Below, piece by piece: positions 1-58,463 of a stretch of DNA of 58,463 bases. This DNA comes from an uncultured Ignavibacteriales bacterium (GTDB lineage Bacteria > Zixibacteria > MSB-5A5 > GN15 > FEB-12), in contig CAYXJN010000009.1 in assembly GCA_964464605.1 (NCBI GenBank), positions 126,001-184,463 on the forward strand. Direction: 5' to 3'. The notes under the pieces are model-generated. The model was not told the origin of the DNA. It saw only the letters and a list, made by a program, of their open reading frames with translations, and searched no databases. The position numbers and the translations under genes were made by a program. The first letter of the stretch is position 1, and every line of letters starts with the position of its first letter.

Positions 1-2
1 CC

Positions 3-1358
3 GGTGTCGATGATATCCGCTCATTGCGGGAAACGATTCAGTACACACCGGCCAAAGGACGAAAACGGGTTTTTATTATTGATGAAGTTCACCGTTTGTC
101 AGGCGCTGCTTTTGATGCGCTTTTAAAGACGCTCGAAGAACCGCCCGCACATGTGTTGTTTATTTTCGCTACGACCGAACCGCTAAAAGTTCCGGAAACG
201 ATTATCTCCCGCACACAGCGATTCGATTTCCGCAGAGTTTCCATTCATGATCTGGCTGCTCATCTGAAATCGATTACGGATAAGGAGAGCTTAAAAATCG
301 AAGATGACGCACTCCGTTTGGTCTGCCGCAAAGGGGATGGTTCCGTTCGTGATTCCCTTTCCCTGCTCGATCAGGTTGCCGCATTTACCGCAGAGAAGAT
401 AACCACGGCAACCGTTACCGAAGCCCTCGGGTTAGTGGACAGACAAACCATCATCGACTTTGTCGCCGCGGCAGCGGCCAAAGACAGCAAAGGAATTTTG
501 CGAATTACCTACCATATTCTTGATGCCGGTGTAGATACTTCCGATTTCACCACCGAACTGCTTGAGCATTTGCGCATGCTGATGGTGCTTGCTTCCAAAG
601 GAACCGAACAGGACATTGCCGCCGAAGAACGGGCCATACTTGAACAACAAGCGAGTTTCTTCTCGATTGGCGACTTATTACGTTTGATCAAAATCGCCGG
701 TGATCAATTGTTAGATCTCAAAGCCGGTTTAGATGAACGCCTGATATTACAAACCGGTGCGTTGAAAATGGCAATGATGGAATCGACCGTTCAGCTTTCT
801 GAAGTGCTCGCTCAATTGAAAAATCCCTCATTGGCTAATCCTTCCTCTGAAAAAAAAAGTCCTGAACCGAACCGGCAGACGCTGACGTTTTCTGCTCAAC
901 GAACGGTTGAAACTCCTCTACCCAGTGCCGCTGTAACTGCCGTTAATCTCCCGATGGTGCAAAAAGGGTGGCCGGATTTCCTGGTCGCGCTACGCCAGAA
1001 AAACCAGTTGCTCAGTTCACAGCTGGCGATGGCAACGGTAACGGACGTGAAACAGAATATGATTTACCTGCGGCTCACCGCGGCTGAGGCTTCAGCCAAA
1101 CGAATTCTTGATTCCCCGAACCACTTTCAGATAATCAGTGAAACCGCAGCCGAAAAATTCGGCCCGGGTATTCGCGTTCATATCGAAGCTGAACGCCCCG
1201 CTGCCGAACCGACGAAACCGGCGGCAAGCGCAGACCCGGTTGCCATGCCGGTTGACGTGCAGGCGATGGTAAAAAGCTCCGAACGGCTCCAGAAACTGCT
1301 GCAGCAGGTAGACGGGGAAATAATCGGCATTAAAAACGTAGAATCGCATGACAATTGA
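3..1358 (+). CDS. dnaX: DNA polymerase III subunit gamma/tau (5'-truncated by window edge)
   Basis: Frame open from base 3 (GVDDIRSLRE); Walker B IIDEVH, ALLKTLEEPP, FIFATTE, SRTQRF, GSVRDSLSLLDQ; followed by ybaB-recR. Confidence 0.97.
   Translation, partial: GVDDIRSLRETIQYTPAKGRKRVFIIDEVHRLSGAAFDALLKTLEEPPAHVLFIFATTEPLKVPETIISRTQRFDFRRVSIHDLAAHLKSITDKESLKIEDDALRLVCRKGDGSVRDSLSLLDQVAAFTAEKITTATVTEALGLVDRQTIIDFVAAAAAKDSKGILRITYHILDAGVDTSDFTTELLEHLRMLMVLASKGTEQDIAAEERAILEQQASFFSIGDLLRLIKIAGDQLLDLKAGLDERLILQTGALKMAMMESTVQLSEVLAQLKNPSLANPSSEKKSPEPNRQTLTFSAQRTVETPLPSAAVTAVNLPMVQKGWPDFLVALRQKNQLLSSQLAMATVTDVKQNMIYLRLTAAEASAKRILDSPNHFQIISETAAEKFGPGIRVHIEAERPAAEPTKPAASADPVAMPVDVQAMVKSSERLQKLLQQVDGEIIGIKNVESHDN
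850..865 (+). other. Candidate dnaX slippage/frameshift site (A9 run, TGA two codons later in the -1 frame)
   Basis: GAA AAA AAA AGT CCT GAA; A9 at 850-858; TGA 863-865 in -1 frame and TGA 883-885 in +1 frame. Confidence 0.65.
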
Positions 1359-1378
1359 AACGATAAAGGAAGAATGAG

Positions 1379-1699
1379 ATGTTCAACAAAGGTGGAATGG
1401 GTAATATGATGAAACAGGTTCAGCAGATGCAGGCCAAAATGGAGAAAGTGCAGGCTGAACTTGAGCAGATGGAAATCGAAGGCGCCTCAGGCGGCGGGAT
1501 GGTCAAAGTAATCGTCAACGGCAAAAGCGAAGTCCGTTCCATCACTATCGACCCGAGCGTGGTTGAAAAAGAAGAAGTCGATATGCTTCAGGATATGATT
1601 ATGGCCGCGATCAACAACGCGCATCAAAAGGCACAGGAAATCCAGTCGGAAAAAATGTCTGCTGTCACCGGCGGTCTCAATATTCCGGGGCTTTTCTAA
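1379..1699 (+). CDS. ybaB: YbaB/EbfC nucleoid-associated protein
   Basis: MMKQVQQMQAKM, GASGGGMVKV, DMLQDMIMAAIN; between dnaX and recR. Confidence 0.96.
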   Translation: MFNKGGMGNMMKQVQQMQAKMEKVQAELEQMEIEGASGGGMVKVIVNGKSEVRSITIDPSVVEKEEVDMLQDMIMAAINNAHQKAQEIQSEKMSAVTGGLNIPGLF

Positions 1700-1705
1700 T
1701 TACGC

Positions 1706-2305
1706 ATGTTCAAATCTGCCGGATCAATCGAACGCCTTGCCAACCGTCTCGCCCGCCTCCCCGGTATTGGAAGAAAATCGGCGACGCGTCTGGCGTTGCA
1801 CATTTTGAAACTTCCCAAAGAGGATGCGTTCGAACTTGCTGATATCATCAAGGAAGTAAAAGAAAAAGTCGGGTTCTGCTCAACCTGCTATAACCTGTCT
1901 GAAACCGATCCCTGCGCAATCTGCGCCGATCCCGGTCGCGGCCGAGCGATTATTTGCGTGGTCGAAGAAACCGCCGATGCCGCCGCACTTGAAAAAGCGG
2001 AAGGGTTCCGCGGATTGTTTCATATTCTGGGCGGTCGGCTTTCGCCACTTGATGGTATTGGCCCTGATGATCTCAAAATTCGTGAGTTACTATCCCGCTT
2101 GGACGGCAGTGTCGAGGAAATTATTTTAGCGACCAATCCGAATGTTGAAGGAGAAGCGACCGCTATTTATTTAGCGAAGCTGCTCAAGCCGCTCGGTGTG
2201 CGGGTAACTCGTATCGCCCGTGGATTGCCGATGGGCTCCGATTTGGAATATGCCGACTCCGCCACCCTCAGCCGCGCGCTTGAAGGACGACAAGACATCT
2301 CCTGA
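1706..2305 (+). CDS. recR: Recombination mediator RecR
   Basis: LPGIGRKSA HhH, C4 zinc finger CSTC..CAIC, Toprim ATNPNVEGEATA, RIARGLPMG. Confidence 0.98.
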   Translation: MFKSAGSIERLANRLARLPGIGRKSATRLALHILKLPKEDAFELADIIKEVKEKVGFCSTCYNLSETDPCAICADPGRGRAIICVVEETADAAALEKAEGFRGLFHILGGRLSPLDGIGPDDLKIRELLSRLDGSVEEIILATNPNVEGEATAIYLAKLLKPLGVRVTRIARGLPMGSDLEYADSATLSRALEGRQDIS

Positions 2306-2310
2306 TCCGT

Positions 2311-4344
2311 ATGAATGATTCTTCACGCAATTCCCGACTTTTCATTTTTCTTATCGCTATTGTTATTTTTATTGCAGCGTCAAAATTTATCGCGCCTGCA
2401 ATCGTCGCCAATAGCTGGGCGTTTACCCAATGGCAATACCTTCCACTTTGGTGCTCTCTTGGTGTAACCGCTGTTTGTCTGTCCTTAGTCTATGTCGCGT
2501 GGAAACAAAGCAGCGGCGTCATTGTTTTTTTTGAAAAGAAAAATAGTCAGCTTATCGTCGGCGGTTTGTTGTTAGCTGCCGCGATACTCTTTTGTTTTGA
2601 TTCGATTTTGTATGCCGGCGGCAATCTGACTGTCGCGCGGATTTCACAGGCGGATGTTATCATCAAACGGCTTCATGAATGGGGCGCTGTGCATTTGGTG
2701 AGTTGGCTTTTCTACCTCTTTAAGTCCGTCTTCTCATTCCTGACTGCCGATAACGCCGCCGCTTTAGCCTGGAGCACCGTTAGCTGGCTATCCGGCTTGC
2801 TTTCGCTTTGGTGGGGATGGCAATCAAGCCGCTTTTTAACTACTGACCGCGCATTACGAACACTGATTACTACTTCGATCTTTTTAGGACCGCATGCAGC
2901 GCTGTTTTTTGGATTTGTTGCTCCTGAACCGTTAGTGATTGCGTTTACCATTGGGGTGACCCGTTTCGCGTTAGAATACTTTTATACCCAAAATACCAAG
3001 CCGTTACTTTGGGTCTGGTGCTTATTGTTACTAAGCATTGTTTGCTATACTCCTTGCCTTTACTTATTACCGGCCGCAGCGTATGTCACCTTTACCCCTT
3101 TGAAAACAAATAGCAATCGGGGGTTGATTCTGGCAGCGTTAACCGGCATAGTTTTGATTGCCGCGCTCTACTACTTGGCATCACAAAATCTGGAATTGAC
3201 CTCGCACATACTTTTCTTTGAAGGGAAAAACCCCAACTCCGACTATGGCATGTTTTCACTGCGACACATCGGCGATATGCTGCAATTATTTCTCGTCTTT
3301 GCGCCGCAGATACTGATTGCCGGCTATCTGTTTTTCACCCGCAAAGTACCGAAAGAACTGCAAAAAGCAGTTACCCTGCTAACGATCATGACATGTTCCG
3401 GTATTGTAGTGACGCTGTTGATTAACCCCGTACAAAGTATCGTTTTGGATTTCCCAGTTTTGCTTGCCTATCTCTCTCCGGTTCAACTGCTCGCCGTAGT
3501 ATTGCTGACTACCTCACCGGCCGAAACACCGCAACCAGCCCGGCAAAATGTTTTAGCATTTACTGCCGTTTCTCTGTTTGTCCTGTTGAGCTGGTTCCCT
3601 TTGAATAGAAGTATCCTGAACTCGCAGGATTACGCCGAGGCATATTTCAAACAGCATGACAATTTCTACCGCGCAGGTTCATTCTCGTTTCGGGATGCGC
3701 TTTTTGCGGCAGATAAAAAAGAAGTCGCCGACATTTGGGAGCGGAAACTTGCCACGAAATCCCCTGAGTATATCGACCTTGAGGGCTGCCGAAATCTCGC
3801 TTTGAAAAACAATGAAACTGAAGCGCTTCGGGAGTTATACAAGCTGAAAGTTCACCATCCGTTTTGGGGGGACCCGCGGTATGTGCTGGCCGGCATACAA
3901 ATGAGACTCGGCCGTCCTCAGTTGGCGGCGCCGGAACTCGACACCGCGCTCATGCTTGAGCCGTATAACAAATCCTACCTTATGGCCAAGTACAGTTTAT
4001 ACCGGGATACACGGGCATACGACAATGCGCTTGGAACCATCACGCATACGTTGAAGTTTTACCCGTCCGATTCGTTGGTGCTTTCGGACTATATGTTAGT
4101 TTCTTATCGCGCCGGAGATATAGCTAAATCAGATTCTTTACGGCGGATATTACAGGAACGTTTTCCCAATCTTCCGTATCCGTTTTTCATTGAAGGCTTA
4201 ATTGCCGAAGGGCGGGGTAATTTGCAGCAGGCTCAACGGGCATATGAGAAGTTTATCGCTATCGCACCGGATGACCCGGATGTTCCACGAGTGCGCAAAA
4301 TGCTCAACGATGTCGTCTTAAAACTGCGGAACGCGGAAAACTAA
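2311..4344 (+). CDS. Polytopic membrane protein with C-terminal TPR repeats (GT-C glycosyltransferase-like architecture)
   Basis: About a dozen hydrophobic segments in the N-terminal 430 aa; TPR-like helices (TALMLEP, TLKFYP, FIAIAPDDP) at the C-terminus. Confidence 0.6.
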   Translation: MNDSSRNSRLFIFLIAIVIFIAASKFIAPAIVANSWAFTQWQYLPLWCSLGVTAVCLSLVYVAWKQSSGVIVFFEKKNSQLIVGGLLLAAAILFCFDSILYAGGNLTVARISQADVIIKRLHEWGAVHLVSWLFYLFKSVFSFLTADNAAALAWSTVSWLSGLLSLWWGWQSSRFLTTDRALRTLITTSIFLGPHAALFFGFVAPEPLVIAFTIGVTRFALEYFYTQNTKPLLWVWCLLLLSIVCYTPCLYLLPAAAYVTFTPLKTNSNRGLILAALTGIVLIAALYYLASQNLELTSHILFFEGKNPNSDYGMFSLRHIGDMLQLFLVFAPQILIAGYLFFTRKVPKELQKAVTLLTIMTCSGIVVTLLINPVQSIVLDFPVLLAYLSPVQLLAVVLLTTSPAETPQPARQNVLAFTAVSLFVLLSWFPLNRSILNSQDYAEAYFKQHDNFYRAGSFSFRDALFAADKKEVADIWERKLATKSPEYIDLEGCRNLALKNNETEALRELYKLKVHHPFWGDPRYVLAGIQMRLGRPQLAAPELDTALMLEPYNKSYLMAKYSLYRDTRAYDNALGTITHTLKFYPSDSLVLSDYMLVSYRAGDIAKSDSLRRILQERFPNLPYPFFIEGLIAEGRGNLQQAQRAYEKFIAIAPDDPDVPRVRKMLNDVVLKLRNAEN

Positions 4345-4351
4345 CGTCCGC

Positions 4352-5911
4352 CTATTGCGGCAGAATACGGGCATCCTTTTCACTCGGCACAACGTTATTG
4401 AATAACGTCTTTTTGAACCGAATGGCGAGTTTCTTGTCCGCCTGTGTGTAGTAGGTGCTGTCGGGTGTTACCCCAAGAATATATTTTGCCGTGATCTGAT
4501 TGGTCGCGTAATCATACAGACCGGCTTCGTTGGCATCCCACCGGATAGCATACCGATACCCTTCAAACGGCACATCTTCCTTGAACTGCAATGCAAACAA
4601 ATCGGAAGTAGTAAGCCGTTGATCTCTACCGAACAAAAGCGTTCCGGAAGGAGCGCTGCTGTCCCCATGCGCTACGACCGTAATCCACTCTTTGCTGTCT
4701 TTCACTTCAACCGAGGTATTCTTGAATAAACTGCTGCCGGAAACATCACCGGCAACGACATCACCATAGGTAGTCTGGAATGAATTCAGATATGACTCAA
4801 AAGCCGTAACAAACGCTGCCCAATCCGCAAAGCCGGCAGTTGTAGCTAAACGGGATTTCGCCTCTGCTGCGGTCATCGCATGAAGTGAATCATAATCGGT
4901 CGAAAGGGCGCGGTAGACTTTCAAATAGCCGTCAAGCCCGAGTTTCTCTTTCAAAAACGCCGATAAAATTCCAGCTACCGGATAATTGACATCAGCACCC
5001 GATAAAGCCGAGAACCCATCCATCGTCAATAGCGAATCCATATCAACCAACTGGTTTTGATACATAAATGCACCGAGGGCATACAGGCTGGAAGCTGATT
5101 TCCCCCAGCGACCGCCGTACATAACGGCTACTCCTTCACGCATCACCGGCATCGTGTACATTTCCTGCGCACGAAGTTTGAACGCGACTAAAAAGTGCAC
5201 CAGTTCATGAAAGTGCGGGAACCGGGCACTGATAACATCGTCGGAAGCCATATCGAACGTTCCTTCGGTATCGGTTCCGCTGATATCTTTGACGGTGGTC
5301 GAAGAATCACAATAGTAGTATTCAATCTTGCTCGCTTTCAAAAGCGTGAGGTCTTCCGGCGAAAGCTGCAATGAGTCGGCTGTATTCTTGATAAACTGAT
5401 CCGCCGCTTCCAAAACAACTGGATTGAGAGATTTTTGTTTGTCGGGATGTACGTGGATACGCAGGTATGCGCTTTCGACGATGTCCCACGTCCGTGTGTA
5501 ATAGTCCTGCGGATAGATAATCCAGAGGTATTTTCCGTCATTAACCGTGTAATAGCTATATCCCAGCGTATCAGAGCCGATTTTCGCGCTAAAATTGACT
5601 TTTACATATCCCTTCCCCAGACTTTCGACTTTCGAGTAGGGGGAATACATGCCGCTCTTCAAATACTTCAGATTACGCACTAAGGGGGAATTACAGTCGG
5701 TTTTCAGGTCAATCCCGTCATAAACAATCCCGAAGCGCAGGGAACGCTCCCGAGAGGCCTGCTTCCATAAATATGAAGCTGATTCATAGTTGCCTGATGA
5801 CAACAGGTCAAAATACTCGTTCATCAAATCGCCGCCCAAATTGGCCGAACCGGGCAGGACAAGGGTCAGCAAGAGACAAAAGGTAATGAGGGAAAACCGG
5901 ACAAACTTCAT
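4352..5911 (-). CDS. Secreted putative zinc metallopeptidase (gluzincin/MA-like)
   Basis: Signal peptide; HELVH followed ~20 aa later by REGVA. Confidence 0.55.
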   Translation of the reverse strand: MKFVRFSLITFCLLLTLVLPGSANLGGDLMNEYFDLLSSGNYESASYLWKQASRERSLRFGIVYDGIDLKTDCNSPLVRNLKYLKSGMYSPYSKVESLGKGYVKVNFSAKIGSDTLGYSYYTVNDGKYLWIIYPQDYYTRTWDIVESAYLRIHVHPDKQKSLNPVVLEAADQFIKNTADSLQLSPEDLTLLKASKIEYYYCDSSTTVKDISGTDTEGTFDMASDDVISARFPHFHELVHFLVAFKLRAQEMYTMPVMREGVAVMYGGRWGKSASSLYALGAFMYQNQLVDMDSLLTMDGFSALSGADVNYPVAGILSAFLKEKLGLDGYLKVYRALSTDYDSLHAMTAAEAKSRLATTAGFADWAAFVTAFESYLNSFQTTYGDVVAGDVSGSSLFKNTSVEVKDSKEWITVVAHGDSSAPSGTLLFGRDQRLTTSDLFALQFKEDVPFEGYRYAIRWDANEAGLYDYATNQITAKYILGVTPDSTYYTQADKKLAIRFKKTLFNNVVPSEKDARILPQ

Positions 5912-6009
5912 TGACTGTTCCTTATTCCGTAGTGAGTAGGTAATATACAGCCGTTATACAATACCTGTCCAGCCGTGTACCAGGGAATTGCCACAAAATG
6001 AGATAGATT

Positions 6010-7017
6010 TTAAAAGGAAATTCCGACCGAAAAGCGCTGGGCTGAGGCCAGTCTGCCGAAATCCTGCCAGGCATAATCTAAGGTCAGCTTTGAGCTTTCC
6101 CCAAACGGCAGGGATAAACCACCGCCAAGCGTAAGTCCTTCTTCGGCATAATTGATCTTCTGGCCGGCACGCAGGAAAAAGCGCTCAGAATAGCCATATT
6201 GCATTCCCAAAGAACCCTGTTGTTCGTTGTCGTTCGGATGCTTGAACTCACCCGCGAACGTCACTAAAGACTTAGGGCCAAATTGGACATCGTAGGCAAG
6301 TCCCATTCTGAACAATAATGGCAAGTCATAGGGCGTTGCTTTTAATTGGGCGGTAACTCCGGGGTTGTTGCCTTCCCCGTCACGGTCATCATAATTCACA
6401 TCCAAATCTGAACCGCCGAACGTCATATCACTGCCGACATTGCTCATACTCATACCGACCCGAAGCGAACGAAAACCGGTATACAATAAAGTACCGAAAT
6501 CAAGCGCTACGCCATTGGCGGTTGCGTTATGGATTTTTTCACCCAAAAACTTAATCGAACCACCGAACGAAAACTGCGTGGTCAACTGACGCGCGTAACT
6601 GGCGCCGATAGCATATGATGTTGCGGTATAAAACTCACCGGTACCATCCGGGTTGTCGAAAGTCGTGATTTCGATATCATCCATCGAAAGCATCGTCGCC
6701 GAAACACCGATCACACCGACTCCTTCGAATGCTTTGGCTGCACCGAAGTAATTGAGTTTAACATCCAAAAGCCAATCGACCGAGGTAAACGCAAAATCAG
6801 TTCCTTCAACTTCCGCCAACCCAGCCGGATTCCAGAACATGGAATAGGCATCATTGGCAATCGCTACTGATGCTTCCCCGAGTGCCTGATATTTGGCACC
6901 CACGCCGATTTTCAAAAACTGTGCCCCAGCCATACCGACTTTGGAAGTCTCAGCAGCTGAAACAAACTGGACTGCGCCAATTAGGAGAAAGAATGCTATA
7001 CGCGTTTTCATATTCAT
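6010..7017 (-). CDS. PorV/PorQ (UPF0164) family outer-membrane beta-barrel
   Basis: AGAQFLKIGVGA..ALGEA..FWNPAGLA signature; terminal aromatic strand SVGISF. Confidence 0.85.
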   Translation of the reverse strand: MNMKTRIAFFLLIGAVQFVSAAETSKVGMAGAQFLKIGVGAKYQALGEASVAIANDAYSMFWNPAGLAEVEGTDFAFTSVDWLLDVKLNYFGAAKAFEGVGVIGVSATMLSMDDIEITTFDNPDGTGEFYTATSYAIGASYARQLTTQFSFGGSIKFLGEKIHNATANGVALDFGTLLYTGFRSLRVGMSMSNVGSDMTFGGSDLDVNYDDRDGEGNNPGVTAQLKATPYDLPLLFRMGLAYDVQFGPKSLVTFAGEFKHPNDNEQQGSLGMQYGYSERFFLRAGQKINYAEEGLTLGGGLSLPFGESSKLTLDYAWQDFGRLASAQRFSVGISF

Positions 7018-7022
7018 TCTCC

Positions 7023-9752
7023 CTACTTAATGATGGCGAAGCGCCCGGTTTGGGTTCCATAGGGGGAGTCAACATGATAGAAGTATGTGCCCGATGCTAT
7101 CTGTTGACGGTTTTCCGATTGTAAGTTCCAGCGAGCTTCCCCTCCACCATTGTGCTGAATTGTACGCACCAAATCCCCGGTCAGCGTGTAAATACGAATT
7201 GTGCAGCGTTCCGGAACCGGCTGGAAAGTCAGCACGGTTTCTCCTTGAGCAGTTTCAACCATAGATGAGAAACTGACAAAGTACGGATTTGGAACGACTT
7301 TAATCTTTTTCAATGCCGCTTGTGCATCGGCAGCATCGACACCATCGACTTTGAAGGCGAAGTTATCACCCGGACCGTTTAACGGCGCACCGGCAACGGT
7401 GAACACATCGCCGACTTGCGGACCGTAGGTTGATTCATCGAACTGGAACATCCAGCTGTAGAAATACGGGAATGCATCTGCTGTGACATTGTTGGTGCCG
7501 TCATACGGATAATCGACAATGACCAACAGATCCGCTGCGCTCCAGACACCATCTTCATCAAATTCATAGAAAGCGAGTGATACGCGCTCGTTGGTGGAGA
7601 TATTCCAGCATTCAAACGGTATCCACATCGATTGATCAATAGTTGTAAACCCTTCACCAACCCATGCCGCCCAGGTCGAATCGCCGGTGTATCGTATTTC
7701 ATATTGGCTGCGGAACGGCGCGTCACCGAACACATCATTCGTGTCGCCGGTAAATACCGGAATCGCCGGACCATAAAAGTCGTACATTTCAAGCGTCGGA
7801 TTGCTGCCGCTGAATCCGGTCTGAACATAACTACGGGGGTAGCGATCACCGTTAGTGACAACAAGACGCATACCATCGGTCACCGGGAATAATCCCTCTT
7901 CTCCGCCCATTTGAGTTTGATCCCGCAGAATGGTATCACCGCTGGCAGCATTGACAATATGCCAGTAGGTTTCTTCCGGGGTATCTTGGAAGACGATTTG
8001 ATAATCTGTACCCTGCAGTGCGGTTTTATCGAATACTATCGGGATAACGGTACCGTCAGAAATACTATCCGGCGCACTTCCGGTGAATGTATGGACGACT
8101 GTCGATTCGGCCGGGAAATAACCGGAAGGGTTCTTCGTCGGGCGTGCTTCGATTACATTCGCTGTCTGCCCTGCGATACCGAATCCGTTTTGCAATTGAT
8201 CGATACCAAGTGTCGCATTACCGGTATCATATGCGACCAGGCAATACCAGTAATCGACAGAGTTGCTTAAGTTCGAATCGATAAAGGTATGCTGAATCGG
8301 GTCACCGGGAGCGTTAACGCTCTTTTCGAAAATCGGCGTATAGGCGACATCGAGACATTCATTGCTATTTTCATCATCAACCGGTCCCCAGGTTCTTCCG
8401 CCGTTATCGCTGCGATATAAGCGATAACCGCCGAAATCCATCTCACCGGTAAGCGGATCGACACTGACTTCCGCCGTATCATTCCATGACAAAAAGATTT
8501 TCTTGTCACCGCCTCGGGCGATAAGAGTCGGTGTGGTGGGTGGTTCCGGACCAACATAATTTTGATCATACAATTCCTGCGCAAGATCGGCATTGGCACG
8601 GAAATCCGCTTCATCTTTTCCGGCTACGAATGCATACACCACCCGCACCGTTTTACCGGCGGTCAAATCAATGCCGCGAACACACTGGATATAGAACTGA
8701 TCGGTCGGCGGCAATGAAGAGTCATATTGTGCGCTGTTGATATAGTCGAATCGTCCCGGATCATCCTGCGGTAAAAAACCCCAGTCGCCGGTACGGAAAG
8801 AAGTCATTCCGATACCATCTGGCGTTTCCAAAAGCTTTGTGCCGAAATAACCGCCGATAACTCCCCAACCCGGATCTTTCACCGGATCATAAATCCAAGC
8901 AAGATTTTCAATAGAATCCGAACCGACGATATCTCCTAAACGTCCGTTTTCACCGGAACCATCCGGACCACCCGCGTCGATATCGATGTACAATCCGAAC
9001 GCGAATTCGGAATAATCCTGAGTTGACGTGTTAGTAATATCAAGAATCACGAACATAAAGTCTTCATTGTAGCAGTAGTTCCACTGTAAGATGGACTGCG
9101 TTACTTCAAGTCCTAATAACGATGATCCGCCGGCATTATCAGTAAACCGATAATGCGAGTCCTGCCGTGAGGTCGGACCACTGGGTACAAAACTGGATTG
9201 CAAAGCATTGAAGCTTCGATTGTAAACAAAGTTGGTCGAATCCGGATTCCAGACTCTCCATCCCTGCGCAGGTCGTCCGACACCAATACCAGTGGTATCA
9301 GCCGGATCGTAATCAAAATAGCGGGTTGAGTCAGTCGACAGATAAATGCGGTAATCATCTGTCCCGTTTACCGGCATCGGCATCGCCTGAAAGTCTTCGT
9401 AAGAATCAGAAACCAGGGTATCACCATCGGTGGTAACAGCACCCATCCAGTACAATGCTTCCGCTAAATAGCTGTGGCCGGAATTGCGCGGCCATTCGCC
9501 TGAGGGACGGTTGGCATATTCATATCCGCCGATATACCCCCAGTTGTCCACGGTCGTAACGATGTTACCGACATTCTGCGTAATTTGATCGAAGGTAAAC
9601 GGCGCCGGACTCAGTAAGCTGCCGGTACTCCATTGCTGCGTTTCATGTGGATTACGGGCGTTTAGCGGGCGTGCACTTACGACAGTCGCAGTTAAACTGA
9701 ACACAGAAAGTGTCAGTAATACCATTCGTCTATAGTTTTGTTTGTTCATCAT
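7023..9752 (-). CDS. Large secreted protein with FN3-like region and T9SS/FlgD-Ig-like C-terminal domain
   Basis: Signal peptide; DFGGYRLYRS and YWYCLVAYD (FN3-like); C-terminal IKVVPNPY..IRIYTLTGDLVRT..WNL..ASGTYFYHV..RFAIIK. Confidence 0.75.
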   Translation of the reverse strand: MMNKQNYRRMVLLTLSVFSLTATVVSARPLNARNPHETQQWSTGSLLSPAPFTFDQITQNVGNIVTTVDNWGYIGGYEYANRPSGEWPRNSGHSYLAEALYWMGAVTTDGDTLVSDSYEDFQAMPMPVNGTDDYRIYLSTDSTRYFDYDPADTTGIGVGRPAQGWRVWNPDSTNFVYNRSFNALQSSFVPSGPTSRQDSHYRFTDNAGGSSLLGLEVTQSILQWNYCYNEDFMFVILDITNTSTQDYSEFAFGLYIDIDAGGPDGSGENGRLGDIVGSDSIENLAWIYDPVKDPGWGVIGGYFGTKLLETPDGIGMTSFRTGDWGFLPQDDPGRFDYINSAQYDSSLPPTDQFYIQCVRGIDLTAGKTVRVVYAFVAGKDEADFRANADLAQELYDQNYVGPEPPTTPTLIARGGDKKIFLSWNDTAEVSVDPLTGEMDFGGYRLYRSDNGGRTWGPVDDENSNECLDVAYTPIFEKSVNAPGDPIQHTFIDSNLSNSVDYWYCLVAYDTGNATLGIDQLQNGFGIAGQTANVIEARPTKNPSGYFPAESTVVHTFTGSAPDSISDGTVIPIVFDKTALQGTDYQIVFQDTPEETYWHIVNAASGDTILRDQTQMGGEEGLFPVTDGMRLVVTNGDRYPRSYVQTGFSGSNPTLEMYDFYGPAIPVFTGDTNDVFGDAPFRSQYEIRYTGDSTWAAWVGEGFTTIDQSMWIPFECWNISTNERVSLAFYEFDEDGVWSAADLLVIVDYPYDGTNNVTADAFPYFYSWMFQFDESTYGPQVGDVFTVAGAPLNGPGDNFAFKVDGVDAADAQAALKKIKVVPNPYFVSFSSMVETAQGETVLTFQPVPERCTIRIYTLTGDLVRTIQHNGGGEARWNLQSENRQQIASGTYFYHVDSPYGTQTGRFAIIK

Positions 9753-9763
9753 ATCGTTACTCG

Positions 9764-12436
9764 TTAGAACTTAAACTCTACACCGGTACGAATCGAGCGC
9801 GGCGGTGAATAGTTTTGCGGGTCGTTATCGTAAATTTTATCCAACCGATCCAATTCCTGCTGACTCGTCGACGTAGAAGCTCCCGGCCGTGAACCGTCAT
9901 TGTAGGCCAAACCGGTGCGTGAATAGACATCAACAACGTTGCGGCGGTTGAACAAATTATTAACTTCGACAAAGAAGTCGATGCTTCTGGTTTTTGAACC
10001 ACCGAGTGAGAACGTTTTGTTCATCCGCATATCGACGCTGTATCGCGCCGGCAGCCGCCCTTCGTTACGTTCACCTAAACGATTGCCCATCTGATCGGTG
10101 TGTGTGTACGGCAATCCTGATCCGTAATACCCGACCATGGAAATCCCCCAGGCATCCGGCATCTTCATACCGAACAGTTCCTGATTCCATCCCTGCGGAA
10201 CGCGGTATTCAACGACTGCCGTGACCGTATGCCGCTGATCGAAATCGAGTGGATATTCGGTAACCGGAGCGAGTGTATCTTCTGTCGAGGTAATGAACGT
10301 GTAATACGGTTCCAGCGCATATGAACCGTTGCCGCTTGCAATCATATAGCTGTATGCGATCGACGTACTAAAATATCCGCGTACCGGGAGTTTTTCAATT
10401 GCTATATCAAACCCTCTGGCTGATCCGTAATCACCATTTTCAAAAAATGTTACCGGAGAGCCATTGCGCTGGTAAGGCGAACGGGTTGTTACCAAATCAT
10501 TAATATCTTTATAGTACGCGGTAATGTCTAAACGGAGATCATCCGCAATCATATGGTCAATACCTAATTCATAAGAGATAGTTTCTTCCGGTTCCAAGTT
10601 CGGATTTCCGACAAGCGGATAACCGGTAGTAACATCTCCCTGGAGATTCATATAGACATAATTGAACTGCGGAGCCTGATAATAGAGACCGTAGTTGAAG
10701 TGCATAACTGTTTTTTCGGAAATCGGGAATGACATACCGAAGCGCGGCGATATGCGCGTTTTTGCATCGCTGTGCTTGTATACAAGTACCTGGTCGCCAG
10801 GCGTGCTATTGTATTCAACATCGACATTACGGTAATCGATGCGCATACCGGCATTAATGACGAAATTGGCATATTCCATTTTATCCTGTATGTATCCGGC
10901 AAGATATAATGGAGTGCTGGTATACTCTTCGCCGTACGGATTGGTGTTATAGAACTGTTTAACATCCCAGGCGATATCATACGAGCGATATTCGATACCG
11001 CTTTTGAACTGGTGCGTCTTGTTCACCTGATATAACAAATCCGTATGGATAGCGTTGTAGGCAGCTTCACGATGATGATACGCCGGAAGAAAATCTGAAC
11101 CGGTAGTGAATCCGACGAAATTGTACGGATTGCTGGGATTGTAAGCGGTGCCGTTCCAATAATTATGCTCATGAATCGTGCCGTTATAATTTCCGTTCGC
11201 ATCTTCGGAATATCCCGGCCATTGCTTCCAGTACGTATCAAACAAGCTCTTGGGCGCCTGTTTGGTTTCGGATGAGAACCGGCTTAATGAGTTCGTCCAG
11301 ATCAACTTTTCATTGAAGTTGTAGTTTCCGTTCACACCAACCAGGTAAGATTCTTTTTCAAAGGCAGGGAGACCATCCATATTGAAATTGTAAGACCGTC
11401 CGTTTCCGTCACGATGAATAAAGACATCTCCGTCAGCATGGTAATAAGTGAAATTACCTTTCCACTTTGTTTTACCGGTCGGCTGCATCGTAATGTTAGT
11501 TGTGCCGGTAAATGAGTTGGTGGTGTTTTCAGGTAAATACGTCGGAGCGTTGAGCAGTTCTGCTGCCGCAAAGAAATTGTAGCGCTTTGGTTCTAACGTA
11601 AACAGCGGACCGGACAAACGACCGCTGAATCCGCGATCCCCTACCCGCTTGAGCGCATCGATTTTACCGGTACCCGGATTGTACGGGTAGGTTGCCCCTT
11701 CATAATATTTCAATGATCCATGATATTGAGAACCACCTTCCGGCGTTACGGCATTGACCACTCCGGAAAGCGCATCACCATATTCTGCGCTATATCCACC
11801 GGTGGTTAAGGAAAGTTCTTCAAGAGCAGAAGGGATGATGTACATGCCGCTATTGGCAACAAACGGATCCTGAATCGAGAAACCGTCATAATAGTAGCTC
11901 AACTGGCCGGCACGACCACCGCGAACGTGGAGAGCATCATTTTCATCCGTGACCACGCCCGGATATTTATTGAGCACCGCCTGAATCGTGCTGGCATTCG
12001 GCATAACGCGAATACGGTCAGCCGTAAAGATCATCTTCGATTCAGTCATATCTTTTTGAATGGGAGCCAAAGTCGCGCTGACTACCTGTTCAGTGACTTC
12101 GACAGCGGTTTCTTTCAATTCAAGATCAACCGGCGTGGTCAAATCGGCCAGTACGCGCACTTCTTCTTTGGTTATTTTCTGAAATCCGACGTAAGAAATC
12201 GTGATTCGATATTTACCAACCGGGATGTTAATAATGAAGTATTCGCCGTCCTCGTCGGTTTTGGTACCAATCGGCGTTCCCTCAATCATAACGGTCGCCC
12301 CTACTAATGGTTCACCTGTGGCAACGTTCGTTACCAAGCCAGAGATTTTCCCCGTAGTAGATGCAGACAGGTTCGATGCCGCACAGACGACCAACGTGAA
12401 ACCGATCAGTATGCGAAAGAAAGCTTGTTTCCGCAC
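9764..12436 (-). CDS. TonB-dependent receptor with N-terminal carboxypeptidase-regulatory-like domain
   Basis: TGKISGLV..GEPLVGATV..TDEDGEYFI; plug LHVRGGR..GGYSAEYGDALSGVVN; NPNLEPE; NLFNRRN; ends VEFKF. GTG at 12436 has GGAGG RBS (ORF track starts 12454). Confidence 0.9.
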   Translation of the reverse strand: MRKQAFFRILIGFTLVVCAASNLSASTTGKISGLVTNVATGEPLVGATVMIEGTPIGTKTDEDGEYFIINIPVGKYRITISYVGFQKITKEEVRVLADLTTPVDLELKETAVEVTEQVVSATLAPIQKDMTESKMIFTADRIRVMPNASTIQAVLNKYPGVVTDENDALHVRGGRAGQLSYYYDGFSIQDPFVANSGMYIIPSALEELSLTTGGYSAEYGDALSGVVNAVTPEGGSQYHGSLKYYEGATYPYNPGTGKIDALKRVGDRGFSGRLSGPLFTLEPKRYNFFAAAELLNAPTYLPENTTNSFTGTTNITMQPTGKTKWKGNFTYYHADGDVFIHRDGNGRSYNFNMDGLPAFEKESYLVGVNGNYNFNEKLIWTNSLSRFSSETKQAPKSLFDTYWKQWPGYSEDANGNYNGTIHEHNYWNGTAYNPSNPYNFVGFTTGSDFLPAYHHREAAYNAIHTDLLYQVNKTHQFKSGIEYRSYDIAWDVKQFYNTNPYGEEYTSTPLYLAGYIQDKMEYANFVINAGMRIDYRNVDVEYNSTPGDQVLVYKHSDAKTRISPRFGMSFPISEKTVMHFNYGLYYQAPQFNYVYMNLQGDVTTGYPLVGNPNLEPEETISYELGIDHMIADDLRLDITAYYKDINDLVTTRSPYQRNGSPVTFFENGDYGSARGFDIAIEKLPVRGYFSTSIAYSYMIASGNGSYALEPYYTFITSTEDTLAPVTEYPLDFDQRHTVTAVVEYRVPQGWNQELFGMKMPDAWGISMVGYYGSGLPYTHTDQMGNRLGERNEGRLPARYSVDMRMNKTFSLGGSKTRSIDFFVEVNNLFNRRNVVDVYSRTGLAYNDGSRPGASTSTSQQELDRLDKIYDNDPQNYSPPRSIRTGVEFKF

Positions 12437-12540
12437 CAAAGTGCGTCCTCCCATTAAGAATCCGCCGAGCGTTTTAAGCTTCGGCTACCGTAAACTGTCA
12501 ATGGTTCGGGTTGTCAGCGCTACGGTGTCCTTTGGCCTCA

Positions 12541-12567
12541 TTATCGAACTGTTCAGAAATTTCTTAA
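12541..12567 (-). promoter_or_regulatory. Sigma28-like promoter candidate for the TBDR operon
   Basis: Minus strand TTAAGAAA-N11-TTCGATAA vs FliA consensus TAAAGTTT-N11-GCCGATAA. Confidence 0.3.
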
Positions 12568-12641
12568 CCGATCGGCACACTTTTTTTGAAGGAGTCAAAA
12601 AATGAATGGAAAAGAAAAAGCGAGTCTAATCGACTGGCGGG

Positions 12642-12668
12642 TAAAAAATTGCGGCTAAATACCGACAT
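12642..12668 (+). promoter_or_regulatory. Sigma28-like promoter candidate for the SBP-kinase operon
   Basis: TAAA-N15-ACCGACAT. Confidence 0.3.
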
Positions 12669-12771
12669 AGATTACGAAAACGGTTCGGGATAAGTCTGTC
12701 TGCGGCGAAGAACGTACGGTCACAAACCTAATGAAAGGGTTGTAACTATTCTTACGCCGGTTATTCGATGC

Positions 12772-13704
12772 ATGGGCGTGTTGGCTCTTTTGTGCCACCT
12801 TCTCGCCAGCGGTGAGGTGCGCGCAGACAGAGAGGTGCATATTGCAACCCTAACCAGTGACACGCTGACTTCCACGACTCGAACGCTGCAAGGAGCGCGG
12901 AATGTCATTCTCCAGCAGAATGACAAAGTGGTGTTTCATCACTTTACCTGCGGATCCGCCGCCCATAGCAGTTCTGTGGTTGATTCTATCACCAGAATAA
13001 AACCAACACTTATTCTGACAGTAGGAACAGTCGCAACTGACATGGCGAAGAAGGAATTTCCGAATACGCCCATTATCTTCTCTTCCGTTATCCACCCCGA
13101 ACTATCCGGCTTCGTCGAGAGTAATAAAGTCCCAAACACGAATATGACCGGCGCATCGCTTGATATTCCGATCGACATTCAGTTTAAGTATTTTAAGAAA
13201 ATTGTCCCGAACATTAAGCGAATCGGTGTGCTCTACACGCCAGAAACCGAGCACCTGATCAATCAGGCTAAGGAAGCAGCTCGCGCGGAGGGGATCGACC
13301 TTGTTCCCGTAACCGTTCATGAAAACAAGGACCTCCCCTCTGCACTTGATTCTGTTTCCGCTCATGTCGATGGACTCTGGTCAGTACCTGACCCGCAACT
13401 GTTTACCCCGCAGTCTACCCGTTACATCTTATTGAACACGATTCGGCGCTCAATTCCGTTCATGGGTTTCTCCCGCAATGTTGTTGAATCAGGTGCGCTT
13501 TTTGCCCTCGATTTCGACTACAAAGCGGTAGGCATGCAGGCCGGCCGGATTGTCAATCAGGTTTTGGGAGGACAAAATCCCGGTACAATTGAGGTTTCTT
13601 CAGTCGACGTTATCTGGTTTCACTACAACGAAAAAACAGCGAAGTTGATAAACGTTGCCATACCGGATGAGTTAGTTGCCGTTGCCAAGGAGGTGTACAG
13701 ATGA
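12772..13704 (+). CDS. ABC-type substrate-binding protein (ABC_sub_bind-like); start uncertain
   Basis: LILTVGT, TPIIFSSV, NMTGAS, KRIGVLY, VESGALFAL..DYKAVGMQAG, NEKTAKLI. Confidence 0.85.
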   Translation: MGVLALLCHLLASGEVRADREVHIATLTSDTLTSTTRTLQGARNVILQQNDKVVFHHFTCGSAAHSSSVVDSITRIKPTLILTVGTVATDMAKKEFPNTPIIFSSVIHPELSGFVESNKVPNTNMTGASLDIPIDIQFKYFKKIVPNIKRIGVLYTPETEHLINQAKEAARAEGIDLVPVTVHENKDLPSALDSVSAHVDGLWSVPDPQLFTPQSTRYILLNTIRRSIPFMGFSRNVVESGALFALDFDYKAVGMQAGRIVNQVLGGQNPGTIEVSSVDVIWFHYNEKTAKLINVAIPDELVAVAKEVYR

Positions 13705-15374
13705 CACTTCCACTGGCATTGCGTCGCTTTTCATTGCGGGCAAAATTCATTCTGCCTATCTCGATCGTGGTATGCGTGAGCGTATTCGCTATCAGTACCT
13801 ACTTGATTCGTCAGCAAGCTGATGGCTTCCATCGTGAATTTGAAGAAAACGGCCAGACCATGTCCCGCCTTGTCGCCCGTCAGGCGGAAAGCGGCGTATT
13901 GTTTGAAGACCGTGACGATCTGAAATCGATTCTCGGGCAGTTAACGGTCATCGACGATGTCAGCTACGCCGTAATCACCGACAACGAAGGGAAAGTGCTT
14001 GCGGAAATCGGTACCTGGCCGACCACAAACCATGAAACGCCGAAACCGGTTACTATTGCTACCGATCGCAGCAGCATGCAGTACATCCAATTCGAGAAGG
14101 AGCATTCCTGCATTCAATTTGTCAGTCCGATTGTGACTATTCAGGAAACATTGAATCCGGAAAATCTCGGTACGACCGGACGAATCGATTCCAGCATGAC
14201 CAGCGGTTCTTCCGAGCAGCAAATCGGAACATTGCGTGTGCTCTGGTCGCTTGAACAAGTGGAAAAAGCGATCGAGAAATCGACTACAACGGCAATCGTC
14301 CTCACGCTCTTTATTCTCCTTTTGACCATTGTGGTATTGGCTCTTGTTGTTCGTGCCGTTATTGAACCGGTTAAACGGCTTGTGGAAGCAACCGACCAAG
14401 TTGCCTGCGGCAACTACACGCAGAAAGTGGAAGTTGTCCACGAAGATGAAATCGGCCAGCTCGCACTTACGTTCAACGAAATGATTGAATCGCTGCGGCA
14501 ATCGCGCGAGGCAATCGAAGAATACAACCGTACCCTCGAACAGCGTATTCAGGAGCGCACCCGCGCTTTGGAAGAAGCACAGGCGCAGTTGACCCAGTCG
14601 GAAAAGATGAACGCTATCGGCCAGCTCTCTGCCGGCGTTGCCCATGAACTCAATAATCCTCTCGGTGGTATTCTTGGCTATGCCCAATTCGCGCTTGAAA
14701 AGCTGCGTAAAGGGAATGTCATCAATCCGGATTCACCTGATTCTAAGAACTTTGTCCGCTACTTGAGTGATATCGAAACTCAGGCACGACGCTGCAAGAC
14801 AATTGTGCAAAACTTGCTGCGTTTCGCCCGCACCTCGCATACCGCTGAGTTCGAGGCAGTTGATATCAACAAGGCGATCGAAGAAACAAGAACATTCGTT
14901 GAACATCAGTTGAATATGCACCAGATACATTTGGTGACTGATTTGGGCGAAAATCTGCCGATTATCTACGGCAATATCTCGCAGTTACAACAGGTGTTTA
15001 CCAATCTGATTATCAACGCTATGCATGCATCCCCGCCCGATTCGGCTATTACAATCCGTACCCGCCATAGCCAGCCGGTCGGCGAGTTTGTCGGAACAGT
15101 GGAAATGCAGTTTATCGATCAGGGTTGCGGCATTCCGGCTGAGAACATGAAAAAAATATTCGAACCGTTCTTTACGACCAAAGAAGTCGGCAAAGGCACA
15201 GGACTTGGCCTGTCAGTGAGTTACGGCATTATCCGTGAGCATGGCGGCGAAATCCGTGTCCATTCGACCGTTGGCGTCGGCACCACCTTTACTATAGTGC
15301 TGCCGCTTCAGAAAAAGAGCCCGACAACCGATATTGACGTTAGGCCATTTACTTCGGTAGCGAGCAAAGGGTAA
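13701..15374 (+). CDS. Membrane sensor histidine kinase with HAMP domain (NtrB-like)
   Basis: Two TM helices, [18 protein letters not shown]-box [12 protein letters not shown]-box [30 protein letters not shown]. Confidence 0.95.
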
Positions 15375-15380
15375 TCGAGT

Positions 15381-15767
15381 ATGTCGGGAAATCCCAGTCT
15401 ACTGGTCGTCGATGATGAATCAGTCATCCGCGACTTTTTATACGAAATCTTCTGTGACACGTACGATGTCACTTTAGTGACGGATGGAGATGAGGCAATC
15501 GACTGCCTCAAACAGCGCTCTTTTGATTTAATCATCACCGACCTTAAAATGCAGAGGGTCTCAGGCGAAGAAGTAGTTCGCTATGCCTCACAGCATAGAC
15601 CGGAAAGTAAAGTCATTGTCATCTCCGGCTATTCCAGCCTGTACGCCGCAAGTCAGTCGGTCAGCCACGGCGCGAGCGGGTTTTTGTCGAAACCGTTCAG
15701 CATTAAACAACTGATGCAAACCGTCGAGCAAGTCACCTCCGGCAACTCAGGAGGCGGTAATGGCTGA
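15381..15767 (+). CDS. Single-domain response regulator
   Basis: LVVDDE, IITDLKM, ISGY, LSKPF. Confidence 0.93.
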   Translation: MSGNPSLLVVDDESVIRDFLYEIFCDTYDVTLVTDGDEAIDCLKQRSFDLIITDLKMQRVSGEEVVRYASQHRPESKVIVISGYSSLYAASQSVSHGASGFLSKPFSIKQLMQTVEQVTSGNSGGGNG

Positions 15768-16128
15768 TATTTTAATTATCGATGATTCCCAGCTTATCCG
15801 AAATCTATTGACTGAGTATCTTTCGGAAAAAGGATTCACAACCGATACCGCTATCGACGGCCAGCAGGGAATCGAAAGAGCACTGACCGGAAATTACCGT
15901 CTGGTTATCTGCGATATTCATATGCCGCGCCGTAACGGCTATGAGGTGTTCTCCACGGTACGAAAGCAATTACCCAAGCTCAATTTTATAATGACCGACT
16001 CGTTACCCGACCATCTTGCAGAACAGGCCCAGAATGAGGGAGCAATCGGCTGTCTGCAAAAACCGTTTGATTTAAACGAACTGATTAAAATCGTAGAAAA
16101 ACTGCTGACCCCGACCCTCACCAGATGA
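15760..16128 (+). CDS. Single-domain response regulator
   Basis: LIIDDS, ICDIHMP, IMT, LQKPF. Confidence 0.92.
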   Translation: MADILIIDDSQLIRNLLTEYLSEKGFTTDTAIDGQQGIERALTGNYRLVICDIHMPRRNGYEVFSTVRKQLPKLNFIMTDSLPDHLAEQAQNEGAIGCLQKPFDLNELIKIVEKLLTPTLTR

Positions 16129-17807
16129 AAGCAGCTGATATCAGCCAGTTGAAGGTTCTTGTCGTTGACGATGAATCAATCGTCGTCTCGTTAGTCCGAG
16201 ATGCGCTTGAAGATCTCTTTCCACATATATATACGACCTACTCCGCCCCTGAAGCCCTCGATCTGATTATCCAGCATGATATTGATCTGGTGATTACTGA
16301 TGTTCGTATGCCGGTGATGACCGGTATCGAACTGGTCAGCCGCGCTCGGGAAGTTAACCCCTCCATCGGCGCGATTTTTATGACCGGCTATGCTGATTTG
16401 AACTCGGCCAAAGAAGCAATCAAACAGGGTGCGCTTGATTATATCCAAAAGCCGTTTGAACTGGTCGATATTCGCCAGACTGCTAACTCTGCCGCACAAA
16501 AATTAGTGCAGCAGGCTGCTGACAAGCAATCCGGCAAACATCTGGAACGGTTGAGCGATTTGAATCAGATGATTTACGCTACCGGTGACAGGAAATCGCT
16601 TATGCTGGCATCTTTACGTTTCGTCATTCTCCACTGCGCTTCCGATCGCGGTTGTGTGCTTTTCAGTGACAAAGAAAATAGTGAATTGACCTTGCTCAAT
16701 TTGTGCGGCGACACAATGGAAGAAACATCTTTCAATGTCCCTTCTCCCTCAATCTTTCTCGACAGTCTTATGCCGCCGAATCGCGCCAATGCGGTGCTCT
16801 TGGCCAGTATCAATGAACATCAGGCAGTAATGTCACAGGAACATACGGGAGTCGGCAAAGCGCTGGTTTCTTTATTCGGCACCTGGAAAGGTGCAATTGC
16901 TACCCTGGCAATTCACCGCGGCGAAACGGTACATGGCTATATGGTCGTCGGACTTCCCGAAACTACCATGACCGTCACCGAAGGGAATCTTAAATTTCTT
17001 TCTATTACCCTCAGTCAGTTGGCGCTTTCGCTTGAAAATCTTTCGCTACTTGAAAAAACACAGGCAGCCTATAGCCGTTTGAAAGAATTGCAGGATGTTT
17101 CCATCCACTTGGAAAAACTGGCCGCTCGTGGTGAAATGGCTGCCGAAATCGCGCATGAACTGAACAACTTTATCGCGGTTGTAAGCGGTAAAGCTGAACT
17201 TTTGGAAATGCAGATCAAACACGGCAATCTCAACACGATTGATAATCATATTTCGGCGATTAAAGAGAACATCGAAAAAGTACGGCGCTTCACCAGCGAC
17301 TTGATGGATTACCGCTCCACCGAAACGCGCCGGGAAGTTGTCTCATTCGAGCGCATCCTCTCCGAAGTGGTCGACTATCTCCGTCCGCAAAAACGGTTCA
17401 GCGATATCGATATTCGCACTTCATTCAGAATCGATCCGAACTTCGAAGGGGATACCACGCAGATTCAGCAGTTGTTGTATAATCTCTTTAACAATGCTGC
17501 CGATGCAATGCTCGACTGCTCATCAAAGCAGATTTCAGTGGTACTCGAAGAAGGCTCCACCAAAAATCATTTCCGCGTTGCTATCACCGACACTGGAGCC
17601 GGTATCGACCCTGAATTTTTGAAGAAAGCATTCAAAGAACGCTTCACCACCAAAGAACATGGTCACGGCTATGGACTGATTGTCTGTGGAAGAATTATCG
17701 AAAACCATGGCGGCGTGCTGAATATCGAATCCCAGCCAAACAAGGGAACGACGATTGGCATCGACTTCCCTGTTGCCCACACTCACGACGCGGTTTTAGT
17801 CTACTAA
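16125..17807 (+). CDS. Hybrid receiver-GAF-like-histidine kinase
   Basis: N-terminal REC (VVDDE, TDVRMP, QKPF), GAF-like middle ending LALSLEN, H-box EIAHELNN, NLFNNA, DTGAGI, GHGYGL. Confidence 0.9.
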   Translation: MKAADISQLKVLVVDDESIVVSLVRDALEDLFPHIYTTYSAPEALDLIIQHDIDLVITDVRMPVMTGIELVSRAREVNPSIGAIFMTGYADLNSAKEAIKQGALDYIQKPFELVDIRQTANSAAQKLVQQAADKQSGKHLERLSDLNQMIYATGDRKSLMLASLRFVILHCASDRGCVLFSDKENSELTLLNLCGDTMEETSFNVPSPSIFLDSLMPPNRANAVLLASINEHQAVMSQEHTGVGKALVSLFGTWKGAIATLAIHRGETVHGYMVVGLPETTMTVTEGNLKFLSITLSQLALSLENLSLLEKTQAAYSRLKELQDVSIHLEKLAARGEMAAEIAHELNNFIAVVSGKAELLEMQIKHGNLNTIDNHISAIKENIEKVRRFTSDLMDYRSTETRREVVSFERILSEVVDYLRPQKRFSDIDIRTSFRIDPNFEGDTTQIQQLLYNLFNNAADAMLDCSSKQISVVLEEGSTKNHFRVAITDTGAGIDPEFLKKAFKERFTTKEHGHGYGLIVCGRIIENHGGVLNIESQPNKGTTIGIDFPVAHTHDAVLVY

Positions 17808-18379
17808 ATCCCCGACCGGCTTCCCCGCTGCGTCAACGATTCCCCTTTAAGACATAATGGACACTGCGGCTGTACCCAGCTTGTTGCGGCAACAGATGCT
17901 AATGAATGTACCGGATACGGAAACTTGGCTGCACCGTTGGAACGATCTAACATTAGACAGATACCGACAATCTCCGCCTCATACATATTGACCAACTCGA
18001 TAACTTCGTCGACTGATTTCCCGGTAGTGAGAACGTCATCGACAATCGCGACTTTCTCCCCTTTACGGAGCGAAAACCCACGCTTGAATACCCGTCCCGT
18101 TTCACCGGCTTCTGCGTAAATCGAACGAACGCCTAAATACCGGGCGACATCATAGGCAATAATCACGCCTCCTGTTGTCGGTCCAACAATCGTTTCCGGT
18201 TTTGCCGCTTTCAGTTTATTCGCCATCTCTTCGCAGATTTTCGTGCACAAATTCGGCTGGCTTAACAGTGCGAATTTTTCGTAATAGACATCCGAATGTC
18301 TGCCTGAAGTCAGCTTGAAGTGCCCGGAAAGCAACGCATCCGATTCACGAAACAATTTCAATATCTCTTCCTGAGTCAT
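17804..18379 (-). CDS. pyrE: Orotate phosphoribosyltransferase
   Basis: GHFKLTSGRHS, PRPP motif VAIVDDVLTTGKS. Confidence 0.93.
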   Translation of the reverse strand: MTQEEILKLFRESDALLSGHFKLTSGRHSDVYYEKFALLSQPNLCTKICEEMANKLKAAKPETIVGPTTGGVIIAYDVARYLGVRSIYAEAGETGRVFKRGFSLRKGEKVAIVDDVLTTGKSVDEVIELVNMYEAEIVGICLMLDRSNGAAKFPYPVHSLASVAATSWVQPQCPLCLKGESLTQRGSRSGI

Positions 18380-18747
18380 TATTCCTCCACAAATATCGCC
18401 ACAGCGGCGGCATGATTCCGTTCATGAGTGATCGACAAGTGACATTTTACTTTCGGACTCATCCCGGGCAGAACACTTACATCGAAGCTCGGGCGTCCTG
18501 TATGGTCGTTGGTAATTTCCAAAGAGTACAGTTTCGGCCGTTTGTCGGTAAAATGTCCCAGCCCTTTCAGAATCGCCTCTTTGGCGGCAAAACGGCCTGC
18601 CACAAAAATCACTTTATCCTGCCGGATTTCATAGAGCCGGAGCTCATACGGTCCCAGTATTTTTTTCAAAAAACGCTGGCCATATGTCCCGACATTCTGG
18701 GCAATCCGGTCAATATCAACAAGATCAAGTCCTACCGAGCGCACCAT
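18379..18747 (-). CDS. acpS: Holo-[acyl-carrier-protein] synthase
   Basis: VGLDLVDI, AGRFAAKEA, LSITHE; ATG 18747 follows AGAGGGA (ORF track starts 18783). Confidence 0.93.
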   Translation of the reverse strand: MVRSVGLDLVDIDRIAQNVGTYGQRFLKKILGPYELRLYEIRQDKVIFVAGRFAAKEAILKGLGHFTDKRPKLYSLEITNDHTGRPSFDVSVLPGMSPKVKCHLSITHERNHAAAVAIFVEE

Positions 18748-18807
18748 ATCCCTCTTTATACTATCTTTTTCCGCATGGCGCAATGGTTGGCCGATTAGTC
18801 ATCTTTT

Positions 18808-18843
18808 GTAGGTCGGTGTTTCGAGTCCTCAAGAAACCCGACA
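18808..18843 (+). repeat. REP-like palindrome (GTAG-GTCGG...CCGAC-A class)
   Basis: GTAG then GTCGGtGTTTC / GAAACCCGAC inverted repeat. Confidence 0.5.
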
Positions 18844-18885
18844 ACTTAATCTTATCCAAAAATCCTTACAAAGCCAAAATCCCCG

Positions 18886-18908
18886 GTGGCACACCCTTTA
18901 GGGTGTGA
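18886..18908 (+). repeat. REP-like palindrome copy 1 (GTGG-CACACCCTTTAGGGTGTG-A)
   Basis: GT(A/G)G tetranucleotide + perfect 8-bp-arm palindrome; 22/23 identical to 36468-36490. Confidence 0.7.
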
Positions 18909-18926
18909 AAAGTGAGAAAAACACTA

Positions 18927-18953
18927 TTGCGTTCTTGGGGCATGTGGTATATT
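18927..18953 (+). promoter_or_regulatory. Sigma70-type promoter candidate upstream of the structured RNA
   Basis: TTGCGT-N15-TATATT with extended -10 TGn; spacer is short. Confidence 0.35.
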
Positions 18954-18969
18954 CAAACACGAATTGTGT

Positions 18970-19152
18970 GGAGAGAGGTGAGAGCAATTTGAAAATCTCT
19001 AACACTTCGTTTATGAAGGGTGTCTCCAAGTCGTTGCGTTAACGCCGTGACCCATGCCGAAAGGTATGATAGCGAACACAAAATACGACCGGTGGCAGTA
19101 ACTCCTTTACCGTATTGGTAGTGGAGCATTTTCAAATCGCGACCCTCTCTCC
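18970..19152 (+). ncRNA. Putative structured ncRNA, ~183 nt, 6S RNA-like rod with central junction
   Basis: GGAGAGAGG/CCTCTCTCC (9 bp) and GCAATTTGAAAAT/ATTTTCAAATCGC (12/13) closing stems; apical CATGCC-GAAA-GGTATG; G-U pairs and GNRA loop favour + strand. Confidence 0.5.
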
Positions 19153-19220
19153 TATTACTATAGAATTATTGTGCAGGGCATAAAACAAACTCCGTTTTAA
19201 AAAAGTGTAATGGGTGGCCT

Positions 19221-19844
19221 ATGAGAATCTTCAAGAAAGTGTGTGCGTCGCTATTAGCTATTGGGCTGTTAGTAGGTGTGTTCTATTTAGGAATTTTATC
19301 CGGTAAAGATAATAAATATGTTGTTTGGTTTGGTATAGCTTCTGCAATTGCGGCTCCTATTGCTTTGTCATTACTTGGCTTCGTCTTCGCAGGCTCGGAA
19401 TCTGAAGTTATCGAGCAGTTAGCAAAGGTTCCAGAAATAGAAAACTTAATACAAAAAGCTAAAACTCACGAAGAAAAAATTAAGCTCTTAGAAAAAGAAC
19501 AATCACGCCTAGCAGAAATTGTTAAGTTAGAGTCACGACATTACGCCGCAAAAGATCGTATTGAAAGTCTAGAACAAGACGCTGTACGCATTTTACAAGA
19601 ACTAGACAATCTTGAACAAGAGCTAGTTTCACTGAATAAGCAGGTTGGGCAAAGTTCTGTTAGTAAAGAAATAAAACGACTTCGAGAACGAGTAAAGGCA
19701 CGTGAAAGTGGCGATGTCTTCTTAAAACTAGGCAAACGTACGTATCGATTCGATCGTGATATTATTAAAGCATTACCATTTGGACTTGGCAATCTTACGC
19801 TTGCTTATCTTAGAATTCTTGAACACATAAGCAAGAGATTTTAA
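19221..19844 (+). CDS. Hypothetical membrane-anchored coiled-coil protein (AT-rich)
   Basis: Two N-terminal TM helices followed by long heptad E/K/L/Q-rich region. Confidence 0.7.
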   Translation: MRIFKKVCASLLAIGLLVGVFYLGILSGKDNKYVVWFGIASAIAAPIALSLLGFVFAGSESEVIEQLAKVPEIENLIQKAKTHEEKIKLLEKEQSRLAEIVKLESRHYAAKDRIESLEQDAVRILQELDNLEQELVSLNKQVGQSSVSKEIKRLRERVKARESGDVFLKLGKRTYRFDRDIIKALPFGLGNLTLAYLRILEHISKRF

Positions 19845-19863
19845 TTAGTAAGATTAACATATG

Positions 19864-20529
19864 TCACCCCACCCAAAACTCAGACGTTAAACCCACCTTC
19901 TTAAAAATCGACCTTGCGAGTTCCGGGGTTTTGCGGGTCCAGTTTGGGTCTAAGTAATACCCGTACCATAACTGCGCCAATTCCCAAACTTGGTTGATCG
20001 GCACTACTTCCCCCTTCTTCATATTGTGACGTTTGCACCAATCATCGATTACTTCTTCTGAAGTAAACACCACCATACACGCACAGGTATACACAACATT
20101 ATCCCAAAACCGTTTCGCCGGAATCGGGAAATGCACGAGCAAATTCGTTTCTTGTACCGCGCCATTTTTAACATGAATAACCAGTGAGTCTTGTTCGCCG
20201 TTTACTTTGGTGTGAATTTCTGTATCAGCCTTTGCCAGCGCCGCAATACCAAGCGCACACCAGATACAGTTCCCCCACCACGTCTTCTCCCCTGATTTCA
20301 CCCAAAACAATGTCGGCGACAGCGCAAACGGATGCGCCACCCAAATATGATGCGTTCCGGGATGCAGCACGATCGCATGATTCTCAGCCAACTGCGTAAG
20401 CCCGGTTTTGATTTCTGCTTCATCAACGGACAATAGCTCCGCTAATTGCAGCGTATTCGGCGCAAATCCCCGCTCGTAAATGAATCTGTTTACCTGATAT
20501 CGGATTTTATCCTGAAGTTCCTGCGGCAT
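19864..20529 (-). CDS. Alkylmercury lyase (MerB)-like protein
   Basis: N-terminal wHTH, AHPFALSPT, WWGNCIWCALG, VVYTCACMVVF, DWCKRH, WELAQLWY. Confidence 0.8.
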   Translation of the reverse strand: MPQELQDKIRYQVNRFIYERGFAPNTLQLAELLSVDEAEIKTGLTQLAENHAIVLHPGTHHIWVAHPFALSPTLFWVKSGEKTWWGNCIWCALGIAALAKADTEIHTKVNGEQDSLVIHVKNGAVQETNLLVHFPIPAKRFWDNVVYTCACMVVFTSEEVIDDWCKRHNMKKGEVVPINQVWELAQLWYGYYLDPNWTRKTPELARSIFKKVGLTSEFWVG

Positions 20530-20612
20530 GAAGAAGAATATAACGGGAAACGAGACCGGTCAAGACTCACCGACCCAAGAAACTTGTCGCATTCCGGTTC
20601 GTATATCTACCT

Positions 20613-21419
20613 ATGCAAGCGCTTAAGTCCGGTATGTTTTTCGGCAGTACCAACAAAGTCACTCGACTAAACGGCGTTACCCTTTCGGCAACCGAGTACA
20701 CCCTTCCCCGTGTCGATTGGCATTATCATGAAAATGCCTACTTCACGTTTCTTGTTACCGGCAAAATGATCGAAGGAAACAAACGGGAAGCGTACCACTG
20801 CTCGCCGGGAACGCTTTTGTTTCATAACTGGCAGGAGCCGCACTATAACATCAAACCGGAGGGCTACACCTTCGGCTTTCATGTCGAAATCCAAAAACAA
20901 TGGTTTGAGCGTTTTTCTTTCGATATTGCAGATGTACAAGGCAGCTTGAATATCATCGACCCGCAAACGACTGCGCTATTCGAAACGATGTACCGGGAAA
21001 CGCAACTGGATGATTCATCTTCACCTGAAACAATTCATGCACTCTTACTAGAATCATTCTTACGAATTTCAGAAAAATCTACTGTTAGAACAAACAAAGC
21101 TCCTGCCTGGGTAAAAAAGGTTAAAAACCTTCTACATGATGCTGCCACCGAAAAAATCACGCTCGATTATCTAGCCGCTGAACTGCAGATTCACCCGGTT
21201 CATATTTGCCGCGATTTCCGCAAGCATTTCGGCTGTACATTTGGCGAATACCTCCGCAAACGACGTATTGAACATGCACTTGCCTTACTCCCGAATAAGT
21301 ATCGTTCATTGACTGATATTGCTTTCGAATGCGGCTTTGCCGACCAAAGCCATTTTATCCGTCGTTTTAAGCAGCTCTGCGGTATCTGCCCCTTGCAGTA
21401 TCGAAAAATGCTGAATTAA
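20613..21419 (+). CDS. AraC family transcriptional regulator
   Basis: Cupin HYHE..; HPVHICRDFRKHFG; IAFECGFADQSHFIRRFK. Confidence 0.95.
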   Translation: MQALKSGMFFGSTNKVTRLNGVTLSATEYTLPRVDWHYHENAYFTFLVTGKMIEGNKREAYHCSPGTLLFHNWQEPHYNIKPEGYTFGFHVEIQKQWFERFSFDIADVQGSLNIIDPQTTALFETMYRETQLDDSSSPETIHALLLESFLRISEKSTVRTNKAPAWVKKVKNLLHDAATEKITLDYLAAELQIHPVHICRDFRKHFGCTFGEYLRKRRIEHALALLPNKYRSLTDIAFECGFADQSHFIRRFKQLCGICPLQYRKMLN

Positions 21420-21491
21420 TCGGCCAGATGTTAATTTTATCCAATTTTCTATCTCGAAGGATGTCTATTTTGAGTCGAAAAAGGAGTACTG

Positions 21492-22598
21492 ATGCATATA
21501 CGAACACTATTTTTTACTATCATGTTGATTGGCTCAATTGTAAACGCTCAAACACCACAACAGCTCAATGATGGGCTACCGGTCGATCAATTAGCCAGCG
21601 CACATATCTCCGCCGACAAACTCAAACAACTCGACAGCGCGATTACTAACAATCAATTCAAGAAAATCACCAGCGTTCTTATCGCCCGTCACGGAAAACT
21701 CGTCTACGAAAAATATTACAACGACACCTCCGACACCACGCACCACAATACCCGCTCTGCCACCAAATCAGTCGCCGGAATGTTAATCGGAATCGCTATC
21801 GACAAGAAATTTATTCCCTCCGAACAATCAACAGTTTTTCAATATTTCAAAGACAAAATGCCGGTGCAAAACCCCGATCCGCGAAAAGAAAAGATCACTA
21901 TTGAAGACCTGCTTACTATGAGTTCTCTCTTAGAGTGCGACGATGACAATTCATACTCACGCGGCAATGAAGAATCGATGTACTTAATCGAAGATTATTT
22001 CCAATTCACACTCAATTTACCTATCCGCGGTTTTCCCGCCTGGACATCGAAACCGGAAAAATCCCCCTATGGCCGCAGTTTCAGCTATTGCACCGCCGGT
22101 GTAACTTTGTTAGGCGGTCTCTTGGAACGAGCCACGAAAATGCCGCTTGCTCAATTCGCGCAAACAAATCTCTTCGGACCACTCGGCATTTCCGGCGAAG
22201 AATGGCAGATAATCCCGACCGGCACACCAATGACCGGCGGCGGATTAGGGCTTAAAAGCCGCGATCTGCTGAAACTGATGCTGTTGTATCAAAACGGCGG
22301 CGTATGGAATGGAAAACAGATTATTTCAAAATCATGGGTTGAAAAATCAATTGCTCCGCACGCAAACGCACGAGAAAACACCGATTATGGCTATCTGTTC
22401 TGGTTGGAATCTTTCGGACAAGAAAACAATATGCATCCTGCTTTTTACATGGCCGGAAACGGCGGGAATAAAGTCGTCGTGATTCCTGATCTTGATTTAG
22501 TGATTGTAACAACAAGCACGAACTTCAACACCCAAGGAATGCACACGCAAACGCAAAAGATTATCTCTGATTACATCATTCCGGCTGTGGGGAAATAA
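21492..22598 (+). CDS. Secreted serine hydrolase, beta-lactamase/AmpC-like (NylB-type) family
   Basis: Signal peptide; SATK (SxxK), ITIEDLLTMSS, FSYCT, YGYLFW, AGNGGN. Confidence 0.9.
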   Translation: MHIRTLFFTIMLIGSIVNAQTPQQLNDGLPVDQLASAHISADKLKQLDSAITNNQFKKITSVLIARHGKLVYEKYYNDTSDTTHHNTRSATKSVAGMLIGIAIDKKFIPSEQSTVFQYFKDKMPVQNPDPRKEKITIEDLLTMSSLLECDDDNSYSRGNEESMYLIEDYFQFTLNLPIRGFPAWTSKPEKSPYGRSFSYCTAGVTLLGGLLERATKMPLAQFAQTNLFGPLGISGEEWQIIPTGTPMTGGGLGLKSRDLLKLMLLYQNGGVWNGKQIISKSWVEKSIAPHANARENTDYGYLFWLESFGQENNMHPAFYMAGNGGNKVVVIPDLDLVIVTTSTNFNTQGMHTQTQKIISDYIIPAVGK

Positions 22599-22621
22599 TT
22601 GCGAAAGGGAAAAGAGCGTTA

Positions 22622-23260
22622 CTACGCAGAAGCTTCTTTGACGACTTTGCCGATAGCCTGTTCGTAATTGATAGTGTGGCTTCCTTTACGAACGATAATG
22701 AACAAACATTCGCTGCCGGTTGATGCAAAATACAACCGGTCCGGTTGCACTTCGTACACACCCCGCTCACGGGTCATCGGCTCACCCGGCAACTGTGTAA
22801 ACACTTCGATTAGATCACGAAGATTTTTGAAAATCGGAGAGAATATTTTTTTGAATTCATCGGAATGATTGGCGTTAACAAAATTCCCCTTGGTATCCAG
22901 CTTGTAGATTTTCTCAATACCGGGCATCGACGCCAACTGATCAAACAGCGTGAGCCCTTCCCACTGCTGTTGCAGTTTTTCTTTAAAACCAAGTGCGGCG
23001 ACAAAAGTCTGCTGCTCGATAATAGCCGACACTTCGCTGTGCTGACGGCGCATGACTTCTTCCATCTTGCGCTGTTCCTCGAACGATTCAATCGGATTAT
23101 CGAGTTTCTTTTCAATTTTATGAAGAACTTGCCCGCTGGTTGACACCGTGGTTGTTATACGGGGGTACGGACGATACGCATATTCGGTCTGAATCTGTAT
23201 CCCTGCGTTCCCCTTTTTTACCAATGATGTCCGGCCAACCGGAATAAACGCTGTCGTCAT
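22622..23260 (-). CDS. Hypothetical protein; C-terminal half possibly Roadblock/longin-like
   Basis: 212-aa ORF downstream of nrdJ; LASMPGIEKIYKLDTKGNFV resembles a Roadblock start. Confidence 0.65.
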   Translation of the reverse strand: MTTAFIPVGRTSLVKKGNAGIQIQTEYAYRPYPRITTTVSTSGQVLHKIEKKLDNPIESFEEQRKMEEVMRRQHSEVSAIIEQQTFVAALGFKEKLQQQWEGLTLFDQLASMPGIEKIYKLDTKGNFVNANHSDEFKKIFSPIFKNLRDLIEVFTQLPGEPMTRERGVYEVQPDRLYFASTGSECLFIIVRKGSHTINYEQAIGKVVKEASA

Positions 23261-23328
23261 GCTTTTCTGTGCCTGTACCTGTAACGTTCCTTATGCCTAT
23301 TTGTCCCTTCATCTTATTATCGGCACAG

Positions 23329-25569
23329 TTAACAGCTGGAATAACCGCAAGATGGACAGGAAAAGCAACCCGATTCAAACCGCATAGCCCCGGAACACCC
23401 CGGACAGACTTCGTCTGTTTTATTAGGAGAGTGTTCAGTAGAATTTCCGAAATGCCTGTTCAAAATTTGCGCAATGGCATCAGGAATAGAGAAAATCCGT
23501 GCCCCTCCTGAGAATGTCTGACTGGCCCCACCAATACCGCGTAGCTGGTCGATAACGTGCTGAATATCTACCCCGCTGCGAAGGGAAAGAGAAATCAGGC
23601 GGCAGATCGCCTCTGTATCGGCCATAGTCGTATAGCCGGACTTACCGATATGGGCGAAGACTTCAAACGGACGGCCATCTTTGACATTGATAGTAACGTA
23701 CAAATTGCCGTACCCGGTCTTAATTTTCTCGGTTATACCGTTTAATACCGGCGGACGTTCATCCACTTTCCCGGTTTGTGCAGTAACGGCTGGTTTAGTC
23801 TGTACAGTTGAAAGTACCTGATTCGGGCGGGAATTGTCCCGGTAAATCGTGACTCCTTTGCAACCGAGCTGATACGCCGTCAAAAATGCCTTACGGACCT
23901 CTTCCTGCGTTGCCGTTTCCGGAAAGTTGATAGTTTTCGAGACGGATGAATCGGAATGTTTTTGAAACACCGCCTGCATACGAATATGCTCTTCCGGCGA
24001 AATATCCGCCGCCGTTAAAAACAACGCGCGGAGTTCTTCCGGTACTTCAGTGATATCATACAAAGACCGTTTCGCCGCGATTCGCTGAAGCAATCTTTCG
24101 CTATAGTTGCCGCTTTTCTTCATAAGACTTTCGAAAGTAGGATTAACTTCCAGCATACGGGTACCGTCCATGACATTTCGTTCATACACGATGGAATAAA
24201 ACGGCTCAATCCCCGAGGAACATCCTGCGATAATCGAAATCGTTCCGGTCGGCGCAATAGTGGTAACGGTCGCGTTGCGCATCGCTACATTTTCACGGGC
24301 ATAAATCGATTTATCCCAATTCGGAAACTTGCCTCGTTTGGCCACCAACTCGGATGAATGCGCCCGAGCTTCCGTTTCGATAAAGGTCATTAACTCTTCC
24401 GCCAACGCAAACGCCGGCTCGCTGTTGTAGGGTAATCCGAGTTTGACCAGCATATCCGCCCAGCCCATCACACCGAGTCCTATTCGACGATTCTTTTTTG
24501 TCTGCGCTTCTATCTGCGGAAGCGGGTACTGATTTTGATCGATAACATTGTCTAAAAAATGCACCGCCAAACGAACCGTTTCACCTAATCGACCCCAATC
24601 TACACCGTTGGATGGTTGTGATGGCGTATAGTTTTCCGGCAATGATTCCAACACAAACAGACCGACATTGATTGAGCCAAGATTGCATGAATCATACGGT
24701 GGCAAGGGCTGTTCTCCGCAGGGATTAGTCGCTTCGATAGTCTCATACGGAAACGTCGGATTCTTTTGATTCATCCGGTCGATAAACACGATTCCCGGCT
24801 CACCGGTACGCCATGCCCGATCGACAATCAGATCGAATACGTCACGGGCTTTGTGTACAGCATCTTTGCCATCCCGCTGAAACACCCGGTTGGTGCGCGG
24901 ATCGATTAATTCATATGTAGTATTTTGCTCTAATGCCTGCATGAAGGTATCCGTGATTGCGACTGAGATATTGAAATTGGTGACCTGTGAAGTATCATCT
25001 TTACAGGAGATGAATTCTAAAATATCGGGGTGATCAACGCGCAGAATTCCCATATTCGCGCCGCGCCGTGTTCCACCCTGTTTTACCGCTTCCGTAGAAG
25101 CATTATAGACTTTCATGAATGAGACCGGGCCGGAGGCAACACCCGATGTCGATGCGACTATCGAATTACGCGGACGTAAACGGGAGAATGAAAACCCGGT
25201 GCCACCGCCCGATTTATGAATCAACGCAGCGTGTTTGTTTGTCTCGAAAATTTCATCCATCGAATCCCCGACCGGAAGCACAAAACAGGCGGACAATTGT
25301 CCGAGTGGCCGTCCGGCGTTCATGAGCGTAGGAGAATTCGGTAAAAATTCCAAACGGGACATTGCGGTGTAAAACCGGTGCGCGGTTTCGGCGATACGTT
25401 CATCATTGACACCGTATTGTTTATCCCCTTCGGCAATGAACCGGGCTACCCGTAAAAACAGCTCTTTCGGGCTTTCAATAGTTCGCCCTTCGTTATCTTT
25501 ACTTAAATACCGCCGCTTAAGCACAGTTAGGGCGTTGGGGGATAATTCGATATCGGGATAATGCCGCAC
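23329..25569 (-). CDS. nrdJ: Vitamin B12-dependent class II ribonucleotide reductase with C-terminal TSCPD domain
   Basis: FLPNSPTLMNAG, LSACFV, GGGTG, QGGTRRGANM, ATNPCGEQ, TIAPTGTIS, KGVTIYRD, PDAIA, C-terminal CxxC..CxxC..C; GTG start with AAGGAG. Confidence 0.95.
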   Translation of the reverse strand: MRHYPDIELSPNALTVLKRRYLSKDNEGRTIESPKELFLRVARFIAEGDKQYGVNDERIAETAHRFYTAMSRLEFLPNSPTLMNAGRPLGQLSACFVLPVGDSMDEIFETNKHAALIHKSGGGTGFSFSRLRPRNSIVASTSGVASGPVSFMKVYNASTEAVKQGGTRRGANMGILRVDHPDILEFISCKDDTSQVTNFNISVAITDTFMQALEQNTTYELIDPRTNRVFQRDGKDAVHKARDVFDLIVDRAWRTGEPGIVFIDRMNQKNPTFPYETIEATNPCGEQPLPPYDSCNLGSINVGLFVLESLPENYTPSQPSNGVDWGRLGETVRLAVHFLDNVIDQNQYPLPQIEAQTKKNRRIGLGVMGWADMLVKLGLPYNSEPAFALAEELMTFIETEARAHSSELVAKRGKFPNWDKSIYARENVAMRNATVTTIAPTGTISIIAGCSSGIEPFYSIVYERNVMDGTRMLEVNPTFESLMKKSGNYSERLLQRIAAKRSLYDITEVPEELRALFLTAADISPEEHIRMQAVFQKHSDSSVSKTINFPETATQEEVRKAFLTAYQLGCKGVTIYRDNSRPNQVLSTVQTKPAVTAQTGKVDERPPVLNGITEKIKTGYGNLYVTINVKDGRPFEVFAHIGKSGYTTMADTEAICRLISLSLRSGVDIQHVIDQLRGIGGASQTFSGGARIFSIPDAIAQILNRHFGNSTEHSPNKTDEVCPGCSGAMRFESGCFSCPSCGYSSC

Positions 25570-25679
25570 AAAAACTCCTTCGTAAGTAATATCGGCCTGT
25601 TCGCCGGTTTTGTCTCCCCCTCTTTTATAAACAGGAAAACCGGAAAACGTGATATCACATTAACAAAGAATCTTGGCGA

Positions 25680-26816
25680 TCAGTTCTTGGGCGGGCGGAG
25701 AATACGCTTAATTCGCTGAAGTATCGGCACTTTGGCCAGGCGGCGCTTGGTTGACTCAATTAAAAACAAAAACCTCCCCAAAGCAGTCGGATTATAGAAC
25801 GTAAAATTGTAATAGGTCCAGTGCGGCATTTGCCAGTTGCGGTGCCAGTTCATATCGCTCAGCCAATTGACTGCGGTAATGCTCTCATCGGCAAAACAAC
25901 GACGATTCAATTGATCAATAATGATATTGCCGGGTGCATAATCCGAAAACGATTCATCATATCCCATCTTCATCACCGTAACAACATCACCAATTCGTGT
26001 CGCGCAGTGCCCAGCCATCGCTTTGTCACTCTGATACAAAAAGTGCCATTCTAAAATACCGAGTTCATGCAAATGACTGACCATGTGCGTATAGAACGCA
26101 ATCAACCGCTCACTGGAACCGATGGCGGATTTTTCTTTTCCCTTCCAACCGGCGCTTTCAACCTGTACAAACTGTTCAAGCAGCAATTGTGGATTTTCGG
26201 AATGACTGACAATTTCAAAACGGACATCCGGAAGCGTATCCATTTTCTTTTTCCGTCGGCGAAGGTTTGACGAAAAATTACTGCTCAACGTTTTCAGATA
26301 TTCTTCGTAAGAACCGACCGTCGGTTGATACGCTCCGACACCGTCGATTTTAGTAATCGCAGGAAACGACATGTTGTTTTGCCCCGCGAATTGCACGGTC
26401 GGCGATTGCTCGGGAATCCGATTCAGTTGAAACAATGTCCAGTCAGGAACGACGCGTGAAAGCGAGGATAAAAGAAAGGTTCGAATAGGTTCCGCGTTAT
26501 CGGGAATCGTGATAAAATCATACGAATAGCTGTGCGAATGCCGTAGTCCACGGACGACAGTCACCGTCATTCCTGATACTCTCTGCTTCAAAATCTCAAC
26601 CGGCAGCACACCGACAAGCCGATCTCCGTCATACGCGAACAAACAGGCCCAACTCGCACCCTGGGTTAACAGATACTCGATATGCCCGGCTGTCCAGCCA
26701 TACGTGAGAAACGGGATTTTTTGCGGCTGTAAAAGCGCCAGTGTATCCCATTGTTTCGCATGGGGAAGTAAATCTGCAGGTGATTGAGCTGTCTCCAGCC
26801 GAAAATTAGTAGACAT
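25680..26816 (-). CDS. GNAT family N-acetyltransferase (CelD/BcsL-like)
   Basis: RLVGVLPV, SYEEYLKTLSSNFSSNLRRR, ESAGWKG, KMGYDESFSDYAPG. Confidence 0.85.
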   Translation of the reverse strand: MSTNFRLETAQSPADLLPHAKQWDTLALLQPQKIPFLTYGWTAGHIEYLLTQGASWACLFAYDGDRLVGVLPVEILKQRVSGMTVTVVRGLRHSHSYSYDFITIPDNAEPIRTFLLSSLSRVVPDWTLFQLNRIPEQSPTVQFAGQNNMSFPAITKIDGVGAYQPTVGSYEEYLKTLSSNFSSNLRRRKKKMDTLPDVRFEIVSHSENPQLLLEQFVQVESAGWKGKEKSAIGSSERLIAFYTHMVSHLHELGILEWHFLYQSDKAMAGHCATRIGDVVTVMKMGYDESFSDYAPGNIIIDQLNRRCFADESITAVNWLSDMNWHRNWQMPHWTYYNFTFYNPTALGRFLFLIESTKRRLAKVPILQRIKRILRPPKN

Positions 26817-26872
26817 AGTTTCAGTATCGGAAAAACTGTCAGTTGATAGCGTAAAAAAATCAGGCGGGGCGA

Positions 26873-28288
26873 TTACAATTCACCCAGTTCATAAATCATC
26901 ATGAAATTGGTCGGGGCTGTCGAGCCAAAGGGAACGCCGCCGGTTACAATAACCCGGTCACCACCCTGCGCTAACCGCCGTTTTCGGCTGACTGTTTCCA
27001 CAATCCGCACCATATCATCGAATGCTCCTGGCTGCTTGATCAGTACCGAATAAACTGAACGAAACAGTGAAAGCCGCCCCATGACACTTTTATCGGTAGT
27101 GAGCGCAACCACCGGCTGCGGCGGATACAGATTCGAAATCATCTGGGCCGTAAATCCGGAAGTTGTAAAGGCAAAAATCAATTTGGTCGGACAGGATAGA
27201 TGGGAATGACTGACCGCATCGGCAATCGCTATCGGAATAGCAGAACCAAGCACTAACTGATCCATCTCCGGTGTAGGTGGATCGCTAATTGCCTCGGTTG
27301 CTTCGATTACTTTAGTCATCGTCTGGACCGCTTCCACCGGATACTGGCCGGAGGCAGTCTCCGCCGATAGCATGACCACATCCACGAATTCTTTCACTGC
27401 TCCGGCCACGTCGGTCACTTCCGCCCGGGTCGGTCGCGGAGAGAACCGCATCGATTCCAGCATCTGTGTTGCCACGATAACCGGCTTATGATGTCTTCGC
27501 GCTAATCGAATAATCTGTGTTTGCAATCTCGGTAATTCTTCAAACGGCAGTTCAACGCCTAAGTCGCCGCGGGCAATCATGACGCCGTCGGAAAAGAGCA
27601 TGATCTCTTCGAGGTTGTTAATCGCTTCCCGTTTTTCCAGTTTGGCGATAATCCGCTGTTTCCCATTCAGTCGTTTGAGAATCCGCCGGGCCTCAATGAT
27701 ATCATCCCCGGTCCGTACAAAGGAAAGAGCGATAAAATCTGCCCCGTATTCCACCGCCGTTGCGATATCCTGTTTATCTTTCGCTGAAATCGTCGGAATC
27801 TGTACCTGGCTGTCCGGAAGATTAATCCCCTTCCCGGGCAAAACGGTACCGCTGTTGATTGCTTTAATCACTGCGCGTTGCCCGTCGGTCTGAACAACTT
27901 CGAAGCGAATACCGCCGTCATCTATGAAAAACCGCTCCCCTTTTCGAAGCGAAGAAATAATCCCCTTATGGTTCACCGCCACAATCCGTTTATCGATTTG
28001 GGATTTGCCTGAGGTAAGAGTCATCTTCTCCCCGGCCTTAACCGCAAACTCACCGATAAACCGATCGAGCCTCAGTTTAGGACCGCTGATGTCGAAAAGG
28101 AGACCAACCGGGTAATGATGCTCGTCGGTCGCTTTCCGAATCAGCTTGGCAGCCCGGACTAAGTCCTCAGTCGAGCCATGTGAGCAGTTGATCCGGAACG
28201 CATCGACCCCCGCGGCCACGAGCTGCCGAATCTTAGAAGCCGAGCTTATGGAGGGGCCGTAGGTCGCTAAAATCTTGGTTTTTTTCAT
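26873..28288 (-). CDS. pyk: Pyruvate kinase
   Basis: KTKILATYGP, RINCSHG, GKGINLP, IAKLE, MIARGDLGVE, ATQMLESM, PTRAE, LSAETA. Confidence 0.98.
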   Translation of the reverse strand: MKKTKILATYGPSISSASKIRQLVAAGVDAFRINCSHGSTEDLVRAAKLIRKATDEHHYPVGLLFDISGPKLRLDRFIGEFAVKAGEKMTLTSGKSQIDKRIVAVNHKGIISSLRKGERFFIDDGGIRFEVVQTDGQRAVIKAINSGTVLPGKGINLPDSQVQIPTISAKDKQDIATAVEYGADFIALSFVRTGDDIIEARRILKRLNGKQRIIAKLEKREAINNLEEIMLFSDGVMIARGDLGVELPFEELPRLQTQIIRLARRHHKPVIVATQMLESMRFSPRPTRAEVTDVAGAVKEFVDVVMLSAETASGQYPVEAVQTMTKVIEATEAISDPPTPEMDQLVLGSAIPIAIADAVSHSHLSCPTKLIFAFTTSGFTAQMISNLYPPQPVVALTTDKSVMGRLSLFRSVYSVLIKQPGAFDDMVRIVETVSRKRRLAQGGDRVIVTGGVPFGSTAPTNFMMIYELGEL

Positions 28289-28451
28289 GATGCCGGAAAA
28301 AGCCGAAAATCAGCCCAAAATCAACTAAAACCCCTCGCAAAACTACCGGAAAAGCGCAGTGGACTGAAAGCAGGGTGGTTAGTTATCTTATTGTACCGCT
28401 TTATAGTACATGCAGTCTCTCGGTTACTCCGTGAAAAAATTCACAGCCCCT

Positions 28452-28480
28452 TTGCCTTTCCCGAATGAATTGCGTATAAT
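28452..28480 (+). promoter_or_regulatory. Sigma70 promoter
   Basis: TTGCCT-N17-TATAAT upstream of the response regulator. Confidence 0.7.
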
Positions 28481-28565
28481 AGGGGCATACACCTGAGTTA
28501 AGGATATTTCGGAGAGGGACTCGGGTTCAAATCGTAAGGAAGATAAGGACTGGATGGAATTACCC

Positions 28566-28937
28566 ATGAAAAAGAGAGTTATTATAGCCGCCAATAATAT
28601 GATTTTCACCTCCAAGATAATGACCCTTTTGGACGGCATGGCGGCTGAGGGAATCAAGGCGATCCGATCGGATGATATCTTCTCCAAGGCCCAGGAAATG
28701 CGCCCGGATTTGATCATCATCGACCTGAACTTAAACGGTATTGAAGCCCCTTCCCTGATTAACAAACTCCGCTCTTATGGAGCTACAAAGGGGATTCCGA
28801 TTGTCTGCTATTCCCCGCATATCATGAAAGACGAGATGGATGCTGCCAAGTTGGCCGGCGCGACGGAAGTGTTTCCGAATTCCAAAATGTCCTCGCGCAT
28901 GCACCAGATTCTGGATAAATACGTCGGCTTAAACTAA
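28566..28937 (+). CDS. Single-domain response regulator with degenerate acidic pocket
   Basis: PDLIIIDLNL, IPIVCYS, AKLAGA; beta1 reads IIAANN rather than xxDD (ORF track starts 28554). Confidence 0.8.
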   Translation: MKKRVIIAANNMIFTSKIMTLLDGMAAEGIKAIRSDDIFSKAQEMRPDLIIIDLNLNGIEAPSLINKLRSYGATKGIPIVCYSPHIMKDEMDAAKLAGATEVFPNSKMSSRMHQILDKYVGLN

Positions 28938-28961
28938 ATCCGATTTTCTTACGACTTTACC

Positions 28962-29001
28962 AACGCGCAGCTTGCGAAACCAGGCGGCGCGTTTTTCTTT
29001 T
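28962..29001 (+). terminator. Intrinsic terminator candidate
   Basis: AACGCGC...GCGCGTT stem followed by TTTCTTTT. Confidence 0.55.
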
Positions 29002-29006
29002 CCCCA

Positions 29007-29381
29007 ATGCGACTGTTGGAAATTCATTTGGAAGTTGAAGACCTCGAACGGTCGACCAATTTTTATACGGCGCTCTTGCCGCATCATAAACTAACCCGCT
29101 GGCAGGATGGCTCTGCGGTTGCGTTTGTGCTCGAAGATGGCGCTGCATTTGGCTTATGGAAAAAAGGAAAACGGGGACTGCATAACGGACAGGGGGGAGA
29201 ACATGTCCATTTTGCCTTTCAGATTGCGCCGGAGGAATATGATGTCTATAAATCGAAACTGGAAACGGTCGGTGTTGAAGTATTAGAACATCGCTGGAAC
29301 AACGGACATCGCTCGTTGTACTTCTTCGATCCGGACGGTCATCAGGGGGAATTCATGACCTGCGATTGGATAGCTTTATAA
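29007..29381 (+). CDS. VOC/glyoxalase family protein
   Basis: VEDLERSTNFY, HFAF, RSLYFFDPDGHQGEF. Confidence 0.9.
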   Translation: MRLLEIHLEVEDLERSTNFYTALLPHHKLTRWQDGSAVAFVLEDGAAFGLWKKGKRGLHNGQGGEHVHFAFQIAPEEYDVYKSKLETVGVEVLEHRWNNGHRSLYFFDPDGHQGEFMTCDWIAL

Positions 29382-30934
29382 GCTTCCTGCTTTTGTTTTG
29401 CCCCCTCTGTTAATCTTTCCGATTTATAGATCCACGCTTCGTGTGTTTTATTATGCTTCGGGTTCATTACGTGCAGCAAATAATCAATTGTCGACGGTGC
29501 AACATAATCGACCATAACCGGCGCTTCGAAAATTTTGCCAAGCGAATCGATATATGCCTCTTTTTTCTCCGGTGTCGGAGGATAGACCAAACAGTAAAAC
29601 GGTCCGGTAGAAAGCGTATCCGGAATCACGAGTGTATCGAACTCGATCCATTTATGAAAACTGATACGCCGCGGCGCGCCGATAGTCGCATAATCAAACG
29701 GAAATATCCGTCGCGTTTCCGGGGTGAAAAAGACAACGACTGACTCTTTCGGACGGTTTTCCAATCGTACTAACGGTTCCACTTCCCCTTTGTGTCCATA
29801 ATTCATCGTGAACAGCGGCAACAAAATCAGATTGAGTATGCCAGCGTAAATGAGTAGCCCCCGTATCCGTTTCCCCTGCACCCACCATCCCTTTGCCTTG
29901 ACGGTGTACCAAAGCGTCAATGTGAAAATAACAATCAGCGGATACAACAGCGGAATCATAAACCGCTCTTGCCGATTTTGCTGAATCGTATGCAGAATAA
30001 TAAAGCTGACGGTACTCAGCAAAAGCGGAAGATGTTCTCGCCACAATTGTTTACGGGCAGTCAAATACCCCAATACCAGTGATACCGGCGGGAAGAACAT
30101 AGCTAACAGGACGCCGACATAAATAAAATGAGAGGTATTATACAGCGACCCTTCCCGCGTCCCCTGCTCTAAATGTCCGAATGTCCCCCCCCACCACCGT
30201 CCTAACAGCGTATACTCAAACAATCCACTGAACAAAAAGATAACCAGAAACCCGACCGACCAAAAGACCGCCGGTTTGATACTTCGCTTTTGCCACCAGA
30301 GTGCCAGCGGTACGGCTATAGCTGCCGCAGCGAGTTGAAACCGGAACATCCAGCCGATTCCGGCAAACAAACCGGAAACGATAAGCGAACGGTTCGCATC
30401 GACTTCTTCACGCGGATACAAAAAGAACAACGAGAGAATCCAAAAATTACTGCCGACCATTTCGATCAGGTTTCGAACCGAAAGAAACGGTAATGCAAAA
30501 TGCGCCGCCGCCAATAATCCCGCGCCGAACGCCCAGTATTTTGCCTTTGTTATCCGTGCTGTTATCCGGTAAACCGCCCACACCCCGACCAGCGAAAGCG
30601 AAGCATGCGCAAAACGGACAACATACATCAGGCCGTCAAGCGAAGTCACCCCCATGCTATACAGCGGCTTCATCATTCCGTACAGCAAAAGGGTATAGAG
30701 CGGATTGCGGGCAACTGTCTCGGCGCTCTTTCCCGCCCAGACTAAATTGCCATCGATATCATACTCACCGTTGACTAACCAATCACAGACAATTCGAACC
30801 GTTTGAAAATGATCATCGGAGGCCATAAACCCTTTGGAAAACAGAACGGATAAAAGCCGCAGCCCGATGGCAACCCCCATGACCACAGACAGCGGATATT
30901 TTTCAACAAGCTGTTTGACGGAAGATTTTGACAT
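29342..30934 (-). CDS. GT-C glycosyltransferase, Alg9/PIG-B (GT22) mannosyltransferase-like
   Basis: Multi-TM; loop-1 acidic motif SDDHFQ; MFRFQ; RQERFMIP resembling HKExRFxxP. Confidence 0.65.
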   Translation of the reverse strand: MSKSSVKQLVEKYPLSVVMGVAIGLRLLSVLFSKGFMASDDHFQTVRIVCDWLVNGEYDIDGNLVWAGKSAETVARNPLYTLLLYGMMKPLYSMGVTSLDGLMYVVRFAHASLSLVGVWAVYRITARITKAKYWAFGAGLLAAAHFALPFLSVRNLIEMVGSNFWILSLFFLYPREEVDANRSLIVSGLFAGIGWMFRFQLAAAAIAVPLALWWQKRSIKPAVFWSVGFLVIFLFSGLFEYTLLGRWWGGTFGHLEQGTREGSLYNTSHFIYVGVLLAMFFPPVSLVLGYLTARKQLWREHLPLLLSTVSFIILHTIQQNRQERFMIPLLYPLIVIFTLTLWYTVKAKGWWVQGKRIRGLLIYAGILNLILLPLFTMNYGHKGEVEPLVRLENRPKESVVVFFTPETRRIFPFDYATIGAPRRISFHKWIEFDTLVIPDTLSTGPFYCLVYPPTPEKKEAYIDSLGKIFEAPVMVDYVAPSTIDYLLHVMNPKHNKTHEAWIYKSERLTEGAKQKQEAYKAIQSQVMNSP

Positions 30935-31012
30935 TGCATCGAAATAGTAGATTTATAGCGCAGCCGGAGCAATCTTTATTTTACTTTCTGTGTACGAGTA
31001 ATATACTGCGAT

Positions 31013-32605
31013 ATGACACTACGTTTCCGAGCAAAGCGACACCTATATGCAACAGCCATACTGTTATTGACTGTATTCGCACAAAACGCAAAAGCAGAAT
31101 CCTCTTTCAATCTTGATTCACTGTTAATCCAGTCGGTCGGTGGCAAAAGCGCGGCAACAGCGTTTCAAAAGTTAACATCAATTAAAATGACCGGAAAACT
31201 TGATCTCAATGGGCTGCATGGAACAATTACCTCGGTATACGCACTTCCGAACAAATACCACACCGAAATTAATTTCGCCGCCTTTTCATTTGCCGCCGGT
31301 TATGATGGCGTCTCCGCATGGCAGCGAAATTACAACGGACAGTATGCTGCGCTCACCGGCTATGAACGGGACGAACTGGTGGAGGGTGTTTATTTTGAGT
31401 CAATGCAGTTTCTGTATGACACCAGCGCAATCTATCGCGGTCGGGTGACCCGTGACAGCGCGCAGTTTCACGAAGTCGGTTTCTTCCCTATTAGCACACT
31501 CGACACGGTACTGGTCTATTTTGACGTCGCCACCGGAAAACGGCGCATGATGCGCTCTAAACTGGATAATGCCGTCAATATGTCATACATCGAAAGAGAC
31601 ACGGTCATAAACGGCATTACTTTCCCGACCGTGCTTCGCGTCCAATCCACCGCCGCCGATCTGAATTCTACAATTGAAATCACTGCGATGACATTCAATG
31701 AACCGGTCACCGATTCCTTGTTTACTCTCCCGATAGGTTCATTAACCAACTACCGGTTTCCTGATAACCAAAAAGAAGTCACCGTACCATTTGCCTATGA
31801 GAACGGTCATATTGTCGTCGAAGCGACCGTCAATGGTAAATACAAAGTCCGTTTCATTCTCGATAGCGGAGCATCGACGAATGTTTTTGATGCCCTTCTC
31901 ACCCGTGATGCCGCCCTGCAAACGGTCGGCTCACTCCCCGGAAAAGGAGTTAGCGGCTTTACCTCGATCGATCTGGTCAAAGTTGATTCCATCAATGTCG
32001 CCGGCGCGGTTTTGTTGAATCAAGTCGGCGGCAGTTTTGATATCGTTTCCCTCCTTCCGAAAAGCGGTGACACCGGTGCATATCGGGGAATTCTCGGTTA
32101 TGATTTTCTTACCCGTTTTCCTATCCTCGTGGATTACCAAAATCGAACATTGACGCTGTATAATCCGAAAACATTCGAAGCACCGGACGGCGGCACTGTT
32201 GTTCCGTTCACCTTGACGATTTCGATTCCCACTGTTCAAGCGAGACTGAATGATCTCCCCGGTAATTTCATTGTCGATTTAGGGAACGCACACGGTGTGA
32301 TCGTGCATCCGTACTATGCCCAATCAAGCAATCTACTTGCTACACTAAAAAATCGTCGATCCGACAGCGGGCAAGTCGGCGGCGTCGGCGGCATGCTGAC
32401 AAGTGAAATTGCAACCGTCGAACGCTTTCAAATCGGCGACCTTGTTGTCAATGATGTCGAGATTAAGCTCCCGGAATCTTCTGAAGGTGTTACCGGCTCG
32501 GAAGAACTCGCGGGTAACATTGGAAATGAGTTTTTGCAAAACTATCGACTGCTTTTAGACTATTCAACAAACCGGCTTATTCTCTATTCACCTAAACCCC
32601 AATAA
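31013..32605 (+). CDS. Secreted aspartyl protease family protein (tandem retropepsin-like domains)
   Basis: Signal peptide; FILDSGAS + GILGYDFL; FIVDLGNA + GNIGNEFL. Confidence 0.85.
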   Translation: MTLRFRAKRHLYATAILLLTVFAQNAKAESSFNLDSLLIQSVGGKSAATAFQKLTSIKMTGKLDLNGLHGTITSVYALPNKYHTEINFAAFSFAAGYDGVSAWQRNYNGQYAALTGYERDELVEGVYFESMQFLYDTSAIYRGRVTRDSAQFHEVGFFPISTLDTVLVYFDVATGKRRMMRSKLDNAVNMSYIERDTVINGITFPTVLRVQSTAADLNSTIEITAMTFNEPVTDSLFTLPIGSLTNYRFPDNQKEVTVPFAYENGHIVVEATVNGKYKVRFILDSGASTNVFDALLTRDAALQTVGSLPGKGVSGFTSIDLVKVDSINVAGAVLLNQVGGSFDIVSLLPKSGDTGAYRGILGYDFLTRFPILVDYQNRTLTLYNPKTFEAPDGGTVVPFTLTISIPTVQARLNDLPGNFIVDLGNAHGVIVHPYYAQSSNLLATLKNRRSDSGQVGGVGGMLTSEIATVERFQIGDLVVNDVEIKLPESSEGVTGSEELAGNIGNEFLQNYRLLLDYSTNRLILYSPKPQ

Positions 32606-32745
32606 CCTCTTTTATTCGTTATGGTTACGCCAGCAGCAAAAGCTAAAAACTTCTGCTATCCCGCTTGCCTAAACCGCCTTCGTACCGATATATTTACAAT
32701 CCCATGAACGCTCACTGTTCGACAGCATCGAAACGGAGGAAACCG

Positions 32746-33489
32746 GTGTATACCTACGTGAAACTTTCCACTCTTGCCTGCCTCGTTTTTCTGGTTTTCA
32801 CTGTTTCAGTCGTTACCGCTCAGGAAGAAGAAAAGAAAAGTTCTTCGATACCGGAGTTCAGCCGCCGTCATCAGGGCGGTGTGCGTATCGGTGCATGGGT
32901 GAATCTTGGCGATAAACCGCCGGCCAGCTACAGCAACGACGCTTACTTAACCACGACGAATATCAACAATGCCAACATGTACGGCGAAGCCTTTGTCGCC
33001 TTCCGGCTTATACCCCATATAATGCTCGAACTGGCAATCGGAGTGGTCAATCGCGGCACGATCACTACCTATGACTCTACAACCGGTGAAGACAGAGTCG
33101 GTAACCTGTATATCAATCCTGTGCTGACACAGTTTCGCATTTATCCCTTCGCTTCCGTAAATAGTAAAATTCAACCTTGGATAAGCGGTGGCGGCGGAAT
33201 GTATTTCGGACGCCGCAGTATCCAGTTCATCGACTTGGGTGAAAGTTATGGTGATTATTACGGTGACTTCACCGAAGATAACCAGACGAAATTCAATTAC
33301 ACGTTAGGCGGTGGTTTCGATTGGATACTCGGCAAATCGATCGCCTTGGAAGCAAGCGGCCGCTATATGCCGCTTTCCTTCGATGAAGGTCTTGCTTTAA
33401 TAGATTCATACGATGCCCTCTCGATTACCGTTGGCATCAAATATGTATTTGAGATAAAAAAAGATTCGCATAGTGGAGGAAGACGATGA
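32746..33489 (+). CDS. Outer-membrane beta-barrel protein (OmpW/OmpA-like)
   Basis: Signal peptide; QPWISGGGG, YTLGGGFDW, ITVGIKYVF; GTG 32746 after GGAGG (ORF track starts 32665). Confidence 0.7.
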   Translation: MYTYVKLSTLACLVFLVFTVSVVTAQEEEKKSSSIPEFSRRHQGGVRIGAWVNLGDKPPASYSNDAYLTTTNINNANMYGEAFVAFRLIPHIMLELAIGVVNRGTITTYDSTTGEDRVGNLYINPVLTQFRIYPFASVNSKIQPWISGGGGMYFGRRSIQFIDLGESYGDYYGDFTEDNQTKFNYTLGGGFDWILGKSIALEASGRYMPLSFDEGLALIDSYDALSITVGIKYVFEIKKDSHSGGRR

Positions 33490-34475
33490 AATACGGAATA
33501 AACGGATTCGGCCGTATCGGACGGCTGGTGTTAAAGGCATCGCGCAACAGCGGACTGGAATGTGTCGGTATCAATGATATCACCGATGCCGCAACCCTTG
33601 CCCACCTGTTGAAATATGATTCCGTGCATGGCCGTTATCCCGGCGAAGTCCGCGCCGATGGCAACAATATCATTATCGATGGCAAAACAATTCCGGTTTC
33701 TGCACATAAAGATCCGTCTGAAATTCCATGGAAATCATGGGGTGCCGATATTGTTTTGGAATGTACCGGTAAATTTACGAGTAAAGAATCCTGCGAGCCG
33801 CACTTCAAAGCCGGCGCAAAAAAAGTGCTGATCTCTGCTCCGGCTAAAGGACATGACGGCACGTTTATTCCGGGCATCAACTGCAGCAAGTACGACAAGA
33901 GCAAACACCATGTTATCTCTATCGGTTCCTGCACCACCAACTGTCTTGCCCCGGTGGCGAAAGTGCTGATGGATAACTTCGGTATCGTCAAAGGATTCAT
34001 GACCACCATCCATGCTTACACCAATGACCAGAAGATTCAGGATTCCCCGCACAAAGACCTCCGTCGCGCCCGCGCTGCAGCGGTTTCGCTGATTCCGACC
34101 TCAACCGGTGCCGCGAAAGCGATTTCGGAAGTGATTCCAGAATTGAAAGGAAAGATGGATGGCGTCGCCATCCGCGTCCCCACTGTCGATGGCTCTATGG
34201 TCGACTTGACGGTAATTCTTGAAAAAGAAGCAACTGTCCAACAGATCAACGATGCCTTCAAAAAAGTGGCGAACTCAAACGAGAAAATTGCCAATACGCT
34301 CGAATACTGCGAAGACCCGATCGTGTCAGTCGATATCATCGGCAACCCGCACGGTTCAATCGTTGACGCGCAGTTGACCCAGGCACAGGGAACGCTCGTA
34401 AAAGTGTTCAGCTGGTACGATAACGAGTGGGGATTTTCCAACCGTATGGTTGATATGATGAAGATGATGCTGTAA
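33486..34475 (+). CDS. gap: Type I glyceraldehyde-3-phosphate dehydrogenase
   Basis: GINGFGRIGR, SCTTNCLAP, DLRRARAAA, SWYDNEWG. Confidence 0.98.
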   Translation: MKYGINGFGRIGRLVLKASRNSGLECVGINDITDAATLAHLLKYDSVHGRYPGEVRADGNNIIIDGKTIPVSAHKDPSEIPWKSWGADIVLECTGKFTSKESCEPHFKAGAKKVLISAPAKGHDGTFIPGINCSKYDKSKHHVISIGSCTTNCLAPVAKVLMDNFGIVKGFMTTIHAYTNDQKIQDSPHKDLRRARAAAVSLIPTSTGAAKAISEVIPELKGKMDGVAIRVPTVDGSMVDLTVILEKEATVQQINDAFKKVANSNEKIANTLEYCEDPIVSVDIIGNPHGSIVDAQLTQAQGTLVKVFSWYDNEWGFSNRMVDMMKMML

Positions 34476-34489
34476 GCCGGAGATATACG

Positions 34490-35704
34490 ATGAATAAAGT
34501 TTCTGTCAATGATATCAATTTCCGTTCCCACAAAGCGCTGGTGCGCGTCGACTTTAATGTCCCGCTCAATGACAAGCGGGAGATAACCGATGACCGCCGC
34601 ATTCGTGAAGCGCTCCCTACCATTAAGAAAATCCTGAAAGATGGCGGCATGGTTATCGCCTGTTCCCATCTTGGCCGTCCGAAAAAAGGACCGGATCCGG
34701 CGTTATCACTACGCCCTGCCGCAGAACGTCTTTCGGAATTGCTCGGGAAACCGGTACAGTTCGCTGAAGATTGTATCGGTCCGGAAGCATCAAATGTTGT
34801 CGGCCGCATGAAAGATGGCGACTGTGTATTGCTCGAAAACCTTCGTTTCCATCCGCAGGAAGAGGCGAACGATCCTGAATTCGCCAAAAAGTTAGCCTCG
34901 CTTGCTGATATTTACGTCAATGATGCCTTCGGTTCCGCCCATCGTGCCCATGCATCCACCGAAGGCGCAACTCGCTTTTTCAATCAGTCGGTAGCAGGAT
35001 ACCTGATGGAAAAGGAACTGAAATATCTCGGCATGGCGCTCGGTAATCCGCAGCGTCCCTTTGCTGCGATTTTAGGCGGCGCGAAGATTTCCGGAAAAAT
35101 CGATGTCATCACCAATTTGATGGACAAAGTCGATATGCTCTTCATTGGCGGCGGTATGGTTTTCACCTTCGCCAAAGCGATGGGCTACCAGATTGGCGAT
35201 TCTTTGTTGGAAGCTGACAAAGTCGAACTCGCCCGTGAGATTATTGCCAAATGCAAAACCTCGAAAGCGAAATTGTATTTCCCGGTCGATGCCGTCATCG
35301 CCTCTGAAATCTCCGATACCGCAACCACCAAAGTTGTCGAGATCGACAAGATTCCGGACGGCATGAAAGGGCTTGATATCGGTCCCAGCACAATCAAATT
35401 GTTCTCGGATACATTGAAAGATGCCAAAACAATCGTCTGGAACGGCCCAATGGGTGTGTTTGAACATAAACCGTTTGCCCAGGGGACACTCGCTGTTGCC
35501 AAACTGCTTGCAGACCTGACCGCCAAAGGCGCAATCACGGTCGTCGGCGGTGGTGATTCTGCCGCGGCAGTCGCCGATGCCGGAGTTGAGGACAAGCTGA
35601 CCCATATTTCCACCGGCGGCGGCGCTTCGCTTGAATTTTTGGAAGGCAAAAAACTGCCGGGCGTTGAAGCCTTAACGAACCTCAGTAATGTTCCGGTCAG
35701 ATGA
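34490..35704 (+). CDS. pgk: Phosphoglycerate kinase
   Basis: RVDFNVP, SHLGRP, LLENLRF, NDAFGSAHRAHAS, WNGPMG, STGGGASLE. Confidence 0.98.
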   Translation: MNKVSVNDINFRSHKALVRVDFNVPLNDKREITDDRRIREALPTIKKILKDGGMVIACSHLGRPKKGPDPALSLRPAAERLSELLGKPVQFAEDCIGPEASNVVGRMKDGDCVLLENLRFHPQEEANDPEFAKKLASLADIYVNDAFGSAHRAHASTEGATRFFNQSVAGYLMEKELKYLGMALGNPQRPFAAILGGAKISGKIDVITNLMDKVDMLFIGGGMVFTFAKAMGYQIGDSLLEADKVELAREIIAKCKTSKAKLYFPVDAVIASEISDTATTKVVEIDKIPDGMKGLDIGPSTIKLFSDTLKDAKTIVWNGPMGVFEHKPFAQGTLAVAKLLADLTAKGAITVVGGGDSAAAVADAGVEDKLTHISTGGGASLEFLEGKKLPGVEALTNLSNVPVR

Positions 35705-36459
35705 GCGCTCGTAAGCGAATAATTGCCGGTAACTGGAAAATGAACGGCACACATCAGGAAGCACAAACGCTGATCGATGCCCTCAAAGCCGAACTTGCCT
35801 CCGTGCAGTTTACCTGCGACGTGGTCATCTGTCCCCCGTTTACCGCTATCCCCGGCGCCGGTTGGATGTTAAAAGGGAGCCCGATAAAGCTGGGGGCACA
35901 GGACGTTTCCCGGCATAAGTCAGGAGCCTACACCGGCGAGGTCTCAGCCGCCATGCTCTTGACACTGGGGGTCAGCCACGTTATCATTGGCCACTCGGAA
36001 CGACGGCAATACCATGCTGAGGGTGAAGACCTGATTGGCAGTAAAGTCGTTGCGGCGCTTGAGGCTGGCTTAACCCCGATAGTATGTGTCGGTGAAACAT
36101 TGACCGAACGGGAAATGAACACCACCAAGCCGATTATCGAGCGACAGGTTGTCGGAGCAATCGGTACGCTTTCCGCCGAACAGTTATCTCGTATCGTGAT
36201 CGCTTACGAACCGGTATGGGCAATTGGAACAGGAAAAACCGCGACTCCGGAAATGGCTCAGGAAGTGCACGCATATATTCGCGGCATCTTGAGCGGTATA
36301 AATAAAGCGAGTGGTCAAACCACTCCGATTTTGTATGGCGGTTCGGTAAAAGCCGATAACGCCGCCGGGTTGTTGTCGCAGCAGGATATAGACGGTGCCC
36401 TTGTCGGAGGTGCATCACTGAACGCGAAAGATTTTGCAGCGATTATAAAAGCTGCGTGA
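35701..36459 (+). CDS. tpiA: Triosephosphate isomerase
   Basis: AGNWKMN, GHSERR, AYEPVWAIGTG, YGGSV, LVGGASL. Confidence 0.98.
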   Translation: MSARKRIIAGNWKMNGTHQEAQTLIDALKAELASVQFTCDVVICPPFTAIPGAGWMLKGSPIKLGAQDVSRHKSGAYTGEVSAAMLLTLGVSHVIIGHSERRQYHAEGEDLIGSKVVAALEAGLTPIVCVGETLTEREMNTTKPIIERQVVGAIGTLSAEQLSRIVIAYEPVWAIGTGKTATPEMAQEVHAYIRGILSGINKASGQTTPILYGGSVKADNAAGLLSQQDIDGALVGGASLNAKDFAAIIKAA

Positions 36460-36467
36460 AAAGAACT

Positions 36468-36490
36468 GTAGCACACCCTTTAGGGTGTGA
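36468..36490 (+). repeat. REP-like palindrome copy 2 (GTAG-CACACCCTTTAGGGTGTG-A)
   Basis: Intergenic tpiA-secG; 22/23 identical to 18886-18908. Confidence 0.7.
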
Positions 36491-36530
36491 TTGTTTAGTT
36501 GATTTTTGATGTTTCGATAAGGAGATACAA

Positions 36531-36932
36531 TTGTTTACGGCATTAGTAATAATTCATGTCATTATCAGCGTCCTGCTGATTTTAGTCGTGCTGATGCAAT
36601 CCAGCAAAGGTGACGGTTTAGCCGGAGCAGCGTTTGGCGGTGGTCTTGGCGGCGCGGTGTTCGGTGGTCGCGGAACAGCGAATATTCTTTCCCGCGCAAC
36701 CGCGATACTCGCGACGGCATTCATGGTAATGTGTTTGGTGCTGGCATTTATGTCGAGCCAATCAGCCCGTCAGGCTGGTGCATCCTCAACCACTCCGGGT
36801 GAATCCTCGATTACCCGACAGGCACAGGCTGAACGTGACATGATGATGCAGCAGCAACAGCAGCAAGCGACCGATACGTCGGCTGTTCCTCCGGTGCAGA
36901 TTACCCCGACCACACCGGCCGACACACAGTAG
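36531..36932 (+). CDS. secG: Preprotein translocase subunit SecG
   Basis: LVVLMQSSKGDGLAG..FG..ILSRAT; tpiA-secG-tRNA-Leu synteny; TTG start after AAGGAG. Confidence 0.93.
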   Translation: MFTALVIIHVIISVLLILVVLMQSSKGDGLAGAAFGGGLGGAVFGGRGTANILSRATAILATAFMVMCLVLAFMSSQSARQAGASSTTPGESSITRQAQAERDMMMQQQQQQATDTSAVPPVQITPTTPADTQ

Positions 36933-36959
36933 TTTTTCACGCCTTTGGCGTGGCCGCTT

Positions 36960-37041
36960 GCGGAAGTGGCGAAATTGGTAGACGCACTATCTTGAGGGGG
37001 TAGCGGAGCAATCCATGCGGGTTCGAGTCCCGCCTTCCGCA
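36960..37041 (+). tRNA. tRNA-Leu (anticodon GAG), CCA not encoded
   Basis: GCGGAAG/CTTCCGC acceptor, D-loop TTGGTA, anticodon arm CTATC-TTGAGGG-GGTAG, long variable arm, GGTTCGAGTCC. Confidence 0.96.
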
Positions 37042-37087
37042 TTTTTGATTTATAAAAGGGTAGTTCACATAAAAGGCAGAGTGGTCC

Positions 37088-38764
37088 ATGAGCATTCCAA
37101 TCACAGTATCTCCCAAAATTGTAAGCAACATTGCAAACCAATATCAAAGTACTTCACGGATATTCATGGAGTACATTGATAACTCCCTTGATAGTGCGGA
37201 GAGTTTGTTTGATCAAACGAATCAATCTTACCCATATAAACTGAATATCAGCATCTCTATCAACTCTAAGGAAAAGACAGTCACGTTTGAAGATAACTGT
37301 ATAGGAATGGAAAAATCCACTTTATTGCGAATCGTACAACATATTGGTAACTCCGAAAAGAAAACCGACTTTACGACTAACGGGCAATTTGGTTTTGGAA
37401 TTCATGCTTATGCAGCCTGCTGCGATGAATTGATCGTTACTACTTTAATGAAGGGAAGTACCATAGCAAACAAAATGATTGTTACCAGAGATGCATATGA
37501 TAAAGGAGAAATTGCCGATCCAGTGACTGTTCCCAAAGATAGGCTGCCCATTTCTTCAGGTACAATCGTTAAGCTATCCAGATTTGATTCCGAGTGGTGG
37601 AAAGAAATAGCCATAGATGAACTCAAAAAGGAAATAGAAAAGCACTTTGAGCAATTACTTACGAGAAGCAATCTCGAAGTGAAGATTCGCTATGACAATC
37701 AAGAAGAGCTTTGCAAGCCTTTTGATTATGATGTCTACCAAGGCCAAACACTAGAACACGAAATTAGCGTGCTCGAAAGAGGAACCACAAAAAATGTTCT
37801 GCCAATGCCGATTCGTATTTTTTTAAAAGTTACCGATGACATAATCCCCAACAAAAGACCCATTTTTGTTAATAAAGGAAGAAGAATTGAAGAAGTACAG
37901 GCAATTAAATCATTCCGCAATAAATCCAAATACAGAACGGGGTTATGGGCACATAATAACTTAACTGGTTACATCGAAATTGTCGGACATTTAAGTCCTA
38001 CTTTAACTAGAGATGATTTCGTAAAAACAAGAAATCGCGGGCTGATATATGACGAAATCCGAGAATGGGAAGACGTGATTAATTCGGCTCTACAAGAAAT
38101 CAATAAGAAATCAGAATCTGAACATTTTGATAAACTAGAAAGTCTTTTATCAGAAGCTCTATCTAAACTTGCGCAGCAAGACCATCTTCGTTTTAGGACG
38201 CAAATATCTACAGGCGGACAAGATAATCTTATCACCAACGAACTCTCTGAAAATTCTATTTGGACTAAGTCACCGGGCGAAGGTGTTTCTAATCAATCTT
38301 CGGATCATACAGGGAAGACAAAGACACCGGTATCAGATACCGATGAAGAGACTAGTTTAAAAGGCAAAGAGCGAAAAAAATCCGGTTTCAATATTGAATT
38401 TCATGACAGGGAGCAAAAAAAAGCTGATGGAACACTTTTACGCTCCGATTACATAGAAGGTGGCGCAATAATCATCTATAAATCACATCCTGACTTTATG
38501 GATCGAGTAAAAAAAACTAATCAAGGAGATCCAAAGATTACCGAACGCTTAATCTCCTATCTCGCTTCCGAGATTGCCATACAGTATAAAGATAAGTTCT
38601 TTGCGGTCAGGGCTAAACAACCAGCCGTCCAAGAGTTACTCAATAGCCGTAAAGATCTATTTGTTGACATTTTTGATTTTGCATACCAATTCGAAAAAAT
38701 ACTACAGCCATTTGTAGGGAAGAACTTGCTCACTCTTGAAAATGAAGATGCCGAGAACAGTTAG
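37088..38764 (+). CDS. GHKL (Hsp90/MORC-like) ATPase
   Basis: Bergerat motifs MEYIDNSLDS, EDNCIGM, GQFGFGI, SGTIV; S5-like region TGYIEI..LSPTLTRDDF. Confidence 0.85.
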   Translation: MSIPITVSPKIVSNIANQYQSTSRIFMEYIDNSLDSAESLFDQTNQSYPYKLNISISINSKEKTVTFEDNCIGMEKSTLLRIVQHIGNSEKKTDFTTNGQFGFGIHAYAACCDELIVTTLMKGSTIANKMIVTRDAYDKGEIADPVTVPKDRLPISSGTIVKLSRFDSEWWKEIAIDELKKEIEKHFEQLLTRSNLEVKIRYDNQEELCKPFDYDVYQGQTLEHEISVLERGTTKNVLPMPIRIFLKVTDDIIPNKRPIFVNKGRRIEEVQAIKSFRNKSKYRTGLWAHNNLTGYIEIVGHLSPTLTRDDFVKTRNRGLIYDEIREWEDVINSALQEINKKSESEHFDKLESLLSEALSKLAQQDHLRFRTQISTGGQDNLITNELSENSIWTKSPGEGVSNQSSDHTGKTKTPVSDTDEETSLKGKERKKSGFNIEFHDREQKKADGTLLRSDYIEGGAIIIYKSHPDFMDRVKKTNQGDPKITERLISYLASEIAIQYKDKFFAVRAKQPAVQELLNSRKDLFVDIFDFAYQFEKILQPFVGKNLLTLENEDAENS

Positions 38765-39653
38765 TCAGAAGAACGAAATGGAAAAGCACCACGTTTTTGA
38801 GTTGATAGAGAAGATTGCCCCTCTAAACAACAAGTACAGAGATTTAATCAAAAATGGGGAGCGAGGCGTTGAGGTACTAAAGATAATGTGGGATACAGGT
38901 GAGATAATTATAGAATTTCTTCAAGTTCACGATGTTAAGCCTCATAATCTCTACTGGAAAATTTATGGAAAAGCTGAAGGCATTAAAGTCAGCTATATAA
39001 CACGTGACTTTTTAAGCTATTGTGTGCGGATCCGAAGTTATTTTAGCAGCAAGAATGAAATCGTAGAAACATTTCCAAGACTGAGAAGGTATTCCCTTTT
39101 TCGAGAAGCTTTTCCGTTGTTAGAAAATAGTAAATATAAAGTGACTGCTGTAGAAAAGGCAGAGCTTACTAAAATTCTGAACTCCTCAGGTGATCCCAGT
39201 GCCATTAAGAAGACTATCCAAGACATCAAATCAAAGCGAATCGGAATTAAAAACCCTCGTACCCAAAAGCTTGATGAAATGAAGCCTTTGGCCAACGATT
39301 TCCTTACCTTTTATACTGAGTTGACTCAGATTCTAAAATTGAACGATGTAGTTGCGATTTCTAAAATTAGGGCCGCTTGTTCACCAGAACTTTTCAATAC
39401 TATATCACAAGCAACGTCAGCCTTAACACAAGAAAATCTTTTTGTGCCAGAACTTCCTCATAGCACCAAACTTCCAGATAGCTGGATAGTTTTGTTAACT
39501 AATTTAAAGTTTCTTTCTTCATCTCAAATTGAGGTTCGGAACCGTTTCAGGAGACTCATGCCGCCCAAAAAATTGTTCGACCTAGCCGATATGATCGATG
39601 CTTTGAAATCTGACAACGGTATAATTAATTACAGAAAGCGAAAAGGAATTTGA
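38748..39653 (+). CDS. Basic hypothetical protein, N-terminal part resembles DUF1016/YhcG N-terminal domain
   Basis: IMWDTGEII...ITRDFLSYCVRIRSYF...RRYSLFRE; overlaps or abuts the ATPase gene; start could be 38742, 38748 or 38778. Confidence 0.6.
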   Translation: MPRTVSQKNEMEKHHVFELIEKIAPLNNKYRDLIKNGERGVEVLKIMWDTGEIIIEFLQVHDVKPHNLYWKIYGKAEGIKVSYITRDFLSYCVRIRSYFSSKNEIVETFPRLRRYSLFREAFPLLENSKYKVTAVEKAELTKILNSSGDPSAIKKTIQDIKSKRIGIKNPRTQKLDEMKPLANDFLTFYTELTQILKLNDVVAISKIRAACSPELFNTISQATSALTQENLFVPELPHSTKLPDSWIVLLTNLKFLSSSQIEVRNRFRRLMPPKKLFDLADMIDALKSDNGIINYRKRKGI

Positions 39654-39681
39654 ACCCCAAACGGGATTCACTTGTTCTGTA

Positions 39682-40059
39682 CTATTTCCTGCTTTTTACA
39701 ACCCCATCTTTAATCGCGATATGGTAATGTTCCTGGTCGGTGCCGGTGAGTTCAGGGTGCAAATAGATTTGCAGGGACTTATCATGAATCGCCAATGCCT
39801 GCGAAAGTAGTTTCATTCCCTCTTTCCACTTCTGTGGTTTGTCTTTCGTGCGAATATCCGCCGCCTGCAAAATGCTATGATTCGAATCTGTATCATCCGG
39901 TCGGTAATACGACGTAATCGTTATCTCCCCGCAGCCGGTTAATCGCGTGTACTGATCAATCCAGTTCAATAACTCTTTCAAACGGACATTCGCCACCAAA
40001 TTGCACGCCGCCGGCTGCGTGCAATAATCCCGTTCATCCTGCGCATGTTTAAACTGCAT
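39682..40059 (-). CDS. Peptidase M15A/M15_3 family zinc peptidase (endolysin-like)
   Basis: ITSYYR..SNH..QAADI..EHYHIA = SxHx6D + HxH zinc ligands; ATG 40059 directly after the upstream stop (ORF track starts 40173). Confidence 0.75.
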   Translation of the reverse strand: MQFKHAQDERDYCTQPAACNLVANVRLKELLNWIDQYTRLTGCGEITITSYYRPDDTDSNHSILQAADIRTKDKPQKWKEGMKLLSQALAIHDKSLQIYLHPELTGTDQEHYHIAIKDGVVKSRK

Positions 40060-40061
40060 GC

Positions 40062-41006
40062 TCACCATTCCACTTGATAGGTTGGCGCATCGGGGATCGT
40101 CACGCTCTTCTCTTTCGTTCTCGATCCTTTGTACGTCACGACCACGCGGTAATCCGTCGTATCTCCCAAACAACTTGAGAACACCAAATCCTGAATGAAC
40201 AATCCGAAACTATCGGTCTTGGCCGTCACGCTGAAACGTCCGGTAATCGTGCTGTCGCAGTAGTTGTTTACTGCATCGATTAGTGAAAACGTAACTTCAG
40301 CTTTATTCAGTGGATGTCCGGTCACATCGTATACATATCCGTACACCCGCGACGTATGCGGAGAGGCATCACTGATTATAAAGTCATATCCGGTTAACGA
40401 CATACTGTCGATATCACTCAGAACACTGAATGTGTCGGACGGAAAACTATACCCGATTTTGCTGCTGTACATTGAGTATCGATTCTCCCCGCTCGCCGTA
40501 TCTAAGTGAAACACCGCGTACCCGTTTGTTCCGGTATACTGCACCGCTATTACTGAACCAAACTTGTTGCGGATCGTGACCTTCGCGTTTGCCACTGCAA
40601 CATCGGTGCCGCTGGTATCGATAACATAGATGACTACCGTATCGGAACCGTCACCTGAAGGAACAGTACGCGGCTGGAAATACTCCCACACCCAGCTCGC
40701 TGCAGAATCTTCCCCGCTGTAAAAAATCCGGTATTCGACCGTATACAGCGTATCCCGAAACACGGTGTAAGTAGTGTCATACGATTGCTGAGTCGTTCGC
40801 TTTTTACTATTGTACAACACGCCGTTTTTGTAGAGATTCATAATCGTCGAATCCGTCGGCGTCAGCCATCGCGCCGGTACTTTCCAATCGGACGCGAACA
40901 ACTGCATACTGATCCCCAAAATCAAAAAGAGACTGCCGACAATTGCGGCAACGACAAACGACAACCGATCCGGCTGTACGTGTTTCCCCCGCCCCCTCTG
41001 CTTCAT
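40062..41006 (-). CDS. Exported beta-sandwich protein with carboxypeptidase-regulatory-like / tail-fibre N-terminal-like domains
   Basis: Hydrophobic N-terminal segment; VANAKVTI..YTGTNGYAVF; VYGYVYDVTGHPL..AKTDSFGLF. Confidence 0.6.
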   Translation of the reverse strand: MKQRGRGKHVQPDRLSFVVAAIVGSLFLILGISMQLFASDWKVPARWLTPTDSTIMNLYKNGVLYNSKKRTTQQSYDTTYTVFRDTLYTVEYRIFYSGEDSAASWVWEYFQPRTVPSGDGSDTVVIYVIDTSGTDVAVANAKVTIRNKFGSVIAVQYTGTNGYAVFHLDTASGENRYSMYSSKIGYSFPSDTFSVLSDIDSMSLTGYDFIISDASPHTSRVYGYVYDVTGHPLNKAEVTFSLIDAVNNYCDSTITGRFSVTAKTDSFGLFIQDLVFSSCLGDTTDYRVVVTYKGSRTKEKSVTIPDAPTYQVEW

Positions 41007-42979
41007 AGTTTCACCTTTCCTAATTTCCCTTTTCCAATTCGTTTTGTCCGAAACTCCGGCTCACCGACAAGTGTGCTGCTTAATGTCAACGTATCGGTGA
41101 ATATGTTCGATGTAACCGTGAGCGATGTCGTATCCGCATCCTCTTCGTATTCTGCGATAAACGTAAACGGGTTGTATCCGGTCGAGTCGACTGAAGTATG
41201 ATTATTTTCTTCATACCAATAGGTCACGATCGGATCAACTTTCCCCTCAGCCGATGTCACCCCCGAATACACCGTGTCACCATAGCTATTGATAACTTTG
41301 ACCGATGCTCCCGCGACCGGATCACCTGTACCATCCTGAACGAGTAAATCAAGTGTCCGTTTAACCGCAAACTCCGCCGCCGAACTGATTCCACCAAACA
41401 CGATATTAGTATCCTTCGCCTGATTGACATACCCGCCCGGATTCAGCCAGACACCATCGGTAATCGAATTGTTCAACGTATTGTCATTATCATAGCCGAG
41501 ATAGAACGTACGAAAATTGGAAATCTTTACCAATGTGTCGATAGTTGTGTCAATCGGAATAAAAGTGTCACCGACAAGCGCAAAATTGTTTCCTCCGATG
41601 CCATTGTCCTCATCGTTGAACCGAATTAGGGTCTGGCACCCTTCCCATCGATTGTTACGAATCGTGAGCGAATGATTAGTCAATGCTCCTGCGCCGAAAA
41701 ACGTACACCATGCCGTTGCACCGCTTGTACTCAGGCTTCTTGCTTTGATCGTGTTGTTTTCGAACATGATATTGGCGCTGTCATCTGCGCCGTGCGTGTA
41801 ATCCCACACGAATGCGCTGGTGCCGATAGCGGTTGTGCCCGATTCATTATCCGCCGTCCCGATAAACGTATTATTTCGGATTTTTACATAGGAAAACTGA
41901 TCGGACCCGGACTCCCTATTGCGATACCGGAAAACGCGAACCGTTCCGTCATTATCTTCACCCGTCGGTCCTTCATGCGCATCGACATAATTCCTTTCAA
42001 TAATGATTGAATCGCTTGAGCGTGAATTGTTGGTGGTCGATTCGAGCATTATTCCCCGGCTGCCATATTTGGTGTTGCCCGAAGTTACCGTGCAATTCTG
42101 AATAAGTGAACCGTTACCCGGGAAACGCATCAGAATACCGTACGCATTTGCCGATGAATGCCCGATATCGCAACTACCGCTTACGAAGCACGCAAGCGAA
42201 TCCCAATACCGGTTGCGGGCATCGACCGTGATATCGCAATCAACAATTTGAAATGCTCCGGTTTTAGTCTGAATGCCGATATGTCCTTCAGCAATAACCG
42301 TCACCCCTTCCATGCGAACGGTGTAGTTGCCTGATTGCGAAGTAAAATTATCAGTGTTGCAAACTGCGCTCTGGTAATTTTGACGATCTGAATACGATTC
42401 AGAATAATTATGGTAGACTCCCCCTCGGTGCAGGATATTATACCCGGTGCTGATTCCTTCTCCAACTGCTCCCCATTCGACACAACTTGAGTTGTGGCCG
42501 TCGACACTCAGATTGACCGAATCGATCGTGACATCATGCCCGTCAATCAGCCAGATACAATGTCTGCGTGACGGTGAACTTGCCCCCGGACTATTCAATC
42601 CATGACCGATTTGAATAGGAGAGCGAATCCCCCCTCCTTTAATGACAATATCAGACGGCCGTGACCCGCCCACTGTGTCGATCAAAATCCCGCACTCGTT
42701 ACTACTGCCGGATGAACTGGAGTCAGTATCAAACACGAGCGTGTCGTTGTCGAGCAGAACACGGACTCCTGTTACACCGCCAACTATGCGAATTATTCTT
42801 CCTGCTTGGGAAAAGACCGTTACCGTTTCCGGGCTATCATCCACCACAATCGTGTCATTCGATGATGCCGTATACGGGAAACTCACTACGTCGACTGTCA
42901 ACACAACTTTGGCTGCAAAGCACGGACAACTAAAAGCTGCCATCCACACCAGAGATAAAAAGGTCGACGACCTTCTCAT
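41003..42979 (-). CDS. Secreted right-handed parallel beta-helix protein
   Basis: Signal peptide; repeats LIQNCTV, IIERNYV, IRNNTF, FENNTI, IRNNRW; C-terminal Ig-like GDPVAGASVKV..TSAEG. Confidence 0.7.
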   Translation of the reverse strand: MRRSSTFLSLVWMAAFSCPCFAAKVVLTVDVVSFPYTASSNDTIVVDDSPETVTVFSQAGRIIRIVGGVTGVRVLLDNDTLVFDTDSSSSGSSNECGILIDTVGGSRPSDIVIKGGGIRSPIQIGHGLNSPGASSPSRRHCIWLIDGHDVTIDSVNLSVDGHNSSCVEWGAVGEGISTGYNILHRGGVYHNYSESYSDRQNYQSAVCNTDNFTSQSGNYTVRMEGVTVIAEGHIGIQTKTGAFQIVDCDITVDARNRYWDSLACFVSGSCDIGHSSANAYGILMRFPGNGSLIQNCTVTSGNTKYGSRGIMLESTTNNSRSSDSIIIERNYVDAHEGPTGEDNDGTVRVFRYRNRESGSDQFSYVKIRNNTFIGTADNESGTTAIGTSAFVWDYTHGADDSANIMFENNTIKARSLSTSGATAWCTFFGAGALTNHSLTIRNNRWEGCQTLIRFNDEDNGIGGNNFALVGDTFIPIDTTIDTLVKISNFRTFYLGYDNDNTLNNSITDGVWLNPGGYVNQAKDTNIVFGGISSAAEFAVKRTLDLLVQDGTGDPVAGASVKVINSYGDTVYSGVTSAEGKVDPIVTYWYEENNHTSVDSTGYNPFTFIAEYEEDADTTSLTVTSNIFTDTLTLSSTLVGEPEFRTKRIGKGKLGKVKL

Positions 42980-43743
42980 GGATTCCTCCGGGCAACTTGT
43001 CCGGAACGCAAGCGCGCCCGTGTAATTCCACTCGAAAGCCGTTTACGCGGCTCTTCCAACTGAGTGTCGTGATAGTAAACAACAAACGTGGGGCGATTCG
43101 AAGAGGTTGTCGCTTCTGTTGAATGAAAGTCGAACAGGTTACTCGACGATGCCTTCAACACAACTCCCCCAAAATTGCTTCCCGTGTACCACCCGCGCAC
43201 CATTGCCGTATCGAGTCGCCAGCGTTTGGTAACACCGGCATCGGTCGTCGCCACGCTTACGCTATCCATCTGCGTACCGCTACGATCGGTAGTGGTATTC
43301 TGACAGCCGTTTGTTCCCCAGGCGCGAGCAGTAGTTATCTCTATATCATAATCGTACTGATTCCAATTCGCCATCTCCAACCCGGTCGCATCGCCGCCAT
43401 TGAGCGTCCCTTCCTTCCAGTCACGAAGGCATTTGAAAATATGAACAATACGTGAAGTTGTCGTCGGCGCATTCCCAACCACCATGTTCAAAAAAGCGGA
43501 GTCGATAACTTTGTTGCTGCCAATAAGTGATGCAAGATGTCCATTCGTAATTCGAATAAGCACCCCACGTACTGTGTAAGAGTTAACCTGCAGAACATTC
43601 GTTGCGCCGTAGTTATTCACCGCCGTTCCAGATGAGGCTATATACGTATCTTCAATATCCGTATACGTCACTACCGTGCTGTCACTCTGTGCGATTACCG
43701 GCAAAAACCATAAGAGAAATAGTACTGATACTAATTTCATCAT
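42976..43743 (-). CDS. Secreted DNRLRE/TGF-beta-propeptide-like domain protein
   Basis: Signal peptide from ATG 43743 (GGAGG RBS, TAATG overlap); EDTYI..NYGA..IDSAFL..DWKEG..NW..MVRGW..NFGGVVL..FHSTE..NRPTFVVYY. Confidence 0.75.
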   Translation of the reverse strand: MMKLVSVLFLLWFLPVIAQSDSTVVTYTDIEDTYIASSGTAVNNYGATNVLQVNSYTVRGVLIRITNGHLASLIGSNKVIDSAFLNMVVGNAPTTTSRIVHIFKCLRDWKEGTLNGGDATGLEMANWNQYDYDIEITTARAWGTNGCQNTTTDRSGTQMDSVSVATTDAGVTKRWRLDTAMVRGWYTGSNFGGVVLKASSSNLFDFHSTEATTSSNRPTFVVYYHDTQLEEPRKRLSSGITRARLRSGQVARRNP

Positions 43744-46700
43744 TACCTCCGTCTCCCGATCACTGATGCAGAATGAAACAGGAGAACAGAATTGGCCGAT
43801 GTCGCTGCAGCAACGCGCAGCCTGAACCAGATTCGCAGCCATCTTCCCCGGAACAGACTGCTTCCCGATGCCGCAGTCACCGCTAATTTCGCCTCTGACA
43901 ATGTTGTCGCGGATCTGGTAGTACTATCCTGATACACGACATGCGGTTCTCTTCCAAGTGTGGCGCTGCTTAGTGTGTCGCCATATAGCCGGATCGAATC
44001 GAGCACTAACTGCGTTGATTTCATCCAATAGATAAAGCGAACCGAATCGGCGAGAAAGCTATATGGAACTTGTCCAACAACTTCGAACCGCAACGTATCT
44101 CCAGAACCAACAGAACTGGAGCAGGCAAAGAGAAACATCGTGTCGTTCGGCCCCGATCCGTTGCCGCGACGAAGATACTCGGTTATTGTCCATGATGATT
44201 CCGCAGCCGACGCGACCGCCGGAGTCAAAAGCAAATTGAGCGGAATCTCTTCCCGCTGCCAATTGATATCACCGATGGCAATGCCCAAATCCTTGATATC
44301 TGTCGAATCAATAGTGGATGCGGCGATTTCATTGGTCGAAACGGAATTATTGGCAAGATCGGTTGAATCAAGTGTATTTGCCGCTACTTGTGTACTTGTG
44401 ACACCACTCGATTTGATTTGTAATTGTCCCGACGCCGATGTATCAAAAAAGCTGGTTGCGTAATCGACATGGAAAGTCACGGTATCTCCGTCGACATCGA
44501 CATTGATCGCCGCTCCCTTTTGCAGAACAAGGCTATCCCGTTCAACCGTGACTCCGGTTCCGTTGCCGACAGTATCAACTTTCAGAAAATCATCAACCCC
44601 GGTCGGCGGAGTTACCCACCCCGCTGAATCGACAGCACCGGCTACATCGACAAAGCTTAATAGTGCTCCTGCGGTCGGCTTTGAGCGTGGGAAATAAAAA
44701 AGATGGCCGCCTGCAGTATCGACAATCAGCTTCTTTGCCGCTAATGAATCCGCTTCGGTCAGCCCGGATTCTCCGAATTGCAAAACGGCATTGTCATGCG
44801 AAGAGAACTTGGTCGTATCCCCATTTTCAGATATCGACAGAATCGTATCACCGGTAGTTCCGGTTTTGATATGCACAACATCGCTGATAGCAACAAGCTC
44901 ACCTGTACCGATCGCTGATGCATCAATTTTTGGCGTGATAATAGAACGCAAACCGTCGATAACTCCGGAATCTGCTTGCGCGATTAACGAATCGCCGCTA
45001 ATCAGCCATTGTGGGGCATTTTCATCCCAAAAATGAATTTTCCCTGTTGACCCTGTTTGTAATTTGATATTACCGCCGCTGCCGTTCGCGAAAATTCGTG
45101 TCGTATCACCGCTTGTTCGCGCCATTACCGTCGGCGTAAATAGCATCGATTTTGCTGAAACCGTATCGAACACATATCCATAATTGGTCGTATCGATATG
45201 CTGCTTTGCGAGCCCGGTTGATTTAAGATATATCCGTGCTGAATCGGTCGAGCCAATACGGTTGATCCCGATTCCGGAATCACCGCTCAACACCGGGTTA
45301 CCGACATCCCACAATCCACCGGATGCTAACGTGGTATCGACCTGCATATTGTCACCCGATCCACCTGCGCCGACCGAATCATTCCCCCATACCACATTGC
45401 CACCCGTCCCCAATTTCAAAATCTGACCGCCCGTACCGCGCGTGGACGGTAATCGGTATTCGGTCGCGGTATCATGACCAATCAATACCTGTCCGTCATG
45501 ACGAATCACCATCGCCCGTTTCAGCGTGCTGTCGGTTTGGGTCATACGAATGAGAAAGCTCATCCCTCCTTGCGTCGAGTCTGCGGAGGTATACAAGTAC
45601 GGATGAATCGCCGCATAGTATCGATCAACCGATCCGGCTGTGTTACCGAAATAGACCCCTGATCCACGCGCTGCTACCGCGCTGTTCGAAACTAATTTGA
45701 GGAACCCAGAACTTAGCCCATCCTGTGGTTGCACGGAATCTGCCGCTAATGACCCGGACTGTCCTGTCCCTTTGACAGTAACTCCGGCAATTGCATTGTT
45801 CGGTGAAACTAAGGGGCCAACCGCATTGGTAATATTCTCCGGCGCGGTACCGCTGTTATCAGCGGTGTTTCCGGAATACTGCGCGTTGAGAAAAATGAAT
45901 GTGTCGTTTGTGCCGCCGGTTGCAAACCCGATTCGATTTGAATCCAGCTCCATAAAATTGATTCGAATATTCTTCCCGTTCACTAACCGCACTCCCTGCG
46001 CGAAACGGGTAACTTTCAGTGAATTAACAAAAATATCCCGCGACGTTTCAATATCGAATCCGTATTTGGCGCCGACTGTATCAGCAGAACGGACGGTTAC
46101 ATCTCCGAATTTCGTCCCCCCCAAGCAACCGGAAAGCAAAATTCCTTTGTTCGTGACGGTATCAACATCGATGAATACCCGGTCAAACGAAGAACCGGAA
46201 TCCGCCTCAATCCACAGCGCTGCTAAACCGCTCGTAGTCGTCCGCGCGCCGCTAATATACAATTCACCTATATGCGCACGTTTGCTTGCATATAAATGAA
46301 TGCCATTCAGCCCGTTGTAACTGCGTATATAAGCACGATCAATAGTAACCGTATTTGTAAACGCCATGCGAATACCGGAACTGTCATTGTTTACGTCAAT
46401 GTTAACCGATCCGATATGCACATTGGTCGGTTCATATGCCGCACCGCTGGTATCACCCCGGTCAATGCCTAACGCATCAATAGAAGAATCATTCGCCCAA
46501 ATATGTATGTCACCGATCGTAATATCCCGCGATCCCTGGTAAATATGCACCCCGCGCGTCCCATGCGACACCTGCGTACGATAATTCGACGAGGTATCGG
46601 CAATCGTCACTCCTTCAATCGAAACATTCTGACAGAAATATGTCCCTAACCGCTCAGTGACAATCGGGCGACCGATAACGGTAACATTCCTGACGATGTC

Positions 46701-47048
46701 ATTTGAGCCGTTGCCTGCCGCAACGTGGAACACGCCGTCGATAACGGCAGAATCGGCAAATATAAATGTCCGGTTGGAATGACTGTTTGTTATCGAACTC
46801 GGTACCCGGTAGACACCTTTCGGGAAATAGATAACGTTATACGGCGATGCCATCAGCGAGTTGATACCGGTCTGATCGGAAATCGTATCGCCCGCGTTGA
46901 TACCCGGCCAGTAGCGGGCGTTGATCCAATGATAATTTTTCATGTGTCCGGCCACTGAAACCGGCGCACTGCCGGATGCCGACAGATTCGGATGCGTAAA
47001 AACTGCTGCGGCTAAGAGAACCGCAACGATAAACAAGCGATGCAGCAT
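43743..47048 (-). CDS. Large secreted tailspike/tail-fibre-like protein (pectate-lyase-like beta-helix plus fibre motifs)
   Basis: Signal peptide; GDTISDQTGI..VIYFPKGVYRV; YRLPSTRGTGGQILKLGTGGNVVW; repeats VTSTQVAANTLDSTDLANNSVSTNEIAASTIDSTDI; RBS GAGGGAG. Confidence 0.7.
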   Translation of the reverse strand: MLHRLFIVAVLLAAAVFTHPNLSASGSAPVSVAGHMKNYHWINARYWPGINAGDTISDQTGINSLMASPYNVIYFPKGVYRVPSSITNSHSNRTFIFADSAVIDGVFHVAAGNGSNDIVRNVTVIGRPIVTERLGTYFCQNVSIEGVTIADTSSNYRTQVSHGTRGVHIYQGSRDITIGDIHIWANDSSIDALGIDRGDTSGAAYEPTNVHIGSVNIDVNNDSSGIRMAFTNTVTIDRAYIRSYNGLNGIHLYASKRAHIGELYISGARTTTSGLAALWIEADSGSSFDRVFIDVDTVTNKGILLSGCLGGTKFGDVTVRSADTVGAKYGFDIETSRDIFVNSLKVTRFAQGVRLVNGKNIRINFMELDSNRIGFATGGTNDTFIFLNAQYSGNTADNSGTAPENITNAVGPLVSPNNAIAGVTVKGTGQSGSLAADSVQPQDGLSSGFLKLVSNSAVAARGSGVYFGNTAGSVDRYYAAIHPYLYTSADSTQGGMSFLIRMTQTDSTLKRAMVIRHDGQVLIGHDTATEYRLPSTRGTGGQILKLGTGGNVVWGNDSVGAGGSGDNMQVDTTLASGGLWDVGNPVLSGDSGIGINRIGSTDSARIYLKSTGLAKQHIDTTNYGYVFDTVSAKSMLFTPTVMARTSGDTTRIFANGSGGNIKLQTGSTGKIHFWDENAPQWLISGDSLIAQADSGVIDGLRSIITPKIDASAIGTGELVAISDVVHIKTGTTGDTILSISENGDTTKFSSHDNAVLQFGESGLTEADSLAAKKLIVDTAGGHLFYFPRSKPTAGALLSFVDVAGAVDSAGWVTPPTGVDDFLKVDTVGNGTGVTVERDSLVLQKGAAINVDVDGDTVTFHVDYATSFFDTSASGQLQIKSSGVTSTQVAANTLDSTDLANNSVSTNEIAASTIDSTDIKDLGIAIGDINWQREEIPLNLLLTPAVASAAESSWTITEYLRRGNGSGPNDTMFLFACSSSVGSGDTLRFEVVGQVPYSFLADSVRFIYWMKSTQLVLDSIRLYGDTLSSATLGREPHVVYQDSTTRSATTLSEAKLAVTAASGSSLFRGRWLRIWFRLRVAAATSANSVLLFHSASVIGRRR

Positions 47049-47335
47049 ATCTCCCTCATCTCCGGCGGCATCAGGTGCGAAAAATGCCCTCCGGTTTTTA
47101 GAAGAGCGCTACATTCCAAAGCTGCATGCTGACTGTAGAGAAATTGAGAAAATCGATAAGAAATAAAAAACCCGTCGGGTTTCTGCCCTTTCCGACGGGT
47201 TCATTTGATGAAGAGCTATCCGGCTACATCCGCAACCGAAAGCCCGAGTGAGTGTCAGTGTTACCTGACATCCCTCCCTTAGCCCCCAATGTTGGCGATG
47301 TACCCACCCTCGATCCGCAATACATGCGCCGCAAT
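47049..47335 (-). promoter_or_regulatory. Structured 5' leader / attenuator-like element of the island operon
   Basis: Long hairpin 47222-47304, internal terminator 47165-47201, degenerate direct repeat 47085-47117 vs 47184-47231. Confidence 0.4.
47165..47201 (-). terminator. Intrinsic terminator upstream of the 1101-aa gene
   Basis: Minus strand AACCCGTCGG-13nt-CCGACGGGTT followed by TTTTATTT. Confidence 0.65.
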
Positions 47336-47511
47336 AGTATCTACAAATTTTGTGCCGTTTTCTGATCGCTTCAGTCAGAAACTGACCGCTATAATCGATT
47401 GACTGTCAATACATTACAAACATACTGGAGCGGCCGTTTTTGGGCTGTTTCATTTGTTGTTTCGATAACGAACGGTTGCTGTTTCACGCCGTTTCTCTTT
47501 GAATTAGAGGT

Positions 47512-47547
47512 AAAAAAAAACGAGCAGGTTTTTTACGCCTGCTCGTT
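47512..47547 (-). terminator. rpsA intrinsic terminator
   Basis: AACGAGCAGG/CCTGCTCGTT stem with T9 tail on minus strand. Confidence 0.85.
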
Positions 47548-47569
47548 GTTATCAGCGAATGAAAGAAGC

Positions 47570-49576
47570 TTACAGTTCGGTGTCCCCGGACTGGGCGGCC
47601 TCTCCGTCGTTAGAAGCGGGACGAAGATTTTCCGGCATGGCATCCGCCATAGTCGTAGATCCTCCACCCTGATGCTTCGCCAGATATTCATCCAGTTCAG
47701 CCTTCTCACGTTTCTTATAGTATGCGGCAACAGACAAAACGATCTTGTGCTGGTTCTTGTCGAACTCAAGCACCTGAAGCGGGAGCTTTTCTCCTTCAGC
47801 AAACACACCGGTCGGATCATTTAAATCCTTTTTACCGAGCTGCGCAGTCGGAACGAATCCTTCCACTTCACCGTCGAGATCAACAATCACGCCGCGATCC
47901 ATCACTTTGGTAATCGTTCCGAGACACTCCGTACCAACCGCGAACTTGCGGGAGATTTCGGGCCACGGATCATCACCAAGCTGCTTAAAGCCGAGTGAGA
48001 TACGACGATTCTCATGATCGATCTTGATAATCTTCACGTCAATCTTATCACCCTTCTTCATAATTTCAGAGGGGTGCTGAATACGCTTGGTCCATGACAT
48101 ATCGGAGATATGAACCAATCCGTCGATACCTTCTTCCAGCTCGATAAACGCGCCGAAAGCGGTCAGATTACGGACTTTGCCGGAAACGATTTTACCGACC
48201 GGGAACTTCTCTTCGATAGTATTCCATGGATCCGGTTCCATCTGTTTGATACCGAGCGAAATCTTTTCGTTATCTTTATCTACGGAAAGCACGATCGCAT
48301 CGACTTTATCATTCACATTCATAATCTTGGACGGATGCTTGATATGCTGTGTCCATGACATTTCGGAAACGTGAATAAGTCCTTCGATTCCTTTTTCTAA
48401 TTCAATAAACGCGCCGTAGTCGGTAACGGAAACAACGCGGCCGGTAATTTTGGTACCGATCGGATATTTCTGTTCGATATTTTCCCACGGATACGGCGTC
48501 ATCTGCTTCAAGCCGAGAGAAATACGCTGCGTTTTATCATCGAAATCGAGAATTTTCACATCAATCTTGTCGCCGAGCGAAACGATTTCGGACGGGTGCT
48601 TAATACGACCCCATGACATATCGGTGATATGTAAGAGTCCGTCAACGCCGCCCAAGTCAATAAAGACGCCGAAATCAGTAACGTTCTTGACCACACCCTG
48701 ACGAATCTGCCCGACGGCGATTTCGTTTAAGAGTGAGGAGCGCAGCTTGTCCCGCTCCTGCTCAAGAACCATGCGGCGGGAAACGACGATATTACGGCGG
48801 TTCTTGTTAATCTTGATGATCTTGAAGTCCATCATCTGATTCAAGAGTGCATCAAAATCCGGAACCTGACGCAATGCTACCTGCGAGCCAGGCAAAAAGG
48901 CATCGACTCCCATAACGTCCACAACCAAACCACCCTTGATACGACGGGCGATTCGACCCTGAACGGTTTCACCATTGTCATGAATATCGCGGATTCTGTC
49001 CCAGACCCGCATGAAATCTGCTTTTTGTTTGGACAGAATAAGCTGGCCGTTGTTGTCTTCGATCTGTTCGAGGAAAACCTCAATCGGGTCGCCGACTTTA
49101 ACGGTTACCGGATACGGAAACTCGGTAATCGGAATAATGCCTTCGGATTTGAAACCGACATCGACAATAACGTCGTCTCTGGTAACCCCGAGCACGCGTC
49201 CTTTGACGATTTCACCTTCTTTGATGTCCTGAATGGTGGAATCATACATCGCCACCATCGCATCGTAATCCTGCTTGTCATAGACAACGCCGGATACGTC
49301 GGTGATTTTCATCGACTCGACCGATGCAATCGGGCTTGGGGCTTCAATAATCGCCGCACGTTGGCGAGCTTTTTCGGCGACACGTTTGTGCCGCTCAGTC
49401 GCTAACAACTGGCTTTCTTTTGCCTCTTCAACAGCATTTTGAACGACTGTTCCCAGCCCTGCTGTTTCCGGTTTCGTGATTTTTGTTTTGACCCGTTTGG
49501 TCTTCTTTGCGGTCACTGCTTTACGGCGTGATAACCGTGCAGCTGCGCTTTCTGTTTCTTGTTTGGCCTGCGCCAT
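47570..49576 (-). CDS. rpsA: 30S ribosomal protein S1 with N-terminal extension
   Basis: Six S1 repeats (DVGFKSEG, FLPGSQV, DGLLHITDMSW, EGLIHVSEMSW, DGLVHISDMSW); AGGAGG upstream; cmk-plsC-rpsA synteny. Confidence 0.97.
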   Translation of the reverse strand: MAQAKQETESAAARLSRRKAVTAKKTKRVKTKITKPETAGLGTVVQNAVEEAKESQLLATERHKRVAEKARQRAAIIEAPSPIASVESMKITDVSGVVYDKQDYDAMVAMYDSTIQDIKEGEIVKGRVLGVTRDDVIVDVGFKSEGIIPITEFPYPVTVKVGDPIEVFLEQIEDNNGQLILSKQKADFMRVWDRIRDIHDNGETVQGRIARRIKGGLVVDVMGVDAFLPGSQVALRQVPDFDALLNQMMDFKIIKINKNRRNIVVSRRMVLEQERDKLRSSLLNEIAVGQIRQGVVKNVTDFGVFIDLGGVDGLLHITDMSWGRIKHPSEIVSLGDKIDVKILDFDDKTQRISLGLKQMTPYPWENIEQKYPIGTKITGRVVSVTDYGAFIELEKGIEGLIHVSEMSWTQHIKHPSKIMNVNDKVDAIVLSVDKDNEKISLGIKQMEPDPWNTIEEKFPVGKIVSGKVRNLTAFGAFIELEEGIDGLVHISDMSWTKRIQHPSEIMKKGDKIDVKIIKIDHENRRISLGFKQLGDDPWPEISRKFAVGTECLGTITKVMDRGVIVDLDGEVEGFVPTAQLGKKDLNDPTGVFAEGEKLPLQVLEFDKNQHKIVLSVAAYYKKREKAELDEYLAKHQGGGSTTMADAMPENLRPASNDGEAAQSGDTEL

Positions 49577-49756
49577 GCGTGGAAAAAGAACCTCCTAACA
49601 ACTCTCTGAATGGCCTTGAATTTTTCCGGGAAGGAAAACCATCAGATCGGACGCTTTGCATCCGGCCGCCTTGAGCGGACTGTGAATATAGTGTAACCTA
49701 TCGGAAGCGCAAGGGGATTCTGAAGTTAAAGTGACAAAATAAGTTACGGAAAGCGC

Positions 49757-50374
49757 TTACCGCGCCAAAACAGCCTGTTTGAGCCGGATAATCCGCTCCA
49801 TCACGGCGTTCGCAACTTCCATATATCCCTCTTTCGTGACCGGTCGCTGTGCGATCCATTCCGAAGGAATCGGTTCACCGAACGTGATGCTCATTTTCTG
49901 TTTTCGAATCAGACATTCCCACAGATGATTCGCACCATGAATATACCCCGGCACAATCGGACAAACGGCAGCAGTCGCCAACACCCCGATTCCCGGTTTT
50001 GGGGAGAGAAAGTTATCGGTCTTCGAGCGAGTCCCTTCCGGAAAGACCGTCAATCCATTTCCCGCTTTAATAACCTCAACCGCGCGCTGTACACCGTCCC
50101 GATCAATTGTTCCGCGCCGAATCGGCAGCGCGTTGGTGCGGCTGATAATATTTCCGAAAATCCTGTTTCGGAATAGTTCTTCTTTGGCGAAAAAATACAT
50201 CTCCCGCGTTGCCCAGCTCCCTGCCAGTAACGGATCAAAATACGACGTATGATTCGTCGCTAAAATAAACCCGCCGGTTTTGGGAAAATGTTCCTGCCCG
50301 CTAACGTTGATAAAAAAAGGGAATGTGCTGAAGATGCGGGTAAAGCTCCACCCCGCATAGTACAGGATTTTCAT
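49757..50374 (-). CDS. plsC: 1-acyl-sn-glycerol-3-phosphate acyltransferase
   Basis: NHTSYFD, FAKEELF, FPEGTRS, PIVP. Confidence 0.92.
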   Translation of the reverse strand: MKILYYAGWSFTRIFSTFPFFINVSGQEHFPKTGGFILATNHTSYFDPLLAGSWATREMYFFAKEELFRNRIFGNIISRTNALPIRRGTIDRDGVQRAVEVIKAGNGLTVFPEGTRSKTDNFLSPKPGIGVLATAAVCPIVPGYIHGANHLWECLIRKQKMSITFGEPIPSEWIAQRPVTKEGYMEVANAVMERIIRLKQAVLAR

Positions 50375-51087
50375 CCGCTTTTGACCAGCGACCGCACCAG
50401 TTCGACAATTTTATCTACCTGCTGTTCGACAGAAAGGTGCGATGTATCGATAACAATCGCTTCCCGCGATTTCAAAAGCGGTGAATGTTGCCGTGAGGAA
50501 TCATATTTGTCGCGGCGTTCGATATCTTCAATCTGTTCTTCCAGCGTAGTGGTAATACCAATTTTAGCCAGATCAAGCAAACGACGGTTGGCACGCTGCT
50601 CGACAGAAGCATCCAGAAATATCTTAACATCTGCCTGTGGAAACACCACAGTTGTCGTATCGCGCCCTTCGGCAACGAGCGAACCTTCCCGCCCGATACT
50701 TCGCTGCTTGGACACCATCGCCTCCCGCACCCCCTTGTGCGCGGAAACTTCGGAAACCTGTTTCGTTATTTCGGGAGTGCGGATAACTTCAGTGACATCT
50801 TCGCCGTTAATCGAAACCCGATTGACGCCATCTACCAGTTGAAAGTCGATAGGAAGTTTGCGGGCAAGCGCTGTCAGCTTTACTTCATCAGATGGCGCAA
50901 CGCCATGTTTGAGCGCGAACCAAGTAAGCGCACGGTACATTGCACCGGTGTCGAGATACCGAAATCCGAGCCGTGCGGCAACCAGTCGGGATGTCGTCGT
51001 CTTCCCCGCGCCGGCAGGACCGTCGATAGCGACAATTTTCCCTTTCAGGCTTGGGAGATTCAGTTTGACGGTGTTGCTTAAATTCAT
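50371..51087 (-). CDS. cmk: Cytidylate kinase
   Basis: AIDGPAGAGKTT, YLDTGAMYRA, AEGRD, KIFLDAS, RDKYD (ORF track starts 51135). Confidence 0.96.
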   Translation of the reverse strand: MNLSNTVKLNLPSLKGKIVAIDGPAGAGKTTTSRLVAARLGFRYLDTGAMYRALTWFALKHGVAPSDEVKLTALARKLPIDFQLVDGVNRVSINGEDVTEVIRTPEITKQVSEVSAHKGVREAMVSKQRSIGREGSLVAEGRDTTTVVFPQADVKIFLDASVEQRANRRLLDLAKIGITTTLEEQIEDIERRDKYDSSRQHSPLLKSREAIVIDTSHLSVEQQVDKIVELVRSLVKSG

Positions 51088-51110
51088 ATTAACAGAAAAT
51101 GAAAATCCAT

Positions 51111-51884
51111 TTACTGCGGAAGCGATCCAAACCATTTAACGTGTAAAGAATCATAGGTACCGTCAGTTCGAATCTTTTGCAATCCGCTGTTTATCTGCTT
51201 TAAAAGTTCCGGTTCCGATTTTGGAATCAGAATCCCATACTGTTCGGATGATAACAATTCCCCAACCGTTTTCGCCGTGCCATGTGCTTTGATATACGCC
51301 TGCGTGGTCGGGAAGTCATTTAAGACGGCATCCAAATTGCCGTTCGCCATATCGATAAACGCTGCGCCGATGTTATCGAACGGGAAGACCTGCGCACCTT
51401 CAATCTTTTTCGCCATCATTTCACCGGTAGTACCAAGCTGAACACCGACCCGCTTTCCGGACAGCTGCGTAACCGATGTCGTCAATGTATCGGTAAACGG
51501 CACAGCGACAACTTGTCCCGCTAAATAATACGGATCGGAAAAATTGACTACCTGCTGCCGCTCCGGCGTGATAGTCGTTGCGGAAATCGCGACATCATAC
51601 TTACCCCCGGTCAGACCGGGAATCATGCCGTCGAACGGCACCGCCGTAAACTCGACACTCCAGCCGTTCGTTTTGGCAATAGCGGTGATAAGCTCGATAT
51701 CGAACCCGTCGATTTCCCCGGTTTGCGGATTGACTGTTTCAAAGGGTGGGTAGGTCGGGTCGGTTCCGACACGAAGCAGTGTCCGGTTGGCCGGGTCGCT
51801 CTTTTGTCCTCCACCGCATGATGCGATGAATAGCGCGACCAGACAAAGAATTAAGGCGAAAATAAGAGGGATTTTACGTGTCAT
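51111..51884 (-). CDS. Polar amino-acid ABC transporter substrate-binding lipoprotein (family 3)
   Basis: Lipobox IASC; YPPFE, GFDIEL, TITPERQ..FSDPY, GVQLGTTG, KWFG. Confidence 0.92.
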   Translation of the reverse strand: MTRKIPLIFALILCLVALFIASCGGGQKSDPANRTLLRVGTDPTYPPFETVNPQTGEIDGFDIELITAIAKTNGWSVEFTAVPFDGMIPGLTGGKYDVAISATTITPERQQVVNFSDPYYLAGQVVAVPFTDTLTTSVTQLSGKRVGVQLGTTGEMMAKKIEGAQVFPFDNIGAAFIDMANGNLDAVLNDFPTTQAYIKAHGTAKTVGELLSSEQYGILIPKSEPELLKQINSGLQKIRTDGTYDSLHVKWFGSLPQ

Positions 51885-51974
51885 TTGTCTACGATTGAAA
51901 CAAATCCGCGCCGTAAAGGCAACGGAATTTTTTCATCGCAGCAGGCGGCTGAAATGATGATTCCGGCAACCGAA

Positions 51975-52877
51975 TCAATAATAGTCGACGGAAATTTGGC
52001 GGAGGTTGTCACCGAGTTTTAATTCAAAGCGAACCGGGTAACTATCAAAGTCATCGGAAACATATCCACCATCCTCTTCATGCAATCCCATCTGTCCGAA
52101 ATAGTCATGATACTCGTCGGACTCCACGCGCAAACCGCTCGATTGCGGCAAACGGAACCGAACCGATGCTCCCGAGCCGTTTATTTCGATTCGCACCACC
52201 GGAACCAGCTCGCCGAGTTTGACATAGATATTGTCATCTTCCCCGTCAATCGACAGCTTTGTCACCTGATTGTTCGCGAGATTCAAGTGGAGATCGGACT
52301 CAGTGCTCTGACAGGTCAGTTCCATCGGCACATTACGGGAGAACCTGATATACCAGTCTTCCAGTTCATCAAAATCAATTTTCACCACGCCGCCGAATAC
52401 ATCCTTCTGACGGCTGCTGACAGTCATACGGGCGACACCGTCGCTGATATCATGGTCGACTTTCGGCGCGCGAATAGTCTGATCGAACTTCCCTTCAACT
52501 AATTTTTCACTCGCATCCCGCACGGTCAAATTCGATTTCCGCATTTCAAGATTCGCCTGAATAAGACGAACCCCGGGATCTTCATCGATTTCAAACTGCG
52601 ATTCGCCGATTTTATCGGTAGAAAAATCACCGCGATATTCATCGGATAATGCCAGATACAACCCACCGGCAAACAGAAGCACGGAAGTCGCGTACGAGAT
52701 AAACTGCATTTTGGAGCCGGTAAAAATCTTTTCGATTCCGACTGCGATCAACAGCGCCGGTAGAAAAGTAAGCCAGTCCCACCAGAAATCCCAATTCACA
52801 ACTCCCGTATTACGCAGCAAAAGCACGGTACCGATTAATACTAACAACATTCCCCAGCGAAACCTTGCCGGTGTCAT
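51975..52877 (-). CDS. LiaF/LiaI-like (DUF5668) membrane protein with C-terminal beta-solenoid domain
   Basis: WGMLLVLIGTVLLLRNTG..PALLIAVGIEKI then beta-rich adhesin-like repeats. Confidence 0.7.
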   Translation of the reverse strand: MTPARFRWGMLLVLIGTVLLLRNTGVVNWDFWWDWLTFLPALLIAVGIEKIFTGSKMQFISYATSVLLFAGGLYLALSDEYRGDFSTDKIGESQFEIDEDPGVRLIQANLEMRKSNLTVRDASEKLVEGKFDQTIRAPKVDHDISDGVARMTVSSRQKDVFGGVVKIDFDELEDWYIRFSRNVPMELTCQSTESDLHLNLANNQVTKLSIDGEDDNIYVKLGELVPVVRIEINGSGASVRFRLPQSSGLRVESDEYHDYFGQMGLHEEDGGYVSDDFDSYPVRFELKLGDNLRQISVDYY

Positions 52878-52924
52878 ATCTGTACTCTCCTTTTTATGCT
52901 CATACCTGCCATCCGTTCATCCGT

Positions 52925-53380
52925 TTACGAATTGTGAGCTTCTCTTCCCTGTATCGAGCGGTAGATGACAAAGATACCGATTACAATAAGCGCTACCGGG
53001 AAAAATTCCGTCCAGCTGAACCAGAACACCGTTTGCCGTATAAGCAAAACAGCGCCGACAATAACTAAAATCAACCCTGGTAAATAACGTGTAATCGAGG
53101 ATGAACTATTAAACATTGCCGCATTACTGCTTCCACTACCTCCGGATGCGGTATGGCCAGTTCCGCTGTTACCTGATGTATTCATATCCGATTCAAACGG
53201 CCGGCGAGGAATAACAATCCAGGCAATTATGTAGCCTAAAACACCTGAACCGCCGGCAAAGACGAAAACCACGAAGGCAAGGCGGATAATGACCGGATCA
53301 ATGTTGAAATATTCTCCAAGGCCACCGCAAACTCCGGCGATTACCTTGTTGATGTCTGAACGGTACAGTTTTCTTTCCAT
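52925..53380 (-). CDS. pspC: PspC domain-containing protein
   Basis: KLYRS..KVIAGVCGGLGEYFNIDPVIIRL..YIIAWIVIP; C-terminal LiaF-like TM pair. Confidence 0.9.
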   Translation of the reverse strand: MERKLYRSDINKVIAGVCGGLGEYFNIDPVIIRLAFVVFVFAGGSGVLGYIIAWIVIPRRPFESDMNTSGNSGTGHTASGGSGSSNAAMFNSSSSITRYLPGLILVIVGAVLLIRQTVFWFSWTEFFPVALIVIGIFVIYRSIQGREAHNS

Positions 53381-53448
53381 GGGCACCTCACACTCTCATC
53401 ATTGTTCAGAAAGAATATACGGGAACCGGCCTGAAATGTTACGAAAAA

Positions 53449-54555
53449 TCAACGCCCGGAATCCGGCTTGTCGGCAGCAAGCGAATCAAGATATTCCTGC
53501 GCCTGCTTGCGAAGCTGTTGATCGGTGCCGGTGGAATACTTGGTCAGCGAATCAATCGATTGCTGTTTGAGCGACGAATCGGAACTCTGGCGCGCAAGCT
53601 GATACCAGACAGTCAACAGCGACATCTGCTCAGCCGGTGTGGAAGACTTAAACAATGATGGTTTACTTTCTTGCGTCAGGCTGTTCACCTTGCCGATTTT
53701 TGATTTTTCCTTCTTGAGCAGCGCATAGAGTGAATCCCGTTGATGTAGCAATTGCCCGATTTCATCTGTCGTTGTCCGCGCTAAATCTTCTTCCGCCGCT
53801 CTCACCGGAGATTCAGCGCTGAGCGCCATCGGTGATTCAGCCGTTTCTTTTTTGGACGCTTCCTGTTCAGCCATTTTTGGTGAGGCGGATGGCGCCGGTG
53901 CAGCGAATTGTTGTGACGCACCGGCGGTTTCATCAGCAACAGATTCCTGAGCTTTTAAACTTACTGCCGAATCTTTTATCTCTTTGACATCTTTATCCGT
54001 CGCCAATTGAGGACGTTTGTCTGTCGTCTGCGATTTCTCCGGGGGAGCTACCGGAGGCGGAATTGGAATCGGATTTCCTTCTAAATCAACTCCTTTGCTA
54101 ATGGAGTCAAACAACTCAGCACTGTCGACATACTTCGATATGCTATCATTTCGACCTTTGTACAAAACTTTCGTGGTCTTTTCTTCCACCCGCTGTTCGA
54201 TATGCTCACGATCTTTAAAACCGATATAGGCAACCAACACCAGCGATGCTGCCGTAGCGATCATCGCCGAAACCCGGAACGGTGTCCATTGCCAGCCGGA
54301 TTCTTTTTCTTTGGGCGCTTTTGCTTTACCGAACCCAAGTTTTTCTTCAATCTTCTGCGCTGATTTTTCCCAATACAAATCATCCCGCAGTTCCGCCTGT
54401 TGGTCGACCATAGCGGTAAACTGACGCAGTTCTTCCAACTCCTTTTGCGCCTCAGGATGAGCCGCCAGATACTGCTCGACAATCAACCGCTCATCCGGCG
54501 GCAGTTGGTTATCGAGATAGGCGGAGAGCTTATCGCGGAAATATGCGTCGTTCAT
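53449..54555 (-). CDS. Anti-sigma factor (degenerate ZAS domain, one TM, extracytoplasmic tail)
   Basis: LSAYLDNQL..VEQYLAAHPEA; TM IATAASLVLVAYIG; coupled to ECF sigma. Confidence 0.8.
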   Translation of the reverse strand: MNDAYFRDKLSAYLDNQLPPDERLIVEQYLAAHPEAQKELEELRQFTAMVDQQAELRDDLYWEKSAQKIEEKLGFGKAKAPKEKESGWQWTPFRVSAMIATAASLVLVAYIGFKDREHIEQRVEEKTTKVLYKGRNDSISKYVDSAELFDSISKGVDLEGNPIPIPPPVAPPEKSQTTDKRPQLATDKDVKEIKDSAVSLKAQESVADETAGASQQFAAPAPSASPKMAEQEASKKETAESPMALSAESPVRAAEEDLARTTTDEIGQLLHQRDSLYALLKKEKSKIGKVNSLTQESKPSLFKSSTPAEQMSLLTVWYQLARQSSDSSLKQQSIDSLTKYSTGTDQQLRKQAQEYLDSLAADKPDSGR

Positions 54556-55151
54556 AATAGATCTTTCAATTTTTCCATAAGCATCTGGCGCGCGCGATGC
54601 AGCCGTGAATCAACTGTCCCCGGCGGGATTTTCAGAAAATTCGCAATCTGCACGTAATCCATCTCTTCAAAATGCCTGCACACAAACACTGAGCGGTATT
54701 GCACCGGCAGTGAAAGCACCGCCTGATAAAACCGTTTCTGCCCTTCATCAGTTAACAGCCGCTCGAATGGCCCGGCCTCTGCCGAAGTCATCTCCCAGCC
54801 TGCTTCCTGCAGCTGGTCGAGCGATTCCTGTTTCTCCATCCGGTGCATTTGATTAAAAGTCAGATTTCGCGCGATAGTCGACAGCCAGGGGTAAAATGAC
54901 ATGTCGCTGCGAAAGGTTTTGATAGCTTCGTACGCTTTAACAAATGTTTCCTGCACGATATCCTCAGTTTGATCGAACTGGCGGGTCAGTCCGTAAATGA
55001 ACCTGAAAAGCCGCTTTTGATGCATCCGAACTAACTGCCCGTATGCCGCGCCGTTCCCATTCTGCGCCGCCTCGACCAGTGACCGTTCATTCGGCGCTCC
55101 CGAATTTCCTACCGTTTCAGCGACCTTTTCTTCCCGCTTTTTTTCGCTCAT
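54552..55151 (-). CDS. ECF RNA polymerase sigma factor (SigW/RpoE-like)
   Basis: EDIVQETF, FYPWLSTIARN, LPVQYRSVF, PGTVDSRLHRAR. Confidence 0.93.
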   Translation of the reverse strand: MSEKKREEKVAETVGNSGAPNERSLVEAAQNGNGAAYGQLVRMHQKRLFRFIYGLTRQFDQTEDIVQETFVKAYEAIKTFRSDMSFYPWLSTIARNLTFNQMHRMEKQESLDQLQEAGWEMTSAEAGPFERLLTDEGQKRFYQAVLSLPVQYRSVFVCRHFEEMDYVQIANFLKIPPGTVDSRLHRARQMLMEKLKDLL

Positions 55152-56125
55152 TTCGATCTCTGGGTAAGGGAAACGAACAGAACTTCCATGCGGGTATCCG
55201 GCTTGTAAATCCCCTGCCGTAAATCAGACCAGCAGTCTGCCAATTGCAGCAACACCTGCTCAAGCTGTTCCGATTCAAACTGTTTGGCCTGCTCGGCAAA
55301 CTGCCGAGCCAGCCAGGGGGGCTGGATATTCGGCCGTTTATGCTTGGCCATATAGAGGGACAAAAAGTGCCGGTGCAAAAAGACCAAAATACTGTCGGGG
55401 CTGTTTCCGTCTGCCAAAAGAGTCCGCAAATCCTGCAGTGACTGAGCGGTATTCCCGTGTGCCACCGTGTCGGCGATTTTGAACAGATCAGCCGTCGCAT
55501 AGCTCGAAACGAGATTTCGTATCTGCTCTTCGGTAACCGTCGCCGGGCCGTTAGTGTAATTGATAAGCTTCAAAATCTCATTTTCAAGCGCACCTTTGTT
55601 GCCGCCGATGGAATCGACAAACAAACGAAGCGCCGCCGGTTCGAGTTTGATTCCCTCTTTTTGCAAACGCGCGCTTACGAAAGAAGTCGCCTCATCTGCC
55701 GTAAGCGGCTTGAATTCAATACTCGTTACCGCTTCAGTGATGCTTTTGAAAAACTTCCCCCGTTTATCGGGCATACGCGCAGAGGGAGAGGAAAAAATAA
55801 CGACCCGGTTCGGATCAGGCGGACTCAAAAGTTTGAATACCCGCTCGACATCGTTCGGCCTGTAATGCTGAAAATCAGAAACCGAAATAACTTCCCGCTG
55901 ACCGAGCATCGGCAAGTTCGACAATTGCGCCAACAAATCGGCGGTGTTGGTACGACGCCCGTCTATTTTCCGATAATTCGTGCTTATCTGCAGATCAGGC
56001 AGAAACTGGCGGACAAGAAATTTCTCGGCTTCGATTTTCCGGAAATCCTCATCCCCGTAAAAATAGTACGCGGGCTTGAATTTTCCGGCGTTGATGTCGT
56101 TGAGTAAGTCGCGGGCGGTGGTCAT
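55148..56125 (-). CDS. holA: DNA polymerase III subunit delta
   Basis: KPAYYFYGDE, NLPMLGQREV, LENEILKLINY, DLFKIAD. Confidence 0.88.
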   Translation of the reverse strand: MTTARDLLNDINAGKFKPAYYFYGDEDFRKIEAEKFLVRQFLPDLQISTNYRKIDGRRTNTADLLAQLSNLPMLGQREVISVSDFQHYRPNDVERVFKLLSPPDPNRVVIFSSPSARMPDKRGKFFKSITEAVTSIEFKPLTADEATSFVSARLQKEGIKLEPAALRLFVDSIGGNKGALENEILKLINYTNGPATVTEEQIRNLVSSYATADLFKIADTVAHGNTAQSLQDLRTLLADGNSPDSILVFLHRHFLSLYMAKHKRPNIQPPWLARQFAEQAKQFESEQLEQVLLQLADCWSDLRQGIYKPDTRMEVLFVSLTQRSK

Positions 56126-56158
56126 GGCATAGGAATATGCCCTGACAACTTTGGCGGG

Positions 56159-56539
56159 TCAATCAGAAAGGGAATCTAAGGCGGCGTTTCGTTCTATCGA
56201 AATCCAGTCGAGTGAGAAGCGGTATTTTTCCCGGTAATGCTTCGCTTTTTCCATAAGCGGCGTGTATTGCATAGGCAATGAGGAACGGAAATTGACGCAA
56301 TTGACGATCGTCAAATTATCCCCATAAATCTCAAAGGTTCGGGCACCTATGAATTTCTGATTAGAATCGATAAATTCAAGCAGCGCTAATAAAGCGGCAA
56401 AGTCGGAGTGGTCATGGTCGACGGCATCAAAGGGAGCTTTAAACCGGATACCCAGTTCCGGAATATGAAACATCACCACCGAGGACTTATCTACCCCGCT
56501 TCGTTTGGGTAACTGGTATGAGCCGAAATAGCACTCCAT
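56159..56539 (-). CDS. RNase H-like fold protein with degenerate active site
   Basis: DFAALLALLE, EIYGDNLTIVN, WISIERNAALD align with RNase HI/RVT_3 motifs; ATG 56539 (ORF track starts 56656). Confidence 0.55.
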   Translation of the reverse strand: MECYFGSYQLPKRSGVDKSSVVMFHIPELGIRFKAPFDAVDHDHSDFAALLALLEFIDSNQKFIGARTFEIYGDNLTIVNCVNFRSSLPMQYTPLMEKAKHYREKYRFSLDWISIERNAALDSLSD

Positions 56540-56662
56540 ATCCGCTAAAAGGCAAGTTTCATGCCCTGTCGGGCAAATCCTCTGACCTGTTGCAGGAGAA
56601 TAAGTTCGACTGTAAGACTGGCCTAAGTATCTCCCTTTATTTGCAGTTTGCTTCACAGGAAT

Positions 56663-56692
56663 AAAAAACGGCCATTCGATGGAATGGCCGTT
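56663..56692 (-). terminator. Intrinsic terminator
   Basis: AACGGCCATTC/GAATGGCCGTT stem with T-tail on minus strand after the 56715 stop. Confidence 0.85.
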
Positions 56693-56714
56693 GCGAGTTT
56701 CTATGCAACTGATG

Positions 56715-58463
56715 CTATTTTGTCAGCACCATCTTTTTCGTTTGGCTGAAAGCCGGCGTTTCAAGTTTATAGAAATAGACGCCCGATGTTACCAGCTTGC
56801 CGGCATCATCACGTCCATTCCACTCGATCGTATGATCACCGGCGCCAAAGACATCATTGGCAAGCGTGGCGATCTTCTGACCGAGTACGTTGAACACACT
56901 TAACTGAACTTTCTCAGTCCGTTCCAAACTAAACGAAATCTTCGTGCTTGGGTTAAACGGATTCGGATAGTTCTGTGACAGCTTGTATGCCGACGGCAGC
57001 GTGTAATCGCTGGTTGAGAAGCGCATGCTGACATCAACCCGATCACCGCTCGCACTCCAGGTAATATCAGGATAGCTCCGCTGACCGTTGATAAGCACCT
57101 GCACAGTTTCACCATCACGTGGGTACTGCGCAGTTTCGACTGTTCCTTCCGCACCGTAGACCGGCGTGAATTTCAGAATCTGTCCGTTATAGACAGCCGA
57201 GCCGCAAACTACTCCCTGCCCCGAGACAAATTCAATAGTCGAACCGGCGGCAAGCGCCTGACCATCAAGCGTTAGATGTTTGCCGTAGGCAGAAACCCAG
57301 TTCCGCGAGATCGTAATATCACCGGTCGGGCGGGCGGCAATTGTTCCACCACCGTTGGTGTTAAAGCCGGGATACGCAAGGGAGACATCGCTGCCGGAGC
57401 GAATCCAGTAACCGTTTAGCACACTGAGTTCAGTCAGTGTATTAAAGCCACCCTGATCCGGCTGATAGACTAACCCTTCGCCGTTATAGCCGAGGGCAAC
57501 TTCAACGTCATCAATAATGGATGCAAAGCCGTCTTCAACCGAAAGCGTTTCTTTCGGCCAGTAGGCGACCAGGTTCCATCCCTGATGAACAGTGATATTG
57601 TCATTCGGATCGATTTCATCTCCGCAAACCTGAATATCGGTCGCGCAATTCATCTTGAACCAATAACCGAAATGATAATCGACCGTCCAGAGCGTCGAAT
57701 ATTCTGTCAACTGCGGATCGTAGGTGTACGCACCCTGATCGAAGCCGAGCACGACATCAACGCAGCCGGAGTTGGTTAAATCGGCGATAAAATCTTCGAT
57801 ATCGCTGGTCAATGCGACATTCCATGAGACAAGATTCCATCCTTCAGCCAAATGCAACGTCCGGCAAATCTTCGGCGCTTCACGTAAAAATTCGCAGAGC
57901 TGGTAGCTGTCACCGTTTTGCGTCCAGACTACCGATGATCCGGTAAAGACTGCCGCACCATTGACCCGGAAACTGATAACATCACCCGGTACGGCGCCTT
58001 CATCTTCACCGGAGAAATTGTCATCCCGGTAAATCGGCATAAATCCGAATTGTCCGTTCTCGCGTACCACATCCATGCCGCAAAGAACGCCATCCGGATC
58101 GTACGCGGTGATAACATCACCCGATTCAAGCGCGATGCTGTCGAGCATCGGGTTTGCGCAATAGACATTGATCCATTCCGGAGTCGGAATAATAACCTGA
58201 CCGCCGGAAACACAGACCATATGAGTAACGGATGATTCACCACAGGATGATGTCACGGTCAGAATAACTTCATAACAATCAGGAGCGGTAAAGGTGTGAC
58301 TTGGTGAAAACTCCGTGCTGGTAGTGCCATCATCGAAGTCCCAATGGTAGGTGACATCACCGCTTACTACCGAGCAATTATCGAACACCACAGTTAACGG
58401 TGCGACGCCGCTATCTGGCTCCGGAGTAAAGCACGCCTGCGGTGCGCTGCCGATGGTAACATT
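56715..58463 (-). CDS. Secreted PKD-domain protein with FlgD-Ig/T9SS-like C-terminal sorting domain (5'-truncated by window edge)
   Basis: Frame open to 58463; PKD YHWDFDDG..PSHTF; GWNLVS repeats; LSQNYPNPFNPST..FNVLGQ..WNGRD..SGVYFYKL..KKMVLTK. Confidence 0.85.
   Translation of the reverse strand, partial: NVTIGSAPQACFTPEPDSGVAPLTVVFDNCSVVSGDVTYHWDFDDGTTSTEFSPSHTFTAPDCYEVILTVTSSCGESSVTHMVCVSGGQVIIPTPEWINVYCANPMLDSIALESGDVITAYDPDGVLCGMDVVRENGQFGFMPIYRDDNFSGEDEGAVPGDVISFRVNGAAVFTGSSVVWTQNGDSYQLCEFLREAPKICRTLHLAEGWNLVSWNVALTSDIEDFIADLTNSGCVDVVLGFDQGAYTYDPQLTEYSTLWTVDYHFGYWFKMNCATDIQVCGDEIDPNDNITVHQGWNLVAYWPKETLSVEDGFASIIDDVEVALGYNGEGLVYQPDQGGFNTLTELSVLNGYWIRSGSDVSLAYPGFNTNGGGTIAARPTGDITISRNWVSAYGKHLTLDGQALAAGSTIEFVSGQGVVCGSAVYNGQILKFTPVYGAEGTVETAQYPRDGETVQVLINGQRSYPDITWSASGDRVDVSMRFSTSDYTLPSAYKLSQNYPNPFNPSTKISFSLERTEKVQLSVFNVLGQKIATLANDVFGAGDHTIEWNGRDDAGKLVTSGVYFYKLETPAFSQTKKMVLTK

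Follow-up and report, generated by a model that had tools for sequence, protein, structure and literature searches.

A bacterial operon of signal-peptide, fibre-like proteins with a putative LAS peptidase, and its proposed origin in a podovirus late operon

Introduction

How does a bacterial chromosome come to carry an operon whose fibre-like proteins begin with export signals and whose last gene resembles a phage lysin? The usual view is that tailed phages assemble their particles entirely in the cytoplasm. This view does not accommodate a fixed series of very large fibre-like proteins with signal peptides where a podovirus has its tail-fibre genes, and it is the more puzzling that a bacterial chromosome keeps the same series intact. 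Either phages export glycan-active proteins to the host envelope before lysis, which would point to a little-studied receptor-destroying, egress or exclusion function, or part of the phage particle may mature outside the cytoplasm. Here we analyse such an operon (g1 to g5) in a stretch of 58,463 nucleotides from an uncultured bacterium, called the window below, which had previously been annotated from its letters alone (the sequence-only reading). The bacterial copy offers a handle for testing both possibilities without phage culture.

Results

The operon consists of five co-directional open reading frames on the minus strand, between 39682 and 47048 (Table 1). From g1/g2 to g4/g5 the junctions read GGAGGTAATG, CCATGA, CTATGA and TGAGCATG, corresponding to a TAATG overlap, two ATGA overlaps and a 2-nt gap, so the tight coupling of five minus-strand genes that the sequence-only reading described is borne out by the reading frames and the junction sequences. 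The spacer between rpsA and g1 is presumed to be the promoter region of the operon. The genes lie in a variable slot between rpsA and secG that has tRNA-Leu(GAG) at one edge; in the related strain X15 the slot junction is at 37045.

Table 1. Position of the operon genes and neighbouring features in the window
Feature	Position	Strand	Description
g1	43743..47048	-	1101 aa; signal peptide, pectate-lyase-type beta-helix, fibre-repeat stretch, conserved C-terminal domain
g2	42976..43743	-	255 aa from MMKLV; signal peptide and CBM96-type carbohydrate-binding domain
g3	41003..42979	-	658 aa; signal peptide, large secreted-protein family
g4	40062..41006	-	314 aa; N-terminal signal/anchor, then beta-sandwich (CarboxypepD_reg-like) domains
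g5	39682..40059	-	125 aa from MQFKH; leaderless LAS (M15-like) peptidase candidate
Terminator-like hairpin	39651..39670	-	directly 3' of g5; consensus scan, pattern match only
rpsA-g1 spacer, 520 nt	47049..47569	-	rpsA terminator and second terminator-like hairpin at 47166-47184 (sequence, scan)
tRNA-Leu(GAG)	36959..37042	+	Rfam 51.6 bits and ARAGORN; 3' end faces the island
h558 (HATPase_c_3 ATPase) and h305	37088..39653	+	foreign low-GC pair at the site where other copies have the holin-like and small signal-peptide genes

An integrated prophage can be ruled against, because an integrase, att repeats and head and packaging genes are all absent from the island. Pfam, PHROGs and NCBIfam gave no capsid, terminase, portal or integrase for the seven island proteins, and a tblastn search of the window's genome with all proteins of the phage G160 (see below) matched only g3, the g3 paralogues and g5; the earlier statement that these four gene types are missing therefore holds. 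The lack of an att repeat, of a repeated tRNA 3' end and of any integrase or other prophage gene in the island also counts against the phage-cassette origin that we propose below, as does the tetranucleotide distance of the operon, which at the 90th percentile is near the host composition.

In g1, the predicted beta-helix spans approximately residues 34 to 400 and the fibre repeats approximately residues 817 to 950, and the protein ends in VIGRRR. It has 62 relatives among 1.84 billion representatives, and it is through relatives that the beta-helix is supported. P0008, 38% identical over residues 34 to 554, carries Pect-lyase_RHGA_epim, Beta_helix and NosD, and residues 54 to 292 match the beta-helices of P0009, P0011 and P0015, which are proteins with phage tail N-domains (E 7e-33 for P0009, itself a Phage_T7_tail protein at 1e-44). 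PHROG tail families were found in 7 of the 34 g1 relatives scanned, and a stretch common to g1 and a 698-aa protein of locus L002 matches the tail fibre family phrog_892. Homology to phage beta-helices or fibre repeats, as expected of a tail fibre or tailspike, is thus present, but the N-terminal docking domain is not: Pfam and PHROG scans of g1 gave no domain and so no virion-docking N-domain, and the signal peptide runs straight into the beta-helix, unlike in P0009, P0011 and P0015.

The next three genes differ in part from what was first proposed. g2 had been called a DNRLRE protein, for which NCBIfam gave no match; instead, residues 25 to 115 match Pfam CBM96 (PF24517; 1.4e-7, 31.9 bits, passing the gathering score of 26), and L002 encodes a 285-aa homologue (E 7e-12). 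g3 has a conserved SxPYT at the start of the mature protein and a CarboxypepD_reg-like stretch near the C-terminus, with full-length homologues in locus L005 (689 aa, E 4e-23) and in G160 (644 aa, 24% identity over 671 columns, E 6e-12). Three paralogues are present on contig C5 of the window's own genome, and one of them adjoins a cluster of GT4, deacetylase and GNAT genes, which places the family beside exopolysaccharide genes in the host. Some bacterial members have T9SS-like or dockerin-like ends. This indicates a cell-surface family and means that transfer between phage and host is possible in either direction. The tail-fibre-N-like end ascribed to g4 was not recovered, as this protein matches only CarboxypepD_reg, weakly (8.2e-6, below the cut-off), and phrog_31677 (1.1e-5), a PHROG of unknown function. 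In L002, L003, L004 and L005 (4/4) the gene immediately upstream of the g5-like one is g4-like, making g4 a constant partner of g5 on this side; in L007 the gene upstream was assigned to g4 only by position and by visual inspection of a C-terminal motif.

The N-termini of g1 (MLHRLFIVAVLLAAAVFTHPNLSA, SG cleavage pattern), g2 (MMKLVSVLFLLWFLPVIA, QS pattern, with the cut between VIA and QS) and g3 (MRRSSTFLSLVWMAAFSCPCFA, AK pattern) are Sec-type signal peptides. g4 has a basic n-region followed by about 24 hydrophobic residues and so may carry a signal or an anchor, and no hydrophobic N-terminus is present in the g5 sequence. These signals were judged by eye and with a crude scoring rule, and their support is conservation among relatives. 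A signal-like N-terminus is present in 8 of 8 full-length g1 relatives by eye and in 6 of 8 by the rule (the two that fail have over-long annotated starts), and a signal-peptide start is found in all 5 database relatives of g3. Signal-like hydrophobic N-termini on the first four genes, as claimed earlier, are thereby upheld, with signal peptides on g1 to g3 and a signal or anchor on g4. The T9SS C-terminal domain (Por_Secre_tail, TIGR04183) matched 28 times in the genome but never in the operon, which agrees with the sequence-only reading and speaks against the operon proteins being T9SS cargo.

g5 contains H61-x6-D68 and E110-x-x-H113, residues that do not vary among 11 sequences or among a further 6 that are more distant and include the phage copy. 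This is the LAS/MEROPS M15 residue pattern, in which H-x(3-6)-D is followed later by an H that has an acidic catalytic residue at the third position ahead of it. The start MQFKH is common to 10 homologues, and the AF2 model has a pLDDT of 87.1. Fold matches to Hedgehog/LAS proteins are weak and below the usual thresholds, Pfam Peptidase_M15_3 matches 3 of 11 family members with a best E of 0.033, below the cut-off, and there was no PDB sequence match. The nearest Atlas clusters (score 0.96-0.97) are 85-92% viral, and the nearest Pfam-bearing clusters (score 0.94) carry Peptidase_M15_3 or HH_signal. The metal and catalytic motif of the M15A peptidase named earlier is therefore confirmed, but the profile and fold matches all stay weak and below the usual thresholds, and we consider g5 a candidate LAS (M15-like) peptidase. 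It would add a very rare LAS-type lysin family.

A link with phages comes from G160, the 48,644-bp genome of an uncultured podovirus with a 127-bp terminal repeat. It has TerL (phrog_2, 5e-25), SU10_MCP (1.4e-13), SU10_portal (3.9e-11) and portal/adaptor and internal-virion PHROG matches, and no integrase was found in the searches made, a point against the cassette origin. At the end of its late operon the gene products are, in order, 2298, 207, 644, 232, 115, 63 and 150 aa, followed by a phrog_221 phosphoesterase. Homologues of g1 (C-terminal domain profile against the 2298-aa protein: hmmsearch 2.9e-8, hhalign probability 91.7), g3 and g5 (115 aa, E 1e-13) stand here in the same order as in the window. 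As hhalign detected no homology between g2 and the 207-aa protein or between g4 and the 232-aa protein, the colinearity of these two genes is positional only. Signal-like N-termini occur in 9 of 25 late-strand proteins of G160, compared with 3 of 37 others, and these nine include the 2298-, 207-, 644-, 232- and 150-aa proteins. Because the G160 versions likewise begin with signal peptides, the export signals are part of the phage module and not a host addition.

Two further loci fit this arrangement. L005 has g3-, g4- and g5-like genes followed by a phosphoesterase of the phrog_221 family, three DNA methylases and an HNH endonuclease. L002 comes from a family-level relative of the window's bacterium (rpsA 75%, tpiA 60% identity) and holds, in the same slot with the same flanking tRNA, a gene for a protein like the g1 C-terminus and then g2-like, g4-like (52%) and g5-like (63%) genes; no virion genes were seen within 12.9 kb. 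The module was found in no more than a single complete phage genome and a single phage-like contig, which counts against a phage cassette, and 50,697 GenBank phage records gave no match to it. On balance, we find it fairly likely that the operon is a cassette from the distal late-operon end of an uncultured SU10-like podovirus lineage, placed in the tRNA-Leu(GAG) slot between rpsA and secG.

Two other explanations have to be weighed against this evidence. It could be an ordinary host operon of secreted polysaccharide lyases or adhesins without any special phage link, from which phages took single genes. The three g3 paralogues, one of them beside exopolysaccharide genes, the host-like composition and the closest g1 relatives, which all resemble secreted bacterial proteins (none of P0003 to P0007 has a PHROG match), would agree with this. 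We nevertheless regard it as improbable, because three of the five genes have same-order homologues in a phage genome, in phage-like contigs holin-like genes come after the g4-g5 pair, and the Atlas clusters nearest to g5 are largely viral. Moreover, the cassette adjoins a tRNA, and g1 and g5 were not found in the other genomes of the order that were examined, except for one weak g5 match (of 41 genomes only the window's own had g1, and of 160 genomes of the order the g5 profile matched two, the window's own and the weak one).

The second explanation is that g1 to g3 and the corresponding phage proteins are genuine fibres or tailspikes of the virion that cross the membrane via Sec, fold beyond the cytoplasm and are added to the particle when the cell lyses or later, leaving the bacterial copy as a relic. 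The g1 beta-helix is homologous to those of proteins with T7-tail-fibre or phrog_1640 N-domains, the phrog_892 stretch shared with L002 points the same way, and no large fibre-like genes other than the G160 counterparts, all with signal peptides, occupy the tail-fibre position there. However, g1 has a signal peptide leading directly into the beta-helix in place of a virion-docking N-domain, the g3 family is a cell-surface family, and we know of no route by which periplasmic proteins are joined to cytoplasmic particles. This makes virion fibres an unlikely explanation.

The window differs from the other copies of the cassette downstream of g5. In all 5 of the other copies that extend beyond g5 (L002, L003, L005, L007 and G160), the next two genes encode a small holin-like membrane protein, for which 1-2 hydrophobic segments were scored, and a small signal-peptide protein, which is beta-rich and stands where spanins would be; a spanin pair was seen in none of the copies. 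In the window there is no holin-like gene after g5 and no homologue elsewhere in the genome (tblastn), and the small signal-peptide gene is likewise absent after g5. Here, g5 stops at 39682 and the convergent h305 stops at 39653. The pair h558 (Pfam HATPase_c_3, 1.2e-10) and h305 has a GC content of 0.377 versus 0.49 and a tetranucleotide distance greater than that of all 300 random windows, and in X15 it is replaced by 2780 other letters. Judged from these sequences, the window has lost the holin-like and small signal-peptide genes and has a foreign gene pair in their place. With no small membrane protein gene beside g5, a holin-endolysin lysis cassette can be ruled against for the window.

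The loss of the cassette end and its replacement, together with the lack of virion and integration genes, could suggest a decaying scrap of a prophage with no present function. We consider this very improbable, as all five reading frames are intact and the operon is maintained. It is intact in X15 (1.2% diverged), whose contig covers 40440-47600 with 87 substitutions and 3 indels, all of the indels in the rpsA-g1 spacer and none in coding sequence. The 31 listed differences in g5 fall 7/1/23 on codon positions 1/2/3, with 4 amino acid changes, and this third-position bias indicates purifying selection. Intact orthologues exist elsewhere (P0002 for g1, 87%; P0076 for g3, 88%; P0065 for g5, 75%), and the operon is present in sequencing runs of 8 studies.

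Discussion

We propose that the phage-derived cassette was probably retained for predicted envelope proteins that bind or cut glycans. In the phage, g1 to g4 would be exported via Sec to the envelope, outside the cytoplasmic virion assembly line, where they may bind or cut surface polysaccharide. This role is suggested by the pectate-lyase-type beta-helix of g1, the CBM96 domain of g2 and the place of the g3 family beside host exopolysaccharide genes. The leaderless LAS peptidase g5 would be freed by the holin-like protein and cut peptidoglycan at lysis. In the bacterium, head, tail and packaging genes would be gone and g1 to g4 kept as exported glycan-active or adhesive envelope proteins, possibly for surface remodelling or exclusion of related phages. 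As the window has no holin, it is not evident how g5 would get to the wall.

The sequence-only reading had offered two options, a domesticated phage module that builds an exported appendage with the peptidase opening the wall, or a relic of a virus whose fibre-like proteins pass through Sec. The phage link itself stands, and the G160 colinearity and the signal peptides favour the second option. The wall-opening module is weakened for the window strain because the holin-like gene of the other copies is missing. A bolder version, to which we attach a low probability, is that a tailed-phage lineage sends giant fibre/beta-helix host-recognition proteins (up to 2298 aa) through Sec, as outermost virion parts or as a phage-built structure on the host surface made outside the cytoplasm, with the bacterial operon as a domesticated copy that builds an exported appendage.

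Comparison with known systems

Phage lysis cassettes combine a small leaderless LAS/M15 endolysin, such as the T5 endolysin or the Ply500 type, with a holin. g5 resembles these endolysins in being leaderless and 125 aa long, with H-x6-D and (D/E)-x-x-H motifs at the end of a late operon, and the small membrane protein after g5 in the other copies (5/5) also fits. Unlike these cassettes, the window has no holin, no Pfam M15 model reaches the cut-off for g5, and a small beta-rich signal-peptide protein occupies the spanin position in the other copies.

The term "undescribed system" that was first applied to this operon is too strong, as Porphyromonas phage proteins (PMC10367356), Bdellovibrio fibres (PMC10769870) and secretion by a holin and a LAS peptidase, known as ChiWX/T10SS (PMC5778951), have already been reported. 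In Serratia marcescens, ChiX is described as a LAS peptidase without a leader, in which His68, Asp75 and His123 bind zinc and Asp120 is catalytic (PMC5778951), a spacing equal to that of H61, D68, E110 and H113 in g5. According to the same work, ChiX and the holin ChiW are required to release Sec-exported chitinases that otherwise remain periplasmic (PMC5778951, PMC4259817). As in this set with its phage-derived holin and LAS peptidase (PMC5778951, PMC4259817), the other copies of the operon have a holin-like gene and a candidate LAS peptidase gene beside genes for predicted Sec-exported, polysaccharide-active proteins. A domesticated module of this type, in which Sec-exported large proteins in the periplasm reach the cell surface when the LAS peptidase opens the peptidoglycan locally, elsewhere aided by the holin-like and small signal-peptide proteins, is rather unlikely. 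L002 keeps cargo-like genes, g5, the holin-like gene and the small signal-peptide gene with no virion genes seen in the 12.9 kb, and the purifying selection on the cassette would agree with it. On the other hand, no holin-like gene follows g5 or is found elsewhere in the window's genome, no spanin-like pair was seen, and a complete phage genome that looks lytic has its genes in this same order, which plain lysis accounts for. The window itself, with a hydrolase and cargo-like genes only and neither holin nor spanin pair, can be ruled against as a type 10 secretion system. Compared with ChiWXYZ as described, its cargo-like genes encode fibre/beta-helix proteins in the same operon, the module is also present in a complete phage genome, and secretion is a prediction.

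Phages of Porphyromonas gingivalis encode Q-rule signal-peptide proteins of unknown function (PMC10367356). From their description, the signal-peptide proteins analysed here differ in being very large (up to 2298 aa) and fibre/beta-helix-like, and in forming a fixed run before the lysin. The MAT fibres of Bdellovibrio are exported surface proteins resembling phage tail fibres; they begin with a signal peptide, followed by a conserved domain of approximately 130 aa, and many have an S74 chaperone (PMC10769870). By description, g1 shares the signal-peptide start and the resemblance to phage fibres, but neither the domain of approximately 130 aa nor S74 (Peptidase_S74) was found in g1, a comparison made with the published account. 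With podovirus tailspike depolymerases of the P22 gp9 type (PMC6966330), as they are described, g1 shares a position at the end of the late operon and a beta-helix homologous to those of phage tail-N-domain proteins; unlike in these tailspikes, a signal peptide replaces the virion-docking N-domain, and there is a long C-terminal extension. Secretion signals on large sugar-binding fibre-like proteins are unusual for phages, and hints of them are already in print.

RESULTS

Operon layout and export signals

Five minus-strand open reading frames, g1 to g5, fill 39682-47048. They encode a 1,101-aa fibre-like protein (g1), proteins of 255, 658 and 314 aa (g2 to g4) and a 125-aa peptidase candidate (g5). 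Both the frames and their junctions bear out the coupling described in the sequence-only reading: g1/g2 reads GGAGGTAATG, g2/g3 is CCATGA, g3/g4 is CTATGA, and g4/g5 reads TGAGCATG, a 2-nt gap. The g2 start was set at MMKLV (43743), and for g5 the start common to all 10 homologues, MQFKH (40059), was adopted. The 520-nt rpsA-g1 spacer holds a second terminator-like hairpin, and no Rfam family was matched at 47166-47500 in this spacer.

Signal-like N-termini had been proposed for the first four genes, with no T9SS (type 9 secretion)-like C-terminal domain on any of the five. The first claim stands for g1, g2 and g3, each of which starts with a short basic stretch, 11 to 14 uncharged hydrophobic residues and a small-residue cleavage site. 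The N-terminus of g4 may be a signal or an anchor, since a long basic stretch precedes some 24 hydrophobic residues, and that of g5 is not hydrophobic. Support for the signal peptides comes from conservation among relatives and from a crude scoring rule. A signal-like N-terminus is present in all eight full-length relatives of g1 (30 to 87% identity), six of which end it in AQ or GQ; the rule scores six of the eight, the remaining two having over-long annotated starts. All five relatives of g3 begin with a signal peptide followed by a conserved SxPYT stretch. The second claim was right: the T9SS tail model TIGR04183 has 28 matches in the genome, all of them outside the operon. At the other end of g1, g2 and g3 are short basic tails that may represent a shared docking or anchoring motif; many relatives likewise finish with R/K residues, preceded by a hydrophobic strand. 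A transmembrane-plus-RRR sorting signal at the end of g1 was rejected, as no 19-residue window beyond the N-terminus reaches the hydrophobicity threshold.

Features in and around the cassette and in related loci
Feature	Coordinates	Location	Remark
tRNA-Leu(GAG)	36959-37042	window	on the tpiA/secG flank
h558 and overlapping h305	37088-39653	window, between tRNA-Leu and g5	h558: HATPase_c_3, Hsp90/MORC-like ATPase; h305: no known family
Terminator-like hairpin	39670-39651	window, directly after g5	pattern match only
C-terminal basic tail of g1, ...VIGRRR	43746-43790	window	
C-terminal basic tail of g2, ...QVARRNP	42979-43020	window	
C-terminal basic tail of g3, ...GKLGKVKL	41006-41050	window	
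Second terminator-like hairpin	47166-47184	window, rpsA-g1 spacer	about 350 nt past the rpsA terminator
173-aa protein	2435-2953	L024 (podovirus G160), directly after portal gene	signal-like N-terminus
228-aa protein	7291-7974	L024 (podovirus G160), end of head-gene block	signal-like N-terminus
Two N6/N4 and one C5 DNA methyltransferase, HNH endonuclease	6667-14120	L005	strand opposite to cassette
Small signal-peptide gene	10900-11397	L002	
Small signal-peptide gene	1780-2262	L003	
Small signal-peptide gene	about 4600-5066	L005	
Small signal-peptide gene	100-615 (-)	L007	
Small signal-peptide gene	18207-18659	L022	
Two tandem g3 paralogues, 756 and 789 aa	3998-12110	contig C5 (L026)	dockerin-like repeats at ends
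Third g3 paralogue, 1,391 aa	75113-86936	contig C5 (L027)	Ig-like domains; weak FlgD_ig match at end

Domains of g1 to g4

No match to g1 itself was found in Pfam, PHROG, NCBIfam or the PDB sequences, and an exhaustive search of 1.84 billion representatives returned 62 relatives. One of these, P0008, is 38% identical over g1 residues 34-554 and carries Pect-lyase_RHGA_epim, Beta_helix and NosD. Distant matches to residues 54-292 are proteins with phage tail domains at the N-terminus (Phage_T7_tail in P0009, 1e-44; phrog_1640 in P0011; phrog_1858 in P0015). PHROG tail families were found in 7 of the 34 relatives scanned, and 25 have none. One rival explanation is that these are genuine virion fibres whose maturation takes place outside the cytoplasm; the tail domains speak for it. 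A literature search found no paper on signal peptides of tail fibres. The DNRLRE label earlier given to g2 was not upheld, as the NCBIfam model is unmatched and Pfam CBM96 matches above its cut-off instead. Both g3, a putative beta-helix protein, and g4 have CarboxypepD_reg matches below threshold only, and g4 also matches phrog_31677, a family of unknown function.

The g5 peptidase candidate

Homologues of g5 are rare, 10 among 5.8 billion proteins at 53 to 75% identity. Residues H61, D68, E110 and H113 never vary, even in the distant phage copy and in that of the short contig L007, whose first motif is HPLGQALD. In ChiX, a peptidase of the LAS zinc group, the key residues are His68, Asp75, Asp120 and His123 (PMC5778951), and the spacing of the motifs in g5 is identical. 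The AF2 model of g5 has a pLDDT of 87.1. Its best BFVD fold match, a viral protein labelled Sonic-hedgehog-like, is weak (E 9.8e-3), and Pfam Peptidase_M15_3 is found, also weakly, in 3 of 11 family members (best E 0.033). Of the M15A peptidase previously proposed, then, the catalytic and metal motif holds, with weak profile and fold matches, and g5 is probably a divergent LAS peptidase. The likeness to ChiX speaks for a rival explanation, a release module like that of type 10 secretion (T10SS). The Atlas clusters nearest to g5 (0.96-0.97) are 85 to 92% viral.

A podovirus with a related late region

In IMG/VR, the g5 and g3 alignments matched a single contig, the uncultured podovirus G160, and g1 had no match. 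None of g5, g3, g1 and the 2,298-aa protein of G160 was matched among GenBank phages. This genome of 48,644 bp has a terminal repeat of 127 bp and encodes TerL (phrog_2, 5e-25), a portal/adaptor, an internal virion protein, SU10_MCP and SU10_portal; among GenBank phages its TerL finds distant terminases only (<30% identity). Signal-like N-termini mark the four proteins encoded after the internal-virion genes (2,298, 207, 644 and 232 aa); next come a g5-like protein of 115 aa (32% identity), a 63-aa membrane protein, a 150-aa protein with a signal peptide and a phrog_221 phosphoesterase, beyond which lie DNA-metabolism genes on the opposite strand. The 644-aa protein gives a full-length alignment with g3 (E 6e-12), and the end of the 2,298-aa protein is matched by a profile built from 13 C-terminal domains of the g1 type (hmmsearch 2.9e-8; hhalign probability 91.7, E 7.8e-7). 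With hhalign, g4 and the 232-aa protein showed no similarity, nor did g2 and the 207-aa protein, so these are partners in position only. By the crude rule, signal-like N-termini occur in 9 of 25 late-strand proteins of G160 versus 3 of 37 others.

Other loci have the g4-g5 pair. The phage-like contig L005 has g3-like (with signal peptide), g4-like and g5-like genes, then a 105-aa membrane protein, a signal-peptide protein and the phosphoesterase family of G160. Three loci are short contigs: L003 and L004 hold g4-like and g5-like genes, and in L007 a profile match identifies the g5-like gene, with position and an eye-read C-terminal motif as the sole basis for calling the gene upstream of it g4-like. 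In each of the five loci that reach past g5 (L004 stops too soon to count), a holin-like protein of 63 to 105 aa with one or two hydrophobic segments, by our own rule, is followed by a signal-peptide protein of 150 to 201 aa. The latter are glycine- and aromatic-rich, and the last residue is aromatic or leucine in four of the five. Those of L002, L003 and L005 are related by BLAST, and those of L007 and L022 match by position only. The small protein may be part of the outer membrane and take the place of spanins. Neither the holin-like nor the small signal-peptide gene follows g5 in the window.

Chromosomal slot and bacterial relatives

The cassette lies between tpiA, secG and tRNA-Leu on one side and rpsA, plsC and cmk on the other. 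The pair h558/h305 is foreign, with a GC content of 0.377 and a tetranucleotide distance above that of all 300 random windows; the operon itself is at the 90th percentile of the same scale. No att-like repeat of the tRNA end was found, and the place of the pair may be a defence-type cargo slot. Metagenome locus L002, from a family-level relative (rpsA 75%, cmk 64%, tpiA 60% and plsC 44% identity), has the same flanks (liaF-like, SBP, cmk, plsC and rpsA versus tRNA-Leu(GAG), secG and tpiA). Its cassette starts with a 698-aa protein resembling the C-terminus of g1, then g2-like, g4-like (52%) and g5-like (63%) genes, and ends with a 104-aa membrane protein and a 165-aa signal-peptide protein. 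In 12 other relatives, tpiA, secG and the tRNA were not seen within about 8 to 12 kb downstream of rpsA.

An ordinary host operon is another rival, and three g3 paralogues in the window's genome, all on contig C5, speak for it. The tandem two adjoin a 288-aa protein that combines a cohesin domain with a T9SS tail, a hint that surface display in this T9SS bacterium may use cohesin-dockerin pairing; the third adjoins a GNAT protein, a polysaccharide deacetylase and four GT4 glycosyltransferases. Set against such an operon is its scarcity: of 41 genomes, the window's own alone gave a g1 match, and among 160 genomes of the order the g5 profile was matched in two, that genome and, weakly, G157. The g1 alignment found no relative in species genomes and metagenome contigs, and the g5 alignment no match in species genomes.

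Strains and maintenance

The operon or part of it is present in 20 run rows from 8 studies, of which 11 are possible sources of this DNA; no RNA record is among them. In X15, a run with a diverged strain, one contig over 40440-47600 has 87 substitutions and 3 indels, all indels being in the rpsA-g1 spacer. A second contig over 39751-40469 has 50 differences, with two 2-nt insertions in the g4-g5 spacer, and then jumps from 39751 to 37045 with 2,780 other letters between; therefore, h558-h305 is replaced there. A further rival, that the cassette is non-functional scrap, would suit the missing end of the cassette. It fits poorly with the 31 g5 differences, which fall 7, 1 and 23 at codon positions 1, 2 and 3 with four amino-acid changes (among the differences listed, 40 of 151), and with intact orthologues elsewhere (g1 87%, g3 88%, g5 75% identity).

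DISCUSSION

It is well supported that the cassette originates from the distal late region of a G160-type phage lineage and that the export signals belong to the module. The proteins g1 to g4 would reach the envelope by way of Sec, there to act on surface glycans, and g5 would be a lysin that the holin-like protein sets free where the cassette is complete. A foreign insertion has presumably cost the window strain the end of its cassette, and g1 to g5 would still be under selection. Known systems offer parallels: Porphyromonas phages carry Q-rule signal-peptide genes of unknown function (PMC10367356), Bdellovibrio has fibres with signal peptides (PMC10769870), and ChiWX of T10SS is the third.
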